Positions 1-64,000 of a stretch of 64,000 bases of DNA are shown here, piece after piece (the stretch's first letter is position 1; every line of letters starts with the position of its first letter). The DNA lies in contig CALAXC010000153.1 of NCBI GenBank assembly GCA_937894775.1, positions 17,802 through 81,801 on the forward strand, written 5' to 3'. The notes under the pieces are model-generated. The model was not told where the DNA came from and did not search any database. It saw only the letters and a program-made list of their open reading frames with translations. The position numbers were made by a program, and so were the translations under genes. Source of the stretch: an uncultured Clostridia bacterium. GTDB lineage: Bacteria > Bacillota > Clostridia > Oscillospirales > CAG-272.

Positions 1-938
1 TTGATAGTTTGAAGCTTTTCGCATCCGCTGAATACAGCATTGGGAATTCCCCAAAGAAGGCTGTTTTCTTCAATGGTAACTGTTTTAAGAGAAGAGCAGT
101 CCTGGAATGCCGCCGCTCCGATAGTTGAAACGGTTGCGGGAATTTTTATGGTTTCAAGATTTTTACATTCGTAGAAGGTCTCAGGACCGATATAAGTGTT
201 TCCTGTAGGAATATTTATGCTTGAAATACGACTGCAATTATAGAATGCTTTTTCACCGATACTTGTAACACTATCGGGAATGGTTATACTTTTCAAGTTT
301 GTGCAGTTATAAAAAGCATTACTGCAAATAGCTTTAGTGCCGTCTTTAACAACACACTGGCTTATTGTAACATCCTTTGCTTCAACAAGAACAAGGTGGG
401 GATTTGTAGCATTACCGAGATAGCAAGCATTTTCGTGTTCTGTGAGCTTAAGCTTATCGCAGTTTGCGAATGCGTTATCACCGACACTTGTTATTGTGCT
501 GGGGATAGAAATTTCCACAAGATTTGAAGCACCGTTGAAAGCGTCTGCAAGAATAGTTGAAACAGGCTTGCCGTTATAGGTTTCTGCAATAACTATTTTA
601 TCAAGATACTTTGCATTTCCCGCCATAACTCCGTATGTTCCGTTGGGGAGAAGAAGATAGCTGGGACTTCCTTCAGAGTCAGCAGCGCCGTCAACACCCA
701 AAGATCCAACATTTACGGGATTTTCAGGATCGTTGCTGTAGGTTACCCAAATGCAGCCGTCTTTAACTTCTGTTTTGATTATGTAATTTACTTCCGGAGT
801 CTTAGGTTCTTCTACATCGGTATCAGTAGATGTTTCTTCATCGACTGGCATTTCTTTTTTACACGACGTTAATAACGCAGTAGAAAAGACTAAAATAAAA
901 ACCAATAAAAGAGATAAAAATCTTATTGAATGTTTCAT
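1..938 (-). CDS. BspA-type leucine-rich-repeat surface lipoprotein (N-terminal part; C-terminus runs off the window)
   Basis: Own minus-strand translation from ATG at 938-936 (GGAGG complement at 944-948) gives MKHSIRFLSLLLVFILVFSTALLTSCKKEMPVDEETSTDTD..., a signal peptide plus L-T-S-C lipobox. The frame stays open to position 3 (last residues ...SLLWGIPNAVFSGCEKLQTI). The body is a run of repeats of the form 'I.IP..V..IG..AF..C..L', typical of LRR_5/BspA. It is absent from the ORF track because it has no stop in the window. Confidence 0.75.
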   Translation of the reverse strand, partial: MKHSIRFLSLLLVFILVFSTALLTSCKKEMPVDEETSTDTDVEEPKTPEVNYIIKTEVKDGCIWVTYSNDPENPVNVGSLGVDGAADSEGSPSYLLLPNGTYGVMAGNAKYLDKIVIAETYNGKPVSTILADAFNGASNLVEISIPSTITSVGDNAFANCDKLKLTEHENACYLGNATNPHLVLVEAKDVTISQCVVKDGTKAICSNAFYNCTNLKSITIPDSVTSIGEKAFYNCSRISSINIPTGNTYIGPETFYECKNLETIKIPATVSTIGAAAFQDCSSLKTVTIEENSLLWGIPNAVFSGCEKLQTI

Positions 939-1278
939 TTTTTCCTCCTGATATTTTTTTTAAAAAATTGGGATTTACACTATTGTATCATTTTTTGAGA
1001 TTTTTGTCAATATTTTTGAATTATTTTGATTTCTTTTTCGTGAATCTATCTAATTTGTTGCTTTTGGACTTGGTTGTTTCGCTTATCTTAAAAATCTTTT
1101 TTACTAACGGTGATAAAAATGCAGGTGTACGTAATAATACTATTTTCATAAAAGACCTCCTCAGATTTTGTTTGTTTTTGGATTTCATTACAGTATATGC
1201 AATTTTTTTAAAAGTGACTTATTTTTTTAAAAAGAGAGCCATAATATGTATATGAAAAGAAATTTAACGGAGGGATAT

Positions 1279-2496
1279 ATGAGCGCAATAGGCGGAGTAA
1301 TAGATTTTAAGCATAAGGAAGTTGATTTTGCAACGGTAAATGCTATGAGAAGTGCGCTAAGCTTAAGAGGACGTGAAAAAAGCTCGGCATATTTTGATAA
1401 CGGGCTGGGAGTGTTTTATAATTGTGACGGAGTATTTGAAGGTAACGGAGCAGATCAACCCCTCCTTTCTGAACGCAAAGGAAAGGTGAGTATCCTTTTG
1501 GCAGACTGCAACGGTATTAACGCAAAAGGAATAATGGAGAAATATAGAACGGACGGTGTGGAGTGCTTGGGAAAGCTTTCAGAGCCTTTTGCAATAGCCA
1601 TTTATGATGCTGAAAGAAATATGCTTTTACTTGCACGTGATAAAAAGGGAAAAAAGCCGCTGTTTTATACTGCAAAAAAGGGAAGAATAAGCTTTTCCTC
1701 TGAGGCAAAAGGACTTCTTGCTATTGAAAACAACGGAATAAACGTGAATCGAGATCTTCTTTCTTATCATTTAACCTCGGTAAGCGGAGTTTATAAAGCT
1801 TCGGATATTTATTCTGATATATCCGAAATAGCGGCAGGGGAATGTATTTTGTTTACCGAAATGGGTATTAGTAAATTCTTTTATAGAGAAGAGGATATTT
1901 CTAAAAAGTACAGACATTATTTGAACGATAATAATATCGAAGAAACAGTCGAACCGTATTGTGGCGTAACTAAAAGCTCTTTATCCAATATATTAAGCGA
2001 TAGCTTGGTAGCGTTTGATATTCCGCAGTTTGACGTATTATCTCCGAGTATATATGAAATTTTTTCTTCGATGCGGAAAAACCAAAAAAAGATTTTTAGT
2101 TTTTATGACAGATTAAAATATAAAAGTGTTTCTTATTCTTATGACAGAGCCGATAGGTTCAGTTCCTTTTTTGGGGTGAGTGGAAACAGCGTTATGCCAA
2201 AAAACGGGCATAAACTTTTGGAAGACTGTGAGATAGAGTCATTTAAACTATATTCCTATCTTGTTGAGCATTTTTCTCAAACGGATAGCGAAAATATGTC
2301 GCTTATACGAAGGATATTCGGTGATGCAAAAATGAATCATATTATGCGTACAGTTGCATCTGGAAAAATAAAAAAAGAAGATACGGAAATATCTATCCGT
2401 ATCCTCGGTATGCTGTGTCAGATCTCAGAGTGGAATACTTTGTACAAACTTAATATAAAAAGCTTTGAAGAAAGGATATATAGCTTTTCAGATTGA
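1279..2496 (+). CDS. Asparagine-synthase-B-like protein, apparently degenerate (Ser in place of the Ntn Cys; no PP-loop seen)
   Basis: ORF 1246-2496. GGAGG at 1269-1273 favours ATG 1279, giving N-terminus MSAIGGVIDF, colinear with the MCGI(A/C)G start of class-II amidotransferases. 'LLLARDKKGKKPLFY' and 'FSSEAKGL' resemble the AsnB blocks RD..G.KPLYY and FASE.KAL. Confidence 0.6.
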   Translation: MSAIGGVIDFKHKEVDFATVNAMRSALSLRGREKSSAYFDNGLGVFYNCDGVFEGNGADQPLLSERKGKVSILLADCNGINAKGIMEKYRTDGVECLGKLSEPFAIAIYDAERNMLLLARDKKGKKPLFYTAKKGRISFSSEAKGLLAIENNGINVNRDLLSYHLTSVSGVYKASDIYSDISEIAAGECILFTEMGISKFFYREEDISKKYRHYLNDNNIEETVEPYCGVTKSSLSNILSDSLVAFDIPQFDVLSPSIYEIFSSMRKNQKKIFSFYDRLKYKSVSYSYDRADRFSSFFGVSGNSVMPKNGHKLLEDCEIESFKLYSYLVEHFSQTDSENMSLIRRIFGDAKMNHIMRTVASGKIKKEDTEISIRILGMLCQISEWNTLYKLNIKSFEERIYSFSD

Positions 2497-2519
2497 TTGT
2501 ATCGGTATTAAAGTTTGCA

Positions 2520-3182
2520 TCAGTCAGAGGACTCTATTATGAGGAGTCCTCCTTTTTTTATCGAAATAAAAGCGCAGTTTTCAGTTATCTCATTTGAAAT
2601 TCCAAGCCCTTGTGATTCCTGAGCAAGTGATGCATTCTTTAAAGGATATTTGCATCCGAGAATTGTAATTCCTTTTGTCTTTGGAGTTCTTGGAATAAGT
2701 GAAAGATATTTGAAATGACTTTTTGGAATGAGTGTGCTCGTGGACTCTATGTATCTTACTCGGTTTTTTCCGTTCGTTATTAATGCATAGATCCTGATTT
2801 TGCTGAGATTTTCAATAATAGATAAATTTGCAAGTGTGTGATCTAATCGTCCGTCAAGACCGCCTATTATAACTATATCTTCTGCACCTTTTTTAATAGC
2901 TGTATTGACGGCAAGCTCGGTATCGGTAAAATCTTTTTCAGCAGGTACAGAGGTAATATCTGCTTTGGGAAATTCAGCTTTTATTTTTGAAAGCTCACCG
3001 GAATCAAAATCACCTACGATGATGTCGGGAGTATCTCCAAGCCTTTTTGCATTAAGATAGCCTACGTCTGCGGCTATGCAAAGATCGTCTGATTTGGGAT
3101 GCTCGGTTATGTTTTCAGGATATACCGAACCACCTGTATATATAAAAGCCTTCATTTGTAATATATTCTCCTTGATTACCAT
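2520..3182 (-). CDS. thiN: Thiamine diphosphokinase
   Basis: 220-aa ORF with 'VGDFDS' and 'GGLDGRLDHTLANL' motifs. It lies directly downstream of rsgA, as in the Bacillus ylo region. Confidence 0.8.
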   Translation of the reverse strand: MVIKENILQMKAFIYTGGSVYPENITEHPKSDDLCIAADVGYLNAKRLGDTPDIIVGDFDSGELSKIKAEFPKADITSVPAEKDFTDTELAVNTAIKKGAEDIVIIGGLDGRLDHTLANLSIIENLSKIRIYALITNGKNRVRYIESTSTLIPKSHFKYLSLIPRTPKTKGITILGCKYPLKNASLAQESQGLGISNEITENCAFISIKKGGLLIIESSD

Positions 3183-4141
3183 TTTGTTTTTTGCTTTAAA
3201 ACATCAAAAAGCTCGCAATAGCTTTGATGACGGCTTTTTTCTATATCGCCTTGTTTTATCGCTTCTATTATAGCGCATCCTTGTTCCTTTGTGTGAGAAC
3301 ATTTTTTGTAATAGCATTTTCCTATGTAAGGACGGAATTCACGCATGGTATAAACGAGATCGTCCTTTTCAAAAAAGTCAAATCTTTCAAAATCAAGCAT
3401 TGAAAATCCTGGTGTATCCGCTATATATCCGCAATCGGACGTGCCTGACGGATTAACGACGGGGAATAATTCTACTTTTCGAGTAGTGTGTTTTCCTCTT
3501 TGGATTTTTTTGCTGATATCCGAAGTACTAAGTGACAGATCGGGAAAAAGTCTGTTGAGGAGTGTTGATTTCCCTATTCCCGAAGCACCTGCAAAAGCGG
3601 CAGTATGTGAGGGAAGGTGGGATCTTATAAAATCATCTATCGGTTCAATTCCGATGTTTTCCGCTGCGCTCAAACAAAACACTTTAAATCCGCTTTTTTC
3701 GTATATATTTTTTATTTTATTTGCATATTCGGTGTCAAGCTCACATTTCGTTATGACTATCACAGGTTCTATATCGTTGAATTCTGCAATGGAAATAAGC
3801 TTGTCAACGGTAGAAAGAATGGGCGAGGGAGCTGCGGCAGCAAGAGTTATAAATATAATATCAAGATTTGCTAACGGTGGACGGATAAGAGAGTTCTTAC
3901 GATCGCATATTTTTTCTATTACGTATGTCGCACCGTCTTTTTCTCCCGCCTCACTCGCTATGTCTATAATAACGTTGTCACCGGAAAGAGGCGATGTGTT
4001 ACTGTGCCTGAATGATCCACGCGCTCTGCATGGTACAGTCGTACCTATAAGAGGAGAATCTTTTTCGCCTGCGATCGAGTGTATTCGTACTAAATAAAGA
4101 CCTCCAACGCCTTGCGTTATTTTTCCGTATATTTCTGCCAT
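3176..4141 (-). CDS. rsgA: Ribosome small-subunit-dependent GTPase A
   Basis: 321 aa. P-loop 'GASGIGKSTLLNRL', 'DTPGF', and C-terminal zinc knuckle 'CSHTKEQGCAI', in the circularly permuted GTPase layout. Confidence 0.9.
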   Translation of the reverse strand: MAEIYGKITQGVGGLYLVRIHSIAGEKDSPLIGTTVPCRARGSFRHSNTSPLSGDNVIIDIASEAGEKDGATYVIEKICDRKNSLIRPPLANLDIIFITLAAAAPSPILSTVDKLISIAEFNDIEPVIVITKCELDTEYANKIKNIYEKSGFKVFCLSAAENIGIEPIDDFIRSHLPSHTAAFAGASGIGKSTLLNRLFPDLSLSTSDISKKIQRGKHTTRKVELFPVVNPSGTSDCGYIADTPGFSMLDFERFDFFEKDDLVYTMREFRPYIGKCYYKKCSHTKEQGCAIIEAIKQGDIEKSRHQSYCELFDVLKQKTKW

Positions 4142-4158
4142 AGTTTGCCTTTCTTGAG

Positions 4159-5139
4159 TTATTCGGTAGAATAATCGCCACCGCTTATTGTGAGTGAAAT
4201 TTTACTTCCTTCCCGCACAGATGAACCGCTTTTTACACTTTGCTCAATAACAGTTCCAAGAGGAAGAGGAGATGACCTATATTGAACGTCATTTAACGTT
4301 AGCTTTTGCTTTTTTATAAGCGTGATAGCGGCACTTTCGGACAATCCGATAAGATTTGGAGTATCTGTATAGACCGCTTTTTTTCCAAGACTTACCGTAA
4401 GGGTAATTGAGTCGCCTTTTGATATTTTACTTCCCGCGCTATGCGAGGAGCTGATTATTTTTCCCGATGAGATATCATTTGAATAAATTTCATTGGTGTT
4501 TACCAGAACTCCCGCGTTTTTTAATTCGAGCTCAACGTTTCTTGCGTCTAAACCATGAAGCTCAGGAATGGTTATGGGCTCATCTTTTTTATTTACTGTA
4601 AGCTTGACCGTTATTTTGCCATTGATGCCGTATAGCTTTCGCACAGTGTTTGGCTTTGGAATTTGTGAAATAACGGTATCTGGCGCAGATGTTGGGTTTT
4701 CGGCATAAGTTATTTCATATTTGAACTTTCCCGATCTGCTTTTTAAAAGCTTAATTGCATCTTGCTCGGTCATATCTATGAATGAAGGAACGGTGATGGT
4801 ATGATGGATACCGCCCGATTTTGAAAAGAGAAGCAGAAAGGTAACAGTGCCCGAAAATGCAAGTATGCATAGAGCACCGCATAAAATTCCCGCAAAAAAA
4901 CTCGGTGGAGTTTTTGGCGGCGGCATTGTCTTTTTTTTCTTTTTTATTGTACGCGGATATTCGATAAAAGGATCGTTTTCATCAAATGTTCCAAATTTGT
5001 AAGATTCGTCTTCATATACCTGAAGACCTCGGTATATTTGAGGAAGGTATTCTTCTTCATTTTTTTTGTTGATTTGCAGATCTTTGGGTACTATCTGGCA
5101 AGTTGGATTTTTTTTGCGCTTGGAAAATTTAAATTTCAT
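4159..5139 (-). CDS. Membrane protein with three PASTA domains and no kinase domain
   Basis: 326 aa: a ~75-aa basic/Pro-rich N-terminus (KKKKKTMPPPKTPP), one TM (FFAGILCGALCILAFSGTVTFLLLF), then three ~65-aa PASTA-like repeats (VPSFIDMTEQDAIKLL..., IPELHGLDARNVELELKNAG..., TPNLIGLSESAAITLIKKQKL...). RBS GGAGAGAG lies upstream of ATG 5139. Confidence 0.7.
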   Translation of the reverse strand: MKFKFSKRKKNPTCQIVPKDLQINKKNEEEYLPQIYRGLQVYEDESYKFGTFDENDPFIEYPRTIKKKKKTMPPPKTPPSFFAGILCGALCILAFSGTVTFLLLFSKSGGIHHTITVPSFIDMTEQDAIKLLKSRSGKFKYEITYAENPTSAPDTVISQIPKPNTVRKLYGINGKITVKLTVNKKDEPITIPELHGLDARNVELELKNAGVLVNTNEIYSNDISSGKIISSSHSAGSKISKGDSITLTVSLGKKAVYTDTPNLIGLSESAAITLIKKQKLTLNDVQYRSSPLPLGTVIEQSVKSGSSVREGSKISLTISGGDYSTE

Positions 5140-5194
5140 ATCTCTCTCCGTGATATTTATGAGTAATATGTAGAGAGAATCTGATAAATATATG

Positions 5195-6259
5195 TTATTC
5201 GGATTTGCTTTGCTGTTCTCGGCGTAACTGACCGCAAGATGCGTTTATATCTGCGCCAAGTCTGCGTCTTACCGTTGCGCGTATTCCTTTGCTTTCGAGG
5301 ATCTCGGCAAATTTTTTAACCGCAAGCTTGTCCGACGGCGAAAATTCGGTTTCCGTTACGGGATTTACAGGTATAAGATTTACGTGTATCGGAAAAGGTT
5401 CGCCTTGTTTCTTTTTGCGAAGACTTCTGTTAAGAAGCTCTGCAAGCTCTATAGCTGAGCGTTCGGAATCGTTTTTCTTCGCTATGAGCGTGTATTCAAA
5501 GGATATTCTGCGCTTGGTGGTGTTGTAATATCTTAAGCAGGCATCAAGCAGAGCCGAAATATTCCATTTTTTATTTATCGGCATTATCGAGCTTCTTGTT
5601 TCATCGTTTGATGCGTGAAGCGATATCGAAAGAGTAATAGGAAGATCTTCCTTTGCAAGTGCATCAATACGTTCAACAAGACCGCAGGTAGAGAGCGAGA
5701 TGTGTCTGTATCCGATATTCATTCCGTCAGGATCTCCGACAAGCTTAAGAAAACGGATAACGTTATCGTAATTGTCAAGAGGTTCTCCGATCCCCATCAT
5801 AACGATATTGGAAATTCTTTCTCCGATATCTATTTGCGCAGTGAGCACCTGACCAAGTATTTCCGATGCATTAAGATCTCTTATCTTTCCTCCTATAGTA
5901 GAGGCACAGAAAGCACATCCCATACGGCAACCTACCTGGGAGGAAACGCATATTGTATTTCCGTGCTTGTACTTCATAACCACACATTCGACGGTGTTCT
6001 TATCGGAAAGCTCCAATAGATATTTAACAGTTCCGTCTATAGCGGAAACAAGTTTTACGCGTATTTTTGGAAGATGGAAAAAAGATATTTCTGCGAGCTT
6101 TTGCTTTGTAGCCTTGCTGAGATTGGTCATATCTTCGGGAGAGATGCCCCTATGTATCTGGGTAAAGATCTGCTTTGCGCGATATGCGGGTTCTCCTATC
6201 GAGAGAATGAGCGACTTCAGCTCATCTGGATAAAGTGATAAAAGATCGGTTTTATTCAT
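5195..6259 (-). CDS. rlmN: 23S rRNA (adenine2503-C2)-methyltransferase, radical SAM
   Basis: 354 aa with 'VGCRMGCAFCAS' radical-SAM cluster motif and 'GIGEPLDN'. Conserved position after rsmB. Confidence 0.9.
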   Translation of the reverse strand: MNKTDLLSLYPDELKSLILSIGEPAYRAKQIFTQIHRGISPEDMTNLSKATKQKLAEISFFHLPKIRVKLVSAIDGTVKYLLELSDKNTVECVVMKYKHGNTICVSSQVGCRMGCAFCASTIGGKIRDLNASEILGQVLTAQIDIGERISNIVMMGIGEPLDNYDNVIRFLKLVGDPDGMNIGYRHISLSTCGLVERIDALAKEDLPITLSISLHASNDETRSSIMPINKKWNISALLDACLRYYNTTKRRISFEYTLIAKKNDSERSAIELAELLNRSLRKKKQGEPFPIHVNLIPVNPVTETEFSPSDKLAVKKFAEILESKGIRATVRRRLGADINASCGQLRREQQSKSE

Positions 6260-6289
6260 AGAGTTATGTCCTCTGAGATTACTTAAAGT

Positions 6290-7573
6290 TTAGTTTTTTA
6301 TAAGCTTAGCTATGAAGAATCCGTCGGTGCTGTGCACGTGAGGTAAAAGCGTGATCATTCCGCTTTTTGCTTCAATATTGCCGACTTTCCACGGAAGCAG
6401 CGAAAATTCAGGATGCCTTTTTAAAAAAGCTGAAATATTATCTTCGTTTTCCGTTGGTAAAACCGTGCATGTGGAATAAAGTAAAATACCGCTTTTTTTT
6501 ACATAATGGCAGGCGTTATCCAATATATCACTCTGTATTTTCGGTAATGATGCCGATGCAGATGGATCTTTATATCTTAATTCGGGTTTTTTTGATAAAA
6601 CACCAAATCCCGAGCAGGGAACGTCACAGATCACTTTGTCGGCAATACCGTTAAATTTTGAAATGTTAATACGAGCATCTGCGGCAGCGGTTTCTATAAT
6701 ATTTATTTTTAACCGATCCGCACCGTTTATTACAAGTGAAAGTTTATTTTCGTGAAGATCAAAGGAATATATCTTACCTTTGTTTTTCATTTCTATTGCA
6801 GCACCGAAGCTTTTTGAACCTGGACAGGAGCAAAGATCGACAACGGTGTCGTTTTCTTTTAAGCCGAGAGCCTCAACGGCTATTTGTGAAGCTTCATCCT
6901 GAACAAAAAAGTATCCTTCGTCAAATCCGTAAAGATCTCTGACCGAGCCTTTAGCATAAACACCCGAAGAAGAATTTTCGGTCGGTTTGGATGTGTCGAT
7001 ATTTTCGAGAAGTTGAGCTCTTGAACAGAGAAGTGTATTCGTTCTCAAAGTAATATCGTTAGGCGTATTTATTGCAGTGAGGAAACGTTCTGTTTCTGCT
7101 TCGCCGAATATTCTCAAAAAAAGCGATGCAAGAGGTTGACATACAGAATAACAAATCGAAATATATTGCTCGATATTGTCCTTACTTGGCAAAAAGGGAG
7201 ATCCCTTTCTTTGAAAGGCACGTAATATAGCATTTACAAATCCTGCGCTCTTTTTTGATACAAGGTTTACAGATTCATTAATGGCTGCGTGAGGCGGAAC
7301 TCTGTCGAGATATATAAGTTGATAAAGTCCCATTCTGAGCGCAGTCAACGTATTTATATCGATATCTTCGATAGTGCGTGAAGAAAGAGAGCTGATCTGA
7401 TGATCAAGAAAAAGCTTTCTTTCGGTCACACCGTAAAATATAATAGATACCAGCTTTTTGTCAGCATGTGAAAAATTCTGCTTTGACAGAGCGTTATCCA
7501 GAGTGATATTTGAATATTGAGCCGATTTCTCGGCTTTTATCAGTAATTCATGGGCAAGTTTTCTTGGTGTCAT
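6290..7573 (-). CDS. rsmB: 16S rRNA (cytosine967-C5)-methyltransferase
   Basis: NusB-like N-domain plus MTase motifs 'DLCSCPGSKS', 'DVPCSGFG' and 'YSTCT'. I start it at the internal ATG 7573 (MTPRKLAHELL). The longer track ORF (to 7645) would overlap the upstream gene by 70 nt and adds only a hydrophobic junk leader. Confidence 0.9.
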   Translation of the reverse strand: MTPRKLAHELLIKAEKSAQYSNITLDNALSKQNFSHADKKLVSIIFYGVTERKLFLDHQISSLSSRTIEDIDINTLTALRMGLYQLIYLDRVPPHAAINESVNLVSKKSAGFVNAILRAFQRKGSPFLPSKDNIEQYISICYSVCQPLASLFLRIFGEAETERFLTAINTPNDITLRTNTLLCSRAQLLENIDTSKPTENSSSGVYAKGSVRDLYGFDEGYFFVQDEASQIAVEALGLKENDTVVDLCSCPGSKSFGAAIEMKNKGKIYSFDLHENKLSLVINGADRLKINIIETAAADARINISKFNGIADKVICDVPCSGFGVLSKKPELRYKDPSASASLPKIQSDILDNACHYVKKSGILLYSTCTVLPTENEDNISAFLKRHPEFSLLPWKVGNIEAKSGMITLLPHVHSTDGFFIAKLIKN

Positions 7574-7574
7574 A

Positions 7575-8270
7575 TCAGTTTCTTCTTCCGTTTGAAAGTA
7601 AAAGTAAACGAAGGAGAGTAAGAAGTGAGGTAAGAAGTGCCGCAACGTAGGTCATAGCAGCGGCGGTAAGAACCTTTCGCGACGCACGAAGTTCGCTTTC
7701 GTTAAGAATACCTGTAGATGCAAGAACAGACATAGCTCTTGAGGATGCATCGAATTCCACGGGAAGAGTAACGAGCTGAAAAAGTGCGACTAAAGAATAA
7801 AGGAATATGCCTACGACTGTTAAAGGATAATAAGTAAAAATAAGACCTATAAAAAAGAGAGGCATAGAAAGTGCAGAGCCGATATTGGTTATCGGAACGA
7901 GCTTTGCTCTTATGTTTATAGGGGTATAATTTCTTGCGTGCTGGATCGCGTGTCCTGCTTCGTGCGCCGCAACTCCTATTGCTGCAGGGGATGTGTTGTG
8001 ATATACTGATTCCGAAAGTCTTATAACATTTGCTTTGGGATCGTAATGGTCGGTAAGCTCACCGCGTATTTGAACGACTTGAACGTGTGCAAGTCCGTTA
8101 GCATCAAGTATTCTTCTTGCCGCACCGTATCCCGAAAGACCTTTTACAGTATTCATTTTTGAATACTTTCTGAAGGTCGTGCTGACTTTGATCTGCGCCC
8201 AAAGTGAAATTATAAAACCGGGAATTACAAGCAGAATAGTCCAGTCAAATGCAAATAAACCGAATATCAT
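7575..8270 (-). CDS. Membrane zinc metallopeptidase (YugP / Zn_peptidase_2-like)
   Basis: 231 aa with an N-terminal TM, the 'HEAGHAIQH' zinc motif and C-terminal TM helices. Confidence 0.8.
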   Translation of the reverse strand: MIFGLFAFDWTILLVIPGFIISLWAQIKVSTTFRKYSKMNTVKGLSGYGAARRILDANGLAHVQVVQIRGELTDHYDPKANVIRLSESVYHNTSPAAIGVAAHEAGHAIQHARNYTPINIRAKLVPITNIGSALSMPLFFIGLIFTYYPLTVVGIFLYSLVALFQLVTLPVEFDASSRAMSVLASTGILNESELRASRKVLTAAAMTYVAALLTSLLTLLRLLLLSNGRRN

Positions 8271-8300
8271 TTTTTCGTATTACCTCGTGTGAAATATATT

Positions 8301-9245
8301 TTAGCAAAGAATATCTCCAACCGATACAGAGCGGCCTCTTATGAAATCGGCAGCCGCCATTCTTGATTTTCCTTCGGGGAGTATACGCGTCAAAGAAATC
8401 GAACCTACACCGCAGGCTATTTCTATGCCGTCATCAAGTGAGAGGACAGTTCCGACATTTGCGTGGACGGTGCTGCGATCGGTTATTTTTGAAGAGATGA
8501 CTTTGAGTATCTTTCCGTTTGGAAGATGTGTAAAGCTTAAGGGAATAGGGGAAAGACCTCGTATCTGATCGTGAATTTCTTTTGCGCTTTTTGAAAAATC
8601 TATTAAGCAGTCTTCTTTTGAGATCTTTTTTGCATAAGTAGAAAGACTGTCATCCTGCGGAATTCTTACCGCTGTTCCGTTTTGCAGCATCGGTATGATC
8701 TCCTGAAGCATTTGAGCACCGAGGATTCCGAGTTTATCGTGTATGTTTTCAAAATTATCGTTTTCATCTATTAAGATCTCACGTGTGAGTAACATATCAC
8801 CTGTGTCAAGACCTTCGGCCATATACATTATCGTTATGCCGGTCTTTTCTTTTCCGTCTATAATAGCTCGTTGCATAGGAGCCGCACCTCTGTATTCGGG
8901 AAGAAGAGATCCGTGAACGTTTATGCAACCGTATTTAGGATAATCAATAACATTTTTCGGCAATATCTTTCCGTAAGCAACAACTATAATAAGATCGGGT
9001 GAAAGCTCACATAAAAGCTGTTCGAATTCTTCACCTTTAAGAGTGCTTGGCTGATATACATCAAGTCCTACCGAAAGCGCATACTCTTTTACGGGTGGAG
9101 GCAGGAGCGCATAACCTCTTCCTTTGGGTTTGTCGGGTTGAGTGATAACTCCGCAAATGCTGATATCTGAATTCTTTGAATATTCTACTAATGATTTAAG
9201 TGAAAACAGAGCAAAATCGGGAGTTCCCATAAAAAGAATTTTCAT
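8301..9245 (-). CDS. fmt: Methionyl-tRNA formyltransferase
   Basis: 314 aa. Motifs 'MKILFMGTPDFA' and 'NVHGSLLPEYRGAAP'. Follows def. Confidence 0.95.
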   Translation of the reverse strand: MKILFMGTPDFALFSLKSLVEYSKNSDISICGVITQPDKPKGRGYALLPPPVKEYALSVGLDVYQPSTLKGEEFEQLLCELSPDLIIVVAYGKILPKNVIDYPKYGCINVHGSLLPEYRGAAPMQRAIIDGKEKTGITIMYMAEGLDTGDMLLTREILIDENDNFENIHDKLGILGAQMLQEIIPMLQNGTAVRIPQDDSLSTYAKKISKEDCLIDFSKSAKEIHDQIRGLSPIPLSFTHLPNGKILKVISSKITDRSTVHANVGTVLSLDDGIEIACGVGSISLTRILPEGKSRMAAADFIRGRSVSVGDILC

Positions 9246-9264
9246 AACAGTGTTTCTCCAAGAT

Positions 9265-9720
9265 TTATGCGTTTTCCATCTTTATAGCACAGTCTATATA
9301 GAGCTTGCCGTCGAGATGGTCTATTTCGTGACAGAATGCTTTTGCTAAAAGCCCAGATCCGTTTATTTCTATTGTTTCACCTTTTCTGTTAAGCGCTTTT
9401 ACCGTGACGTGCATCGGTCTTACGGTGATTCCCCATTTGTTAGGAACTGAAAGACATCCTTCCTGAGTGCGCTGTTCACCTGCAAATGCTATTATTTTGG
9501 GGTTGATGAGCTCAATAAGACCTTCTTCCGGCGTTTCGATAACTACTATTCTTCTCAAAACACCGACCTGAGGTGCAGCAAGACCTACTCCGTCAGCCGC
9601 ACGCATGGTTTCTATCATATCATCTAAAAGCTGTAAGGTTCTCGGAGTGATCTGCTCTACGGGACGACATACCTTGCGAAGGATCGGATCTCCTACTTTA
9701 ACTATTTTTAATTTTGCCAT
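9265..9720 (-). CDS. def: Peptide deformylase
   Basis: 151 aa carrying the three PDF motifs 'GVGLAAPQVG', 'EGCLS' and 'HEIDHL'. Confidence 0.95.
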   Translation of the reverse strand: MAKLKIVKVGDPILRKVCRPVEQITPRTLQLLDDMIETMRAADGVGLAAPQVGVLRRIVVIETPEEGLIELINPKIIAFAGEQRTQEGCLSVPNKWGITVRPMHVTVKALNRKGETIEINGSGLLAKAFCHEIDHLDGKLYIDCAIKMENA

Positions 9721-9748
9721 AATATTTCTCCTGATGTATGAGTTAAAT

Positions 9749-12268
9749 TTATAAGCTCGAAGGATTAAGATCTATCGAGAAAGAAATAAGCTTCATATTA
9801 AGATTTGAAAAGCTTTTTATAAGAGTTGTAAACATTTCGCGCGAACGTTTGTTCAGGCGGCATTTAAGTACTATTCTTATTCTGTACTTGTTTTCTACTT
9901 TATATACCGGAGCTTCGAACGGTCCGAATATCATAAGCGGAACGTCTGAATATTCTCCTTTCGAAAGTTCAGCAAGCTTTTGCGCAACGATATGTGAAAT
10001 TTTTTGTATCTCGTTTTCGAGAGGGCAAGAAAGTGTTATGACCGCTATATCACAATAGGGAGGGAAACACAGTTCTTTACGTAATTTCATTTCAAGCTTG
10101 TAAAATTCTTCATAATTTTGTTGGCAGGCAAGCTTTATACATTCGTGGTTTGGATTAGAAGTCTGTATAATGGCTTCACCTTCTTTATCGGCTCTTCCGG
10201 CTCTGCCTATTACCTGTGTAAGCATAGCAAACGTGCGTTCGCCTGCACGGTAATCATCAAGATAAAGGGAAGAGTCTGCCGATAAGACACCGACCAGTGT
10301 GACAGCAGGAAAATCGTGCCCCTTTGTCACCATCTGAGTTCCGACGAGAACGTCAGCCTCGCGCGCTCTGAACTGACCTAAAAGGTTTTCATAAGCGCTT
10401 TTGGTTGAAGTCGTATCTGTGTCCATACGAAGAATACGTGCTTTTGGAAGAAGAGCGGTAAGCTCTTGTTCAACACGCTGTGTTCCAAATCCCATCTTGG
10501 TAAGATGAGGACTCTTGCATTCGGGACATTCGCTCGGAAGATCCATATGTCTGCCGCACCAATGACATCTGAGTTCACCTGCGCTATATGATTTTCCGTA
10601 GGTATGATAGGTCATGGAAACGCTGCACGTTGGACAGGTTACAGCCGCTCCGCAATTTTGACAGCTGATAAAATTATTATATCCGCGTCGGTTTAGAAAA
10701 AGAATAGACTGATTGTTTTTCGCAATGTTGTCTACAAGCTTTTCGCAGATGAGATTTCCAAGTGGGGAATTAATGCCCCCCGATCCCGCTTTTCTCATGT
10801 CGACTATCGATACTTTGGGAAGATGCGCTTTTCCATATCTTTTTGTAAGCTTTATCAAGGCGTATTTTCCTTCTTGTGCCTTATGAAAGCTTTCAAATGA
10901 CGGAGTTGCCGATGCAAGAAGCATAAGCGCATTGTTGTATGCACATCTGAATCTTGCAATGTCACGTGTGTGATATTTTGGGTTTTGGTCTGATTTATAT
11001 GTGTGCTCCTGTTCCTCGTCTATAATTATTAATCCTAAACGGGAGAGTGGAGCGAATACAGCAGAACGCGTACCGATTACTATGTCGGCACCACCGCTTT
11101 TTATTCTTCTGAAGGTATCAAGTCTTTCACCTGCAGAAAGTCCTGAATGTATGATAGCAACTCTCTCACCGTAGCGTGAGCAGAAGATCCCGAGTGTCTG
11201 CGGAGTAAGAGATATTTCGGGCAGAAGAACTATCGCTTGCTTGTTGTTTGAAATAACATGATCTATAGTTTTCAGCATGACCGATGTTTTTCCGCTTCCC
11301 GTAACTCCAAAGAGAAGGGCAGCCTTAGCAGCTTTACTGTCAGAAAAGCCTTTGAGAGTTTTAAACGCTGCTTCCTGTTCATCACTTAAAACTATCGGAG
11401 TAGCGGCAGCTTCGTTTATAGCTGGCTTTATGAGTGCTATCCCTCTGTCGACTTCTCTGGTAGTGCGGTTGATGATTTCTTTGGTCACTAACGGCTTAAA
11501 GTGTGTATATGTTGCGTTGTATTTTTCGTACAGAATCTCTCTGCATACTTCTTCACCGTCTTTAAGTGTAAGAAGATGCTTGATAATGTCTATCTGAGTA
11601 AGTGAACGTACGCGGTAAAATTTGTCGCTTCTGTCTACTATAGCCTCAGCATCTTTACGCGGAATAGCGAGGGAATAGTAGCTTTCGTATTTTTTTGGCG
11701 GATCGTGTATTTCATAATCCTTATATATCACTTTGGCATTTATAAGCTCGGTGATGAATTCGTCGATCAATGGATTGAATTTCATCTTTACTTCATCGAC
11801 GGTCGTTTTTTTCTTTTTTCTTATATAATCTCCAATGATCCTTGAAGGCTCGCGTACAACACCTTTTGGAATCTTTGTTGCATATTGCTCGGATATCACG
11901 ATTATTTCGTGCGGATCCGTCAATGCCGCAGAGGGGATCATTACCCGAATAGCATCACCGACAGAACAAAGCGTTTGTTCCTTCATAAAAAGACAAAGCT
12001 TGAGCATTTCTTCGGAAAGTGAAAGCTTTTTGTCGCAGACAGAGAAGATAGGCTTGTATTTGATTTCATTTTTTTCGTCATCGACGTCGGGTAAATCTTT
12101 AAGGGAGATCACTAAAGCGATCTCCCTCTTGTTAGATTTTCCAAAGGGAACGGCTACAAAATCTCCCACAGCTATCGAATCGCGGAGATCGGGCGGAATA
12201 AAATAGTCGTAAGCAGCGTCTATATGAAATGGATTACTTAAAATATGAAGACCTGCATATTCCGACAT
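9749..12268 (-). CDS. priA: Primosomal protein N' (replication restart helicase)
   Basis: 839 aa. Walker A 'GVTGSGKT', 'IIIDEEQE', and the Cys-rich zinc module 'CQNCGAAVTCPTCSVSMTYH...LRCHWCG...CPECKS'. Confidence 0.9.
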   Translation of the reverse strand: MSEYAGLHILSNPFHIDAAYDYFIPPDLRDSIAVGDFVAVPFGKSNKREIALVISLKDLPDVDDEKNEIKYKPIFSVCDKKLSLSEEMLKLCLFMKEQTLCSVGDAIRVMIPSAALTDPHEIIVISEQYATKIPKGVVREPSRIIGDYIRKKKKTTVDEVKMKFNPLIDEFITELINAKVIYKDYEIHDPPKKYESYYSLAIPRKDAEAIVDRSDKFYRVRSLTQIDIIKHLLTLKDGEEVCREILYEKYNATYTHFKPLVTKEIINRTTREVDRGIALIKPAINEAAATPIVLSDEQEAAFKTLKGFSDSKAAKAALLFGVTGSGKTSVMLKTIDHVISNNKQAIVLLPEISLTPQTLGIFCSRYGERVAIIHSGLSAGERLDTFRRIKSGGADIVIGTRSAVFAPLSRLGLIIIDEEQEHTYKSDQNPKYHTRDIARFRCAYNNALMLLASATPSFESFHKAQEGKYALIKLTKRYGKAHLPKVSIVDMRKAGSGGINSPLGNLICEKLVDNIAKNNQSILFLNRRGYNNFISCQNCGAAVTCPTCSVSMTYHTYGKSYSAGELRCHWCGRHMDLPSECPECKSPHLTKMGFGTQRVEQELTALLPKARILRMDTDTTSTKSAYENLLGQFRAREADVLVGTQMVTKGHDFPAVTLVGVLSADSSLYLDDYRAGERTFAMLTQVIGRAGRADKEGEAIIQTSNPNHECIKLACQQNYEEFYKLEMKLRKELCFPPYCDIAVITLSCPLENEIQKISHIVAQKLAELSKGEYSDVPLMIFGPFEAPVYKVENKYRIRIVLKCRLNKRSREMFTTLIKSFSNLNMKLISFSIDLNPSSL

Positions 12269-12298
12269 AATTATTGCCTCCGTTCTTTTTGGTTTGTA

Positions 12299-12622
12299 TT
12301 ATTCTTCCTCTGTGCTTTCTTCAACCGCAGGCGCAGCCTCAGCATTAGCAACAGCTTCGGTTTCACCGCGTACTATTTGATATTCACCGTTATAGATACG
12401 GGAAATAGCATATTTAACAGCTTTCTCATCACGGTATTCTTTTTTGATCATGTTGATGAGGTTGCGTTCAGCTTCTTTGCTTCCGTTTGCAGATTCTTCA
12501 GCAGCCGCTCTTTGAGCTACGTATTCGTCTGTGATTATTCTCGCACATTTTGCGGTAGCAAGTGCAAGCTCATAACGGTTGAATTCGTCTTTTGTGAGTT
12601 CTGTGATTGTTGGATAAAGCAT
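12299..12622 (-). CDS. rpoZ: DNA-directed RNA polymerase subunit omega
   Basis: Starts at internal ATG 12622 (MLYPTITELTKDEFNRYELALATAKCARII), with AAGGAG complement 7 nt upstream. The longer track ORF would overlap gmk. Typical gmk-rpoZ pairing. Confidence 0.8.
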   Translation of the reverse strand: MLYPTITELTKDEFNRYELALATAKCARIITDEYVAQRAAAEESANGSKEAERNLINMIKKEYRDEKAVKYAISRIYNGEYQIVRGETEAVANAEAAPAVEESTEEE

Positions 12623-12659
12623 AAAAATCTCCTTGAAATAATTGTATGTAAATATATTT

Positions 12660-13274
12660 TTATTTTTTGATTTCAAAATATTTTCTTGCAACTTCGGGGT
12701 TTCTTTTTATCGATGATTCTTCGGCTTCGATAATAGAAACTATGCGGTTTGCTGTATCAAGAGTTTTATCGTCATAATTATATACTACGTAATCATAACG
12801 GTTTATGAGCTCAAGTTCTTCTTTGGTTCGGTTAAGACGCGCAATTATTTTTTCTTCGGTCTCCGTTCCTCTGCCTCTTAAACGTCGCTCCTGAATGTCA
12901 AATGTAGGAGGGAGAAGGAAGATGAGAACGGTATCTTGATACTGTGATTTGATATTGAGGCCGCCCTCGATTTCGATTTCGAGAATAAGATTTTTTCCTG
13001 TTTCGAGAATTTTATCAGCTTCTTCTTTAAGCGTACCGTAAAAATTACCGCAGTATTCTGTGTACTCAAGCATCTCACCGTGTTCGATCTTTGATAAAAA
13101 ATCCTCACGGCTGATAAAGTGATAACTCTTTCCGTCTATTTCTCCGGGACGCGGTGCGCGAGTTGTTGCGGAAACAGCAACCGCAAAATCATCACGTTGA
13201 GTCAAATGATTGCAAACCGTACCTTTGCCGCTGCCGGCAGGTCCCGAGATAACGAGCATAATTCCTTTTTTCAT
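12660..13274 (-). CDS. gmk: Guanylate kinase
   Basis: 204 aa. P-loop 'GPAGSGKGT' and 'SATTRAPRPGEIDGKSYHF'. Confidence 0.9.
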   Translation of the reverse strand: MKKGIMLVISGPAGSGKGTVCNHLTQRDDFAVAVSATTRAPRPGEIDGKSYHFISREDFLSKIEHGEMLEYTEYCGNFYGTLKEEADKILETGKNLILEIEIEGGLNIKSQYQDTVLIFLLPPTFDIQERRLRGRGTETEEKIIARLNRTKEELELINRYDYVVYNYDDKTLDTANRIVSIIEAEESSIKRNPEVARKYFEIKK

Positions 13275-13292
13275 ACAGCACCTCTTAGATCA

Positions 13293-13556
13293 TCAGTTGT
13301 CCGGATCGTCTTCGACGTCGGTCTCGGTTATAAGGCGGTTCGCTATAGTTTCAGACTGTATAGCGCTGAAGATTATGTGATTGCTATCGGTTATAATGAC
13401 AGCTCTTGTACGCCTTCCGCAAGAAACATCTATAACGCGTCCTTCGCTTTTTGCATCTTGCATTAATCTTTTGATAGGAGCCGAATCCGGACTTACTATG
13501 GTTACTATTCGGTCTGCGGCTACCATATTTCCAAAGCCTATATTAATGAATTTCAT
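13293..13556 (-). CDS. remA: RemA/YlzA (DUF370) regulator
   Basis: 87 aa, '[31 protein letters not shown]...[15 protein letters not shown]'. Position between yicC and gmk matches Bacillus. Confidence 0.85.
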
Positions 13557-13601
13557 ATTGGTATTCCTCTTGAAGCTTACGTAGAAGCGGGGTGGTTTTA
13601 T

Positions 13602-14489
13602 TTACTCGATGTTTTGTATTTGTTCGCGTATTTTTTCGAGCTCGCATTTTATGTCAACGACTAATCTTGCTATTGCAGAATTCTGACATTTTGAACCTAT
13701 AGTATTTGTTTCTCGGTTCATTTCCTGAAGCAAAAAATCAAGTTTTCTGCCTGCAGGCTCATTCGATTCAAGAATATCTGTGAAGGCAGAGAAGTGTGAG
13801 TTTAATCGCACGATCTCCTCATCAATAGCGATCTTGTCTGCAAATATCGCACACTCGGTAAGAATACGAGCTTCGTCAAATATTAATTTGTTATCCGATA
13901 GCATATCGCGTAATCTCGATTCGAGCTTTTCACGGTATGACTGTGTATCCAAAAGGGAAAGGGATTCGATTTTTTCAACGAGCAAAGAAATGTTTTTAAC
14001 TTTTGATTTTATGTCAAGTTCTATGTTGGCACCTTCTCGCCGTCTTGCAATAATGAATTTTTCAAGAGCCTCATCAAGGACTTGACGAAGGTCGTTCCAT
14101 TCTTTTTCGGTGTCCTCTTCGGATTTTTTGATAACAAAAATGTCACGGTTTTGAGCAACGTTCATAACACTTATATCGTTTTTTAAAGAGTACTTGTCTG
14201 CGAGGTCGTTAAGTGCTTTGATGTATGCTGATGCATATCCGTCATCAACGGTTATATCGGGCATAGGAGAGTCTATAACGTCAATGCTGATATAAATGTC
14301 AACTTTTCCGCGCGATACTGAATTTTGCTGAAGATAGGGTTTTATCTTTTCTTCGAGATAGCTGAAAGCACGCGGAAGCTTAGCTGAACAGTCGAAAAAA
14401 CGGTTGTTTACCGATTTTATCTCTACAGTTATGTCTTTGCCTCCAACTGTCTTTCTTGCACGTCCGAAGGCAGTCATACTTTTTATCAT
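13602..14489 (-). CDS. YicC/YloC family stress-induced endoribonuclease
   Basis: 295 aa. N-terminus 'MIKSMTAFGRA' and C-terminal 'REMNRETNTIGSK' block, typical of YicC. Confidence 0.85.
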   Translation of the reverse strand: MIKSMTAFGRARKTVGGKDITVEIKSVNNRFFDCSAKLPRAFSYLEEKIKPYLQQNSVSRGKVDIYISIDVIDSPMPDITVDDGYASAYIKALNDLADKYSLKNDISVMNVAQNRDIFVIKKSEEDTEKEWNDLRQVLDEALEKFIIARRREGANIELDIKSKVKNISLLVEKIESLSLLDTQSYREKLESRLRDMLSDNKLIFDEARILTECAIFADKIAIDEEIVRLNSHFSAFTDILESNEPAGRKLDFLLQEMNRETNTIGSKCQNSAIARLVVDIKCELEKIREQIQNIE

Positions 14490-14690
14490 AAATGCATCCT
14501 TTCGAAGTAAGCATACTCAATAATAACAATATTTAAATATATTATAAACTTTTTTTCTTCAAAAGTCAATGAATTTTTTTATTTTGTGGAGATATATACA
14601 ATAAATATGTAAAAAAACAACATTTTTATGGTGAAAAAGGCAAGTAGAGGAAAAATATTTAAAGAGTTTTAAGAAAAATAAAAAAAAGAC

Positions 14691-14719
14691 TTGCAATTTT
14701 TTGTAAAATGAGGTATAAT
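14691..14719 (+). promoter_or_regulatory. Sigma-A-type promoter for efp operon
   Basis: TTGCAA (14691-14696), a 17-nt spacer, then TATAAT (14714-14719), about 45 nt upstream of the efp ATG. Confidence 0.55.
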
Positions 14720-14764
14720 GTTTTTGTGTAAATTTAGACTTATTTTTTGGAGGTACATAAAAAA

Positions 14765-15322
14765 ATGGTTGTAGCAGGCGATTTTAAGAACGGAATTACG
14801 TTTGATATGGACGGCGCCGTATTTCAGGTGGTTGAGTTTCAGCACGTAAAACCCGGTAAAGGTGCGGCATTCGTTCGTACAAAAATTAAAAACGTTATCA
14901 CGGGTGCTGTGATCGAAAGAACTTTCAGCCCTACGGATAAATTTGAGAATGCTTACATCGAAAGAAAAGAAATGCAGTATTCTTATAATGACGGTGATCT
15001 TTATTACTTTATGGATATGGAAACATACGATATGCTTCCTCTTAACAGTGATAAGCTTCCCGATAGCTTTAAATTTGTAAAGGAAGAAATGATGTGTAAG
15101 ATCATTTCTTATAAGGGTAACGTATTCGGAGTAGAGCCTCCTACGTTTGTTGAGCTTGCTGTTACTCAGACTGATCCTGGCTTTGCAGGTAATACAGCAA
15201 CAAACACACTCAAGCCCGCAACACTTGAAACAGGTGCTGTTATTAAGGTTCCGCTCTTCATTAATGAGGGTGAGATCCTTAAGATAGATACAAGAACAGG
15301 CGAATATCTTTCCAGAGCATAA
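14765..15322 (+). CDS. efp: Elongation factor P
   Basis: GGAGG at 14749-14753, then ATG 14765 ([13 protein letters not shown]...). '[16 protein letters not shown]' loop. Confidence 0.95.
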
Positions 15323-15341
15323 TTATCAGGAGGAAATTAAT

Positions 15342-15824
15342 ATGACACTTAGTGAAAAGGCAGCTTACATTCAGGGACTTGCAGACGGTCTCGATCTTGA
15401 CGAAACAACTAAAGAGGGCAAACTTATAGCAGCTCTTATAGATCTTGTAGGAGAAATGACCGATGCTATAAATGCACTCGAAGAGGATGTTGACACTCTT
15501 AACGATTACATTGAGGAGATTGATGAGGATCTTGGCTCTGTAGAGGAGATCGTTTATGAGGATTGCGGTTGTGATTGTGACGATTGCTGTGACGATGACG
15601 ACTACGATTGTGATGATTTTGATGAGTGCGATGGCAACTGCGATGATTGCGATGAGGATTGCGCGCTTGCAGATGATGAGTATTTTGAGGTAGAGTGTCC
15701 TTCTTGCGGAGAGACTATCTGCTTTGACGGAAGCATTGATCCTGAAGAACTTGCTTGTCCCGCATGCGGAGAAAAGTTTGAGTGCCTCGTATCCGAAGAG
15801 GATCTCAGAGCACTTGATCAGTAA
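15342..15824 (+). CDS. Acidic Cys/Asp-rich zinc-ribbon protein (resembles the family NCBI labels 'CD1247 N-terminal domain-containing protein')
   Basis: 160 aa. Helical N-domain, a 35-aa stretch with 10 Cys and 17 Asp, and a C-terminal CPSCG...CPACG zinc ribbon. Good RBS (AGGAGG) upstream. Confidence 0.55.
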   Translation: MTLSEKAAYIQGLADGLDLDETTKEGKLIAALIDLVGEMTDAINALEEDVDTLNDYIEEIDEDLGSVEEIVYEDCGCDCDDCCDDDDYDCDDFDECDGNCDDCDEDCALADDEYFEVECPSCGETICFDGSIDPEELACPACGEKFECLVSEEDLRALDQ

Positions 15825-15853
15825 TCAGGGGGCATAGATTATAATGGTAAAAA

Positions 15854-15882
15854 GCGTGTTCGCGTTTGCGAATGCGTTTTTT
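15854..15882 (+). terminator. Rho-independent terminator after efp operon
   Basis: GCGTGTTCGC-gttt-GCGAATGCGT stem (10 bp including G-U pairs) followed by a T6 run. Confidence 0.6.
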
Positions 15883-15922
15883 ACTTTTTATTGAAAAATG
15901 TTGAAAAAGTTGCAAAAAAGTA

Positions 15923-15951
15923 TTGACATAATGAATGATGAGTGATATAAT
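15923..15951 (+). promoter_or_regulatory. Sigma-A-type promoter for rpmG-secE-nusG
   Basis: TTGACA (15923-15928), a 17-nt spacer, then TATAAT (15946-15951) with an extended -10 TG at 15943-15944. Confidence 0.6.
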
Positions 15952-16118
15952 AGTTATACCTCTGCGAGCAGGCTTTTTTGTTGTGCAATGGTTTGCGCCA
16001 TAGCCGAAAGGCACTGTTGCACACGGCTCGGTGAGGGAGGTACACGGACTGTTGTCCTTGTGCGCTTGAGCGCAAGAGGCGTTCAGTCAAATATTTTGAA
16101 AATGGAGGTGCCGCAAAA

Positions 16119-16280
16119 ATGGCTAATGATGCAAGAGTTAAAATTACTTTGGTATGTACAGAGTGCAAGCAGAGAAATTATGACACGAAGAAAAACAAAA
16201 AGAATGACCCTGACAGATTAGAACTCAACAAGTACTGCAGGTTCTGCCGCAAGCACACTCTTCATAAAGAATCTAAGTAA
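16119..16280 (+). CDS. rpmG: 50S ribosomal protein L33
   Basis: Own translation: [53 protein letters not shown] (53 aa, too short for the track). GGAGG at 16104-16108. Precedes secE-nusG as usual. Confidence 0.9.
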
Positions 16281-16295
16281 TTTCGGGAGGTTAAG

Positions 16296-16583
16296 ATGGC
16301 AGATAAGGAAAATAAAGCCGCAGAAATCGAAACCAAAGAAGCTAAAGCGAAGCCCGAAAAAGCTAAGAAAGAAAAGAAGGGTAAAATAAAAAATGCTTGG
16401 AAGGGATTCAGAAGCGAGCTTAAGAAAATAGTTTGGCCTTCGTGGAAGCAAGTGCTTAAAGGAACGGGAGTTGTTGTTTTGGTCGTTATTATTTGTGCAG
16501 TAGCGATAGGAGGACTTGACTGGACCTTTAGCAAAGGCATGAAGGGACTTTTAGATCTCTTTACTAATCTCTTTAGTAAATAA
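16296..16583 (+). CDS. secE: Preprotein translocase subunit SecE
   Basis: 95 aa. Lys-rich N-terminus, 'ELKKIVWPSWKQV', and a single C-terminal TM. Position between rpmG and nusG. Confidence 0.85.
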   Translation: MADKENKAAEIETKEAKAKPEKAKKEKKGKIKNAWKGFRSELKKIVWPSWKQVLKGTGVVVLVVIICAVAIGGLDWTFSKGMKGLLDLFTNLFSK

Positions 16584-16595
16584 GAGGGAAAAAAC

Positions 16596-17132
16596 ATGAG
16601 TGATATCAATGAAATGAATGTCGGTGTCAGATGGTATGTGGCGCACACTTATTCCGGCTATGAAAACAAGGTTAAGGCAAGCCTTGAAAAGATCGTTGAA
16701 AACAGAGGCCTCGGACATCTTATATTTGATGTAAAGATCCCTGTTGAAATCGTTGTTGAGCAAAACGGTGAAGAAGTGAAGGAAAAAGAAGTAAAGCTTT
16801 TTCCGTGCTATGTTCTTGTCAAAATGATAATGACTGAAGAAAGCTGGCACGCAGTGAGAAACATCACCGGTGTTACGGGATTTGTTGGTCCCGGATCACG
16901 TCCTACGCCGCTTTCTCAGGCAGAGGTCGATGCGCTCAATATTGAAGTCAGAAGAGTTGAGCTTAAGTTTAAGGTTGGTGATAACGTAGTTATTACTGCA
17001 GGAGAACTTATTAATTGTACCGGAACGGTACAGGCTGTATCTGAAGATCTTAAAGTTGTTACGGTACTTGTTAATAAAGGACGCCGTAATTTGCCTATAC
17101 AGTTTGACGCAAGCCAGATAAAGCTTGCATGA
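16596..17132 (+). CDS. nusG: Transcription termination/antitermination factor NusG
   Basis: 178 aa. 'RWYVAHTYSGYENKV' NGN domain and C-terminal KOW 'FKVGDNVVITAGELINCTGTV'. Confidence 0.95.
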   Translation: MSDINEMNVGVRWYVAHTYSGYENKVKASLEKIVENRGLGHLIFDVKIPVEIVVEQNGEEVKEKEVKLFPCYVLVKMIMTEESWHAVRNITGVTGFVGPGSRPTPLSQAEVDALNIEVRRVELKFKVGDNVVITAGELINCTGTVQAVSEDLKVVTVLVNKGRRNLPIQFDASQIKLA

Positions 17133-17134
17133 TC

Positions 17135-17181
17135 GTGACAAAAGTCACAGTGGGAGGGAGAAAAATTTTTCGAATTCTCCC
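17135..17181 (+). promoter_or_regulatory. Two hairpins in the nusG-rplK spacer (possible attenuator or L1-binding leader element)
   Basis: GTGAC-aaaa-GTCAC (17135-17148) and GGGAGAA...TTCTCCC (17156-17181). No T-tract follows, so this is not a clear terminator. Function is not established from sequence. Confidence 0.25.
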
Positions 17182-17213
17182 GTAAATTCACCACATTGGA
17201 GGTATTTTAAATC

Positions 17214-17639
17214 ATGGCAAAGAAAGTAATGGGCTATATTAAATTGCAGTTGCCCGCCGGAAAAGCAACTCCTCAGCCCCCTGTAGGTCCGGCACTTGGT
17301 CAGTACGGTGTAGCGATTCCCGTATTTACAAAAGAATTTAATGAAAGAACAAAGAATGATATGGGTCTTATCATCCCTGTAGTTATTACAGTATATGCAG
17401 ACCGTTCATTCACATTTATAACTAAGACTCCTCCTGCGCCTGTTCTTATAAAGAAGGCAGTAGGTATTGAGTCAGGATCTGCAAAGCCTAACAAGACAAA
17501 GGTAGCAAAGCTTACCAAAGAGCAGGTTCGTAAGATAGCAGAAACAAAGATGCCCGACCTTAACGCAGCAAGTATCGAGACCGCGATGAGCATGGTTGCA
17601 GGTACTGCACGTAGTATGGGCGTAGAAGTTGAAGACTAA
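17214..17639 (+). CDS. rplK: 50S ribosomal protein L11
   Basis: 141 aa, '[22 protein letters not shown]'. Confidence 0.95.
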
Positions 17640-17653
17640 GGAGGGTGCTGAAA

Positions 17654-18340
17654 ATGGGAAAGAAATATATTGACAGCGCAAAGCTTATTGAAAAATCAAA
17701 GGCGTATGACCCTTCTGAGGCATTAGAGCTTGTATGTAAGACCTCTAAGGCTAAGTTTGATGAAACTATAGAGATCCACATCCGTCTTGGCGTTGACTCA
17801 CGTCACGCAGATCAGCAGGTAAGAGGAGCTGTAGTTCTTCCTAACGGAACAGGTAAGAATGTAAAGGTGCTCGTATTTGCAAAGGGTGATAAGGTTCAGG
17901 CTGCTCTCGATGCAGGCGCAGATTACGCAGGCGGTGTAGAGTATGCAGATAAGATTGTTCAGGAAAACTGGTTCGATTTCGATGTTGTTGTTGCAAGCCC
18001 TGATATGATGGGTGTTATCGGTAAACTCGGTAAGGTTCTCGGTCCTAAGGGACTTATGCCTTCTCCTAAGGCAGGAACTGTTACTCCCGATGTTGCAAAG
18101 GCAGTAACTGAGGCTAAGGCGGGTAAGATCGAATACCGTCTTGATAAGACAAACATAATCCATTGCCCGATCGGAAAAGCATCGTTCGGTGTTGAAAAGC
18201 TCACAGAGAACTTTGATACTCTCGTTGGCGCAGTTATTAAGGCTAAGCCCGCTGCAGCAAAGGGTCAGTATATCAAGAGCTGTGTTATAGCAAGCACAAT
18301 GGGACCTGGTATCAAGATAAATCAGGCAAAACTTGGCTAA
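17654..18340 (+). CDS. rplA: 50S ribosomal protein L1
   Basis: AAGGAGGG at 17639-17646, then ATG 17654 ([11 protein letters not shown]...). Motifs '[13 protein letters not shown]' and '[19 protein letters not shown]'. Confidence 0.95.
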
Positions 18341-18352
18341 TATAGCTAAATT

Positions 18353-18415
18353 AAAAAGGACAAGATATTGTGGTGATCAGATATAGATCGGTCACACTTT
18401 AGCTTGTCCTTTTTG
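18353..18415 (+). terminator. Terminator-like long hairpin after rplA
   Basis: AGGACAAG (18357-18364) pairs with CTTGTCCT (18403-18410) and is followed by TTTT. The interior carries further short palindromes (GATC...GATC). Confidence 0.5.
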
Positions 18416-18472
18416 TTGTTTTATTAATAAAATGTTCTTTATTTATTTTATAGTTTTTAATATATAAAAGGG

Positions 18473-18501
18473 TTGACAAAGCAACTAAAAAAGTGTATAA
18501 T
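18473..18501 (+). promoter_or_regulatory. Sigma-A-type promoter for rny
   Basis: TTGACA (18473-18478), a 17-nt spacer, then TATAAT (18496-18501) with an extended -10 TG. Confidence 0.6.
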
Positions 18502-18602
18502 TAACGTGTATATATGTGTCATAATTTCGGTAGAGTACCGTATATGATATATCTATAATCTTTGAAAAATAAATAGAAAAAAAAGACAAGGAGGTGCAGA
18601 AA

Positions 18603-20168
18603 TTGGATTTGATTTATGCAATCTTGATGGCTGTCGCTGCTTTTGCGGTCGGTTCACTTGTTTTTGCTATAATCTTCCGTAAGGTTGGATACGATGCTCG
18701 CAAGCGTATTGCGGAATCGGAGATCGGCTCGGCAGAGGAAGAGGCAAAACGTATTCGTGAAGACGGTATGAAGCAGGCTGAAACCATGAAGAAAGAAGCC
18801 TTACTCAGCGCAAAAGAAGACATTCTTAAGCAACGAAATGAAGCTGAGAAAGAACTTAAAGAACGCAGAGCTGACATTTCAAGAACAGAGCGCCGTTTGG
18901 TTCAGAAGGAAGAAAATCTGGATAAAAAGGCAGAATCGCTTGAAAGTAAAAGCGAAATACTTGATCGTAAGATAAAGGAAAATGACGTTCTTAAGGAGCA
19001 GATAAACGAGCTTCGTGTAAAGGAACTCAATATTCTCGAAAGAATATCGGGATATTCCGCACAAGAGGCTAAGGATGAGTTGGTATCGCGTGTTGAATCG
19101 GAGATCAAACACGAATTGGCTCAAAGACTTGATGCTCTTGAAACACAGTTTAAGGAAGATGCTGATGCAAAGGCTAAGAACATAATTTCTCTTGCAATTC
19201 AGAGATGTGCCGCAGACCATGTGGCAGAAACGACGGTTTCGGTTGTATCGCTTCCAAGTGAGGATATGAAGGGACGAATCATAGGTAGAGAAGGTCGAAA
19301 TATCCAGATGCTTGAAAAGCTTACAGGTGTAGAGCTCATTATTGACGATACTCCCGAGGCGATAACTCTTTCGGGCTTTGATCCGGTCCGCAGAGAGATT
19401 GCCCGTATTACGCTTGAAAAATTGATCTCTGACGGAAGAATACATCCGTCGCGTATTGAAGAGATGGTTGAGAAAGCAACCCGTGAGGTTGAAACAGGAA
19501 TCAAGCAGGCGGGCGAGAGAGCAACCTTTGATGTAGGTATTCACGGAATAAATACCGATCTTGTAAGAATGCTCGGAAGACTTCGTTACAGAACAAGTTA
19601 CGGTCAAAACGTACTTAAACACTCTATAGAAGTTGCTCTTATTGCAGGAATGATAGCAGATGAACTTGGAGTTGACAGTACAGTAGCAAAACGTGCAGGT
19701 CTTTTGCACGATATCGGAAAAGCACAAACACACGAAATGGAAGGCTCACACGTTGAGCTTGGTGTAAATCTCGCAAAGAGATACAAAGAAAGCCGTGATG
19801 TAATTCACGCGATCGAGGCTCACCACGGAGATGTTGAACCTCAAACGATCACTGCTGTAATCGTTCAGGCGGCAGACGCCATATCGGCGGCAAGACCCGG
19901 AGCGAGAAGAGAGGATCTTGAAAATTATATTAAGCGTCTTGAAAAGATAGAAGAAATAGCTAAGGGCTTTTCGGGCGTTGATAAGGCATTTGCTGTTCAG
20001 GCAGGACGCGAAATACGCGTAATGGTAAAACCTGAAGAAGTAAATGATGACGGAATGAAGCTTATTGCCAGAGAGATGGCTGTTAAGATTCAGGAAGAAG
20101 TAAAATATCCCGGTCAGATAAAGATAAATATTATCAGAGAAAGCCGCGCGGTAGATTACGCAAAATAA
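18603..20168 (+). CDS. rny: Ribonuclease Y
   Basis: N-terminal TM, coiled coil, KH '[11 protein letters not shown]' and HD 'GLLHDIGK'. The track start GTG 18594 overlaps the AAGGAGG RBS (18588-18594). In-frame TTG 18603 sits 8 nt after it, so I prefer that start, which remains uncertain. Confidence 0.93.
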
Positions 20169-20274
20169 TGGCAGTAAAAGCTATATAAAATTCACCTAAA
20201 AGGTGTTATCCATATATATTTCATATAAAACCATTAAGGTAACATAGCGCATTTGCGTTTGAGATAAATTGGAT

Positions 20275-20316
20275 AGGGGTTGTTTTGAATTTAATTCAGG
20301 ACAACCCCGATTTTTT
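20275..20316 (+). terminator. Rho-independent terminator after rny
   Basis: GGGGTTGT...ACAACCCC stem (20276-20283 / 20301-20308) with an inner TGAAT/ATTCA extension, followed by a T6 run. Confidence 0.7.
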
Positions 20317-20412
20317 ATAATAATAATTCTAATTTTGATAAAAACACTTGCATATAGAATAAAAAAATGTTAAAATAAAAAAGATAAGTTTGCATAAAGG
20401 AAGGTGTGGTAT

Positions 20413-20853
20413 GTGAAAAAAGTTGAGCTTTATACAGATGGAGCTTGTCGCGGAAATCCTGGAAATGGAGGCTGGGGAGCAATATTGGTATACGGTAATG
20501 TGGAAAAAGAGCTTTCAGGCGGTGAAGAGCAAACCACCAATAACAGAATGGAGCTGATGGCAGCAATAGCAGGGATGGAAGCCCTTAAGGAGCCGTGTGA
20601 GATAACTTTGACATCGGATTCGAAATATTTAACCGATGCTATTAATAAGGGGTGGCTTGATTCTTGGAAGGTAAAGGGATGGCGTAAGGCGGATAAATCG
20701 CCTGTTCTTAATGTTGAACTTTGGAAAAGATTAGATGCTCTTTTATCAATTCATAAGGTAACTTTTGTGTGGGTACAAGGACATGCAGGGCATCCGTATA
20801 ACGAAAGATGCGATGCTCTTGCTACGGAATTTGCCGATAGTTTTAAAAAATAA
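20413..20853 (+). CDS. rnhA: Ribonuclease HI
   Basis: '[11 protein letters not shown]', 'TNNRMEL' and '[12 protein letters not shown]' motifs. AAGGAAGG at 20398-20405 favours GTG 20413 ([10 protein letters not shown]) over the track start 20404. Confidence 0.9.
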
Positions 20854-20865
20854 AATATTATTAAA

Positions 20866-20907
20866 ATGACGGATGATTTTTATTAGAAAAACATTCGTCA
20901 TTTTTTT
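20866..20907 (+). terminator. Terminator after rnhA
   Basis: ATGACGGATG...CATTCGTCAT stem (one mismatch) followed by a T7 run. Confidence 0.6.
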
Positions 20908-20936
20908 GAAAAACATCAATTTTTTACTGTAAAATA

Positions 20937-20965
20937 TTGAAAAAATATTTAATATATGATATAAT
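20937..20965 (+). promoter_or_regulatory. Near-consensus sigma-A promoter heading the 20.9-39.8 kb operon
   Basis: TTGAAA (20937-20942), a 17-nt spacer, then TATAAT (20960-20965) with an extended -10 TG at 20957-20958. The predicted TSS (~20972) excludes the track TTG start at 20969. Confidence 0.6.
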
Positions 20966-20998
20966 GTATTGGATAATGCTATTTTTAGGACGTTTAAT

Positions 20999-21844
20999 AT
21001 GCAATTAATAAAAAATGAAAGATTTGATGAGGAAAGAGCTTTTTATTCAAGCAAAGAAGTAAAGCTTATAGAATGTAGCTTTGACGGCATAGCCGACGGT
21101 GAAAGCGCTTTTAAAGAAAGCTCTGATATTGAGATAGAGGATTGTTTCTTTAATTTGAGATATCCGTTTTGGCACGATAAAAACATATTGATAAAAAATT
21201 CAAAAATGACTTCGCTCTGCAGGGCGGCAATTTGGTATTCTGACAGCATAAGTGTTCAAAACACAGATATGCACGGAATAAAAGCATTAAGAGAGTGCAA
21301 AAACGTTGAAATAATCAATAGCGATATAATATCTACCGAGTTTGGATGGCTTTCCGAAAATATTATCCTTGATTCAACAAGAGCGGAAGGCGAATATTTT
21401 ATGTTTATGTCAAAAAACATAAACGCAAGGGAATTGAGCTTTAAAGGAAAATATTCTTTTCAGTACATAGAGAATGCGGTTTTTGAAAATTGTGATATAG
21501 ACACTAAAGATGCTTTTTGGCACGCAAAAAACGTGCTTGTTAAAAATTGTCGGATAAACGGTGAATATCTTGCTTGGTATAGCGAGAATATCACTTTTGA
21601 AAATTGTATTATTTCAGGAACACAGCCTTTGTGCTATTGCAAGGGCTTGAAACTTATAAATTGCGAGATGAACGGTGCGGATCTCTCTTTCGAGCTTTCC
21701 GACATATATGCAACCCTTAATTCGTACGTTATAAGTGTTAAAAATCCGTTGTCAGGGTATATAGAGCTTCCGTCAGTCGGTGAGATTATTCTTGATAACG
21801 TAAATTCTGAATGTGAAATTTTTGTAACACAACACAATGATTGA
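20999..21844 (+). CDS. Beta-helix repeat protein (DUF3737-like)
   Basis: Starts at ATG 20999 (MQLIKNERF). Repeated ~22-aa units ending in 'I.N(S/C)' with W(H/Y) pairs (FWHDKNILIKNSKM, IWYSDSISVQNTDM, FWHAKNVLVKNCRI, AWYSENITFENCII). From memory this resembles DUF3737, a right-handed beta-helix. Confidence 0.55.
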   Translation: MQLIKNERFDEERAFYSSKEVKLIECSFDGIADGESAFKESSDIEIEDCFFNLRYPFWHDKNILIKNSKMTSLCRAAIWYSDSISVQNTDMHGIKALRECKNVEIINSDIISTEFGWLSENIILDSTRAEGEYFMFMSKNINARELSFKGKYSFQYIENAVFENCDIDTKDAFWHAKNVLVKNCRINGEYLAWYSENITFENCIISGTQPLCYCKGLKLINCEMNGADLSFELSDIYATLNSYVISVKNPLSGYIELPSVGEIILDNVNSECEIFVTQHND

Positions 21845-21861
21845 TTTTGCTTTAGGAGATA

Positions 21862-23556
21862 ATGAAGATGGTACTTAGTTTACTTTCAGTCGCAATACTT
21901 TTGATTGCGATATTTGAAATTATAATGGAAACGGTCAAGGCTGTTAATAAGGGCTTGAAAAAATCCCTTGTTACGTTAGCTTCAATTATGCTTTCTATAT
22001 TTTTGTCCTTGGTATTGACACAACCGGTGTCAAATCTTTTGGTAAACCCGATAGCAAATTTATTGAAAAAGCTTGTGAATCTTTCGGCGCTTGAGAATAC
22101 TGTTCCAAGCTTGCCGTTAGTGATTGGTGCTTATGCTGATGCATTGATATCACCGCTTATATTTTTGATATTATTCTTTTTGATCAGGGCGATAATCGCA
22201 ATCGTTGTTTTGATCGTTATGCGTTCGAGAGAAAAAAAGAAGATCGATACTAATAATTATGAAAACGAGGATGCTCCTGCGTTTAAGAAAAACCCCAAAG
22301 CCGCAAGCGGAGTAGTGGGATTTGTGTGCGGTATTTTGTTGATAACAACTTTTACAGCGCCTATTATGGGAACTCTTAAGGTCGCAGAAAAAACTTTTTC
22401 CGCAGTTAATAATAATTCCGATGTTTACGGAGCTAAGATCAATTCAAAAGCAGTTTCGGTTATCAAGCTTTTTTCAAAGGATATGATAGGAAACGCATTG
22501 TATTATTGCGGTGGAAACCTTATATACAAAGCAAGCGCTACGTCGATGCTTAACGATAATTATTTTCAGCTTGAAAATGAAGCCGTTCAAACGGTAAACA
22601 CGGCAGACGATCTTATGCTTGTTACGAGTATACTTGGAAATATAAATTCTTCAACAGAGGAGCAGAGAAACTCAATGAAGGTTCTCGGCAAGGAAATAAA
22701 TAAAGCAGAAACGCTTAAAACTGTTGCCGCGGATATAGTTCCGGAGCTCTCAAAAAATTGGCTTGACGGAAAACCTTACTTGGGTACTGATAAGCCTAAA
22801 TTCAATAAGATCTCGGAAAGCGTTTTTAATAAAATGCTTTATGTGTGTAAATCGAGTACTGTTGATACTGTAGGTGATGACCTTAATACTCTTTTGAATG
22901 TTTATATGATAGCATATGAGCATGATATGTTGGTTTCGGGAGATTATAAAACGGTAATTGAAACAGCCAGCAGAACCGGTGCTTTTGATCTCATAAGACA
23001 AGAACTGAGTAAAAACAGAAGAATGGCAGGTATTACTTTAGATATCGATACGATGTCGATACGTACAATAGCATCTGCAATTCAGTCCTTTAACTTGGAA
23101 AACTATGATATTCTTATGAATAACATAACTAATACGCTTAACGTTGCGCTCAAATATGAGGGCGAAGCAAGAAAGCAGTATATTACCGATCTTACAAGAC
23201 AGTATATTAATTCTTACGGAATCAATATTGGCGAGGCTGAAACTATTAAGTTGGCTGAAAAACTTAATGATGAAGTTATCGGCAATAGAAAGAGCGTGTC
23301 TATTGACGATGTTAGATCATTCTGGGATAAATATTCTGTGAAGAATAAGGATAATAATACTCAGGTACAGCAAACTCCCGTTATATCTGTACCCGATCAG
23401 ACGGTTGATGATACTGTTGAAGGAGAAACAGATTTGGACACAGAGAATGAAGGCGGAGAAGGTTATCCCGAAAATCCTGAGTCTTATGCGGATGGATATG
23501 TTGAGCCTGAAAACGGGCAGGAAAATATTGAAAACGAGTATAATAGCATCGCATAA
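21862..23556 (+). CDS. Polytopic membrane protein with ~390-aa soluble domain and acidic tail (N-terminal TM bundle weakly CvpA-like)
   Basis: 564 aa. About 5 hydrophobic segments in the first 180 aa. The C-terminal 60 aa is D/E/N/G-rich. Starts 17 nt after the preceding gene, with RBS AGGAG. Confidence 0.6.
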   Translation: MKMVLSLLSVAILLIAIFEIIMETVKAVNKGLKKSLVTLASIMLSIFLSLVLTQPVSNLLVNPIANLLKKLVNLSALENTVPSLPLVIGAYADALISPLIFLILFFLIRAIIAIVVLIVMRSREKKKIDTNNYENEDAPAFKKNPKAASGVVGFVCGILLITTFTAPIMGTLKVAEKTFSAVNNNSDVYGAKINSKAVSVIKLFSKDMIGNALYYCGGNLIYKASATSMLNDNYFQLENEAVQTVNTADDLMLVTSILGNINSSTEEQRNSMKVLGKEINKAETLKTVAADIVPELSKNWLDGKPYLGTDKPKFNKISESVFNKMLYVCKSSTVDTVGDDLNTLLNVYMIAYEHDMLVSGDYKTVIETASRTGAFDLIRQELSKNRRMAGITLDIDTMSIRTIASAIQSFNLENYDILMNNITNTLNVALKYEGEARKQYITDLTRQYINSYGINIGEAETIKLAEKLNDEVIGNRKSVSIDDVRSFWDKYSVKNKDNNTQVQQTPVISVPDQTVDDTVEGETDLDTENEGGEGYPENPESYADGYVEPENGQENIENEYNSIA

Positions 23557-23612
23557 TATTTTAAGCGTTGTAGACCCGAGTAAAAACTGTAAATGAAAAT
23601 GGCAGGTAAGAT

Positions 23613-24308
23613 ATGGAAATAATTATGGCTTATATAGCAAAGGGAATCGTACTTCTAATGAGTATGGTACTGTATGTATACCTCTTTTCAGCGGTAGTCC
23701 CTAAATTTATTATGAAGCTCAGATGCAAAGTAAATACGTGCGACAGAGGTATAAGAAAATATAAATATCCTGATGGAAGATGCGTTGTTTACGAACCTGA
23801 AATTTCTTTAAGAAAATATGTTGAAAGTTATGCACTTTACGTTCGTGACGGATATAAATACATTACTTGTAAGACAACAGAAAATGTAAAAGATATAAGA
23901 TACGAGGTCTATGCTTTTGATATAAACAATAAGCTTATAGACATTTTATCGGTACTTGAAACTGTGAATAACGGTTGCACACAGGAAGTTTCTATCCCCC
24001 CTGAAACATCGTATGTAAGATTGGTGCTCAGACGAGTTGATAATGAGTATTATTCAAGAAAGATAGTGGCAGAATACTCTGTTTTCAGTTATTGTTTGTG
24101 CGCTATAGTAGTTGCTGTAGCAACACTTGTAGAGTCTTTTATCGTTTATTTCTTGGCAAAAGATATTTTGATCAGCGGCTTAAGACTCAGAATGACTCTT
24201 ATAGGAGTCGGCGGTATGTTTTTTATGGCAATTTTGATATCTTTGATAGTAGCGGGACTTACTGTTCTTGCATATCGCAGAAACTGTAAAAAGGTGATAA
24301 ACAAATGA
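23613..24308 (+). CDS. Hypothetical membrane protein
   Basis: 231 aa: an N-terminal TM, a ~120-aa beta-rich domain, then 2-3 C-terminal TMs. Its stop overlaps the next start (ATGA at 24305). Confidence 0.55.
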   Translation: MEIIMAYIAKGIVLLMSMVLYVYLFSAVVPKFIMKLRCKVNTCDRGIRKYKYPDGRCVVYEPEISLRKYVESYALYVRDGYKYITCKTTENVKDIRYEVYAFDINNKLIDILSVLETVNNGCTQEVSIPPETSYVRLVLRRVDNEYYSRKIVAEYSVFSYCLCAIVVAVATLVESFIVYFLAKDILISGLRLRMTLIGVGGMFFMAILISLIVAGLTVLAYRRNCKKVINK

Positions 24309-24952
24309 AAAGAGATTTGCAAATTATATCGAAAGGTCTGTACGATAAACCCAATGAAGATTGTGCACTGATTGCAGCAAAACAGTATATTTTTGCAAGG
24401 CAAAAAGGAAGAAAGATCTTAATTGTAAGATTCGAAAACCTTTCTAACCATAGAATAGAAGATATGTCATTTTGGTTGGTTCAGTTGAATTCTGACGGTG
24501 TTGAGATATCGTCTAAAAAGATAACATTAAAAAGTATCGGCTGTGCACCAAGGGAAATTTTTTCTCCAAATAATTGTTTTTACGTAGATAATAAATGCGT
24601 GGATTTTGAGATCCGAATGATTTCTGTTACTTCGGGCGGCTTTGAATATTTATCAAAAAACGGAGAGGGATTTGTAAAATATCCTCTTGAGGAGAGCTGG
24701 TCATATGCTTCATCGCAAAGTGTTTCGGGATATAAATATTCTAAAATACAAAATAACAGAGTTAAATTTTCAAAAGCAATTTTGATATTGGCATTGTTTT
24801 TAATCGCTCTTGCGGTTATTTGGCCATTCTTTGCAAATACGTTGTGTCCCGCAATTGCAGATGTTCTGGATAGATTTTGGAAAATGGTTGCTGAGGATAC
24901 GAAGGAACTTTTCAGACGTATTGCAGAGTCATTCGAGAAGAAGAATGTTTAA
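24305..24952 (+). CDS. Hypothetical protein with C-terminal TM anchor
   Basis: 215 aa with a soluble ~155-aa domain, then the TM 'AILILALFLIALAVIWPFF'. AAGGTG RBS. Translationally coupled to the previous ORF. Confidence 0.55.
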   Translation: MKRDLQIISKGLYDKPNEDCALIAAKQYIFARQKGRKILIVRFENLSNHRIEDMSFWLVQLNSDGVEISSKKITLKSIGCAPREIFSPNNCFYVDNKCVDFEIRMISVTSGGFEYLSKNGEGFVKYPLEESWSYASSQSVSGYKYSKIQNNRVKFSKAILILALFLIALAVIWPFFANTLCPAIADVLDRFWKMVAEDTKELFRRIAESFEKKNV

Positions 24953-24972
24953 ATTATCAGTAGGAGAATGAT

Positions 24973-27900
24973 ATGTTAAAACATAAATTTATAGTTGATA
25001 AGCTTAGCGAAGCGCAAAAGATAACGCTTTTGTCTGACGTGAGAGTGCTTTCGACTGCGGAATATACTAAGTTTGGTATTCCAATGCTCAGTATTGAATC
25101 GATATACGGATATAAAACTGATGTTTATCCAAGTCCGATAAGTCTTGCGAATTCTTGGAATGAGAGAATAGTTGGCGAGGTCGCAAGTGATATCGCAGTT
25201 TCTATGTCCGCAGAACAAATAAATGTAGCGGGAATACTCAGCCCTATTCCAAAACTTAATATGACAGATAGAGCGATTTCGGAAGATCCGCTTCTTTCGG
25301 CAAAGATCTCATCTGCGTATATGGGCTCTATAGGAAAGACGGGAATAGCGGTAACACTTGATGATATTTTCTTTGATGAGCAGGATGTTTCTTGCTTGGA
25401 TCATACGCCAAACAGTAGATTTTTAAATGAATTTGTTTACAGAGCGGTATCTAATACAGTTGAAAATAAAAAATGTCATGCTGTAACGGTTGGAGCAGAT
25501 ATAGATATAAAAGGCTACGAAAATATAAACAGTGAGATCACCGAGAGAGTCGCAACTATCGGCGGTGAAAAATTCGTTTTGTGTAAGAATATCGCACCGG
25601 AAGATACGGTTATAAGAATCGTAAAGGGGCAGATATGCTTAGACGGCTGTGAGCCTGTTCTCAAAGCGGCTATCGATAGATATGCACGTTTGAAAGAGGG
25701 AATAAAGCGAGGCAGAGTTACGGTATGCGAGCTTGAAGCTGAGATAGAAAACGGAAGCGCTTTCCCACCTGAAAAGATAGATGAGGCGGTAGACAAGGTT
25801 ATAGATTTTGCTTTTGAAATGACAAATGCGAATAAAGGTAAGCTTGCTTCCTATACCCCTACTTCAACAGTGGTGAAAAATGCTGCTTATGAATCAACGG
25901 TCCTTTTGAAAAACTATAAAACAGTTTTGCCGTTAAAGCCGGGTACTCTTGTAACTTTGGCAGGAGATATATTGGTGAATTATAACGGAGAAGACGCGGA
26001 TTATTCGGATAAAGCAAATGAAGCTGCATATTATCTCAGAGGTCTTGGCTGTGCTTCTCAAGGATTTGTCCGTGCATATTCTATGGCAGAAGACAGAAGC
26101 GATAAGCTTTTTATGCAAATGGAAGGATCTGCGCTGAACACCGATACGGTAATTCTCTTTATGGGAACTAATCCCCAAAAAGAGAAGGCAATTACCAGAA
26201 CCGAGAATCTGTATCTCCCCGCAAATCAGCTTGCTGCCTTGGAGAAGCTTTATAAGATGGGTAAAAAGATAATCGCTGTAGTGTCAAGCGATTATGCAAT
26301 AGATGTTACTTTTGCAGACAAGGTTGACGCACTTTTGGTAGCTCCGTTGAATACAAAATATGGCGTTGAAGCGGTATTCGATATCATTACAGGCAGAATG
26401 GGCCCGGTAGGACGACTTGCGACAACTTGGTATAAAAATACAGATAGGGCAAATAAAAAACATAGATTTTATTGTTCAATGCCAAACTCAAAGGTCGGCA
26501 CTTATTTGGGTTACAGATATTATGATAAATCCGATTATGATGTGGGTTATCCTTTCGGATACGGATTGGCATTTTCAACCTTTGTTTATTCAAAGCTTTC
26601 GGTTCAGGGAACTAACGTTGTTTTCACCGTAAAGAATAAAGCTAAGGTTGCGGGAACCGAAGTAGTCCAAGTTTATTTAGGTATTAATAATTCAGCAATT
26701 CAACGACCTAAAAAGGAGCTTGTCGGATTTGAAAAGATATATCTTCAGCCGGGAGCTTCGACAACAGTTTCGATTCCTATGTCGAATATAGAAAGCTTTG
26801 ATCCCGAAAGTAAACGGTGGATTATGGAGCGTGGCGAATACACAGTATATGTAGGCTCTTCGGTTAAAGATATAAAGCTTACAGCGAAGGTGTCGCTTGG
26901 ACAGGATATTGTGAATTCTCCTGCGGAAGATCCGTCCGATTATTTACAGTCGGAAAGTAATATTATTTCAAACAGATACACATTGGAGGCAGATTATAAG
27001 CTTATGAAAAGGAATATTAGAAATATAGTATTTGGTATAGGCGCCCTTGTTTTGGCGGTGGCTATGTTTGTCTTCTCGATATTTTCGGGAAAGGTAAGTA
27101 TTTTCTTAAACGTTGTTGCGTCTATATTGGCTTTGGCGGGAGTGGTGTTCTTTATTTTGGAAGGTACTGACCGTAAAAAAGCGCATAACGAAGAAAGAAA
27201 CCGTGTAAATGAAGCGAATAAGGCTCATTTTGAAAATGCAACGGATATTGCAGATTTCTCTACAAATGCCGTATTTAGCGAGGAATTCGACAGAGTCGAG
27301 CAGAAGATATCTTTCACAAAAGATACGGCTCCCTCAAAGGCAGAAAGCTATCTTGCTTTTGTAAATGAGAGTCTTACATATGATGCAGCAATTTCTCAGT
27401 TTATTGCGTTTGCCGCTGCTAAAGGTTTTAAGTTTAATGAAAGCAACGCACGCGAGCTTTTTGCAGCTATGTCTGCATCAAGACTTATCATCACAAAGGG
27501 AATGTCTAATGACGTATTTGCCGAGCTTGTAAGAGTAGTAAGCGAATATTTTGGAACTCCTATGTTTGTGGATGCGGTTGATTATTCTTATGAAAATGAT
27601 AATTCCGCACTCTTTAAGGGGGTAGGTGCTGCAAAGCAGAGAACAAATCTCACCAATGCTATTTATGCGGCAATTGAAAGCTCCGATAAGGTTCATATTG
27701 CAGCGCTTACAGATGTTAATTTTGCAGATCTTTCAAAGTATTTTGTTCCGTTTGCAAGATATATTCGTAATCCACGTAATGCAAACATTATTTCTACGGT
27801 CGATCAGACAGGTGAAAAGACTCAGATCACGATGCCACAGAATATGTGGTTTATGCTTAATTTGAGAATGGGCGAGACCATGAGTAATATACCTGAATAT

Positions 27901-28350
27901 ATCACTGAGCTTGCTTCGGTTATAAAGGTGGATTATATAAGAACTGCTCCTACAATGCTTTATACGCAGATTGTTCCGTTTAGTTATTATCAGTTTGATT
28001 TCTTGCTTGATAAGGTGAAAACAAGATTTATTATTTCTGAGGATACTTGGAAGAAGTTTGACCGTTTTGAAGCTTTTGTAAACGGTGTTTCTCCATATGC
28101 TCTTGAAAATAGAGTATGTATAGCCGTTGAGAGATTTTTTGCAGTATTCTGTGCCGCAGGCGGAGATACGAATGAGGCGATCGACAGAGCTATCAGTGCA
28201 AGAATACTTTCTTCGGTGATTATAACGCTTAATAATGCCGAGGACAAGGAAAATAGAAATCTTACCGAAAAGCTTGAGATGATATTCGGCGAAGAAAACA
28301 TAGATGTTTGCCGAGCTTTCATCAGAGCGGCAGGATCAAATCTTATCTGA
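24973..28350 (+). CDS. Fusion protein: GH3-like domains (N-domain, alpha/beta sandwich, Fn3-like), a 2-TM hairpin, and a degenerate McrB-like AAA+ domain
   Basis: 1125 aa. GH3-type blocks: 'KLSEAQKITLLS', 'GIPMLS', 'ISEDPLL', 'STVLLKNYKTVLPL', 'GPVGRLATTWY', 'GYRYYDKSDYDVGYPFGYGLAFSTF', 'EVVQVYLG'. TMs at about nt 27024-27165. The C-terminal ~390 aa aligns colinearly with the neighbouring ATPases but has destroyed NTP motifs (see findings). Confidence 0.75.
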   Translation: MLKHKFIVDKLSEAQKITLLSDVRVLSTAEYTKFGIPMLSIESIYGYKTDVYPSPISLANSWNERIVGEVASDIAVSMSAEQINVAGILSPIPKLNMTDRAISEDPLLSAKISSAYMGSIGKTGIAVTLDDIFFDEQDVSCLDHTPNSRFLNEFVYRAVSNTVENKKCHAVTVGADIDIKGYENINSEITERVATIGGEKFVLCKNIAPEDTVIRIVKGQICLDGCEPVLKAAIDRYARLKEGIKRGRVTVCELEAEIENGSAFPPEKIDEAVDKVIDFAFEMTNANKGKLASYTPTSTVVKNAAYESTVLLKNYKTVLPLKPGTLVTLAGDILVNYNGEDADYSDKANEAAYYLRGLGCASQGFVRAYSMAEDRSDKLFMQMEGSALNTDTVILFMGTNPQKEKAITRTENLYLPANQLAALEKLYKMGKKIIAVVSSDYAIDVTFADKVDALLVAPLNTKYGVEAVFDIITGRMGPVGRLATTWYKNTDRANKKHRFYCSMPNSKVGTYLGYRYYDKSDYDVGYPFGYGLAFSTFVYSKLSVQGTNVVFTVKNKAKVAGTEVVQVYLGINNSAIQRPKKELVGFEKIYLQPGASTTVSIPMSNIESFDPESKRWIMERGEYTVYVGSSVKDIKLTAKVSLGQDIVNSPAEDPSDYLQSESNIISNRYTLEADYKLMKRNIRNIVFGIGALVLAVAMFVFSIFSGKVSIFLNVVASILALAGVVFFILEGTDRKKAHNEERNRVNEANKAHFENATDIADFSTNAVFSEEFDRVEQKISFTKDTAPSKAESYLAFVNESLTYDAAISQFIAFAAAKGFKFNESNARELFAAMSASRLIITKGMSNDVFAELVRVVSEYFGTPMFVDAVDYSYENDNSALFKGVGAAKQRTNLTNAIYAAIESSDKVHIAALTDVNFADLSKYFVPFARYIRNPRNANIISTVDQTGEKTQITMPQNMWFMLNLRMGETMSNIPEYITELASVIKVDYIRTAPTMLYTQIVPFSYYQFDFLLDKVKTRFIISEDTWKKFDRFEAFVNGVSPYALENRVCIAVERFFAVFCAAGGDTNEAIDRAISARILSSVIITLNNAEDKENRNLTEKLEMIFGEENIDVCRAFIRAAGSNLI

Positions 28351-28377
28351 AAATAACGGATTAAGGAGAACAAGTAA

Positions 28378-29703
28378 ATGTTAGAATTAGCTCGCTGTTT
28401 TGGAGGAAAGGCATTAGCATTTGATAAAGAAGCTATGCTTGATATGTTTACCTCTGAAATTGCAATAATCATATATATTTTTATTATTCTTGCGATAGTT
28501 GCGGTTCTTGTTGTAGCGCTTATTTTCTTCCAGCGCAAAGATGAATCGGATGAGGAAAATATTGCACCTGACAATGCGGGTGCTCAAGCTCCAAACGATG
28601 ATGAGGTCGAGAAGGAAGAAACCACCGAGCGTTTTTGTATGTTGAGTGCGATCGACAGAAGAAGAAACAGCTATGGACACGTGAAGTACGCAACAAACGT
28701 AACGCTTGAAGATTTCTGTGAGAATTTCAGGAATTATGCGGCATACAGACACGGATTATACTATGATATAGAAGATATAAGAAGATTCATAGCAGGAATG
28801 TCAGTGTCACATATGCTTATATTACAGGGTATGTCGGGAACAGGTAAAACCTCGTTGGCACACGCGATAGGATCATTTGTTGATAATAGCTCAACGATAA
28901 TTCCCGTGCAGCCAATGTGGAAGGAAAGAACCGACCTTATAGGTTATTATAACGAATTTACAAGAAGATTTAACGAGACATTATTGCTTACAAAGATGTA
29001 TGAGGCAAATTATAGCAAAGACGTCTATGTAACGGTTCTCGATGAAATGAATATTGCAAGAGTAGAGTATTATTTTGCTGAATTTTTGTCTTTGCTCGAG
29101 CTTCCGAATCCTGAGGAAAGATACCTCGATGTAGTATCGGACAAATGGGAAAACGATCCCACTCAGCTCAAAGACGGAAGAATAAAGCTTCCTACAAATA
29201 TGTGGTTTGTGGGAACGGCAAATAATGACGACTCAACATTCCTTATATCGGATAAGGTTTATGACCGAGCAATGATACTTGACCTCGATCAGAAAACCGA
29301 AAGATTCGTAGCGCCGCCAACCGAAAAGATGATAATATCTGCAGAACAGTTCGACGCACTTGTAGTATCTGCGCAGAAGGAATATGAGATAAGCAGCCGA
29401 AACAAGAAGAGACTTGAAGCGTTCGATGAATATCTTATAGCGCATTTCCACGTAACGTTCGGAAACCGAATTATGAAGCAGATATTGACATATATCCCCG
29501 TATATATAGCATGCGGCGGAGAAGAGCTTTTTGCGCTTGACGATATACTTTCAAAGAAGGTAATAAGAAAGCTCGAATCACAGAATCCTATATACTTCAA
29601 GAATGCGGCAGACGGATTGATCGCGTATATGGACGATCTTTTTGGCGCAGAAAATATGACTCTCTGCAAGGAGCATATAAGAAGAATTTTGAGAAATGCT
29701 TAA
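28378..29703 (+). CDS. Membrane-anchored McrB-like AAA+ NTPase, copy A
   Basis: 441 aa. One TM (IAIIIYIFIILAIVAVLVVALIFF) and an acidic linker. Walker A 'GMSGTGKT' (28828-28851), Walker B 'VLDEMN' (29035-29052), and 'GTANNDDS' (NxxD-type, 29221-29232). 'PVQPMWKERTDLIGYY' and 'EYYFAEFLSLLE' parallel the McrB blocks 'QFHPSYSYEDFVEGY' and 'IFGELMMLIE' (from memory). Confidence 0.75.
   Translation: MLELARCFGGKALAFDKEAMLDMFTSEIAIIIYIFIILAIVAVLVVALIFFQRKDESDEENIAPDNAGAQAPNDDEVEKEETTERFCMLSAIDRRRNSYGHVKYATNVTLEDFCENFRNYAAYRHGLYYDIEDIRRFIAGMSVSHMLILQGMSGTGKTSLAHAIGSFVDNSSTIIPVQPMWKERTDLIGYYNEFTRRFNETLLLTKMYEANYSKDVYVTVLDEMNIARVEYYFAEFLSLLELPNPEERYLDVVSDKWENDPTQLKDGRIKLPTNMWFVGTANNDDSTFLISDKVYDRAMILDLDQKTERFVAPPTEKMIISAEQFDALVVSAQKEYEISSRNKKRLEAFDEYLIAHFHVTFGNRIMKQILTYIPVYIACGGEELFALDDILSKKVIRKLESQNPIYFKNAADGLIAYMDDLFGAENMTLCKEHIRRILRNA
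28624..29703 (+). repeat. 1080-bp direct repeat, copy 1 (ATPase core)
   Basis: Matches 31736-32815 at a constant offset of 3112 nt. Every stretch I compared by eye was identical. The + frame and two minus-frame track ORFs (29233-29451 = 32345-32563; 29289-29669 = 32401-32781) translate identically. Flanks diverge immediately (c vs t upstream; ttttta vs aaaaaa downstream). Confidence 0.9.
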
Positions 29704-29736
29704 TTTTTAAGATAAATTTTACAAAGGAAAATTTGT

Positions 29737-31428
29737 ATGAATCAATTGGATGTTTATTACAGAGCCCAGCTTGATTATAAAAATGCGATAGAGTCCGATA
29801 AAGAGTGCTCGAAATTAAACTCTGCGTTCCTTTCAGCTGATGCAGAAAGCGACCGTTTGGTAATAACAAGAGCGTTTTGCACGGTTGATGAAGAATGGGT
29901 TGCCGAGATAGAAAAGGGCTTGGTTTTTATAGAAAAAGCTATAAAAGAAGACCGTCAGTTTATTCTTTCTCAAGGCGAGGTAGTTCCGATAGAAAAGGTT
30001 AAGTCTGTGTCAAAGGAATCGGTGCAGCATCTTGCAAAGCACAGTGATCTTATAACCGAGTATGAAGAGGGAGAGGATATTATTCCCGATAAGCTTTATA
30101 CGGTTGAGAGATTAAACGATTATACCGTTTATGAGAACAGATTCCTTTATATGTTGCTTTGCTATCTTCGAGATTTTGTTTCGCTAAGATATACGAAGAT
30201 CGTTGAAGCAACAAATAAATATGATGCCAAGCTTTCGATCAACAAAGATTTTATGATTGGTAAGGAAACTATCTCTTATACCGTAAATATACATGACGTA
30301 AGACAGGATGATGAATATCTTAAGGAGCACAATACCGCAAAGGATATCATCGATAGAATAATGCTTATTCTTAAAGCGATACTTGCATTTTTGGCGACAC
30401 CTCTTATGGAATATCAGGCAAAAGTCCCAATGATAAAACCCCCTATAACCAAGACTAATGTTCTTAAAATGAATAATAATTTCAAGGGCGCAGTAGCACT
30501 TTATGATTATATTATTTCTTATGATAAACAAGGCTTTGAAATCGAAAATCAGGTCACAAATATATCTCCGTTTACAATCGAGATGGGCTCTGATTTTGCT
30601 TTGGCAGGTGGAATGATGACGTTTCTTTCTTATCAGTATGGTTTAGGACTTAAGAGTGAGCTTAAGGCTTCCTACGATAAAGAAGAAGAACGTCGCAAGG
30701 ATGAGCTTGTAAAGCGAAACAGAGAGCTTATTGCAGCGCTTGATAAGAGACTTCAAAGATCTGAGATAACTCATAGCGAATACATAATCAAGCTCGAAGA
30801 ACAGATAAAGCTCCTTGAAAAGCAGTGTGAACGTTTAGAGTTTATGCGCAAAGAGGTCGAGCGTCTTAAAACAAGTGAAAATAAGCTTTTGGCGGATATA
30901 AAGATATCTTATCTTGAAATATCTAAGCTCAAGAGTGATATGCTTTCTAAAGAACATGAGCATGCAGAGGCGGTCGAGCGCGTTCAAAGAGAGTGCTCCA
31001 ACAAAATGCTCGAAATGTCGCAGGCATTTAATCAGGAGAAGATAGAGGCTACCGCTTCGCTTGTGGCAGAGGTAAGCGGCTTGCAAAACAGAGTTGCTGA
31101 GTTGATTGAAAGCAACAGGGTTGAACGTGAGGAATCCAAGAAGGAACTTAATGCACTTCAGGAAGAATATGATAAGCTGATGCAGGATTTCAACGAGCTT
31201 CAGGAAACGAAACGTCTTATAAACGCAAGGCTCAGATCCTATCTTTTTAAGAACGGTGAAGTTCCCGCAGGTGAGGATAACACCGATAAAGAGAAATTTG
31301 ATGAACTTGAAAATGAACTTGAGGTATTTATTAAGTTCTATAAAAAAGAATGGAATAAAACCAAAAAGCGTATACGTAAGGAGCTTTTGAATATCAAAAA
31401 TATCAGAAAGCAGGATGAGCAGGAATGA
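29737..31428 (+). CDS. McrC-N-terminal-like (DUF2357-like) protein with ~200-aa C-terminal coiled coil; no nuclease motif seen
   Basis: 563 aa. 'YTVYENRFLYMLLCYL' resembles the ENR(F/L) block of McrC-family N-domains (recalled, not searched). Residues ~310-500 are heptad-like and E/K/L/Q-rich. It lies between the two McrB-like genes. Confidence 0.5.
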   Translation: MNQLDVYYRAQLDYKNAIESDKECSKLNSAFLSADAESDRLVITRAFCTVDEEWVAEIEKGLVFIEKAIKEDRQFILSQGEVVPIEKVKSVSKESVQHLAKHSDLITEYEEGEDIIPDKLYTVERLNDYTVYENRFLYMLLCYLRDFVSLRYTKIVEATNKYDAKLSINKDFMIGKETISYTVNIHDVRQDDEYLKEHNTAKDIIDRIMLILKAILAFLATPLMEYQAKVPMIKPPITKTNVLKMNNNFKGAVALYDYIISYDKQGFEIENQVTNISPFTIEMGSDFALAGGMMTFLSYQYGLGLKSELKASYDKEEERRKDELVKRNRELIAALDKRLQRSEITHSEYIIKLEEQIKLLEKQCERLEFMRKEVERLKTSENKLLADIKISYLEISKLKSDMLSKEHEHAEAVERVQRECSNKMLEMSQAFNQEKIEATASLVAEVSGLQNRVAELIESNRVEREESKKELNALQEEYDKLMQDFNELQETKRLINARLRSYLFKNGEVPAGEDNTDKEKFDELENELEVFIKFYKKEWNKTKKRIRKELLNIKNIRKQDEQE

Positions 31429-31444
31429 TGCTTGGGTGGAATAG

Positions 31445-32815
31445 ATGACGAAAAATGTTAAAAGAAATATAAAAAGAGTTATTTTACTTATCGTTTCTCT
31501 TGCGCTTGAGGGAATACTCGCATTTATGCTTATAGGCGGTATTGCAAATCACGGGCTTGCAGAATCTAAAGTAATAACGCTTATAATAATTCTTATGCTT
31601 ATGATACCGCTTGCTTTGTTGGCACTTTTGTTTGTTGTTTCTTTTAGAAAAAAGCAACAAGCAAAAGTATCCAAAAGGCAAGAGACCGATAAAAAAACGG
31701 GTAAGAAGAAAAAGAAAAACGAAGATAACGGTGATACCGAGCGTTTTTGTATGTTGAGTGCGATCGACAGAAGAAGAAACAGCTATGGACACGTGAAGTA
31801 CGCAACAAACGTAACGCTTGAAGATTTCTGTGAGAATTTCAGGAATTATGCGGCATACAGACACGGATTATACTATGATATAGAAGATATAAGAAGATTC
31901 ATAGCAGGAATGTCAGTGTCACATATGCTTATATTACAGGGTATGTCGGGAACAGGTAAAACCTCGTTGGCACACGCGATAGGATCATTTGTTGATAATA
32001 GCTCAACGATAATTCCCGTGCAGCCAATGTGGAAGGAAAGAACCGACCTTATAGGTTATTATAACGAATTTACAAGAAGATTTAACGAGACATTATTGCT
32101 TACAAAGATGTATGAGGCAAATTATAGCAAAGACGTCTATGTAACGGTTCTCGATGAAATGAATATTGCAAGAGTAGAGTATTATTTTGCTGAATTTTTG
32201 TCTTTGCTCGAGCTTCCGAATCCTGAGGAAAGATACCTCGATGTAGTATCGGACAAATGGGAAAACGATCCCACTCAGCTCAAAGACGGAAGAATAAAGC
32301 TTCCTACAAATATGTGGTTTGTGGGAACGGCAAATAATGACGACTCAACATTCCTTATATCGGATAAGGTTTATGACCGAGCAATGATACTTGACCTCGA
32401 TCAGAAAACCGAAAGATTCGTAGCGCCGCCAACCGAAAAGATGATAATATCTGCAGAACAGTTCGACGCACTTGTAGTATCTGCGCAGAAGGAATATGAG
32501 ATAAGCAGCCGAAACAAGAAGAGACTTGAAGCGTTCGATGAATATCTTATAGCGCATTTCCACGTAACGTTCGGAAACCGAATTATGAAGCAGATATTGA
32601 CATATATCCCCGTATATATAGCATGCGGCGGAGAAGAGCTTTTTGCGCTTGACGATATACTTTCAAAGAAGGTAATAAGAAAGCTCGAATCACAGAATCC
32701 TATATACTTCAAGAATGCGGCAGACGGATTGATCGCGTATATGGACGATCTTTTTGGCGCAGAAAATATGACTCTCTGCAAGGAGCATATAAGAAGAATT
32801 TTGAGAAATGCTTAA
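31445..32815 (+). CDS. Membrane-anchored McrB-like AAA+ NTPase, copy B
   Basis: 456 aa with a 2-TM hairpin N-terminus and a Lys-rich linker. From 'TERFCMLSAIDRR' to the C-terminus the protein is identical to copy A (359 aa). Confidence 0.75.
   Translation: MTKNVKRNIKRVILLIVSLALEGILAFMLIGGIANHGLAESKVITLIIILMLMIPLALLALLFVVSFRKKQQAKVSKRQETDKKTGKKKKKNEDNGDTERFCMLSAIDRRRNSYGHVKYATNVTLEDFCENFRNYAAYRHGLYYDIEDIRRFIAGMSVSHMLILQGMSGTGKTSLAHAIGSFVDNSSTIIPVQPMWKERTDLIGYYNEFTRRFNETLLLTKMYEANYSKDVYVTVLDEMNIARVEYYFAEFLSLLELPNPEERYLDVVSDKWENDPTQLKDGRIKLPTNMWFVGTANNDDSTFLISDKVYDRAMILDLDQKTERFVAPPTEKMIISAEQFDALVVSAQKEYEISSRNKKRLEAFDEYLIAHFHVTFGNRIMKQILTYIPVYIACGGEELFALDDILSKKVIRKLESQNPIYFKNAADGLIAYMDDLFGAENMTLCKEHIRRILRNA
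31736..32815 (+). repeat. 1080-bp direct repeat, copy 2 (ATPase core)
   Basis: See copy 1. Confidence 0.9.
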
Positions 32816-32842
32816 AAAAATAAAGATTTGAGATTATAGATT

Positions 32843-34738
32843 ATGTTTAAAGATAGTAAATATGTAAAGTTAATATGCATAGTCTTGGTTTTTTCTGCTT
32901 TGGCGTTGGCACTTTCGATGGGGATTTTAGCTATCAGCGCTTTGCGGAATGAAACTTTTGCTGATCCGCTTGACGGTTATCAGGAAAACCTCGAGAAAGA
33001 AACGGTGACCCTTCCGCCTCCTGTTCCCCCTGACGGACCCGATCCTGACGACGATCCGGACGGAGATAATACAAGCCCGTATCAAGTGTATTCCGATCAA
33101 GCTGTAGATGCTCTCTATTTGAGGGGGGAGGCTTTTGGAAATTATAACGGAAAAGGATGGGATGAGGCAGTTCCGTATACAAATTTGATAGATGATAAAT
33201 ATCCTGCAACCTATCTTGGAAGTTTGATGATAGAAGAGTGGAGCCGAGCTTGGGGCATGTCTCCGATAGCTCTTTCTATAAAGCCGAATGATGCTGAAAT
33301 GATCATACCTTCCTATACGGCAACATCGGAATATGTTGCAGATCTTATGGGAACAACGGATTATAAAGAAGAGTATTTAATTCCGGAAGATGATGTTACG
33401 GCAAATCCAAAGAGCTCAGAAATTTACCGTATGCATTATTATAATTACACAAATGTCAGCAAGAAAAAGGAAACTCCTACCACTTATGCACTCTATGAAA
33501 GGGTATACCGCGACTTTGTATATGACCATTATCTTTATGTAGATGATACAACAAAGTCCTATATGCTTGATATTATAGATAAGCAAAAGTTTGATTTTTA
33601 TGATCAGAATGTTGCTCAGAATATTTCGGATTATGTTTCCGGATTAGGCGAATATCTCATTACTTATGATCAAGCCCTTGATCAAGAGGAAAATATGGTT
33701 ATTGCCTTTATTGAAAAATATAAAGCAGGAACGTGTAAGCATTTTGCAAGTACTGCCACACTTATTTTCAGATCAATGGGAATTCCCGCAAGATATGTTA
33801 CGGGATATATGACAGCAACAGAAGCGGGAGAATGGGTGCAGCTCGATAATTTCAATTCACACGCTTGGGTAGAAATATATGTTGACGGCTTTGGCTGGAA
33901 AACGGTAGAGGTAACACCCGCACAGCAAAAAGATCCTATAGAGATAAAGCCTGTTGATGTTAAGAAAAAATTTGACGGAACTCCGATTTTCCCTGAATAT
34001 AAGATAGAAGGCTTTGAAGAGTACGAAAAGCTTGGATATACTTATGAGGTGGTTATAAGCGGAGAACGTACCGAACCGGGTGTGTCTGAAAGTATTATTG
34101 AAGATATAAAGATATTCGATTCCAATAAAACTGAAGTAACAGATAATTTTCTATTTGAAAAAAAGCCGGGAAAAATTATTGTTCTTGTTAGCGGAGTTGT
34201 TTTGAGGAGCGAGTCGATATCTCAGGTATATGACGGAATTCCGAGGACTTCGGATCTTTCAAAATGCAGTATAGATTTTGAAGATGGTGCAAAGCTTTTG
34301 GAAGGACATACTATCAGAATGGAAGCGAGATTACTTGAGACTAAGATAGGTGTTCATTCGCATGCATTTGATGTTATTGTGGAAGACAGTGAAGGTAATA
34401 ATGTTACGGATGTGTATCTTTTCTCGTATGATTTAGGTAAATATGAAATATCTCCGATATCTATAACCATTAAAGCGGGAAGCGCTGAACAAGAATATCT
34501 TCCTGGAAAGATACTTACTTGTGATCAGTATGAAATAACATCAGGAAAGCTTATGGAAGGTGATTATATTCCCGATGATATAGTTATTACCAAAGGAGAG
34601 CAAAAGGTACCGGGAAGAAGTCCTAACACAATAGATCGTAGTAAAATAGTTATTTTAAATTCCGAGGGTGAAGATGTTTCGTCTAACTATGTAATTCGTA
34701 CAGAGGTTGGAGAGTTACGTCTTTATGAAAGTGAATAA
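32843..34738 (+). CDS. N-terminally anchored transglutaminase-core protein with C-terminal YDG-type repeats
   Basis: 631 aa. Signal-anchor 'LICIVLVFSALALALSMGILAI' and a Pro/Asp-rich linker. TGase core 'GTCKHFASTATLIFRSMGIPARYVTGY...HAWVEIYVDGFGWKTVEVTP'. The C-terminal ~260 aa holds repeats containing 'YDG' and 'EGH'. Confidence 0.75.
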   Translation: MFKDSKYVKLICIVLVFSALALALSMGILAISALRNETFADPLDGYQENLEKETVTLPPPVPPDGPDPDDDPDGDNTSPYQVYSDQAVDALYLRGEAFGNYNGKGWDEAVPYTNLIDDKYPATYLGSLMIEEWSRAWGMSPIALSIKPNDAEMIIPSYTATSEYVADLMGTTDYKEEYLIPEDDVTANPKSSEIYRMHYYNYTNVSKKKETPTTYALYERVYRDFVYDHYLYVDDTTKSYMLDIIDKQKFDFYDQNVAQNISDYVSGLGEYLITYDQALDQEENMVIAFIEKYKAGTCKHFASTATLIFRSMGIPARYVTGYMTATEAGEWVQLDNFNSHAWVEIYVDGFGWKTVEVTPAQQKDPIEIKPVDVKKKFDGTPIFPEYKIEGFEEYEKLGYTYEVVISGERTEPGVSESIIEDIKIFDSNKTEVTDNFLFEKKPGKIIVLVSGVVLRSESISQVYDGIPRTSDLSKCSIDFEDGAKLLEGHTIRMEARLLETKIGVHSHAFDVIVEDSEGNNVTDVYLFSYDLGKYEISPISITIKAGSAEQEYLPGKILTCDQYEITSGKLMEGDYIPDDIVITKGEQKVPGRSPNTIDRSKIVILNSEGEDVSSNYVIRTEVGELRLYESE

Positions 34739-34756
34739 TAAGTAAAGGGTGGTATA

Positions 34757-37700
34757 ATGTTATACGATAGCTACCATAAAAAAATATCGAAGGTCGTTGA
34801 TGTTTTACGCAAGGTATTTAAGCACATAGTCCTGATCAGCATTGTTTTAGGACTTTTGCTTGCGTTTCTCATTACTTTTATGGTTACAAAGGGAATGATT
34901 ATTGACGATAAAAATGTGTCTAATAAATTCGCTGTAACTTACGGAGAAGACCTTCCATTGAAGACGAGCGCTATGTTCGCTTCACATAAATATCAATATT
35001 CCGAAAACGGAAGAAAATGGAGCGATGCTTTTCCGTCAGAACCGGGAACATACCGGGTCAGGGCAGTTGCTAAAGGAATATTCGGAAATGAGAGATACGG
35101 AAAGATCTATACTTTTGTTTTAAAAGCAAAGGAAATTGATGTTTCTGTAGTCGAAGATGAAATTATATATGGAGAACTTCCAACGGTTGAAGCTAAGCTT
35201 TCTTATGAAGATACTATCAGCTGTGACGGTTTTGTTTATGAAGACCGCTTTTCGGCAAGCACTAAGGTAACTCCGAATGCAGAGGACATTACGATTCTTA
35301 ATAAAGACGGTGAAGATGTTACCTCTTCTTATGAGATAAACGTTGAAAGTACCGACATCAACGTGCTTCAAAGAGAAATTCTGGTTACTGTATCCGATCA
35401 GTCAATGATATATAATGATGTAAAGTTTAGTTATGACGGATACGAATTAAGTAACGGAACTTTAGCCGACGGTGATACTATTCAGGCGGTATTTGATAAG
35501 TATCTTATAGATGTAGGTGAGATCGAGAATACCCCCCAGCTTAAGGTCGTTACATCAGACGGTTTTGATATTTCAATGCATTATTCTATCCAAACACAGA
35601 TAGGTAAGCTTAAAGTTGACTACCGTCCGTTGATAATTAAAACGCCAAGTGCTGAAAAGGTATATGATGCAAACGCTCTTTCAAATTCCGAGTACGAGAT
35701 AGTAGGGGAATACGGTCTTGTTGAAGGACATACGATGATCTGTATTTCCAACACTTCTATAACGGACGTTGATGAGGTTGAGAACGTTCTTGATTTTGAG
35801 ATCAAGAATGCGGCAGGAGAAGATAAGACTCCTAACTATTCTTTCTTCTATGAAAGAGGAATGCTTAAAGTAACCGAAAGACCTCTTAATGTTTCGTTTG
35901 TGAGTGGAACTTGGATGTATGATAACAAGTGGCATAAGGGTGAAATAAAGCTTGAAGGCCTTTGCGAAGGACATAAAGCGACTTATGATATACCGAGTAT
36001 AATCGATACAGGTAAGATAGAAAACTCTACCGAGATAACCGAGATTTATGATGCTCACGGAAAAGATGTTTTCTTGAATTATGATATCATTTACGGTGAT
36101 TTCGGTACTCTTGAAGTTACAAAACGTCCGATAACTATTACTACTGAGAGTCAGACTTTGACTTATGACGGTGTTATCAGAGTTTTTGATAAGTATGAAA
36201 TTACATCTGAAATAAAGCTTGCTGACGGTGAAGAGCTTCAGCTTACCTTTAACGAGTTCTACAAGGCAGGAACTTATGACAATAATATTGTTTCTGCTAT
36301 GATAAACTACAGCCGAACAGGTACAGGCGTTCCGGATGAAAACGGTTGGTATCAGGTAGGCAGCAGTGGAGTTGCCGATGCTGCTCAAAACTATGAGATA
36401 ACTGAGGTAATAGGAAAGATAATTATTAATAAGTGTCCGATTACTTTGCGTCCTGTTGATATAGCGCATGTGTATGACGGTACGTTGATTGTTCCTACTG
36501 AATTCGATATCGTTTCGGGAGAGCTTCCTCCAAGTCATACTATATATCCCGAGTATATAGGTTCACTTACCGATGCGGGAGAAATAGATACGGATATAGA
36601 TCTTACAAAGACTATAGTTAAAGTGCTTCGTGATGACGGTTCGGAAGAAGATGCTACCGAGAACTTTGAGATCACAGTTCAAAAGGGTAAGATCACTATC
36701 AGTAAAAGACAGATCACCGTTAGAACCGAAACAGTTGAAAAGATATACGATGGAACTCCGTTATCAAGTAATAATTGGGAGATCGTAAGCGAAACACAGC
36801 TTGTTGAAACTCATACGCTTAATCTTGAATGTAATGTTTCAAGAATTTATCCAGGTGAAAGTGATAATCTTGTAGATCTTGATTCTGTCACGATCGTTGA
36901 TGAAAATGAAAATGACGTTCTTAAGAATTATGAGATAACTTACGAGTACGGTAAGCTTATAGTACATAAGCGACCGATAACTATTGTTGCTTCAAGTGCG
37001 AGAAAGACCTATGATGGAACACCTCTTGTTTCTACAGAATATTCTATCTTGGATGCTGATTTAGAGGATTACGGATTATTGGAAGGTCATACCCTCAAGG
37101 CAACGACAAGCGGTTCTATAACCAACAAGGGTGAGACCTCAAATAAGATCGATATCGATAAAGTGAGAATACGTAATGCTTCAAATAAAAACGAAACAGA
37201 GTATTATGAAATTACTTGTTCTGACGGAACACTTACTATTGATCCGATAATTGTCAATATCACTACTTCGTCTGTAAATAAAATCTATGACGGTACCTCT
37301 ATAAATCCTAAGATCGATACCGTAGTCGATTCGGATATCGAAGAGAAAATCATTGCGGGACACACTTATTCGATCACAGTAGCGGATAAGGAGCTTATAA
37401 ATGTAAAAGATTCTCCGCTGGAAAATGAAGCGATTTTGGTAGTTTACGATGAAAAAGGTGCAGATATGACTGCACTTGGAAATTATGAGGTAAACGGAAC
37501 TTGGGGAAGTATTATTATTCTTCCCAGAGTTATTAAAATACTTCCTAAACCATCAGTAACGAGTAAGGTTTATGACGGAAATCCGTTGACTTGTACCGAT
37601 TATGAGGATATTTCAAATGCTGAATTAAACGAAGGACTCCTCAGCAATCATTTGCTGGAGCAAATAGAATTTAATTCTCAAACAGATGCAACTGATTTCT

Positions 37701-39784
37701 CGGTTTCGATAGAAGTTATAGATGCTATTGTTCGTGATGAGTATGGTGAAGACGTTACGGAAAATTATAAGTTTGAAACGACGGGTATCAGCTATGAGAT
37801 ATCGAAGATAGTTATTTCTATAACATCGCACAGTGATAAAAAGTTATTTGACGGAACAAGATTGACAAACGGCAATTATGATCTTACGGGAAAAATTGTT
37901 TCAGGTCAAAATCTTACAGTTAACATAACAGGTTATCAGTTAGAAGAGGGTAAATCAAACAATACAGTAGAAAGCTTTAATATAACTTATAATGGTGAAG
38001 ATGTTACACACAATTATGATGTAACGGTAATTGAAGGTACTCTTGAGGTTTATAAAGAAGTTGTTGCAAAGGTAACTTCTACAAAAGATGGATATATTTA
38101 TCTTAAGCAAAAGGCTTATGGAGATTATAGCGGTCGAGGCTTTTATGATGCTTACTCCTCAAATTATTATTTGACGAGAAACGGATATAATCATAATTAT
38201 ATGCTGTGGATGTCATTGAATCTTGCTCAAAATAACTTCACAACCGATACGCTTACTGTAAAAGATGCTAAAACTTATATGCTTCCGTACTATTATACCT
38301 TAGGCGGAAACTATGACTATCCTTCTTATGATAGTGAGGAATATACTTCAAATCTGACTGATTATACAGTTCCGTATTATGATTATGATTTTTATTTAAG
38401 AGGCACAGAGCCCATTGAATATCGCGTTTACCAGAATAATTATAGATCATATACGAATTGGGTAAAGAGTGAATATACGTATATATCATCTTCTTTGAAG
38501 AGAAAGTTACTTAATGCGGTAGCAAATAATGGCTTTGAAGATATGGCAACCGAAGATGCAATAAATGCAGTTGCAAGATATATGCGCTTATTTGGCAATT
38601 ATAATCTTGAGTATGATAAAACACTCGATTCGAGGAGTGATGTAGTAACGGCATTCCTTACAGAATATAAGGAGGGTGTTTGCACCCATTATGCGATGAC
38701 AGCAACAATGCTTTACCGTGCTTTGGGTATTCCCGCAAGATACGTTGAAGGTTATTTGGTAGAAACAAAAGCAAATGAATCTACCGATGTTAAGGATGCG
38801 CACGCGTGGGTTGAGGTATTTGTTGAAGGATGTGGCTGGGTACAGATCGAGGTAACGCCGACAGGTCCTAATCAAGAAGCTATAGATATACTTGTAAAGA
38901 CTAAGGATGAGTCTGTACAGTATGACGGTGATGAGCATTTTGCACCTGAATTCCTTGAGGTAGTAAAACCTTCTGATGAGGTTAAAAAGCTTATTGATTC
39001 GGGATATACTGTAAAGGCTATAGAAACAGTAGGATCTTTGACTTATCCAGGAAAGATAAGAACTTCAGTTCTTCCTCAAAACGTTAGAATATATGATGAA
39101 GATGGGAAAGATGTAACCTATAAGTTTAATATTGAAACTGTTAGCGATGAAGATGAAAAAGGTTTGCTTACAGTAGAGCCAATTTTGATTGATATTTATT
39201 TACATTCTTATTCTAAACCGTATGATGGAAAACCGATAGATTATCAAAATCCTGATTATTCTATAATTGATCCTGACTTTGAGACGTTGGTAGCTTCGGG
39301 AGAACTTGTTCTTTCAATAACATTCAGTTGTCCTGAGATAAACATCTATACTATTAGCTCAAGCGATGTTTTTGAATCTGGATATTTCACTTTTACTATT
39401 ACTGATAAAGAAGGTAATGATTGCAGTAAGATATATGCTTTGCGTATCGTGAATAAATATGCTGAGCAAGATGAAGATCCATTTGTATATACAGTAATAG
39501 AAATATCTAAGAGGGAGATCGAGATAACAGCTGTTAGTGAAGAATGTCACTATAATGAGGGAGATATCTTAAGTAATCCTAATTATTTTATAACAACAGG
39601 ATCATTGGTTGAAGGTCATTATGAAGAAGTTACAATAACGTCTGAGCTTGATCATGTGGGTACTACTTTGAATGAAATAGAAACCTGTGTTATATATGAT
39701 GCAAACGGTGTGGATGTTACTAAAAATTATGCTATAGCACGTATTTCGGGAATTCTTTCCTTTGTAACAGAAAATGAATTTTAA
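34757..39784 (+). CDS. Giant N-terminally anchored surface protein: at least 10 YDG-type (MBG-like) repeats plus a transglutaminase core
   Basis: 1675 aa. TM 'IVLISIVLGLLLAFLITFMV'. Repeated '(K/H)(I/V)YDG(T/N)P(L/I)...(V/L)EGHT' units (KIYDGTPL, KTYDGTPL, KVYDGNPL, KIYDGTSI, LTYDGVIR, HVYDGTLI, KPYDGKPI and others). TGase core 'GVCTHYAMTATMLYRALGIPARYVEGY...HAWVEVFVEGCGWVQIEVTP' at about nt 38675-38860. Confidence 0.8.
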   Translation: MLYDSYHKKISKVVDVLRKVFKHIVLISIVLGLLLAFLITFMVTKGMIIDDKNVSNKFAVTYGEDLPLKTSAMFASHKYQYSENGRKWSDAFPSEPGTYRVRAVAKGIFGNERYGKIYTFVLKAKEIDVSVVEDEIIYGELPTVEAKLSYEDTISCDGFVYEDRFSASTKVTPNAEDITILNKDGEDVTSSYEINVESTDINVLQREILVTVSDQSMIYNDVKFSYDGYELSNGTLADGDTIQAVFDKYLIDVGEIENTPQLKVVTSDGFDISMHYSIQTQIGKLKVDYRPLIIKTPSAEKVYDANALSNSEYEIVGEYGLVEGHTMICISNTSITDVDEVENVLDFEIKNAAGEDKTPNYSFFYERGMLKVTERPLNVSFVSGTWMYDNKWHKGEIKLEGLCEGHKATYDIPSIIDTGKIENSTEITEIYDAHGKDVFLNYDIIYGDFGTLEVTKRPITITTESQTLTYDGVIRVFDKYEITSEIKLADGEELQLTFNEFYKAGTYDNNIVSAMINYSRTGTGVPDENGWYQVGSSGVADAAQNYEITEVIGKIIINKCPITLRPVDIAHVYDGTLIVPTEFDIVSGELPPSHTIYPEYIGSLTDAGEIDTDIDLTKTIVKVLRDDGSEEDATENFEITVQKGKITISKRQITVRTETVEKIYDGTPLSSNNWEIVSETQLVETHTLNLECNVSRIYPGESDNLVDLDSVTIVDENENDVLKNYEITYEYGKLIVHKRPITIVASSARKTYDGTPLVSTEYSILDADLEDYGLLEGHTLKATTSGSITNKGETSNKIDIDKVRIRNASNKNETEYYEITCSDGTLTIDPIIVNITTSSVNKIYDGTSINPKIDTVVDSDIEEKIIAGHTYSITVADKELINVKDSPLENEAILVVYDEKGADMTALGNYEVNGTWGSIIILPRVIKILPKPSVTSKVYDGNPLTCTDYEDISNAELNEGLLSNHLLEQIEFNSQTDATDFSVSIEVIDAIVRDEYGEDVTENYKFETTGISYEISKIVISITSHSDKKLFDGTRLTNGNYDLTGKIVSGQNLTVNITGYQLEEGKSNNTVESFNITYNGEDVTHNYDVTVIEGTLEVYKEVVAKVTSTKDGYIYLKQKAYGDYSGRGFYDAYSSNYYLTRNGYNHNYMLWMSLNLAQNNFTTDTLTVKDAKTYMLPYYYTLGGNYDYPSYDSEEYTSNLTDYTVPYYDYDFYLRGTEPIEYRVYQNNYRSYTNWVKSEYTYISSSLKRKLLNAVANNGFEDMATEDAINAVARYMRLFGNYNLEYDKTLDSRSDVVTAFLTEYKEGVCTHYAMTATMLYRALGIPARYVEGYLVETKANESTDVKDAHAWVEVFVEGCGWVQIEVTPTGPNQEAIDILVKTKDESVQYDGDEHFAPEFLEVVKPSDEVKKLIDSGYTVKAIETVGSLTYPGKIRTSVLPQNVRIYDEDGKDVTYKFNIETVSDEDEKGLLTVEPILIDIYLHSYSKPYDGKPIDYQNPDYSIIDPDFETLVASGELVLSITFSCPEINIYTISSSDVFESGYFTFTITDKEGNDCSKIYALRIVNKYAEQDEDPFVYTVIEISKREIEITAVSEECHYNEGDILSNPNYFITTGSLVEGHYEEVTITSELDHVGTTLNEIETCVIYDANGVDVTKNYAIARISGILSFVTENEF

Positions 39785-39791
39785 AATAAAA

Positions 39792-39827
39792 AGCTATCAC
39801 AAATGAAAATTTGTGATAGCTTTTTTG
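39792..39827. terminator. Bidirectional hairpin terminator closing the operon
   Basis: AGCTATCACAAAT-gaaa-ATTTGTGATAGCT perfect 13-bp stem, flanked by an A-run upstream and a T6 run downstream. It sits between convergent genes. Confidence 0.8.
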
Positions 39828-39844
39828 TTATTAAATTTGTAATA

Positions 39845-40366
39845 TTAAATAACGTATTCCATAAAACACTGTTTGGGGCATTCTATCTTTGAATCAAGTA
39901 AAACTCTTCCGTATGCAACTATAGAAAATCCGTTTTTTTCATAGAGGCTAATTGCACCGAGATTTTTTGAGTTTGTGGCTAATCTTATAGAAGCACAGTT
40001 GAGAGAAGCAGCAAGTTCTTTCGCAAAAGTAAGCATTTCGGTAGCGATTCCCATTCCCATATGTTCGGGGGCAACGCAAAGCGTATGTATAACGAGCGCA
40101 TTACGGGGATCGTTTTTTGTTTTCCAATCAATAGAATAATATTCTTCAGATTGATTGCAATCAAGTATTACCGAACCGCCGATCTGCGTTCCGTTATCGT
40201 GTACGTAGAGAGTTCCAAGCGAAAATCCGAGCTCTGCAGTTTCTACAGTGGGGTATATATCTTTTTTCCAACTCATATAGCTGCCGTTTGCGTTTTGATA
40301 GTCGATAACGGTATCATAAAGCTCGGCAATAAGTGAAATGTCTTTTTCTTCAGCTTTTCGTATCAT
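39845..40366 (-). CDS. GNAT family N-acetyltransferase
   Basis: Starts at ATG 40366 (MIRKAEEKDISLIAELY); the track start 40408 would overlap the upstream gene. 'LCVAPEHMGMGIATEML' acetyl-CoA-binding-type block. Confidence 0.7.
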   Translation of the reverse strand: MIRKAEEKDISLIAELYDTVIDYQNANGSYMSWKKDIYPTVETAELGFSLGTLYVHDNGTQIGGSVILDCNQSEEYYSIDWKTKNDPRNALVIHTLCVAPEHMGMGIATEMLTFAKELAASLNCASIRLATNSKNLGAISLYEKNGFSIVAYGRVLLDSKIECPKQCFMEYVI

Positions 40367-40382
40367 ATTTGATTCCTTTTTG

Positions 40383-42020
40383 TTAACGTCCGTTAAGTGC
40401 TGTAGCAACGATATTCTCGTAGGATAAACCGTACTTATCTGCTATATCACGCGCATAGCTCTTTCCGTCAGGCTTCATACGGTATATTTTGAATGAACGC
40501 TTTCCATCTTCTATTCCTGCAACGAGAGAATCTATCTTAGATCCGCCGTCGGGAGCCGTGCGAGCGTTTATATTGTCTATTTCGGCTGCAAGCTCATGGA
40601 GGTGAGTGGAGAAAAGACAACGGCAACCAATACGGCTGAATCCCGCAAGAACTTCTCCCGCAATATAAGATGCTTCGTAAGAACCGGTTGAAGAAAGCGA
40701 TTCATCAAGTAAAACAAGGCTTTGACTTGTAACGTCCTGGAAAATATCTCTAAGACGCGCACATTCTTCACCGAGACGCCCTTTATCTATTGTGTCATCT
40801 GCTCCGGTTGGAAAATGAGTGTAGATTCCGTCTGCAATACTAATAGATGCAGAGTGGGCGGGAACAAACATTCCAAGCTGAAGCATAGCTTGAGCAAGAC
40901 CTATGGCACAGGTTATAACAGATTTTCCACCGCGGTTAGGACCTGTGAGAACGAAAATCATAATATCGTCTTTAAATTCAACGTCATTTGCGATGATCTC
41001 ATCGTCGACTTTGAGAGCTACACAAGGATTATAAATATCGTTTGCAACGAAAACATTTTTATCGGTAATTATTTCAGGTTTGCAAAGTTCAAGACCTCTT
41101 TCCTTAAGGGCTCTGAGAAGATTTGTTCCTTTTACCAAAAATTCTATTTCGGGCATGAGATTAAGCAGAAAATCTGTATTTTCAAGAACGAAGCTTTGAA
41201 CGATTTTTTTCCAAGAGCGTAATGACTGCTTGTAAACATCATTTATAGCTGAATTGAAAGCAAGGCTCAAAGCAGTGCGTTGATTTTCAGATTGCTTTTT
41301 GTTAAAGGGAACGAGATTTGCTATGCATGTATATTCATCGTCTTTAAAATTAAGACGAAGAATTTTATCGATAACATCGCCCGAACGAAAAGATTCGGGA
41401 TTTATCGAAAGAACTCCTGCACTTGAAGGTCTTAACTGAGCATCAAGATTTACACCGATTGTAACGCTCTTTATATCTCGTACACGGTTTGTAAGTTCTG
41501 AAAGCTTTGCATTGAGTTCGGCATAGTATTCGCTACATACAAGGTCATCAATACGTTTTGCCAATGTTTTGAAGGCTTCGCTTTTTACTTGATCTTTGAT
41601 CTCTGAGAAGCCTGAGTGAAGGGTGGAGATGCTCGAGATGTAAAGCTCAATTTCGGTTATGCTTTCAAGATAGGATTCTGTGTTGTCTCCAAAGTCCGCT
41701 TCAAGACGGCGAAGCTCCATTATATCGGTAAGAATTGGAATCAAACGGTTAAGCGTGACTGATATTTGCGGAAATTCGAGCATATCGGAAAATACTGCCA
41801 TTCGATGTTCGATAACTTTTGAGTTTGTGGTAAAATGCTCGTTGAGATCGCTGTTTTTAAGGTTGAATATTTCGAGAAGTCCAAGTTCTTCAAGTACAAA
41901 CATATCTATTATGGGACTGTCTTTTCCCTCGTAATGATCTATTTGCGTTTGCTCATCGGGATATATAAGACTGAATTTTGAAAGATCTATCTCGTTGAGT
42001 AATTTTTCTGTTTTTTCCAT
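40383..42020 (-). CDS. MutS-related ATPase (core/clamp-like region plus domain V only)
   Basis: 545 aa. Walker A 'LTGPNRGGKSV', 'LVLLDESLSSTGSYEA' and 'STHLHEL'. No mismatch-binding N-domain and no Smr domain. Confidence 0.75.
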   Translation of the reverse strand: MEKTEKLLNEIDLSKFSLIYPDEQTQIDHYEGKDSPIIDMFVLEELGLLEIFNLKNSDLNEHFTTNSKVIEHRMAVFSDMLEFPQISVTLNRLIPILTDIMELRRLEADFGDNTESYLESITEIELYISSISTLHSGFSEIKDQVKSEAFKTLAKRIDDLVCSEYYAELNAKLSELTNRVRDIKSVTIGVNLDAQLRPSSAGVLSINPESFRSGDVIDKILRLNFKDDEYTCIANLVPFNKKQSENQRTALSLAFNSAINDVYKQSLRSWKKIVQSFVLENTDFLLNLMPEIEFLVKGTNLLRALKERGLELCKPEIITDKNVFVANDIYNPCVALKVDDEIIANDVEFKDDIMIFVLTGPNRGGKSVITCAIGLAQAMLQLGMFVPAHSASISIADGIYTHFPTGADDTIDKGRLGEECARLRDIFQDVTSQSLVLLDESLSSTGSYEASYIAGEVLAGFSRIGCRCLFSTHLHELAAEIDNINARTAPDGGSKIDSLVAGIEDGKRSFKIYRMKPDGKSYARDIADKYGLSYENIVATALNGR

Positions 42021-42049
42021 AACGTTTCCTTTCGGGGCGTTTTTTACAG

Positions 42050-42349
42050 TTATTTGAGAAGGATGTATCCTGTAACGATAAGGGAGACCTGTAAAATAAT
42101 AATAACTGGTATTCCAAGCATAAATTTAACGTGCTTTGTTTTGTGACGTGTTAAAAGCATAGTTGTAAGCATAGCTACCGAGCCACCGAGAGCGCTGAGG
42201 ATGAGTAATACAGCTTCGGGAATTCTAAGCTCAACTTTGTTTTTCTTTGATATTTTTTTATCCCAAATACAAACTATAATAGAAATAAGTGACATAATGG
42301 CAATGTAGCCAATAGCAATATAAAGCAATATGTTAGTATCAAAAGGCAT
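42050..42349 (-). CDS. DUF1294 family membrane protein
   Basis: 99 aa, 'WDKKISKKNKVELRIPEAVLLILSALGGSVAMLTTMLLTRHKTKH'. Confidence 0.7.
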   Translation of the reverse strand: MPFDTNILLYIAIGYIAIMSLISIIVCIWDKKISKKNKVELRIPEAVLLILSALGGSVAMLTTMLLTRHKTKHVKFMLGIPVIIILQVSLIVTGYILLK

Positions 42350-42430
42350 GATCTTGATCTCCTTAATTAAATTTTTATTTTTTTAAGCGCAGTATAATGA
42401 TTTTATTTGAATACGGCGATCCTAATAGAA

Positions 42431-44089
42431 TTATTTTTTAGCAGGGAAGCTGTCTTTAAGTCCAACTATACGGTTGAATGTGTTAGGATGCTTTGTATCC
42501 TTGCAATAATATCCGTCACGTACAAATTGGAATTTATCGCCTTCCTTAGCATCGGCAAGTGTAGGTTCGATCATTGCGTTTTCAACAACCGTAAGAGATT
42601 CGGGGTTGAGGTAGTCATTGTAAGTCTTATCTTCCGGAATGTCATTTACGTTTTCAATGGTGAAAAGTTTGTCATAAAGCATAAGAGTGGTCTTTTGAGC
42701 ATATTTTGCCGAAAGCCAATGAATAGTACCTTTTATTTTTCTGCCGTCAACGGGATTTCCGTTTCTCGTTTCAAGATCCGCTGTTGCGTGTATTTCAACT
42801 ATATTTCCATCGTTGTCCTTTATGATCTCACCGCATTTAATGATATATGCGCCCATAAGTCTTACTTCGCCTTCGGGTTTAAGTCTGAAAAATTTAGGAG
42901 GTGGAACTTCAGCAAAATCCGCAGCATCAATGTAGATCTCACGTGTAAAAGCAAGAGAACGGGTGCCAAGCTCGGGCTTTTGAGGATGATTTGGAAGCTC
43001 AAAGGTTTCCTCTTTATCTGCCGGGTAGTTGTCAATAACGACCTTTATAGGACGCTCTATTGCTATTCGGCGAGGAGCATTTTCGTTAAGTTCTTCACGG
43101 ATACAGTGCTCGAGCATATTGATGTCAACGAGGCTGTTTGCCTTTGAAACACCTGCGGCTCTTACAAAATTGAATATCGAAGAAGGTGTATATCCGCGTC
43201 TGCGAAGAGCACAGATCGTAGGAAGTCTGGGGTCATCCCAACCGTCTACCATATCATTTTCAACAAGATAGCGGAGATAACGTTTCGACATAACAGTGTT
43301 CGTTACGTTAAGACGCGCAAATTCTCTTTGCTTGGGCTCGGGATCGAAAATACCGATATTTGTAATGACCCACTCATAAAGCGGTCTGTGGTTCTCAAAT
43401 TCGAGCGAGCAGAGGGAATAGGTTATTCCTTCGAGCGCATCCTGGATGGGGTGTGCATAGTCATAAAGCGGATAGATACACCATTTATCGCCTTGACGGT
43501 GGTGCGACGTATGAACTATACGGTATATAGCAGGGTCGCGCATATTGATATTAGGTGATGCCATATCTATCTTTGCTCTCAGAGTATGAGTTCCATCTGC
43601 AAACTCTCCCGCTTTCATTCTGCGAAATAGATCAAGATTTTCTTCGACGGTTCTGTTGCGGTAAGGACTTTCCTTTCCGGGAGTGGTGAGCGTACCTCTG
43701 TATTCTTTCATTTCCTCAGCCGAAAGGTCGCAAACGTAAGCTTTTCCATCCATTATAAGCTTTTCGGCATATTCGTAGCATTTGTCGAAATAATCGGATC
43801 CGTAAAAGATACCGCCGTTCGGAATTGCTCCGAGCCAAGTAAGATCTTCAAGTATAGATTCAACATATTCTGTATCTTCCTTAGCGGGGTTTGTGTCATC
43901 ATAACGAAGATTAAAAAGACCGCCGTATTTTTTCGCAGTTTCAAAATTGATAAGAATAGCTTTAGCAGATCCTATGTGAAGATAACCGTTAGGTTCAGGT
44001 GGAAAACGGGTGTGGATCTTTGTATCGGGATTCTTTTTTAAATCTTCGTCGATAATATCGTGTATAAAGTTACTTGCAATTTCTACCAT
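42431..44089 (-). CDS. glnS: Glutamine--tRNA ligase
   Basis: 552 aa. 'RFPPEPNGYLHIGSAKA' (HIGH) and 'VMSKR' (KMSKS). C-terminal anticodon-binding beta-barrel length fits GlnRS. Confidence 0.9.
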   Translation of the reverse strand: MVEIASNFIHDIIDEDLKKNPDTKIHTRFPPEPNGYLHIGSAKAILINFETAKKYGGLFNLRYDDTNPAKEDTEYVESILEDLTWLGAIPNGGIFYGSDYFDKCYEYAEKLIMDGKAYVCDLSAEEMKEYRGTLTTPGKESPYRNRTVEENLDLFRRMKAGEFADGTHTLRAKIDMASPNINMRDPAIYRIVHTSHHRQGDKWCIYPLYDYAHPIQDALEGITYSLCSLEFENHRPLYEWVITNIGIFDPEPKQREFARLNVTNTVMSKRYLRYLVENDMVDGWDDPRLPTICALRRRGYTPSSIFNFVRAAGVSKANSLVDINMLEHCIREELNENAPRRIAIERPIKVVIDNYPADKEETFELPNHPQKPELGTRSLAFTREIYIDAADFAEVPPPKFFRLKPEGEVRLMGAYIIKCGEIIKDNDGNIVEIHATADLETRNGNPVDGRKIKGTIHWLSAKYAQKTTLMLYDKLFTIENVNDIPEDKTYNDYLNPESLTVVENAMIEPTLADAKEGDKFQFVRDGYYCKDTKHPNTFNRIVGLKDSFPAKK

Positions 44090-44118
44090 GATTTTTTTCC
44101 TCTTTGCTTTTAGAGCGT

Positions 44119-45807
44119 TTAAAGTGTTGCTATCATATTTTCTATACGTGCGATAACACGTTCTTTTCCGAGTATCTGCATCACAGAATACATATCGGGT
44201 GAGTTGAGTTTACCTGTAACAGCAAGGCGAATAAACATACTTATATCCGCAACGTTGCCTTTGTAAGCCGAAGGATCGGCTTTATAAGCCTTCATATCCG
44301 AGGTGTAGCCTAAACCTTCACCGATGGCTTTTATTTTTTCAAACCAGGTGTTCATATCGTCATTTATATCAAAGCTGTCGATAAATGAACTAAGTGCGGA
44401 TTTTATATCCTTTTGATCATAGTTATCCGCGTAGCTATCCTCGAGAGTGAATATTTCATCAAAGAAGAATCCCATATAACCTTTTGCGTCAGCCCAGGTT
44501 GTAAGATCTTTTCTTGGCTTTTTACCGCCTCTTCCGATAGCAAATATTTTCCTCGTATATTCACGGTCTGCGGAGAGAAGCTTTCCAAAGGCGGGATCAA
44601 ATTCAAGAGCCCATTCGGTAACTTTGTCTGTAACATCGTCAGCGCTCATTTTTGAAATTACATTTTTAGAAACGTCGCCGAGCTTATTAAAGTCAAACAG
44701 ACAACCTGAGGAGGACATCTTTTTGATGTTGAAAGGGAAGTCGGTATAGGGCTTATCGGGGTTTTGCATATGCCATTCTTCGTAGTTTGAATTAAGAAGT
44801 GTCATAATGTATTCGCACACAGCTTCAGGACAGTAGCCGAGGCGGGTGTAATCATCCATATTAGCTCCCATATCGCGTTTTGAAAGCTTTTTCTTGTTTC
44901 CTGCTTCGTCAAGACGCATTATCTGGGCAATATGCATATATTTTGGAAGCTTGAAATTAAGATAACGGAAAAGCTGCAGATGTTTTGCAAGGCTTGGCAA
45001 CCATTCCTCGCCTCTGACAACGTGAGTTGTTCCCATAAGATGATCGTCAACTGCGTGAGCAAAATGGTAGGTCGGAATTCCGTCGGATTTTAAAAGCACG
45101 AAGTCTTCATCGTTTTCAGGGATCTCCATCGTACCTTTAACAAGATCCGTAAACTTTATTTTCTTTTGAGGATCGCCATCGGCTAAGATACGAAGGACAA
45201 AGGGATTGGAAGCTTTAAGATTTTCTTCTACTTCTTCCATGGTGATCTGGCGTCTTTTAAGCATTTCAGCGTGTCTTGCTTCTGCTTCTGCTTGCCAATC
45301 TGTGTTTTTGATCTCTTGCTTTTTATCTATGCTGTGAAGTTCCTCAAGCTCTTCTTCAGTGGTAAAGCAGGGATATGCTTTTCCTTCTTTTACAAGCTGC
45401 TTTGCATAAGTCTGATATATCGATGCTCTCATGCTTTGCTTGTAAGGACCGTAAGCACCCTTGTCGGATATGTTTCCGTTTTCATCAAGGATAGCACCTT
45501 CGTCAAAATTTATCCCGTACTTGGCAAGAGTTTTTATAAGACCTTCAGCCGCACCTTCAACTTCTCGCTTGGCATCGGTATCTTCTATTCTGAGATAAAA
45601 AACACCGCCTGACTGATGTGCAAGACGTTCTCCAACGGTTGAGGGAAAGAGTCCGCCAAAATGAACGAATCCTGTTGGACTGGGAGCAAATCTTGTTACC
45701 TTTGCGCCTTCGGGAAGAGATCTTTGAGGGAATCTGCTTTCGATATCCAAAGGAGTTTCTGTTATATGCGGAAAAAGAAGTTCCGCAAGTTTTTCGTGGT
45801 CTAACAT
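44119..45807 (-). CDS. gltX: Glutamate--tRNA ligase (long form)
   Basis: 562 aa. 'RFAPSPTGFVHFGG', 'LRIEDTD' and 'KLSKR'. Confidence 0.85.
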   Translation of the reverse strand: MLDHEKLAELLFPHITETPLDIESRFPQRSLPEGAKVTRFAPSPTGFVHFGGLFPSTVGERLAHQSGGVFYLRIEDTDAKREVEGAAEGLIKTLAKYGINFDEGAILDENGNISDKGAYGPYKQSMRASIYQTYAKQLVKEGKAYPCFTTEEELEELHSIDKKQEIKNTDWQAEAEARHAEMLKRRQITMEEVEENLKASNPFVLRILADGDPQKKIKFTDLVKGTMEIPENDEDFVLLKSDGIPTYHFAHAVDDHLMGTTHVVRGEEWLPSLAKHLQLFRYLNFKLPKYMHIAQIMRLDEAGNKKKLSKRDMGANMDDYTRLGYCPEAVCEYIMTLLNSNYEEWHMQNPDKPYTDFPFNIKKMSSSGCLFDFNKLGDVSKNVISKMSADDVTDKVTEWALEFDPAFGKLLSADREYTRKIFAIGRGGKKPRKDLTTWADAKGYMGFFFDEIFTLEDSYADNYDQKDIKSALSSFIDSFDINDDMNTWFEKIKAIGEGLGYTSDMKAYKADPSAYKGNVADISMFIRLAVTGKLNSPDMYSVMQILGKERVIARIENMIATL

Positions 45808-45842
45808 TTTAGAATTCCTTTCTGAAAAATATATGTTATCAA

Positions 45843-46478
45843 TTAAAAATCAAAGAAATATGCGGTGCAGTCAAGAGCATTTCCAAGAGTAGTGATATTA
45901 TTGTGTCCCGGATATATAAGTGCGCTTTTGTCAAATCGATAAAGTTTTTTTATTGAAGCGGCAAGCTCTTTGTGGCTTCCACCGTAAAGATCGCAGCGTC
46001 CTACAGAATCCGAGAAGAGTGTATCTCCTGTTATTACAGCAATTCCGTGTTCGTCGGTAGGAATTATAAAGCAACAAGATCCTTTTGAGTGTCCCGGAGT
46101 GTGCAATACCTCTATTTGTTCATTTCCCAATGAAATTTTTTGTCCGTCTTCTAAAAACAGATCGGCGGGCTTGTGGAAAAATTCTCTTTGAAATAATGTA
46201 TAAGAACCGTTAATTTTTCCGTCTGTGAGCATAGGCGCATCAGCAGAATGAATGTAGACGGGTATGTTCAGCCTTTCTCTGAGAGTATCTATTGAAAAAA
46301 TGTGATCAAAATGTCCGTGTGTGAGAAGTATTCCTTCGAGAGATGCATTGAATTTTTTGACACTGTCAATAATTGCATCTACCGAAACGGAAGGGTCTAT
46401 TACAAAAGCAGAACTTCCTGATATCAAAAGATAGGTGTTTGATGCAAAGGATTTTGGACAAATCTGAATTATTTGCAT
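45843..46478 (-). CDS. MBL-fold metallo-hydrolase (glyoxalase II-like)
   Basis: 211 aa. 'LLTHGHFDH', 'HTPGHSKGS' and 'GDTLF'. Confidence 0.8.
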   Translation of the reverse strand: MQIIQICPKSFASNTYLLISGSSAFVIDPSVSVDAIIDSVKKFNASLEGILLTHGHFDHIFSIDTLRERLNIPVYIHSADAPMLTDGKINGSYTLFQREFFHKPADLFLEDGQKISLGNEQIEVLHTPGHSKGSCCFIIPTDEHGIAVITGDTLFSDSVGRCDLYGGSHKELAASIKKLYRFDKSALIYPGHNNITTLGNALDCTAYFFDF

Positions 46479-46650
46479 ATAAGCTCCTTTTCACAACAAA
46501 TATTCATTATATTATATCATAAAAAGCATTCAAAGTCTATAGAAATATAGAAAAAATCTTTTTTAAAGGCAAAAAATCCAACGATTCTATTGAAAAATCT
46601 TTTGTGTTTTGATATAATTGACTTTAATATAAGAGAAAGGAGGATCAAAT

Positions 46651-47625
46651 ATGTCATCTGAAAATTTTATTACTTTTTTGAAAAATGATAAAACGAGGAT
46701 TATAGCGGCAAAAATGCTATCACAAAAAGAAAATAAAGCTGATGTTTTTTGTCTTTCGGATTATGAGGTTTTCTCTGCGTTTTGCGATTTTTATCTGCTT
46801 CTGACGGGACATCCTATAAGAACAGTTCTTGACGGCGTTTTTTCGGAAAATCAAATTATCCCTGAGCCTTTTAAATTACCAAACAGCGAATATAAAAAAG
46901 CAATATGGAAAAGGATCTTTTCTTTTGAAGCTAACGTTTTTGATCCTGCTTTATGTGTGAAAGATAATTGTTTGCCAAAGGTTGGATCAAAATACGATAA
47001 AGAAGAGTTCTTTTATCTTAATAATGAAATAGTCAGCGGATACAGCGATGTTTTTTCGCTTTTGGAATATATTATCGAGAAGATCTCAAAAGAGAATAAA
47101 AGCATTATATATTGTGATGTATCAAACATAGAATATGCAAATACCGATGATTATCACGCAAATATAGCATACGGTAAATTGAAAAACGGAGAAAATCTTT
47201 CAGCAGAGCTTTTGTTGTGGGTTATTTGCAGAATACTTATGTGTACACCTGTTTCGCTTTACTTGAAAACCGATTCTTCGGAAAAAGCAAAGCAGATAAT
47301 AGACCTTATTTATGCAAGGCGTATTTCTTCTCGAATACATCTTTCTTTTCTCGCAGAGGAAAGAGAAAAAATTGAGAATATATTTGAATTTTATTTAAAA
47401 AAATGCAAAAAAAATATTTCCTTGGAGTTCTATTTTTCCAAGGAAATATCAAGTCAAAAAGTAACTGAAATACTTGCAGAAATCTATAGTATTATCCCTT
47501 TTGGTTTAATAAAACCGTCTGCGGTCGATGTCAATACTGATCTATACAGAAAAGCATTGAATGATTGGCTTAACTGTATTGTAAACACGCAGAAAGAAAA
47601 AGATTTTTTGATTAATTATTATTAA
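46651..47625 (+). CDS. Hypothetical protein
   Basis: 324-aa ORF with an AGGAGG RBS at 46638-46643. No family recognised. Confidence 0.55.
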   Translation: MSSENFITFLKNDKTRIIAAKMLSQKENKADVFCLSDYEVFSAFCDFYLLLTGHPIRTVLDGVFSENQIIPEPFKLPNSEYKKAIWKRIFSFEANVFDPALCVKDNCLPKVGSKYDKEEFFYLNNEIVSGYSDVFSLLEYIIEKISKENKSIIYCDVSNIEYANTDDYHANIAYGKLKNGENLSAELLLWVICRILMCTPVSLYLKTDSSEKAKQIIDLIYARRISSRIHLSFLAEEREKIENIFEFYLKKCKKNISLEFYFSKEISSQKVTEILAEIYSIIPFGLIKPSAVDVNTDLYRKALNDWLNCIVNTQKEKDFLINYY

Positions 47626-48352
47626 GCTTGGGCAGAAAGAATGCGCCGCCGATATCTGTGAGCGGGGCATCTGTAAGAGAGTTTATATGAAAATCGTGTT
47701 TCTCGCAAAAGGCTGAAATGATTTCATAATTTTTGTGTTTTGAAACGTCACCGAAAAAGAACACGGTATTATTATATACTGCGGATGCGCCTCCGATAAA
47801 ACCGTAGTTATATCCATTTAATATAATATTTTCCGAAGAGTTTTCAATCTTTAAAATGTCTATTCCAAGCTTTAATGCGGAACTTGAAATGCGGTCATCT
47901 GCACAGACGATCGCTTTTTCATTTAAAATGAGTGAAGAGCATTTTGCATATCCTTGTTTTACCGAAATATAAGTATATCCGTTATTGCTTGCAAAGTTTA
48001 ATATTTCTTTTGCGCAAGCATCTTTTTTTCCTATGATATAGTTTCCGATAACAGCTTGATTAAGTTGAATATCAAAAGGATATTCTTTTTTGCGCTCTAT
48101 GTCACACAGAATCGGAGAATATCCGAAATCTTCAATTTTGCTAAATAAGTTTTTGTTTTTGCTGTAATAATTTTTACTGCAAAAAAAGTAATGATCTATA
48201 ACACAAAGAAGCATATCTGCGTGAGAGGAGATGGGGGACGCCAAACCTCCTTCAGCTGGGAGTGTTACTACATCAAAGCCAAGCTTGGTGATAGCTGTAT
48301 GGATCTTTTCGTCGGCATTTTCGCCAATGATTACTAATACATTTTTATTCAC
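47612..48352 (-). CDS. Hypothetical protein (possibly the DUF6873-type fold; weak recollection only)
   Basis: 246-aa ORF whose 3' end overlaps the convergent gene by 14 nt. Contains 'SSHADMLL'. No firm family call. Confidence 0.5.
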   Translation of the reverse strand: MNKNVLVIIGENADEKIHTAITKLGFDVVTLPAEGGLASPISSHADMLLCVIDHYFFCSKNYYSKNKNLFSKIEDFGYSPILCDIERKKEYPFDIQLNQAVIGNYIIGKKDACAKEILNFASNNGYTYISVKQGYAKCSSLILNEKAIVCADDRISSSALKLGIDILKIENSSENIILNGYNYGFIGGASAVYNNTVFFFGDVSKHKNYEIISAFCEKHDFHINSLTDAPLTDIGGAFFLPKLNNN

Positions 48353-48384
48353 GGTATTCTCCTGATATCAAACAATAGAAAACA

Positions 48385-48418
48385 AAAAAGCAGCTTCCCA
48401 TAGAAACTGCTTTTTATG
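48385..48418 (-). terminator. Terminator after rpmB
   Basis: On the minus strand: AAAGCAGTTTC...GAAGCTGCTTT hairpin followed by a T-run. Confidence 0.6.
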
Positions 48419-48428
48419 ATTACAGAAC

Positions 48429-48614
48429 TTAAGCTCTGCTAACTTTGCCTGAACGAAGGCAACGAGAGCAAACAGCAATAGTCTTGGGCGTACCATCAAC
48501 AATAGCTTTTACTTTGCGAATGTTGGGCTTCCAAGCTCTGTTTGTTTTACGATGCGAGTGAGAAACGGCCTGTCCGAATACAACGCCTTTTCCGCAAACA
48601 CTACACTTTGCCAT
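48429..48614 (-). CDS. rpmB: 50S ribosomal protein L28
   Basis: 61 aa, 'MAKCSVCGKGVVFGQAVSHSHRKTNRAWKPNI'. AGGAGG RBS. Confidence 0.9.
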   Translation of the reverse strand: MAKCSVCGKGVVFGQAVSHSHRKTNRAWKPNIRKVKAIVDGTPKTIAVCSRCLRSGKVSRA

Positions 48615-48725
48615 ATTGACACCTCCTAATGCACATATGCATAACTAACATTTGTTTATAAACCATAGAACATTTGATATTATATCATAATTGTTGAAAA
48701 AAAGCAAGAGCTTTTTAGAAAAAAA

Positions 48726-50516
48726 TTAAAAGTTTTTGTCACCTTCCGTTTTTATGGTGGGAGTAGCCACAAGTATAGCATCTTCAAATGAAAAAGCGCA
48801 ATTATTTTTAAGCTCGAAAAGAAGTCCGTGAGCATTTGAAAAGTCATTTATATCAAAGTCTTCGCTAAAATTTAATGTTACTGTTTGCGAAGCATTTTCG
48901 ATAACGTCTTTTAAGTTTTCATTGATAGCAAATGCCGAAATTACAAGATCGTTTTCTATGCAATAGCTAAACTCTTCGATCATTTTTCTGTAAGCAGGGT
49001 AATCAGGGCAACCGTCTTGTAAAAACTTATAGGGAATAAAAAATATCAAAGAATTTTCTCCGCCAAAAGAACCGTTAATCTTCTTTATCGGTGGTTTTGC
49101 AGATGCTATGCAGGTTATCGAGCGTTCGCTTTTGTTATAGCTTATTCTTGGCGGGGCATCTGAAAGGCAAAGCTCTATCATTGAACGGTAAGCACCGAGA
49201 ACCGATGCAAGATTTTTTCCAAGCTCAATGCTGTTGTCAGTACCGCAAGGGAATGAATATGCGATGGAAAGCTTTATTTCACTTTTTGGCACACCTTTTG
49301 CGATAAGTGTAGATGCGACATCAAGAACGGCAACAGCAGATGTTTTAAACGGAGAGGAGTATAGGTTTCGTGAGGTTGCCGTTGCTACGGCTTTGTTGAA
49401 TTTTAAAATTCGTTCAGCACGGTATGTGCGACGTGTTTGGGCGGTTCTATCTGTAAGATAAACAGGGGCTTTTTTATCAAGAGTGCTGTTTGTTTCGTCA
49501 GAAAAAACATATTGTTTGTGTTCTCTGAAATTTATAAGAGAATCCAAAAAGTTAAAGCTTACCTGTAGAATAGGATTTTTAACGGTATCCCAGGATATCA
49601 CTTTTGTTGTGTTTCTTATGGCAAAAATACAAGCGCGTAAACCGTATTCTCCCGCTATGCGGTCGAGCATAGCAACAGAAACAGCGGGAGCTGTAAAAAT
49701 ATACCGATTTTTACAGTCTGTTACCAAAGATTCAAGATATATAACCTTTCCGTTTTCGTCTTTGTCTATTTCGGGGATATTTGAAAGATTTATAAATATC
49801 CCGCCGCGTTCTTTTTTTATTACATCAAGAAGTCCGAATTCATTGGAAACTTTTGAAAGCTCGGAAATAAGACTTTCTACTTCATAAAGCTTTGTGAAAC
49901 TATCTGCAAAGGTATTGTAATCAAAAAATATATCAGATGATATGGGACAAAGCATTACCCACGCATTTTTATCGTTTGCAGAAGAAGCTTGATCTTTTTC
50001 GGAAGTATCCGAATCAATGCAGAGATTAAAAAGCGGGATATCCTTTTCGGTATGGATATAATATCCCTCGGGTTTTGTCGAAGGAGAGTGGATGAAAAAA
50101 TCCGAAGAGGTATTCGTACCGATATATTTGTGATAGTCGTAAGATACTCTTGCTGCTACCGATATAGGCATAGCACCGAATGTTTTTGGTTGGCATACGG
50201 TATGCTTTTTTAAAAGATCTTTGCTTGTTTGCATAATATAATCGGAATCACCGCCTTCGGAGGTTGCCGAATATATCAAAAAATCTTTTTTCTGTGCGGT
50301 ACGTATTTGGTTTATACGGTCAAAAAGCTTTATTTGATTGTGTGTAGGTTGTGTCTGCATTTCATTTTTGAAGTAACACTGTATGTGAAACATAAGCTCG
50401 GAGGATAAAGTTAAGCTGTATTTTTCTGAAAATGCGATAAGCTCGTCTTTAGTCATAGCGGTGAATCCTTGAATTTTGGATTCAAGTAAATCTGTTATAT
50501 CACTGTCGTTAAACAT
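48726..50516 (-). CDS. Hypothetical protein (N-terminus faintly FGAM-synthase/PurL-linker-like)
   Basis: 596-aa ORF with no catalytic motif recognised. 'LSSELMFHIQCYFKNEMQTQPTHNQIKLF' resembles the PurL linker 'L..i..yF....R.PT..EL', but the SEHC block is absent. Confidence 0.5.
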   Translation of the reverse strand: MFNDSDITDLLESKIQGFTAMTKDELIAFSEKYSLTLSSELMFHIQCYFKNEMQTQPTHNQIKLFDRINQIRTAQKKDFLIYSATSEGGDSDYIMQTSKDLLKKHTVCQPKTFGAMPISVAARVSYDYHKYIGTNTSSDFFIHSPSTKPEGYYIHTEKDIPLFNLCIDSDTSEKDQASSANDKNAWVMLCPISSDIFFDYNTFADSFTKLYEVESLISELSKVSNEFGLLDVIKKERGGIFINLSNIPEIDKDENGKVIYLESLVTDCKNRYIFTAPAVSVAMLDRIAGEYGLRACIFAIRNTTKVISWDTVKNPILQVSFNFLDSLINFREHKQYVFSDETNSTLDKKAPVYLTDRTAQTRRTYRAERILKFNKAVATATSRNLYSSPFKTSAVAVLDVASTLIAKGVPKSEIKLSIAYSFPCGTDNSIELGKNLASVLGAYRSMIELCLSDAPPRISYNKSERSITCIASAKPPIKKINGSFGGENSLIFFIPYKFLQDGCPDYPAYRKMIEEFSYCIENDLVISAFAINENLKDVIENASQTVTLNFSEDFDINDFSNAHGLLFELKNNCAFSFEDAILVATPTIKTEGDKNF

Positions 50517-50542
50517 TGTTTCTCCTTGTGATTATTTTCAAT

Positions 50543-51865
50543 TTAGTTTATCAATCTGCCAAAGCAGATATCTCCGTCGGTGTTTTCTATTTTTACAGGT
50601 AAGATCAGTCCGCGTAGGTCTTTTTCTGACTTTACAGATACTTCGATAAAATTATCTGTGTGCCCGTGCGCTGAGATTCCGTCAAAGGTTTCAAAAAGAA
50701 CTTTTTTTATGGGGCAGTTCAATATTTGCTTGGATATAAAGTCTTTTTTAGTTTCTTTCGCTGTTTTTTCAAGTATGTGAAGACGGCGGTTTTTTTCTTC
50801 GGAATTAAGTTGACCTTTCATTTTAGAGGCTTCCGTTCCTTTTCTGTTTGAATAGGAAAAGAGATGAACGGTTAAAAATTCAGCTTTTCTTATGAAATCT
50901 GCCGTTTCAAGAAGATCAGCTTCGGTTTCTTGCGGGAATCCGACAATCACATCTGTGGTAAAGCTTACGTTTGGAATGCTGTTCTTTAAGAGCCTTATTG
51001 CATTCATTGCCATTTCGGCATTGTATTTTCTTCTCATCAAAGCAAGGATCCTGCTGCTTCCGCTTTGAAGCGACAGATGAAAGTGTGGGGCAAGGGAAGT
51101 GAGTTTTGATATCTTTTCAACGAATTCGGGTTTTATAAGAGAAGGATCAAGAGAGCCGAGTCTGATCCTTTCGAGCCCCTTTATTTTATCGACCTTGCAA
51201 AGAATATCCGCAAGAGTAATACCTTCAAGATCTTTTCCGTACGATGCTGTTTCTATTCCTGTAAGAACGACCTCCTTACAGCCGTTTTTAACAAGAGCCT
51301 CGACTTCTGCAATAAGCTTGTTTGGATCTTTTGATCTAACCTTGCCGCGTGCAGAAGGAATTATACAGTAAGCACATCGGTTTTCACATCCGTCCTCTAT
51401 TTTTACGTAAGCTCTTGTTCTTTCAAATTTATGGATACTCATATCCTCGAATTGGGCGTTTTGAATATCTTTGACGAGAACTGTTGGATTGCTTTTTTTT
51501 ATAGAACTATTGAAAAAGTCTATAATATATTTTGCAACTTCAAGTTTATCGGTATTTCCGCAAATGAGATCCACACCGTTTATTTTTGCAATTTCTTCGT
51601 GAGAAGTCTGCGCAAAACATCCGGTTACAGCAATATAAGCATTGGGATTTTTTGAGATGGCGCGTCTTATGAATTGACGGGCTTTTCTGTCCGATTCAGC
51701 GGTAACGGTGCAGGTGTTTATTATATATGCATCGCATATTTCCGACGGTGATAATATTTTTATTCCGTTTTCTTCGAGTGCTTCGGCAATAGCTTCTGAT
51801 TCATATTGATTTACCTTACAGCCTAAAGTATATATTGCCGCTGTCTTTGTATTTATATTTTTCAT
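50543..51865 (-). CDS. mtaB: tRNA methylthiotransferase (MtaB/MiaB-like radical SAM MTTase)
   Basis: 440 aa. N-terminal MTTase 'YTLGCKVNQYESE', radical-SAM 'GCENRCAYC' and a C-terminal TRAM-like region. Confidence 0.8.
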   Translation of the reverse strand: MKNINTKTAAIYTLGCKVNQYESEAIAEALEENGIKILSPSEICDAYIINTCTVTAESDRKARQFIRRAISKNPNAYIAVTGCFAQTSHEEIAKINGVDLICGNTDKLEVAKYIIDFFNSSIKKSNPTVLVKDIQNAQFEDMSIHKFERTRAYVKIEDGCENRCAYCIIPSARGKVRSKDPNKLIAEVEALVKNGCKEVVLTGIETASYGKDLEGITLADILCKVDKIKGLERIRLGSLDPSLIKPEFVEKISKLTSLAPHFHLSLQSGSSRILALMRRKYNAEMAMNAIRLLKNSIPNVSFTTDVIVGFPQETEADLLETADFIRKAEFLTVHLFSYSNRKGTEASKMKGQLNSEEKNRRLHILEKTAKETKKDFISKQILNCPIKKVLFETFDGISAHGHTDNFIEVSVKSEKDLRGLILPVKIENTDGDICFGRLIN

Positions 51866-52034
51866 GGTGAAAACCTCATTAAGTATTTATAACATTGTAA
51901 CATAAAAAAATCTTTTTGTAAAGAAATTTACATTTTTTGAATTCTTATTTTTGATAAATAAAATAAATTCTTGACAAAAGCTTTGTATATGCTATATAAT
52001 AATTATAAATTATGATTTGATTTTGGATGGTAAA

Positions 52035-52991
52035 ATGCGTATTTTAACGGTGAAAAAGAATGATTCCGGTCAGCGACTTGATAAGTTTCTTTCAAAGGCT
52101 GTCAAGGGCTTACCGATGTCAATGATGTACAAGTTTATAAGAACGAAAAAAATAAAAGTAAATCGAAAAAGGGCCGAGCAGAATTATATTTTGTGCGAGG
52201 GCGATGAGATACAGCTGTTTATTAAGGATGAATTTTTTGATTCTCCCGAAAAGGATACCGATGCCTTGTTTAAAATAGCACCTAAACTCAATATTCTTTA
52301 TGAAGATGACAATATAATGCTTTTAAATAAGCGACCCGGTGTTCTTGTTCATGAAGATGAAGGAGCGGGGGATAATACCCTTATTATGCATATAAAAGCA
52401 TATCTTACGCAAAAAGGAGAATATGATCCTGCAAAAGAGCAGAGCTTTTCTCCTGCACTTTGTAACAGAATAGACAGAAATACGGGTGGAATAGTTATTG
52501 CTGCCAAAAATGCCGAGTCTTTGCGCGCTATGAATGAGCGTATAAAGAATAACGAAATAACAAAAAAATACCTTTGCTTGGTAAACGGTATTCCACATCC
52601 GAGGACTGCTACTTTGAAAGCTTATTTGCGTAAGGACAGTAAAAATAATATGGTTGAGGTAAGGGAGAAGTACTTTCAAGGTGCGAAAGAGATAATCACC
52701 GTTTACCGTGTGCTTTCATCATATACAGACAGTTCTTTATTGGAAGTTGAGCTGATAACGGGAAGAACGCATCAGATAAGAGCCCATATGGCACATATCG
52801 GGCATAGCCTTATAGGTGACGGTAAATACGGAATAAACCGTAATGATAGAGCAAAAGGATATAAATATCAAGCTCTGTATTCTTATAAGCTGTATTTCAA
52901 AAAGACTTCAAAAAATGATGTGATTTCTTATCTTGAAGATAAGACCTTTGAAATAAATAAAGAAGATATATGGTTTTTAAATGAAATATAG
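52035..52991 (+). CDS. RluA-family 23S rRNA pseudouridine synthase (S4 domain plus catalytic domain)
   Basis: ATG 52035 (MRILTVKKNDSGQRLDKFL). Catalytic Asp block 'NRIDRNTGG' and 'GRTHQIRAH'. Confidence 0.85.
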   Translation: MRILTVKKNDSGQRLDKFLSKAVKGLPMSMMYKFIRTKKIKVNRKRAEQNYILCEGDEIQLFIKDEFFDSPEKDTDALFKIAPKLNILYEDDNIMLLNKRPGVLVHEDEGAGDNTLIMHIKAYLTQKGEYDPAKEQSFSPALCNRIDRNTGGIVIAAKNAESLRAMNERIKNNEITKKYLCLVNGIPHPRTATLKAYLRKDSKNNMVEVREKYFQGAKEIITVYRVLSSYTDSSLLEVELITGRTHQIRAHMAHIGHSLIGDGKYGINRNDRAKGYKYQALYSYKLYFKKTSKNDVISYLEDKTFEINKEDIWFLNEI

Positions 52992-53009
52992 ATTAAAGTA
53001 GGGGGAAAA

Positions 53010-54671
53010 ATGAGTTTTTCAAAAAAACTTGAGCTTTTTCTGAACAAGGATATAAAATTTGGTTTTCGAATATTGATATTGACTTTAAGCGGTGCTTTGA
53101 CGGGCTTGACTCTGGCTTTTCCAAAACTTGGATTCTTAGAGTGGATATCTATAATCCCGGCCGCTGTGATACTGTTAAAGCGAGGAGCTGATAAGAATAT
53201 AAGATTACGTTCGGTATATTTTGACGGATTGGTATTCTTTTATGGGTTTTATTTGCTGTGTTATCATTTCTTTTTGAGTATGTATCCGTTAGAATTTATC
53301 GACGGAATGACTAAAGGCTCTGCAACTGTTGTTGTGGTTGTTTCTTGGTTAGGTCTTTCACTTTTGCAGGGGTTGATGGGCGGATGTGTATTTTTGCTTT
53401 CTGCCGTCGCTTTCAGGACTAATCTGTTGCAAAAGATATCTTGGCTTAGAATTATTTTAATTGCCGCAATTTGGTCTATATTCGAATGGTCTCAGAATTT
53501 TGGATGGTGGGGAGTTCCTTGGGGGAAGCTTCCTCTCGGGCAAACTGAATATATAGTAGGAATTCAAAATGCTTCTTGGTTTGGTTCTTATTTCTTAACT
53601 TTTGTAATAGTTGTTGTAAATTTTTTCTTTGCGTTTGCGCTTATAAACATAACAAAAATAAAAATTGTAAGAGTGGCATCGCTCACAGCGATTTCTTTGA
53701 TAGCTTTTCAATATTTATCGGGTACAGTAATATGGTTTTCAAATGATATACACAAAGGTGAAACGGTGAAGATCGCGTGTGTTCAGGGAAATATATCCGC
53801 AAGTAACAAATGGGAGGCTGATACCCTTGCCACAATAGAAAAAGTCTATACTGAACAGACAAAAGCAGCAGCAGAAAATGGGGCAGAGATCGTACTTTGG
53901 CCGGAAACGGCGATTCCGTATGATATTACTGTAGGCAAATATACTAAATTTCAAACTGATTTTTGTGCACTTGCTAAAGAAACACAAACGTATATTATAG
54001 TGGGGGCATATTCGCAAACCGGTGAAGGTGGTTCTTATAATTCGCTTATCTGTTTTACTCCCGAAGGGGAGAGGCTTGAACCTATCTATAATAAACGCCG
54101 TCTTGTTCCGTTTGGGGAGTTTGTTCCAATGAGAAAGGTTTTTGAAACTCTTATTCCGCCGCTTACTGAGATACTCATAGCAAATGAAGATATAGTAGCC
54201 GGTGATGGTTCTAATCTTATGGATATAGGTGGGCATTCGGTGGGCTGTCTTGTTTGTTTTGATTCGATATACGACGGTCTTACGCTTGAAAGTGTCAGAG
54301 ACGGTGCCGAGGTTATATGCTTATCTACAAACGACTCTTGGTTTGAAGGCTCTGCTGCACTTGGCATACACAATTCACACGCACAGCTGAGAGCTATTGA
54401 GAGTGGTAGATATGTTACAAGAAGTGCAAGTACGGGTATTTCCACCATAATATCTCCTCGCGGTGAAGTTTTAAAACATATTGAACCTGATACTGAAGGT
54501 GTTATTGTTTATGATGTTAATTTTAGACAGAATAAAACACTGTGGTTTTATTTAGGAAATTCATTTATTTATTTGTGTGTGATGATATGTGTTTTTTTAG
54601 CAGTGCATCAGATCGTTGTTTTTATTAAAACAAAAAAGCAAAAATCTATTGACTTTGTGACGGAATTGTGA
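53010..54671 (+). CDS. lnt: Apolipoprotein N-acyltransferase-like protein
   Basis: 553 aa. About 8 N-terminal TMs followed by a CN-hydrolase domain with 'VLWPETA' (Glu), 'YNKRRLVPFGEFVP' (Lys) and 'LVCFDSIY' (Cys), then a C-terminal TM. Confidence 0.75.
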   Translation: MSFSKKLELFLNKDIKFGFRILILTLSGALTGLTLAFPKLGFLEWISIIPAAVILLKRGADKNIRLRSVYFDGLVFFYGFYLLCYHFFLSMYPLEFIDGMTKGSATVVVVVSWLGLSLLQGLMGGCVFLLSAVAFRTNLLQKISWLRIILIAAIWSIFEWSQNFGWWGVPWGKLPLGQTEYIVGIQNASWFGSYFLTFVIVVVNFFFAFALINITKIKIVRVASLTAISLIAFQYLSGTVIWFSNDIHKGETVKIACVQGNISASNKWEADTLATIEKVYTEQTKAAAENGAEIVLWPETAIPYDITVGKYTKFQTDFCALAKETQTYIIVGAYSQTGEGGSYNSLICFTPEGERLEPIYNKRRLVPFGEFVPMRKVFETLIPPLTEILIANEDIVAGDGSNLMDIGGHSVGCLVCFDSIYDGLTLESVRDGAEVICLSTNDSWFEGSAALGIHNSHAQLRAIESGRYVTRSASTGISTIISPRGEVLKHIEPDTEGVIVYDVNFRQNKTLWFYLGNSFIYLCVMICVFLAVHQIVVFIKTKKQKSIDFVTEL

Positions 54672-54711
54672 TAGAATTATACCGTATTAAAAATCATGAA
54701 AGGAGAAAATC

Positions 54712-55068
54712 ATGAAAAAGACAATTAGAATCATTGCTGTTGCAATGGTGGCTGTTATGCTTTGCCTTTGCCTTGCATCCTGCGGAAAGACTCTTTCCGG
54801 TGAGTACTATTTAGGTGATAAGACTGTTACTAAGTCCTATACTACATATACTTTCAAGGGTAACAAGGTTTCTGTAGAAGTATACCTTCTCGGTCAAAAG
54901 GTAGGAGATGATTCATTCGAGGGTACTTATGAAATTAAGGACAACGAAATCAAGATCTCCTATAAGAATGCTGCAGGCGAAGAGAAATCTTCTACACAGG
55001 CATTCGAAGAGCTTGATGATGGTTCTATTAAGATTGGCATTTTGACTTATAAGAAAGCTGAAAAGTAA
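54712..55068 (+). CDS. Small lipoprotein
   Basis: 118 aa, 'MKKTIRIIAVAMVAVMLCLCLASCGK' (lipobox L-A-S-C). AGGAG RBS. Confidence 0.7.
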   Translation: MKKTIRIIAVAMVAVMLCLCLASCGKTLSGEYYLGDKTVTKSYTTYTFKGNKVSVEVYLLGQKVGDDSFEGTYEIKDNEIKISYKNAAGEEKSSTQAFEELDDGSIKIGILTYKKAEK

Positions 55069-55075
55069 TAAAGAC

Positions 55076-55119
55076 TAGAAGCAAAAAAGCATCTGAATTT
55101 TCAGATGCTTTTTTGCTTC
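55076..55119. terminator. Bidirectional terminator
   Basis: Perfect palindrome AGAAGCAAAAAAGCATCTGA-attt-TCAGATGCTTTTTTGCTTCT between convergent genes. Confidence 0.8.
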
Positions 55120-55130
55120 TAACAGCATAT

Positions 55131-56201
55131 CTATTCAATAATTCCGCCGCCGACAACGATATCCCCGTCATATAATACTACTGATTGTCCGGGTGTTATA
55201 GCGCGTTGGGGGTCATCAAATGTTATTGATATACGGTCAGTGTCGGTGCGAATAACGGTCGCTGCGGTCGGAGTATGGCGATATCTTATCTTTGCCGATA
55301 AGCGCGTTGGATGTTCGAGTGTATCATTAATAAGCAGGTTTATTGATGAAGCTTGTAATTCTTTTTTATAAAGTTCAAGATCAGTACAGAGAGTGACTGA
55401 GTTTGTTGAGGGATCTTTCTTTGCTACGAACATAGGCTTTCCCAAAGCAATTCCGAGCCCTTTGCGTTGACCTATAGTGTAATTTTCCAAACCTGTGTGC
55501 TTTCCTAAAATATTTCCGTAAATATCTACGAAATTACCGATATTAAAATCTGTATGTCCGTTTCTTCTTAAAAAATCTGTATAATTTCCATCAGGGATAA
55601 AACAGATATCCTGACTTTCCGAACGGTCTGCACTTGCAAAATTGTTATCTCTTGCTATTGCTTTTATTTCTTCTTTGGTATAGTCTCCCAACGGAAAGAG
55701 CACTTTTGAAAGCGTATCTTGGTTAAGCGTCCATAAAAAATAGGTCTGATCTTTCTTTTCATCTGTAGCTTTTTTTAAAAAGAAGTTTCCGTTATTATCT
55801 TTTTCTATCTTTGCATAGTGCCCGGTAACTAAATAATCAAAGTGCTTTTCTTCTGTGATATCAAGCAACTTTCCAAATTTTATGTGCTTGTTGCATTGAA
55901 CACAGGGATTAGGCGTTTTGCCGCTCTTATAGTCTTCAATGAAGGGAGCTATAACGCAGCGCAAAAAACTCTCCCCTAAAGATACCGAAAAATGCGGAAT
56001 GTTTAAAAGTTTGGCGGTTCTTTTGGCTTGTATGGAATTATCATCAAGATATTCGGGGATACCGTCGCTAAGAACTTTTTCACCGTCAAAAAGTTGCATA
56101 GTAACGGCTTCGGTTTGGTATCCCATATTTTTAATGAGAAGTGCTGCAACAGCGCTGTCCACCCCACCGCTCATAGCAATCAAGGCTTTTTTGTTTGTCA
56201 T
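55131..56201 (-). CDS. mnmA: tRNA 2-thiouridine(34) synthase
   Basis: ATG 56201 (MTNKKALIAMSGGVDSAV) with GGAG 6 nt upstream; the track start 56219 would overlap trmL. PP-loop 'SGGVDS'. Confidence 0.9.
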   Translation of the reverse strand: MTNKKALIAMSGGVDSAVAALLIKNMGYQTEAVTMQLFDGEKVLSDGIPEYLDDNSIQAKRTAKLLNIPHFSVSLGESFLRCVIAPFIEDYKSGKTPNPCVQCNKHIKFGKLLDITEEKHFDYLVTGHYAKIEKDNNGNFFLKKATDEKKDQTYFLWTLNQDTLSKVLFPLGDYTKEEIKAIARDNNFASADRSESQDICFIPDGNYTDFLRRNGHTDFNIGNFVDIYGNILGKHTGLENYTIGQRKGLGIALGKPMFVAKKDPSTNSVTLCTDLELYKKELQASSINLLINDTLEHPTRLSAKIRYRHTPTAATVIRTDTDRISITFDDPQRAITPGQSVVLYDGDIVVGGGIIE

Positions 56202-56212
56202 TTTTTCTCCTT

Positions 56213-56728
56213 TTACCAATCACGTGAAGTCAGATTTCCGTCTTCTCTTAAACCTTCAAAATTCCATCTGCGAAGGATTTCATATACGGCTATAGCTACA
56301 GAATTTGAAAGATTGAGAGATCTTAGTGTATCACGCATAGGGATTCTTACACAGTATTCACGGTTTTCGTATAAAAGATCTTCGGGGAGTCCTTTGGTTT
56401 CTTTGCCGAACATAATAAAAACATTGTCGGGATATTCAGAAACTTCTGTATATGAATGAGGAGCTTTTGTAGTGAAATAAAATGTGCTTTTGATAGATTC
56501 GGGGTGCTTGTTTAAAAAATCTTGGTAATTATTGTAGTAGGTTATATCGAGCTTGTCCCAATAATCAAGTCCCGCACGTTTTAGCTTTTTGTCGTCCACG
56601 GTGAATCCCATAGGTTGGATTATGTGAAGAGAAGCACCGGTAGCGGCACAGGTACGTGCTATATTTCCGGTATTTTGCGGTATTTCAGGTTCGTGTAAAA
56701 TTATATTTATATGTTTTGATGGTTGCAT
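56213..56728 (-). CDS. trmL: tRNA (cytidine/uridine34-2'-O)-methyltransferase, SpoU/TrmL family
   Basis: 171 aa. 'IILHEPEIPQNTGNIARTCAATG' and the 'SLNLSNSVAIAVYE' knot motif. Confidence 0.85.
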   Translation of the reverse strand: MQPSKHINIILHEPEIPQNTGNIARTCAATGASLHIIQPMGFTVDDKKLKRAGLDYWDKLDITYYNNYQDFLNKHPESIKSTFYFTTKAPHSYTEVSEYPDNVFIMFGKETKGLPEDLLYENREYCVRIPMRDTLRSLNLSNSVAIAVYEILRRWNFEGLREDGNLTSRDW

Positions 56729-56871
56729 ATTGTATTCCTTTTTGTTTTTTAGTTTTATTCTTTCTTACACTATTATAGTACGTTTTTAAGAGTTTTTCAA
56801 GTGTGAATAAAAAATAAAGAATAAAACTTAAAAAAATTTACAAGTATAAAGCGGTAAAAGTTGTAAAAGAC

Positions 56872-56900
56872 TTGCAATTTTATCAAAAATAAAGTATAAT
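56872..56900 (+). promoter_or_regulatory. Sigma-A-type promoter for secA
   Basis: TTGCAA (56872-56877), a 17-nt spacer, then TATAAT (56895-56900). Confidence 0.55.
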
Positions 56901-56931
56901 AAATATATATTGCTTTTAAGGAGATATAATA

Positions 56932-59673
56932 ATGGGATTGTTTGGAACATATAGCGAAAGACAACTGAAGAAGATAGATAAAATAGTCAAGATCATCGAG
57001 AGCCTTGCGCCGAAATATGCTCAGATGACTAACGATGAACTTTCAAACACAACAGTGATTTTGAAAGAGAGGCTTGCAAACGGAGAAACGCTTGACGATA
57101 TTCTTCCTGATGCATTTGCGGCAATACGCGAGGCGGATGACAGAGTTCTTGGGAAAAGACCTTTCCGTGTACAGCTCATAGGCGGAATTATTCTTCATCA
57201 GGGAAGAATCGCTGAGATGAAGACCGGAGAAGGAAAAACACTCGTTGCAACTATGCCCGCATATCTTAATGCGCTTGCAGGTAAAGGAGTACATGTTGTA
57301 ACTGTAAACGATTATCTTGCACGTCGAGATAGTGAAGAGATGGGCAGAGTGTATGAGTTTATGGGACTTACTACAGGTATAATCGTTCATGGACTTTCAC
57401 TTCAGGAAAAACAGGCGTCTTATAATGCGGATATAACTTACGGAACAAATAATGAATTTGGATTTGACTATCTCCGCGATAATATGGTAGTTTATAAAGA
57501 AAGAATGGTTCAGAGAGGACATAATTTTGCTATCGTCGATGAGGTGGACTCAATATTGGTCGATGAAGCAAGAACACCTCTTATAATTTCAGGATACGGA
57601 ACTAAGTCTACCGAAATGTATGAAAGAGCGGATGAATTTGCGAGAAAGCTTCGTAAACTCGTAATCAAGGAAATGGATTCAAAGGAAAGTTATGATGACG
57701 TTGATGCTGATTATATAGTTGATGAAAAAGCTAATAATGCTATTTTGACGCCTAAGGGTACAGACAAGGCAGAGGAATTTTTTGGCATTGAGAATCTTTC
57801 TGATCCTGCAAATTCCGAAATAGCTCACCATATAAATCAGGCTATCCGTGCTCACGGCATTATGAAACGTGACGTTGATTATGTCGTTAATCAGAACGGA
57901 GTAATGATAGTAGATGCATTTACAGGAAGAATAATGCCGGGACGTCGTTATTCTAACGGTTTGCATCAGGCGATTGAGGCAAAAGAAGGTGTAAAGGTTG
58001 AAAACGAGAACAAGACGGTAGCAACTATAACCTTCCAGAATTATTTCAGAATGTATGATAAACTTTCAGGTATGACGGGTACTGCGCTCACTGAGGAATC
58101 TGAATTCAGAGAGATATACGCACTTGACGTAGTTGAAATACCGACAAACCGTCCTATGATAAGAATAGATCACAATGATGTGGTTTATAAATCTGTCAAC
58201 GGAAAGTATAATGCTATAGTTGAGCAGGTAAAGGAATGTCACGCAAAGGGACAGCCTGTGTTGGTAGGTACGGTATCTATTGAAAAGTCTGAAGAGCTTT
58301 CAAGACGTCTTAAGAGAGAGGGCATAGCACATACTGTTCTTAACGCAAAGCATCACGAAAAAGAGGCAGAGATCGTAGCTCAGGCAGGTAAGCTTGGAGC
58401 GGTAACCATTTCTACCAATATGGCGGGACGAGGAACAGATATTATGCTTGGCGGTAATCCCGAATATATGGCAAAAAAAGAAATGCGCCGCTTGGAGATT
58501 GATGAGGATCTTATAGCGATGGCTACGGGTACTGCTGATATTGACGATGAAGAAATTTTGAATGCCAGAAAGACTTTCCGCGAGCTTTATGAAAAATATA
58601 AAGAGGAGATAGCACCCGAAGCACAGCTTGTAAGGGAAGCAGGCGGATTGTTTATATTAGGTACGGAAAGACACGAAAGCAGACGTATAGATAATCAGCT
58701 TAGAGGACGGTCAGGACGTCAAGGTGATCCCGGCGAATCACGGTTCTTTATTTCTTTTGAAGATGATCTTATGAGACTTTTTGGGTCTGATAGAATGATA
58801 GGTGTCGTGAATGCACTTAAGCTTCCTGAGGATGCGCCTATAGATGCTAAAATCCTTTCTAATACCATAGAATCGGCGCAAAAGAGAATAGAAGATCAAA
58901 ACTTCAAACGCCGTAAATACGTGCTTTCTTACGACGATGTAATGAACCAGCAGAGAAATATCATATATTCTCAGCGTAACAGTGTTCTTAACGGTGAAGA
59001 TATTAGCGCAACCATAATTAAAATGATAGAGTCTACGATTTTAGAAAATGTAGCTTCCTATCTTAACGGTGATGATCGGCAGCTTTGGGATTTTGTAGGT
59101 TTGCGTGAGGTTTATAAGGGGCTTATTACTTTTCCTGAAGATTTTGAGTATGACGAAAAAGAGCTTAAGAAGGTAAAGCCCGACGATATTGCTAATATGC
59201 TTTATGATAGAGCTATTTCGATTTATAAGGCAAAAGAAGATCTTTTTGGAACAGAAGTCTTTAGAGAGGTCGAAAGATCTATATTGCTCAGAAATGTTGA
59301 TGATAACTGGATGGAGCATATAGATGCTATGGATGATCTGAAGGATACTATAAGACTCCAGGCATATGCGCAACGTGATCCTATAAATGAATACCGTTTG
59401 CAGGGTGCAGATATGTTTGATGCGATGATAGCAGATATTCGTGACAGAACTGTTAGAATGGTTTTGTCGGTTGTTCCTAATGTTTCTAAGGTTGAGAGAG
59501 TACAGGTTGCAAATCCTATTTCCGAAGGATTTGAAGGCGACGGTGCTAAAAAGCCTAAGAAAGTAAAAATTGCTAAAAAATCAGAGAACAGTGTGGGAAG
59601 AAACGATCCTTGTCCTTGCGGATCGGGCAAGAAATATAAAAAGTGTTGTGGAGCACCTAATTCCGAACAATGA
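56932..59673 (+). CDS. secA: Preprotein translocase ATPase SecA
   Basis: 913 aa. 'MKTGEGKTLVA', 'DEVDSILVDEARTPLIISG', and a C-terminal zinc site 'CPCGSGKKYKKCCG'. Confidence 0.97.
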   Translation: MGLFGTYSERQLKKIDKIVKIIESLAPKYAQMTNDELSNTTVILKERLANGETLDDILPDAFAAIREADDRVLGKRPFRVQLIGGIILHQGRIAEMKTGEGKTLVATMPAYLNALAGKGVHVVTVNDYLARRDSEEMGRVYEFMGLTTGIIVHGLSLQEKQASYNADITYGTNNEFGFDYLRDNMVVYKERMVQRGHNFAIVDEVDSILVDEARTPLIISGYGTKSTEMYERADEFARKLRKLVIKEMDSKESYDDVDADYIVDEKANNAILTPKGTDKAEEFFGIENLSDPANSEIAHHINQAIRAHGIMKRDVDYVVNQNGVMIVDAFTGRIMPGRRYSNGLHQAIEAKEGVKVENENKTVATITFQNYFRMYDKLSGMTGTALTEESEFREIYALDVVEIPTNRPMIRIDHNDVVYKSVNGKYNAIVEQVKECHAKGQPVLVGTVSIEKSEELSRRLKREGIAHTVLNAKHHEKEAEIVAQAGKLGAVTISTNMAGRGTDIMLGGNPEYMAKKEMRRLEIDEDLIAMATGTADIDDEEILNARKTFRELYEKYKEEIAPEAQLVREAGGLFILGTERHESRRIDNQLRGRSGRQGDPGESRFFISFEDDLMRLFGSDRMIGVVNALKLPEDAPIDAKILSNTIESAQKRIEDQNFKRRKYVLSYDDVMNQQRNIIYSQRNSVLNGEDISATIIKMIESTILENVASYLNGDDRQLWDFVGLREVYKGLITFPEDFEYDEKELKKVKPDDIANMLYDRAISIYKAKEDLFGTEVFREVERSILLRNVDDNWMEHIDAMDDLKDTIRLQAYAQRDPINEYRLQGADMFDAMIADIRDRTVRMVLSVVPNVSKVERVQVANPISEGFEGDGAKKPKKVKIAKKSENSVGRNDPCPCGSGKKYKKCCGAPNSEQ

Positions 59674-59697
59674 TTTTGAGAAGAAGGAGATGAAGTA

Positions 59698-60423
59698 ATG
59701 GGATTTGGGATACTATTCTTTGGGTATTTTATAACTACTATGATGTCTATTCCGTTATCAAGACTTTTGCCTATTGACCTTGGCGGTCTTGTAAAGCTGA
59801 TTGGATATATTTTGATAGTGGTAGCGGCAAAGAAATTAAGTGATTATAATTCAAGTTTCAAATCCTTGACTTTGTCTTCAATGTTGATGGCAGGCATATC
59901 TGCTGTTCAATTTTTCTTTGATATTTGCACGTTTATTAGCATTAATCAAATAGCTGTTCTGCCTTTTTGGAATTTTGTTGATTATATAAATAATATGCAG
60001 ATTATGGACTATTTGTCGTTTACGGCAACGATATTATTTGTTTCAATGCTTTGTCTTTCGATTAAACAAATCGCATTTGATACAGGAGTAAAAAAAATAT
60101 ATGTGTCTGCAACAAGGAATTTTGTCTTTTACTGTATATTTTTTGTAGTTCAGGCAATATCGTTTATGCCTTTTGAATGGATAAAGATATATAGGTCCGT
60201 TTTTGTAGCTGCTTTGCTTATTATTGAGCTTTTGTGCTGGATATTAAATCTTTATATGATCTTTTCGTGCTATGCAAAGATATGTGATTCAGGTGATGTT
60301 GAAATGAAACAGAAGCCCTCAAGGTTTGCGTTTGTAAATAAAAAGAGAAAAGAGCGGGAAGTGGAGCGGCAAAAAATACTTGATGAATATGCCGCCGAAA
60401 AAGAAAAAAAGCACACTAAATAA
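59698..60423 (+). CDS. Hypothetical polytopic membrane protein
   Basis: 241 aa with about 6 TMs and a basic C-terminal tail. AGGAG RBS. Confidence 0.6.
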   Translation: MGFGILFFGYFITTMMSIPLSRLLPIDLGGLVKLIGYILIVVAAKKLSDYNSSFKSLTLSSMLMAGISAVQFFFDICTFISINQIAVLPFWNFVDYINNMQIMDYLSFTATILFVSMLCLSIKQIAFDTGVKKIYVSATRNFVFYCIFFVVQAISFMPFEWIKIYRSVFVAALLIIELLCWILNLYMIFSCYAKICDSGDVEMKQKPSRFAFVNKKRKEREVERQKILDEYAAEKEKKHTK

Positions 60424-60457
60424 TAATGGTAATTTTGTAAAAAAAGGGGGTATAACT

Positions 60458-61852
60458 GTGAAAAACAAGAAAAGTAATATTTCTTGGGGATTGATGGCAT
60501 TTTCTTTTGTGTTTTTGTTTAATCCTAATATTGCTGTTGTAGACCCTTTGCCAGATGCAATAGGTTATATTCTTATTAGTGTTGCACTTACACGTTTGGC
60601 TATGATCAATGAAAATTTGTATGATGCTAAGCGTTCCTTTGATAGATTGATCATTCTTGATCTTGGTAAGATAATTTCGATCTTTTGGATTTTTGGAATG
60701 GATTCCTTGAGCGAAAGAAACTCTTCGTTGCTTCTCTGGAGCTTTGTCTTTGGTGTGCTTGAGAGTATTTTTGCGATACCTGCTTTTGTTAAGCTTTTTG
60801 ACGGACTTTCATCACTTGGAAATTTTCACCCAAATACAGCTATTCACGGAAGAAAGAATGAGAGAAGCAAAAGCTATACTGAAAAAATAAAAGGATTTTC
60901 GGTTTTTTTTGTAGCTTTTAAAGCGGCATTTACTTGCCTTCCCGAAGTGGCTGTCTTAGGATCAATGTCTTACGATGATTCTTCGGCGCTTTTTAATGTT
61001 TACAGATATATTGGTGTTATACGTTTTATGTGTATAGTGCCGGTGATAATAGTTGGTTTTACGTGGCTGATTTCAGCGATAAAATATTTTTTGAGGATAA
61101 AGAAGGACAAAGAGTTTTCTTTTTCTGTAAATAATAAATATGCTGAAAAAGCAGAAAATCAAAAGGGTGAATTCATAATACGCGATGTTAAGATAGCAAC
61201 AGCGTTTTTTGTTGTGGGAAGTGTTTTGACTCTTGATTTCAATCTTGATAAAGTAAATGTTATACCGGATATTTTTGTTGTTGTTGCTTTAGCTATTTCG
61301 TTGTTTTATTTTGCAAAAGTAACAAGATTGAAAAAGATCTTTCCGATTATTTCCTTTGTTATATATTCGGCAGCAACTGTTTTTGAGGATTATAGCCGAT
61401 ATAATTTTATAAATAATTACAGTTACAGCGCAATAGATAAAAATGAAAAGGCGTTCTTTCTTTACATAATTACAGTTGTAGCTGTTGTTATAGAGGGGAT
61501 ATGTCTTGTTGTGATGTATTCGGCTATAGTAAAGACGATAAACGGTGTAATACGGGAAAGAACGGGTTATGTACTTGGCAGAGAAATAAATAGCGAAGCG
61601 GAAGACCGAAATATAGTGTTAGTACAAAAACGCCTTTCTAAGAATTTTTCTGTAGTTTTAGATGTGGTGGTTTTGTCTGTATTGGCGGATGTTTTCTGTT
61701 CGCTTTACGGTGCTTTCTACGCATTTATGAATAAAAATTTTGGTTGGATGAGTCTTATAAGTGTTGCGTGCGGTCTTTTTCTTATTGGAATGACTGTAAA
61801 AGCTGTAAGTGAGTTGAGAGAGGCAGTTCAGACAAAATATATGCTCGAATAA
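60458..61852 (+). CDS. Hypothetical polytopic membrane protein
   Basis: AGGGGG at 60445-60450, then GTG 60458 (MKNKKSNISWGLMAF). The track start 60380 lies inside the previous gene. About 10 TMs. Confidence 0.6.
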   Translation: MKNKKSNISWGLMAFSFVFLFNPNIAVVDPLPDAIGYILISVALTRLAMINENLYDAKRSFDRLIILDLGKIISIFWIFGMDSLSERNSSLLLWSFVFGVLESIFAIPAFVKLFDGLSSLGNFHPNTAIHGRKNERSKSYTEKIKGFSVFFVAFKAAFTCLPEVAVLGSMSYDDSSALFNVYRYIGVIRFMCIVPVIIVGFTWLISAIKYFLRIKKDKEFSFSVNNKYAEKAENQKGEFIIRDVKIATAFFVVGSVLTLDFNLDKVNVIPDIFVVVALAISLFYFAKVTRLKKIFPIISFVIYSAATVFEDYSRYNFINNYSYSAIDKNEKAFFLYIITVVAVVIEGICLVVMYSAIVKTINGVIRERTGYVLGREINSEAEDRNIVLVQKRLSKNFSVVLDVVVLSVLADVFCSLYGAFYAFMNKNFGWMSLISVACGLFLIGMTVKAVSELREAVQTKYMLE

Positions 61853-61874
61853 TAGATTTTTTTTAAAAATGCTA

Positions 61875-61903
61875 TTGCAAAGTTCGATAGAATCTGTTAT
61901 AAT
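61875..61903 (+). promoter_or_regulatory. Sigma-A-type promoter for SRP RNA
   Basis: TTGCAA (61875-61880), a 17-nt spacer, then TATAAT (61898-61903). Confidence 0.55.
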
Positions 61904-61940
61904 ATATAGGCACGTAATGTGCAATTGAACTGTAAAATAA

Positions 61941-62210
61941 GGCCATACTAGTCGGGGAATTAGCGGAGCCCTGTACCTGAAATCCGCTACAGCAGGGGTG
62001 AATTCCATTTCTGAGGGTTAGATCAAAGCAGTCTGACCTGCGCCTTCTGCGTTGAAGAGTGGGTCTTGCGCAATCGGGAGTTGTGAACCATGTCAGGTGG
62101 GGAACCAAGCAGCATTAAGCAATTAACTCGATGTGCCGCGAGGGTGCCTGCTCTGAGCAGGAGATGCGGATATCGTGTGGCGACGAGATTCGATTTAATG
62201 GTGTATGGTC
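61941..62210 (+). ncRNA. ffs: Signal recognition particle RNA, large Bacillus type (~270 nt)
   Basis: Contains 'GGAGCCCTGTACCTGAAATCCGCTACAGCAGGGGTGAATTCC' (Alu-like domain) and domain-IV 'CATGTCAGGTGGGGAACCAAGCAGCATTAAG ... GTGCCGCGAGGGTGCCTG'. The termini GGCCATAC / GTATGGTC pair. Located directly upstream of dnaX, as in Bacillus. Ends are approximate. Confidence 0.8.
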
Positions 62211-62258
62211 TTACTTTACAGTTCATTTTGTTTTATTTTTTACTAATGGGAGGTAGTT

Positions 62259-63839
62259 ATGCATCAGGCTTTATATAGAAAATGGCGTCCGCAAACCTTT
62301 GATGATGTTTATGGGCAGGAACATATTACCTCGATTTTGAAATATGAAATACAAAACACTAAGTTTTCACATGCATATCTTTTTTGCGGTTCTCGAGGAA
62401 CCGGAAAAACAACGTGCGCAAAAATACTGTCCAAGGCAGTAAACTGCGAGGCTCCGATAAATGGAAATCCTTGCAATTGCTGTGCTTCCTGCCGTTCTAT
62501 TGATGCGGGAATTGCTACAGATGTGCTTGAAATGGATGCGGCATCAAATAATGGGGTTGAGCATATTCGTGATATTCGTGATGAAGTAATATATACACCG
62601 TCAGTTCTTAAATATAGAGTTTATATTGTTGACGAGGTACATATGCTCAGTGCAAGTGCTTTCAATGCACTTTTAAAGACATTGGAAGAGCCACCGGCTC
62701 ATGTGGTATTTATACTTGCAACTACCGAGCTGCATAAGCTTCCTGCAACAATAATTTCGAGATGTCAGAGATATGATTTCCGTCGTATAACGACAGATGT
62801 TATAATGGAAAGACTTTCACTTATTGCGGATAGTGAAAAAATAGAATATACCCCAGATGCGTTAAGAATTATTGCTAAAATGGCACAGGGCGGAATGAGA
62901 GATGCGATAAGCTTGCTCGAGCTTTGTGCGGGAACAAGACAGAATCTTACTGCTCAGCTTGTTAATGATACGCTTGGTGCAGGAGGAAGAGAGAATCTTG
63001 AGAAAATGGCAAAAGCCATTTTGAAAAGTGACTTTGAGGCTGTTTTTGAAACTTTTTCAGAAATTGTTACTTCTTCGAAAGATGTATCTGTGTTCTGGCA
63101 GGATCTTGTGGCTTTTTATAGAGATATGTTAGTAGTTAAAACAACGTCATTTGCTAAAAAGTATCTTGATCTTACAGATGATGAATATTTAAAGCTTAAT
63201 GATCTTGCCTCTATGTTTACAAAAGAAATGCTTTTGTATCATTGTAGAGTTCTTGATGATTCTTATGCTATGATGTTAAGATCCTCTGTGGCGAAGAGAA
63301 CTGTTGCAGAGATGGCTCTTGTCAAGATGTGCGATCCTATGCTTGATGATAAAACAGATGCTTTAGCATCAAGAATTTCAAAGCTTGAAAATATTATTGA
63401 AACAGGAAATTTTGTTTCGTCTGCTTATAAAGACGAGCCAAGCAAAGAGGTCAATGTTGCTTCAATGGAGCCAACGGATAATCCGGATCACCTTGCGGAA
63501 GAAAAAAATGTTGAAAAGATTGAAACTGAAGTTACTCTTAAAGTTCTCAGAGGATGGAATGAGGTTGCACAAAAGGTTGCACTTTCAAATTCAGATCCTT
63601 CATTGATAGGCTTTTTAAAGATGGGAAAGGCATTGATAGATACAAACGGTCATATATATATAAGATTTCCAAACGACTTTGCTTTAGATCTTGCAGTTAG
63701 CAATCGAAAGGTGAAGGATTCGATATGTGCTACCTTGTCATCGTTGTTAAAGCGAGCACTTACTGAAAAAGAAATAACTTTCGGCGTTTTTGAAGGAAAT
63801 GAAAATTCTGCCGAAGAATTAGACGAGTTAAATATTTAA
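62259..63839 (+). CDS. dnaX: DNA polymerase III subunit gamma/tau
   Basis: 526 aa. 'GSRGTGKTT', zinc module 'CNCCASC', 'IVDEVHMLS' and 'SRCQRYDF'. Confidence 0.95.
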   Translation: MHQALYRKWRPQTFDDVYGQEHITSILKYEIQNTKFSHAYLFCGSRGTGKTTCAKILSKAVNCEAPINGNPCNCCASCRSIDAGIATDVLEMDAASNNGVEHIRDIRDEVIYTPSVLKYRVYIVDEVHMLSASAFNALLKTLEEPPAHVVFILATTELHKLPATIISRCQRYDFRRITTDVIMERLSLIADSEKIEYTPDALRIIAKMAQGGMRDAISLLELCAGTRQNLTAQLVNDTLGAGGRENLEKMAKAILKSDFEAVFETFSEIVTSSKDVSVFWQDLVAFYRDMLVVKTTSFAKKYLDLTDDEYLKLNDLASMFTKEMLLYHCRVLDDSYAMMLRSSVAKRTVAEMALVKMCDPMLDDKTDALASRISKLENIIETGNFVSSAYKDEPSKEVNVASMEPTDNPDHLAEEKNVEKIETEVTLKVLRGWNEVAQKVALSNSDPSLIGFLKMGKALIDTNGHIYIRFPNDFALDLAVSNRKVKDSICATLSSLLKRALTEKEITFGVFEGNENSAEELDELNI

Positions 63840-63863
63840 GTAAAATAAAAGGAGATAAAAACA

Positions 63864-64000
63864 ATGAGAGCAAATATACCGAAGGGAATGGGTGGCGGTC
63901 CTCAGAATATGAACGCAATGATCAAGCAGGCACAGAAGATGCAGGAAGATATGGAAGCTCTTCAGGCTGAGCTTGATGAAAGAGAATATGATATTTCTGC
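63864..64000 (+). CDS. ybaB: Nucleoid-associated protein YbaB/EbfC (N-terminal part, truncated by window end)
   Basis: Own translation from ATG 63864 (GGAG at 63851-63854): MRANIPKGMGGGPQNMNAMIKQAQKMQEDMEALQAELDEREYDIS... Canonical position after dnaX. Confidence 0.8.
   Translation, partial: MRANIPKGMGGGPQNMNAMIKQAQKMQEDMEALQAELDEREYDIS

Follow-up and report, generated by a model that had tools for sequence, protein, structure and literature searches.

What does a protein do that sits where McrC would be expected, between genes for McrB-like motors, and carries no nuclease? The question is raised by a gene (29737..31428) in a 64,000-nucleotide stretch of DNA from an uncultured Clostridia bacterium, hereafter the window; all features described here lie on its forward strand. 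The gene opens with ATG, encodes 563 amino acids, starts 33 nt past an McrB-like gene (28378..29703) and ends 16 nt before another (31445..32815). The original prediction, made from the letters of the DNA, had placed this ORF in the McrC position, and the strings it quoted agree with the translation (aa 118-148, 240-259, and 350-384). The encoded protein consists of a DUF2357 (McrC-N-like) domain, a coiled coil, and a conserved basic C-terminal helix. We propose that it is an McrC-derived subunit that kept DUF2357, in which a coiled-coil helix of about 200 residues and a short conserved basic helix replace the nuclease, and that the machine it belongs to is linked to the envelope; the arguments for and against this reading seem to us evenly balanced. 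We read the system as a new, nuclease-free, membrane-tethered variant of the McrBC derivatives.

The N-terminal likeness to McrC is the foundation of this proposal. Taken alone, aa 1-321 match the Pfam family PF09823 (DUF2357) with E=4e-6 and 26.6 bits, for a gathering cut-off of 23.3 bits. The match is modest, is confined to aa 57-162 (29905..30222; profile positions 91-194 of 251) and disappears once the coiled coil is included in the query. The same family is matched by 32 of the 79 family members (best E=3e-9), and no other Pfam family recurs among them. With hhalign, three DUF2357 proteins were aligned over 176 to 221 columns with probabilities of 92.3, 95.6, and 95.2%. Each is encoded directly 3' of a gene for a coiled-coil AAA_5 ATPase, and each is either classed as DUF2357 by Pfam or bears the same motifs. 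The two N-domain blocks singled out by the original prediction fall in hhalign columns aligned to these DUF2357 proteins of CoCoNuT-like loci. By these profile comparisons, we show that the candidate is homologous to DUF2357. The link to McrC rests on sequence profiles because Foldseek and hhalign against E. coli McrC were negative. Foldseek searches of the PDB with models of the N-domain (pLDDT 72) and of the full-length protein (pLDDT 86) returned no McrC and nothing at E<0.1, a search of BFVD with the full-length model gave nothing at E<0.01, and hhalign gave the pair of candidate family and E. coli McrC a probability of 0.1%. Queried with the N-domain, whether as one sequence or as a family profile, the PDB sequences produced chance matches only, and whole-protein scans of Pfam, NCBIfam, and PADLOC produced no match or coiled-coil noise only.

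The architecture of the protein can be followed along its length. The N-terminal globular domain (aa 1-303, 29737..30645) is predicted as a helical bundle with beta elements and a low-confidence extension, a fold for which Foldseek found no match to solved McrC in the PDB. Its mean column identity is 76% among 15 sequences that are 62-81% identical to the query, and 12 invariant and 37 nearly invariant columns persist in the alignment of 79 sequences (29-50% identical to the query). Within it lies a putative stalk (aa 71-126, 29947..30114), which both AlphaFold models render with their lowest confidence and which is rich in conserved columns: Q74, I76, L99, and P117 are invariant, and R73, G80, I85, E86, K87, S92, H102, and S103 are conserved in at least 90% of the sequences. 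Its block PIEKVK..HLAKHS is common to the candidate and CnuC-like proteins, and we infer that this stalk is the part entering the ATPase ring. The coiled coil of some 200 residues that had been predicted was recovered at aa 306-505 (30652..31251). The full-length AlphaFold2 model (mean pLDDT 86) has helices at 306-340, 346-505, and 518-549, and aa 346-505 show a hydrophobic periodicity of 3.5 residues with z=3.5, a value reached by 2 of 500 shuffles. The tail is composed of 17.7% E, 12.8% K, and 11.9% L, with one proline in 243 residues, and the length of the coiled coil varies among family members. The last helix (aa 518-549, 31288..31383) is rich in lysine and arginine and has F521, L524, E525, W539, K543, and I546 conserved in at least 90% of the sequences.

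Is there really no nuclease? The region where McrC has its PD-(D/E)xK nuclease (aa 306-549) is modelled here as helices. The candidate has no nuclease match in Pfam, NCBIfam, or PADLOC, a scan of the candidate and 78 relatives revealed none, and the invariant columns of the 79-sequence alignment hold no conserved D...(D/E)xK. A cryptic PD-(D/E)xK site at IIPDKLY was considered and rejected, since it falls within the DUF2357 match and lacks the ExK spacing. The same databases identified no nuclease in the nine genes of the operon. The absence claimed by the original prediction thus stands, and neither a cryptic nuclease nor another effector domain was found in this DUF2357 protein.

The neighbors are McrB-like, as had been proposed: the only PDB sequences matched by the NTPase are McrB, and coiled-coil McrB-like ATPases from CoCoNuT-type loci share 40% and 38% identity with its core (E=2e-61 and 7e-55). 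Identity to EcMcrB is only 20%. Copy 1 (28378..29703, 441 aa) is a membrane-anchored protein with one hydrophobic helix (aa 28-50), Walker A GMSGTGKT, Walker B LDEMN, and signature GTANNDD. Copy 2 (31445..32815, 456 aa) joins the core of copy 1 to a membrane anchor of two hydrophobic helices within aa 12-66. The two genes share a direct repeat of 1,080 nt (28624..29703 and 31736..32815), 100% identical, which ends at the stop codon. We considered an assembly artefact and rejected it, as 24 further loci, in different assemblies, are arranged likewise; the paired cores are near-identical within most other genomes too. The two motor genes evolve in concert, their cores kept identical by gene conversion as the anchors drift apart. 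In 63 NTPase homologs, Walker A, Walker B, and GTANNDD show no variation, and 64 of 65 have a hydrophobic segment N-terminal to Walker A. Aligned with coiled-coil McrB-like proteins, the signature falls gap-free on GTANHDE, GTANTDE, and GTANQDE. We dropped a reading of NNDD as a canonical NxxD, gap-free to the E. coli NTAD, after the alignment with NHDE, NTDE, and NQDE, from which the signature is of the type “NxD then D/E.” By its sequence, the NTPase falls in the NxD branch, together with CoCoNuT and CoCoPALM, and its catalytic motifs are intact. The core also matches the PADLOC model PDC-M26A (E~1e-45), with the best-scoring stretch at profile positions 311-430 of 724. Among the PDC-M26 subunit models only A is matched, by the NTPase, and the candidate matches no PADLOC model; a literature search found no publication on PDC-M26.

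The surrounding genes complete the picture. Upstream of copy 1, a protein of 1,125 aa (24973..28350) without a signal peptide combines GH3-like and Fn3-like domains, a hydrophobic hairpin (aa 685-729) and an McrB-like domain (27412..28326; BLASTP E=3e-19 to the neighboring NTPase). The latter is inactivated, with GMSNDVFA for Walker A, LTDVN for Walker B, and RMGE for the signature. Downstream of copy 2 are two transglutaminase-core proteins with N-terminal membrane anchors, one of 631 aa (32843..34738) and one of 1,675 aa (34757..39784) with repeated domains. Three small membrane proteins of 564, 231, and 215 aa (21862..24952) precede the GH3-like gene and are syntenic only in nearer relatives. 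The gaps between genes range from -4 to 56 nt, and a terminator-like hairpin with a 17-bp stem (39788..39825), 4 nt 3' of the last gene, is likely to mark the end of the operon. Housekeeping genes flank the operon, whose own genes are annotated merely as “hypothetical protein” or “AAA family ATPase.” The original prediction mentioned neither the second copy of the ATPase nor the dead McrB-like domain of the GH3-like protein nor the conserved operon.

The system is widespread and stable. It was matched in at least 236 genome records, of which the 80 that were kept are gut Clostridia metagenome-assembled genomes or isolates; one carrier, Anaerocaecibacter muris CLA-AA-M11, is cultured. The candidate family forms 1,237 clusters at 50% identity. 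A core of six genes (GH3-like with dead AAA, AAA, candidate, AAA, and two transglutaminase-like genes) is ordered alike in nearly all long loci. In one of them (L003), the AAA core is 91% identical, compared with 89% for the neighboring MutS2. The surface transglutaminase-like proteins diverge fast, with 43-45% identity where the motor has 91%; such fast-evolving surface proteins fit a conflict system as well. A scan of IMG/VR revealed no relatives, and plasmid and phage sequences gave remote matches only. The closest CnuB/CnuC-like pairs are on a plasmid, a cyanobacterial plasmid, and a phage-labelled contig.

How could such a machine work? By analogy with McrBC (Nirwan 2019, PMC6624300; Niu 2020, PMC7680126), the two anchored isoforms of the NTPase, perhaps joined by the dead McrB-like domain, would assemble into a hexameric ring on the inner side of the membrane. 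The candidate's stalk (aa 71-126) could then enter the pore of the ring and stimulate nucleotide hydrolysis. The coiled coil might take the place of the McrC nuclease dimer, pairing two subunits and so bridging two rings. Alternatively, it could reach a partner some 24 nm deep in the cytoplasm, held there by the C-terminal helix. As the operon encodes no nuclease, the output would lie in mechanical work or in regulation. Rather than in restriction, the system most likely acts in the envelope, as a chromosomal function tied to the transglutaminase-like surface proteins that are transcribed with it. With the nuclease lost and with anchored motors and surface proteins in the operon, a machine of phage defence may have been converted to a task at the membrane that involves no nucleolysis. 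In its most specific form, which we find plausible while stopping short of calling it probable, an McrBC motor was domesticated, with two anchor isoforms, a dead paralogue on a cytoplasmic GH3-like sensor, and the McrC-N/coiled-coil protein as the plug. Its housekeeping job, in hundreds of species of gut Clostridia, might be to assemble, anchor, or remodel the transglutaminase-like surface proteins, for example. The sole link between the motor and the transglutaminase-like proteins is the conserved gene order, and we count against an envelope function that both subunits have their closest identifiable kin among defence systems (CoCoNuT-like loci and PDC-M26A).

These relatives suggest another use of the same machine, in defence against phages or in abortive infection, as a member of the CoCoNuT/CoCoPALM branch. 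The ring and its coiled-coil subunit would then sense infection at the envelope, and the effector would be non-nucleolytic, e.g., the transglutaminase-like (papain-fold) proteins or membrane disruption. Both core subunits are indeed closest to the CnuB/CnuC-like pairs on plasmids and a phage-labelled contig, the NTPase has the NxD-then-D signature and the PDC-M26A match, CoCoPALM shows that membrane-linked coiled-coil McrBC derivatives exist, and the surface proteins diverge rapidly. Still, we regard a defence role as rather unlikely. The rule of Bell et al. calls for a nearby nuclease, and none is detectable in the operon, which also lacks helicase, methyltransferase, and mobile-element genes. 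Furthermore, its gene order is strongly conserved across the 236 genome matches, its motor evolves slowly, its flanks are housekeeping genes, and it is absent from IMG/VR.

Two further explanations deny the system either its activity or its kinship with McrBC. The loss of the nuclease and of the catalytic motifs of one McrB-like domain could mean that the locus is a decaying McrBC or CoCoNuT remnant whose function is gone. We strongly disfavor this reading and grant it hardly any probability: the ORFs are intact in every locus examined, the N-domain keeps its invariant and nearly invariant columns in 79 sequences, and the motifs of the NTPase are invariant in a system with over a thousand clusters and preserved synteny. 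It is also improbable, though less so, that the DUF2357 likeness is spurious and that the candidate is a generic coiled-coil scaffold, of a cytoskeletal or division type, merely beside AAA+ genes. The lack of an McrC match by Foldseek in the PDB and BFVD, the missing PDB sequence matches, and the empty whole-protein Pfam scan would all be expected of such a scaffold. Against it stand the three independent hhalign matches (92-96%) to DUF2357 proteins encoded after McrB-like ATPases, the recurrence of DUF2357 as the only Pfam family, in 32 of 79 members, and the invariant gene order with McrB-like genes.

McrBC is the textbook GTP-driven restriction motor, and its known derivatives end in a nuclease (CoCoNuT) or lost the McrC partner (PcdA). 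Here, the pair of motor and activator keeps its catalytic motifs yet is without any nuclease, membrane-bound, and part of a stable chromosomal operon. If it serves defence, it would bring a nuclease-free effector logic to the McrBC family; if it serves housekeeping, it would be a second and more complete exaptation of a restriction system. The two motor genes are, in addition, a clean natural example of gene conversion acting on paralogous subunits. The system is experimentally tractable because A. muris, which carries it, is in culture.

The closest known parallel to our reading, an McrBC derivative that is nuclease-free and tethered to the membrane, is CoCoPALM, whose GTPase bears an FtsB-like transmembrane and coiled-coil domain (Bell et al. 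2024, PMC11090510). The original prediction had stated that coiled-coil McrBC derivatives are not membrane-anchored, which CoCoPALM makes incomplete. Compared by description, both systems have an NxD-branch McrB-like GTPase with a transmembrane segment, a coiled coil on the McrC homolog, and surface-structure genes as associates instead of nucleic-acid enzymes. They seem to differ at the GTPase N terminus, which here looks like a bare membrane anchor with a charged linker; at the sensitivity of Pfam, no DivIC/FtsB match was found in seven N termini or in the two full-length copies of the window. Nor was a protein of the signal-peptidase family (pilus assembly) detected, Pfam giving no peptidase S24/S26 match in any operon protein, including the three small membrane proteins that have no assigned family. 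As partners the motor has transglutaminase-like proteins and a GH3-like/dead-McrB fusion, neither of which is mentioned in that paper. Bell et al. 2024 (eLife 13:RP94800) leave the details of CoCoPALM to a later publication, and the CoCoNuT paper and its supplements yielded no such details and no mention of transglutaminases or GH3. A literature search returned nothing tying McrB or DUF2357 to transglutaminases.

CoCoNuT systems share with ours the core of the NTPase (38-40% identity to the coiled-coil McrB-like ATPases of CoCoNuT-like loci, and the NxD+(D/E) signature) and the DUF2357 domain, which aligns to CnuC-like partners. Some of their types also have an McrC homolog without nuclease, and according to Bell et al. 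2024 (PMC11090510) a system that lacks the McrC nuclease always has HEPN or a different nuclease close by. In contrast, no nuclease of the kinds encoded in CoCoNuT systems (McrC PD-(D/E)xK, HEPN, PLD, or Vsr), or of any other kind, was found in our operon, which also lacks a UPF1-like helicase and RNA-binding domains. Its coiled coil follows DUF2357, in the place of the nuclease, and its GTPase is membrane-anchored (anchor and linker only) instead of fused to a coiled coil. Unlike CoCoNuT, it also has two GTPase genes and a dead third domain, and is chromosomal and highly syntenic. With E. coli McrBC (PDB 6HZ4 and 6UT6), the system shares the order of McrB then McrC, an AAA+ NTPase with McrB-type motifs, and a partner carrying the McrC N-terminal domain family, which in E. 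coli inserts a stalk in the hexamer pore and stimulates hydrolysis. The E. coli McrC falls in PF10117, whereas the candidate falls in PF09823, and canonical McrBC differs in having the PD-(D/E)xK nuclease and, on its NTPase, a reader domain for modified DNA where we find membrane anchors.

Precedents also exist outside restriction. PcdA of Staphylococcus aureus is an McrB-family protein co-opted for the selection of the division plane (bioRxiv 10.1101/2023.09.03.556088), and thus a case of such a protein taking a cell-biological role. PcdA has degraded Walker motifs, EVE domains, and no McrC-NTD partner, whereas the motifs are here intact and the McrC-N partner is retained. In NorQ/NorD and CbbQ/CbbO, a MoxR-class AAA+ ring of the same helix-2-insert clade is plugged by a non-nuclease finger of its partner, for protein remodelling. 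These ATPases are of the AAA_3/CbbQ type, not the McrB type, and the partner is a VWA protein, unrelated to DUF2357 and without a coiled coil. Such rings are also linked to membrane transglutaminase-like proteins, in the gene triads of MoxR, DUF58, and transglutaminase-like proteins.

The candidate gene (29737..31428, forward strand) starts with an ATG, encodes 563 aa, and contains in its translation all the strings quoted in the original prediction. It is one of nine consecutive genes on the same strand (21862..39784), which have intergenic gaps of -4 to 56 nt and are followed by a terminator-like hairpin with a 17-bp stem (39788-39825). The genes around this operon are housekeeping ones (EF-P, NusG, L1, RNase Y, MutS2-like, GlnRS, and GluRS), and public records name the operon proteins "hypothetical protein" or "AAA family ATPase." Three membrane proteins of 564, 231, and 215 aa (21862-24952) share the operon's orientation and its tight spacing; none was assigned to a family above threshold, the sole match being a sub-threshold, CvpA/Colicin_V-like one for the first of them. 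Just past EF-P lies an extremely acidic, Cys/Asp-rich protein of 160 aa (CGCDCDDCCDDDDYDCDD..., 15342-15824) with a C-terminal CxxC..CxxC zinc-ribbon-like motif, which is unrelated to the candidate operon.

Sequence profiles give good support for homology between the candidate's N-terminal domain (aa 1-303) and DUF2357 proteins. The whole protein matched no Pfam family at E<0.01; aa 1-321 alone match PF09823 (DUF2357; E=4e-6, 26.6 bits for a gathering score of 23.3), with aa 57-162 covering profile positions 91-194. A Pfam scan found DUF2357 in 32 of 79 diverse family members (best E=3e-9), and no other family recurred among them, the sporadic matches being to coiled-coil families. When plasmids and phages were searched with the domain by tblastn, there were three weak matches, each in a gene directly downstream of an AAA_5 ATPase of ~790-820 aa with a long N-terminal coiled coil. 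Alignment of our family with these three proteins by hhalign gave probabilities of 92.3%, 95.6%, and 95.2% (E=6e-7 to 1e-8) over 176-221 columns, which include PIEKVK..HLAKHS, YENR, and TNVL and in this way take in both sequence blocks in which the original prediction had seen a resemblance to McrC/DUF2357. The Pfam match, its recurrence in the family, and the three hhalign matches thus bear out the proposed McrC/DUF2357-like N-terminal part. Structural likeness to solved McrC is not among these supports: a PDB sequence search with the domain returned no matches, Foldseek searches of PDB and BFVD gave no hits, not even for a model whose pLDDT averages 86, and E. coli McrC, a member of PF10117 in Pfam, was not matched by the family in hhalign.

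The coiled coil proposed downstream of this domain agrees with the predicted long helices and heptad periodicity. AlphaFold2 (79-sequence alignment) models the N-terminal domain up to aa 303, followed by helices at 306-340, 346-505, and 518-549. The 160-residue helix would span ~24 nm, and its hydrophobic residues show a 3.5-residue periodicity (z=3.5; reached by 2 of 500 shuffles) with which a cruder heptad score agrees; 144 tails from the family have a median z of 2.9. Tails are between 31 and 1,013 residues long, with a median of 284, and their sequences diverge fast, with conserved motifs at the junction (Y349, E354) and at the C terminus (F521, L524, E525, W539, K543, I546). No nuclease or other enzymatic domain was detected in the candidate, in either half alone, or in unusually long relatives, as expected from the original prediction.

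The candidate is flanked by two genes encoding AAA_5 proteins, one upstream (copy 1, 28378..29703) and one downstream (copy 2, 31445..32815), whose only sequence relatives in PDB are McrB. Identity is 20% with E. coli McrB, and 40% and 38% (E=2e-61, 7e-55) with coiled-coil ATPases of the loci found by tblastn. The Walker A motif GxSGTGKT, the Walker B motif LDExN, and the GTANNDD signature do not vary among 63 homologs, and the signature aligns with GTANHDE, GTANTDE, and GTANQDE of the coiled-coil relatives. Judged from these alignments, it follows the pattern, NxD and then E or D, by which the branch that holds CoCoNuT and CoCoPALM is defined (Bell et al., PMC11090510). The N termini carry hydrophobic helices (one in copy 1, two in copy 2), with no DNA reader and no coiled coil, and 64 of 65 homologs have a hydrophobic segment ahead of Walker A. 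The two genes share a perfect direct repeat of 1,080 nt (28624-29703 and 31736-32815), which in both ends at the stop codon; their anchor-coding 5' parts are unrelated to each other. Both copies are present in 24 other loci; nucleotide-by-nucleotide comparison was possible in 20 of them and showed core identities of 92-100% (at least 98.3% in 18), while NTPase protein identity between genomes drops to 64%. This indicates that recurrent, long-term gene conversion keeps the two cores alike. Many candidate-bearing metagenomic contigs are only 2.0-2.5 kb long, because these near-identical repeats break assemblies there.

A third McrB-like module forms the last ~315 aa (about 27412-28326) of a 1,125-aa upstream protein (24973-28350), after GH3-like and Fn3-like parts. 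It aligns to the NTPase (E=3e-19), but other residues stand in place of all three catalytic motifs (Walker A, Walker B, signature). No signal peptide was found in this protein, and 27 of 28 orthologues, all but that of Anaerocaecibacter muris, have a hydrophobic hairpin (aa 685-729), so the GH3-like part is probably cytoplasmic. Since the GH3 N-terminal catalytic domain is weakly detected (PF00933, E=0.008, below the cut-off), the predicted glycosidase may be inactive and serve as a sensor. The two transglutaminase-core proteins (32843-34738 and 34757-39784) keep the Cys (GTCKHFA and GVCTHYA) and His (HAWVE) of the catalytic triad; both read E-V-T-P at a site where most members of the family have D-P-T. 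Both have an N-terminal anchor, are rich in repeats, and are encoded by the fastest-evolving genes of the operon.

Searching 1.84 billion representatives with the N-terminal domain (phmmer) retrieved 1,237 clusters, 332 of them at E<1e-30; the domain is N-terminal in almost all of the 150 matches listed, and the proteins are typically 520-760 aa long. From 236 confirmed matches in a collection of species-representative genomes we kept 80 loci, almost all labelled Clostridia (Eubacteriales, Christensenellaceae, Oscillospiraceae, Candidatus Scatosoma) and including the isolate A. muris. Nearly every long locus has the order GH3-like/dead-AAA, AAA, candidate, AAA, and two transglutaminase-core proteins; the three small upstream membrane proteins are retained only in the nearer half of the loci. 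In A. muris their place is occupied by a 1,678-aa leucine-rich-repeat (BspA-like) protein (L082, 312-5348), directly upstream of the GH3-like/dead-AAA gene. Compared with the window, another of the loci (L003) is 91% identical in the NTPase core, on a par with the 89% of the adjacent MutS2, and 83% identical in the candidate's N-terminal domain, 60% in its tail, and 43-45% in the transglutaminase-like proteins. IMG/VR contained no relatives.

How could these proteins work together? From the observed homology, adjacency, motif integrity, and architecture, we infer by analogy that the membrane-tethered NTPases would form a ring, possibly a mixed one of both copies, which would account for the identity of their cores. 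The candidate's stalk (aa 71-126) would plug and activate this ring; it has many conserved columns, yet the lowest confidence in both structure models, as expected of a segment that folds on binding. The coiled coil would stand in for the nuclease as a dimerising or reaching element. NorQ/NorD illustrate that a ring from the same clade of AAA+ proteins, with a finger that is not a nuclease, can remodel proteins, and PcdA is a precedent for an McrB-family protein leaving restriction.

We give an envelope-linked, housekeeping function about an even chance, and regard a role of the operon in defence as somewhat less likely. Defence would fit with the CoCoNuT-like nearest relatives, the match of the NTPase to PADLOC PDC-M26A, and the fast evolution of the surface proteins. 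However, Pfam, NCBIfam, and PADLOC scans of the operon genes detected no nuclease or helicase, contrary to the rule stated for CoCoNuTs, where a HEPN or other nuclease is always encoded nearby when that of McrC is missing (Bell et al., PMC11090510). The stability of gene order over hundreds of species, the slow evolution of the motor, the lack of signs of mobile elements, and the absence of the operon from viral contigs also favour the housekeeping reading.

Canonical McrBC has a nuclease and a reader domain, and the window system, having neither, is not of this kind. It is not a CoCoNuT either, since it lacks the nuclease, the helicase, and the coiled coil on the GTPase. An apparently complete, unannotated CoCoNuT-type operon was noticed on a phage-labelled contig (L088; MT835511.1, "Bacteriophage sp.," human faeces; 34-7599), comprising an SF1 helicase-like ORF, a 535-aa ORF, an 824-aa coiled-coil McrB-like ATPase (GTANQDE), and a 689-aa DUF2357 protein with C-terminal Cys-rich zinc-ribbon-like motifs. 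The closest named kind is CoCoPALM. Its FtsB-like domain and signal-peptidase partner were not detected in the operon proteins at the sensitivity of Pfam, and transglutaminase or GH3 partners are not mentioned by Bell et al. (PMC11090510). Comparing by description, CoCoPALM lacking a detailed account, we classify the window system as a variant close to CoCoPALM, both combining a transmembrane GTPase of the NxD branch with an McrC homolog that bears a coiled coil.
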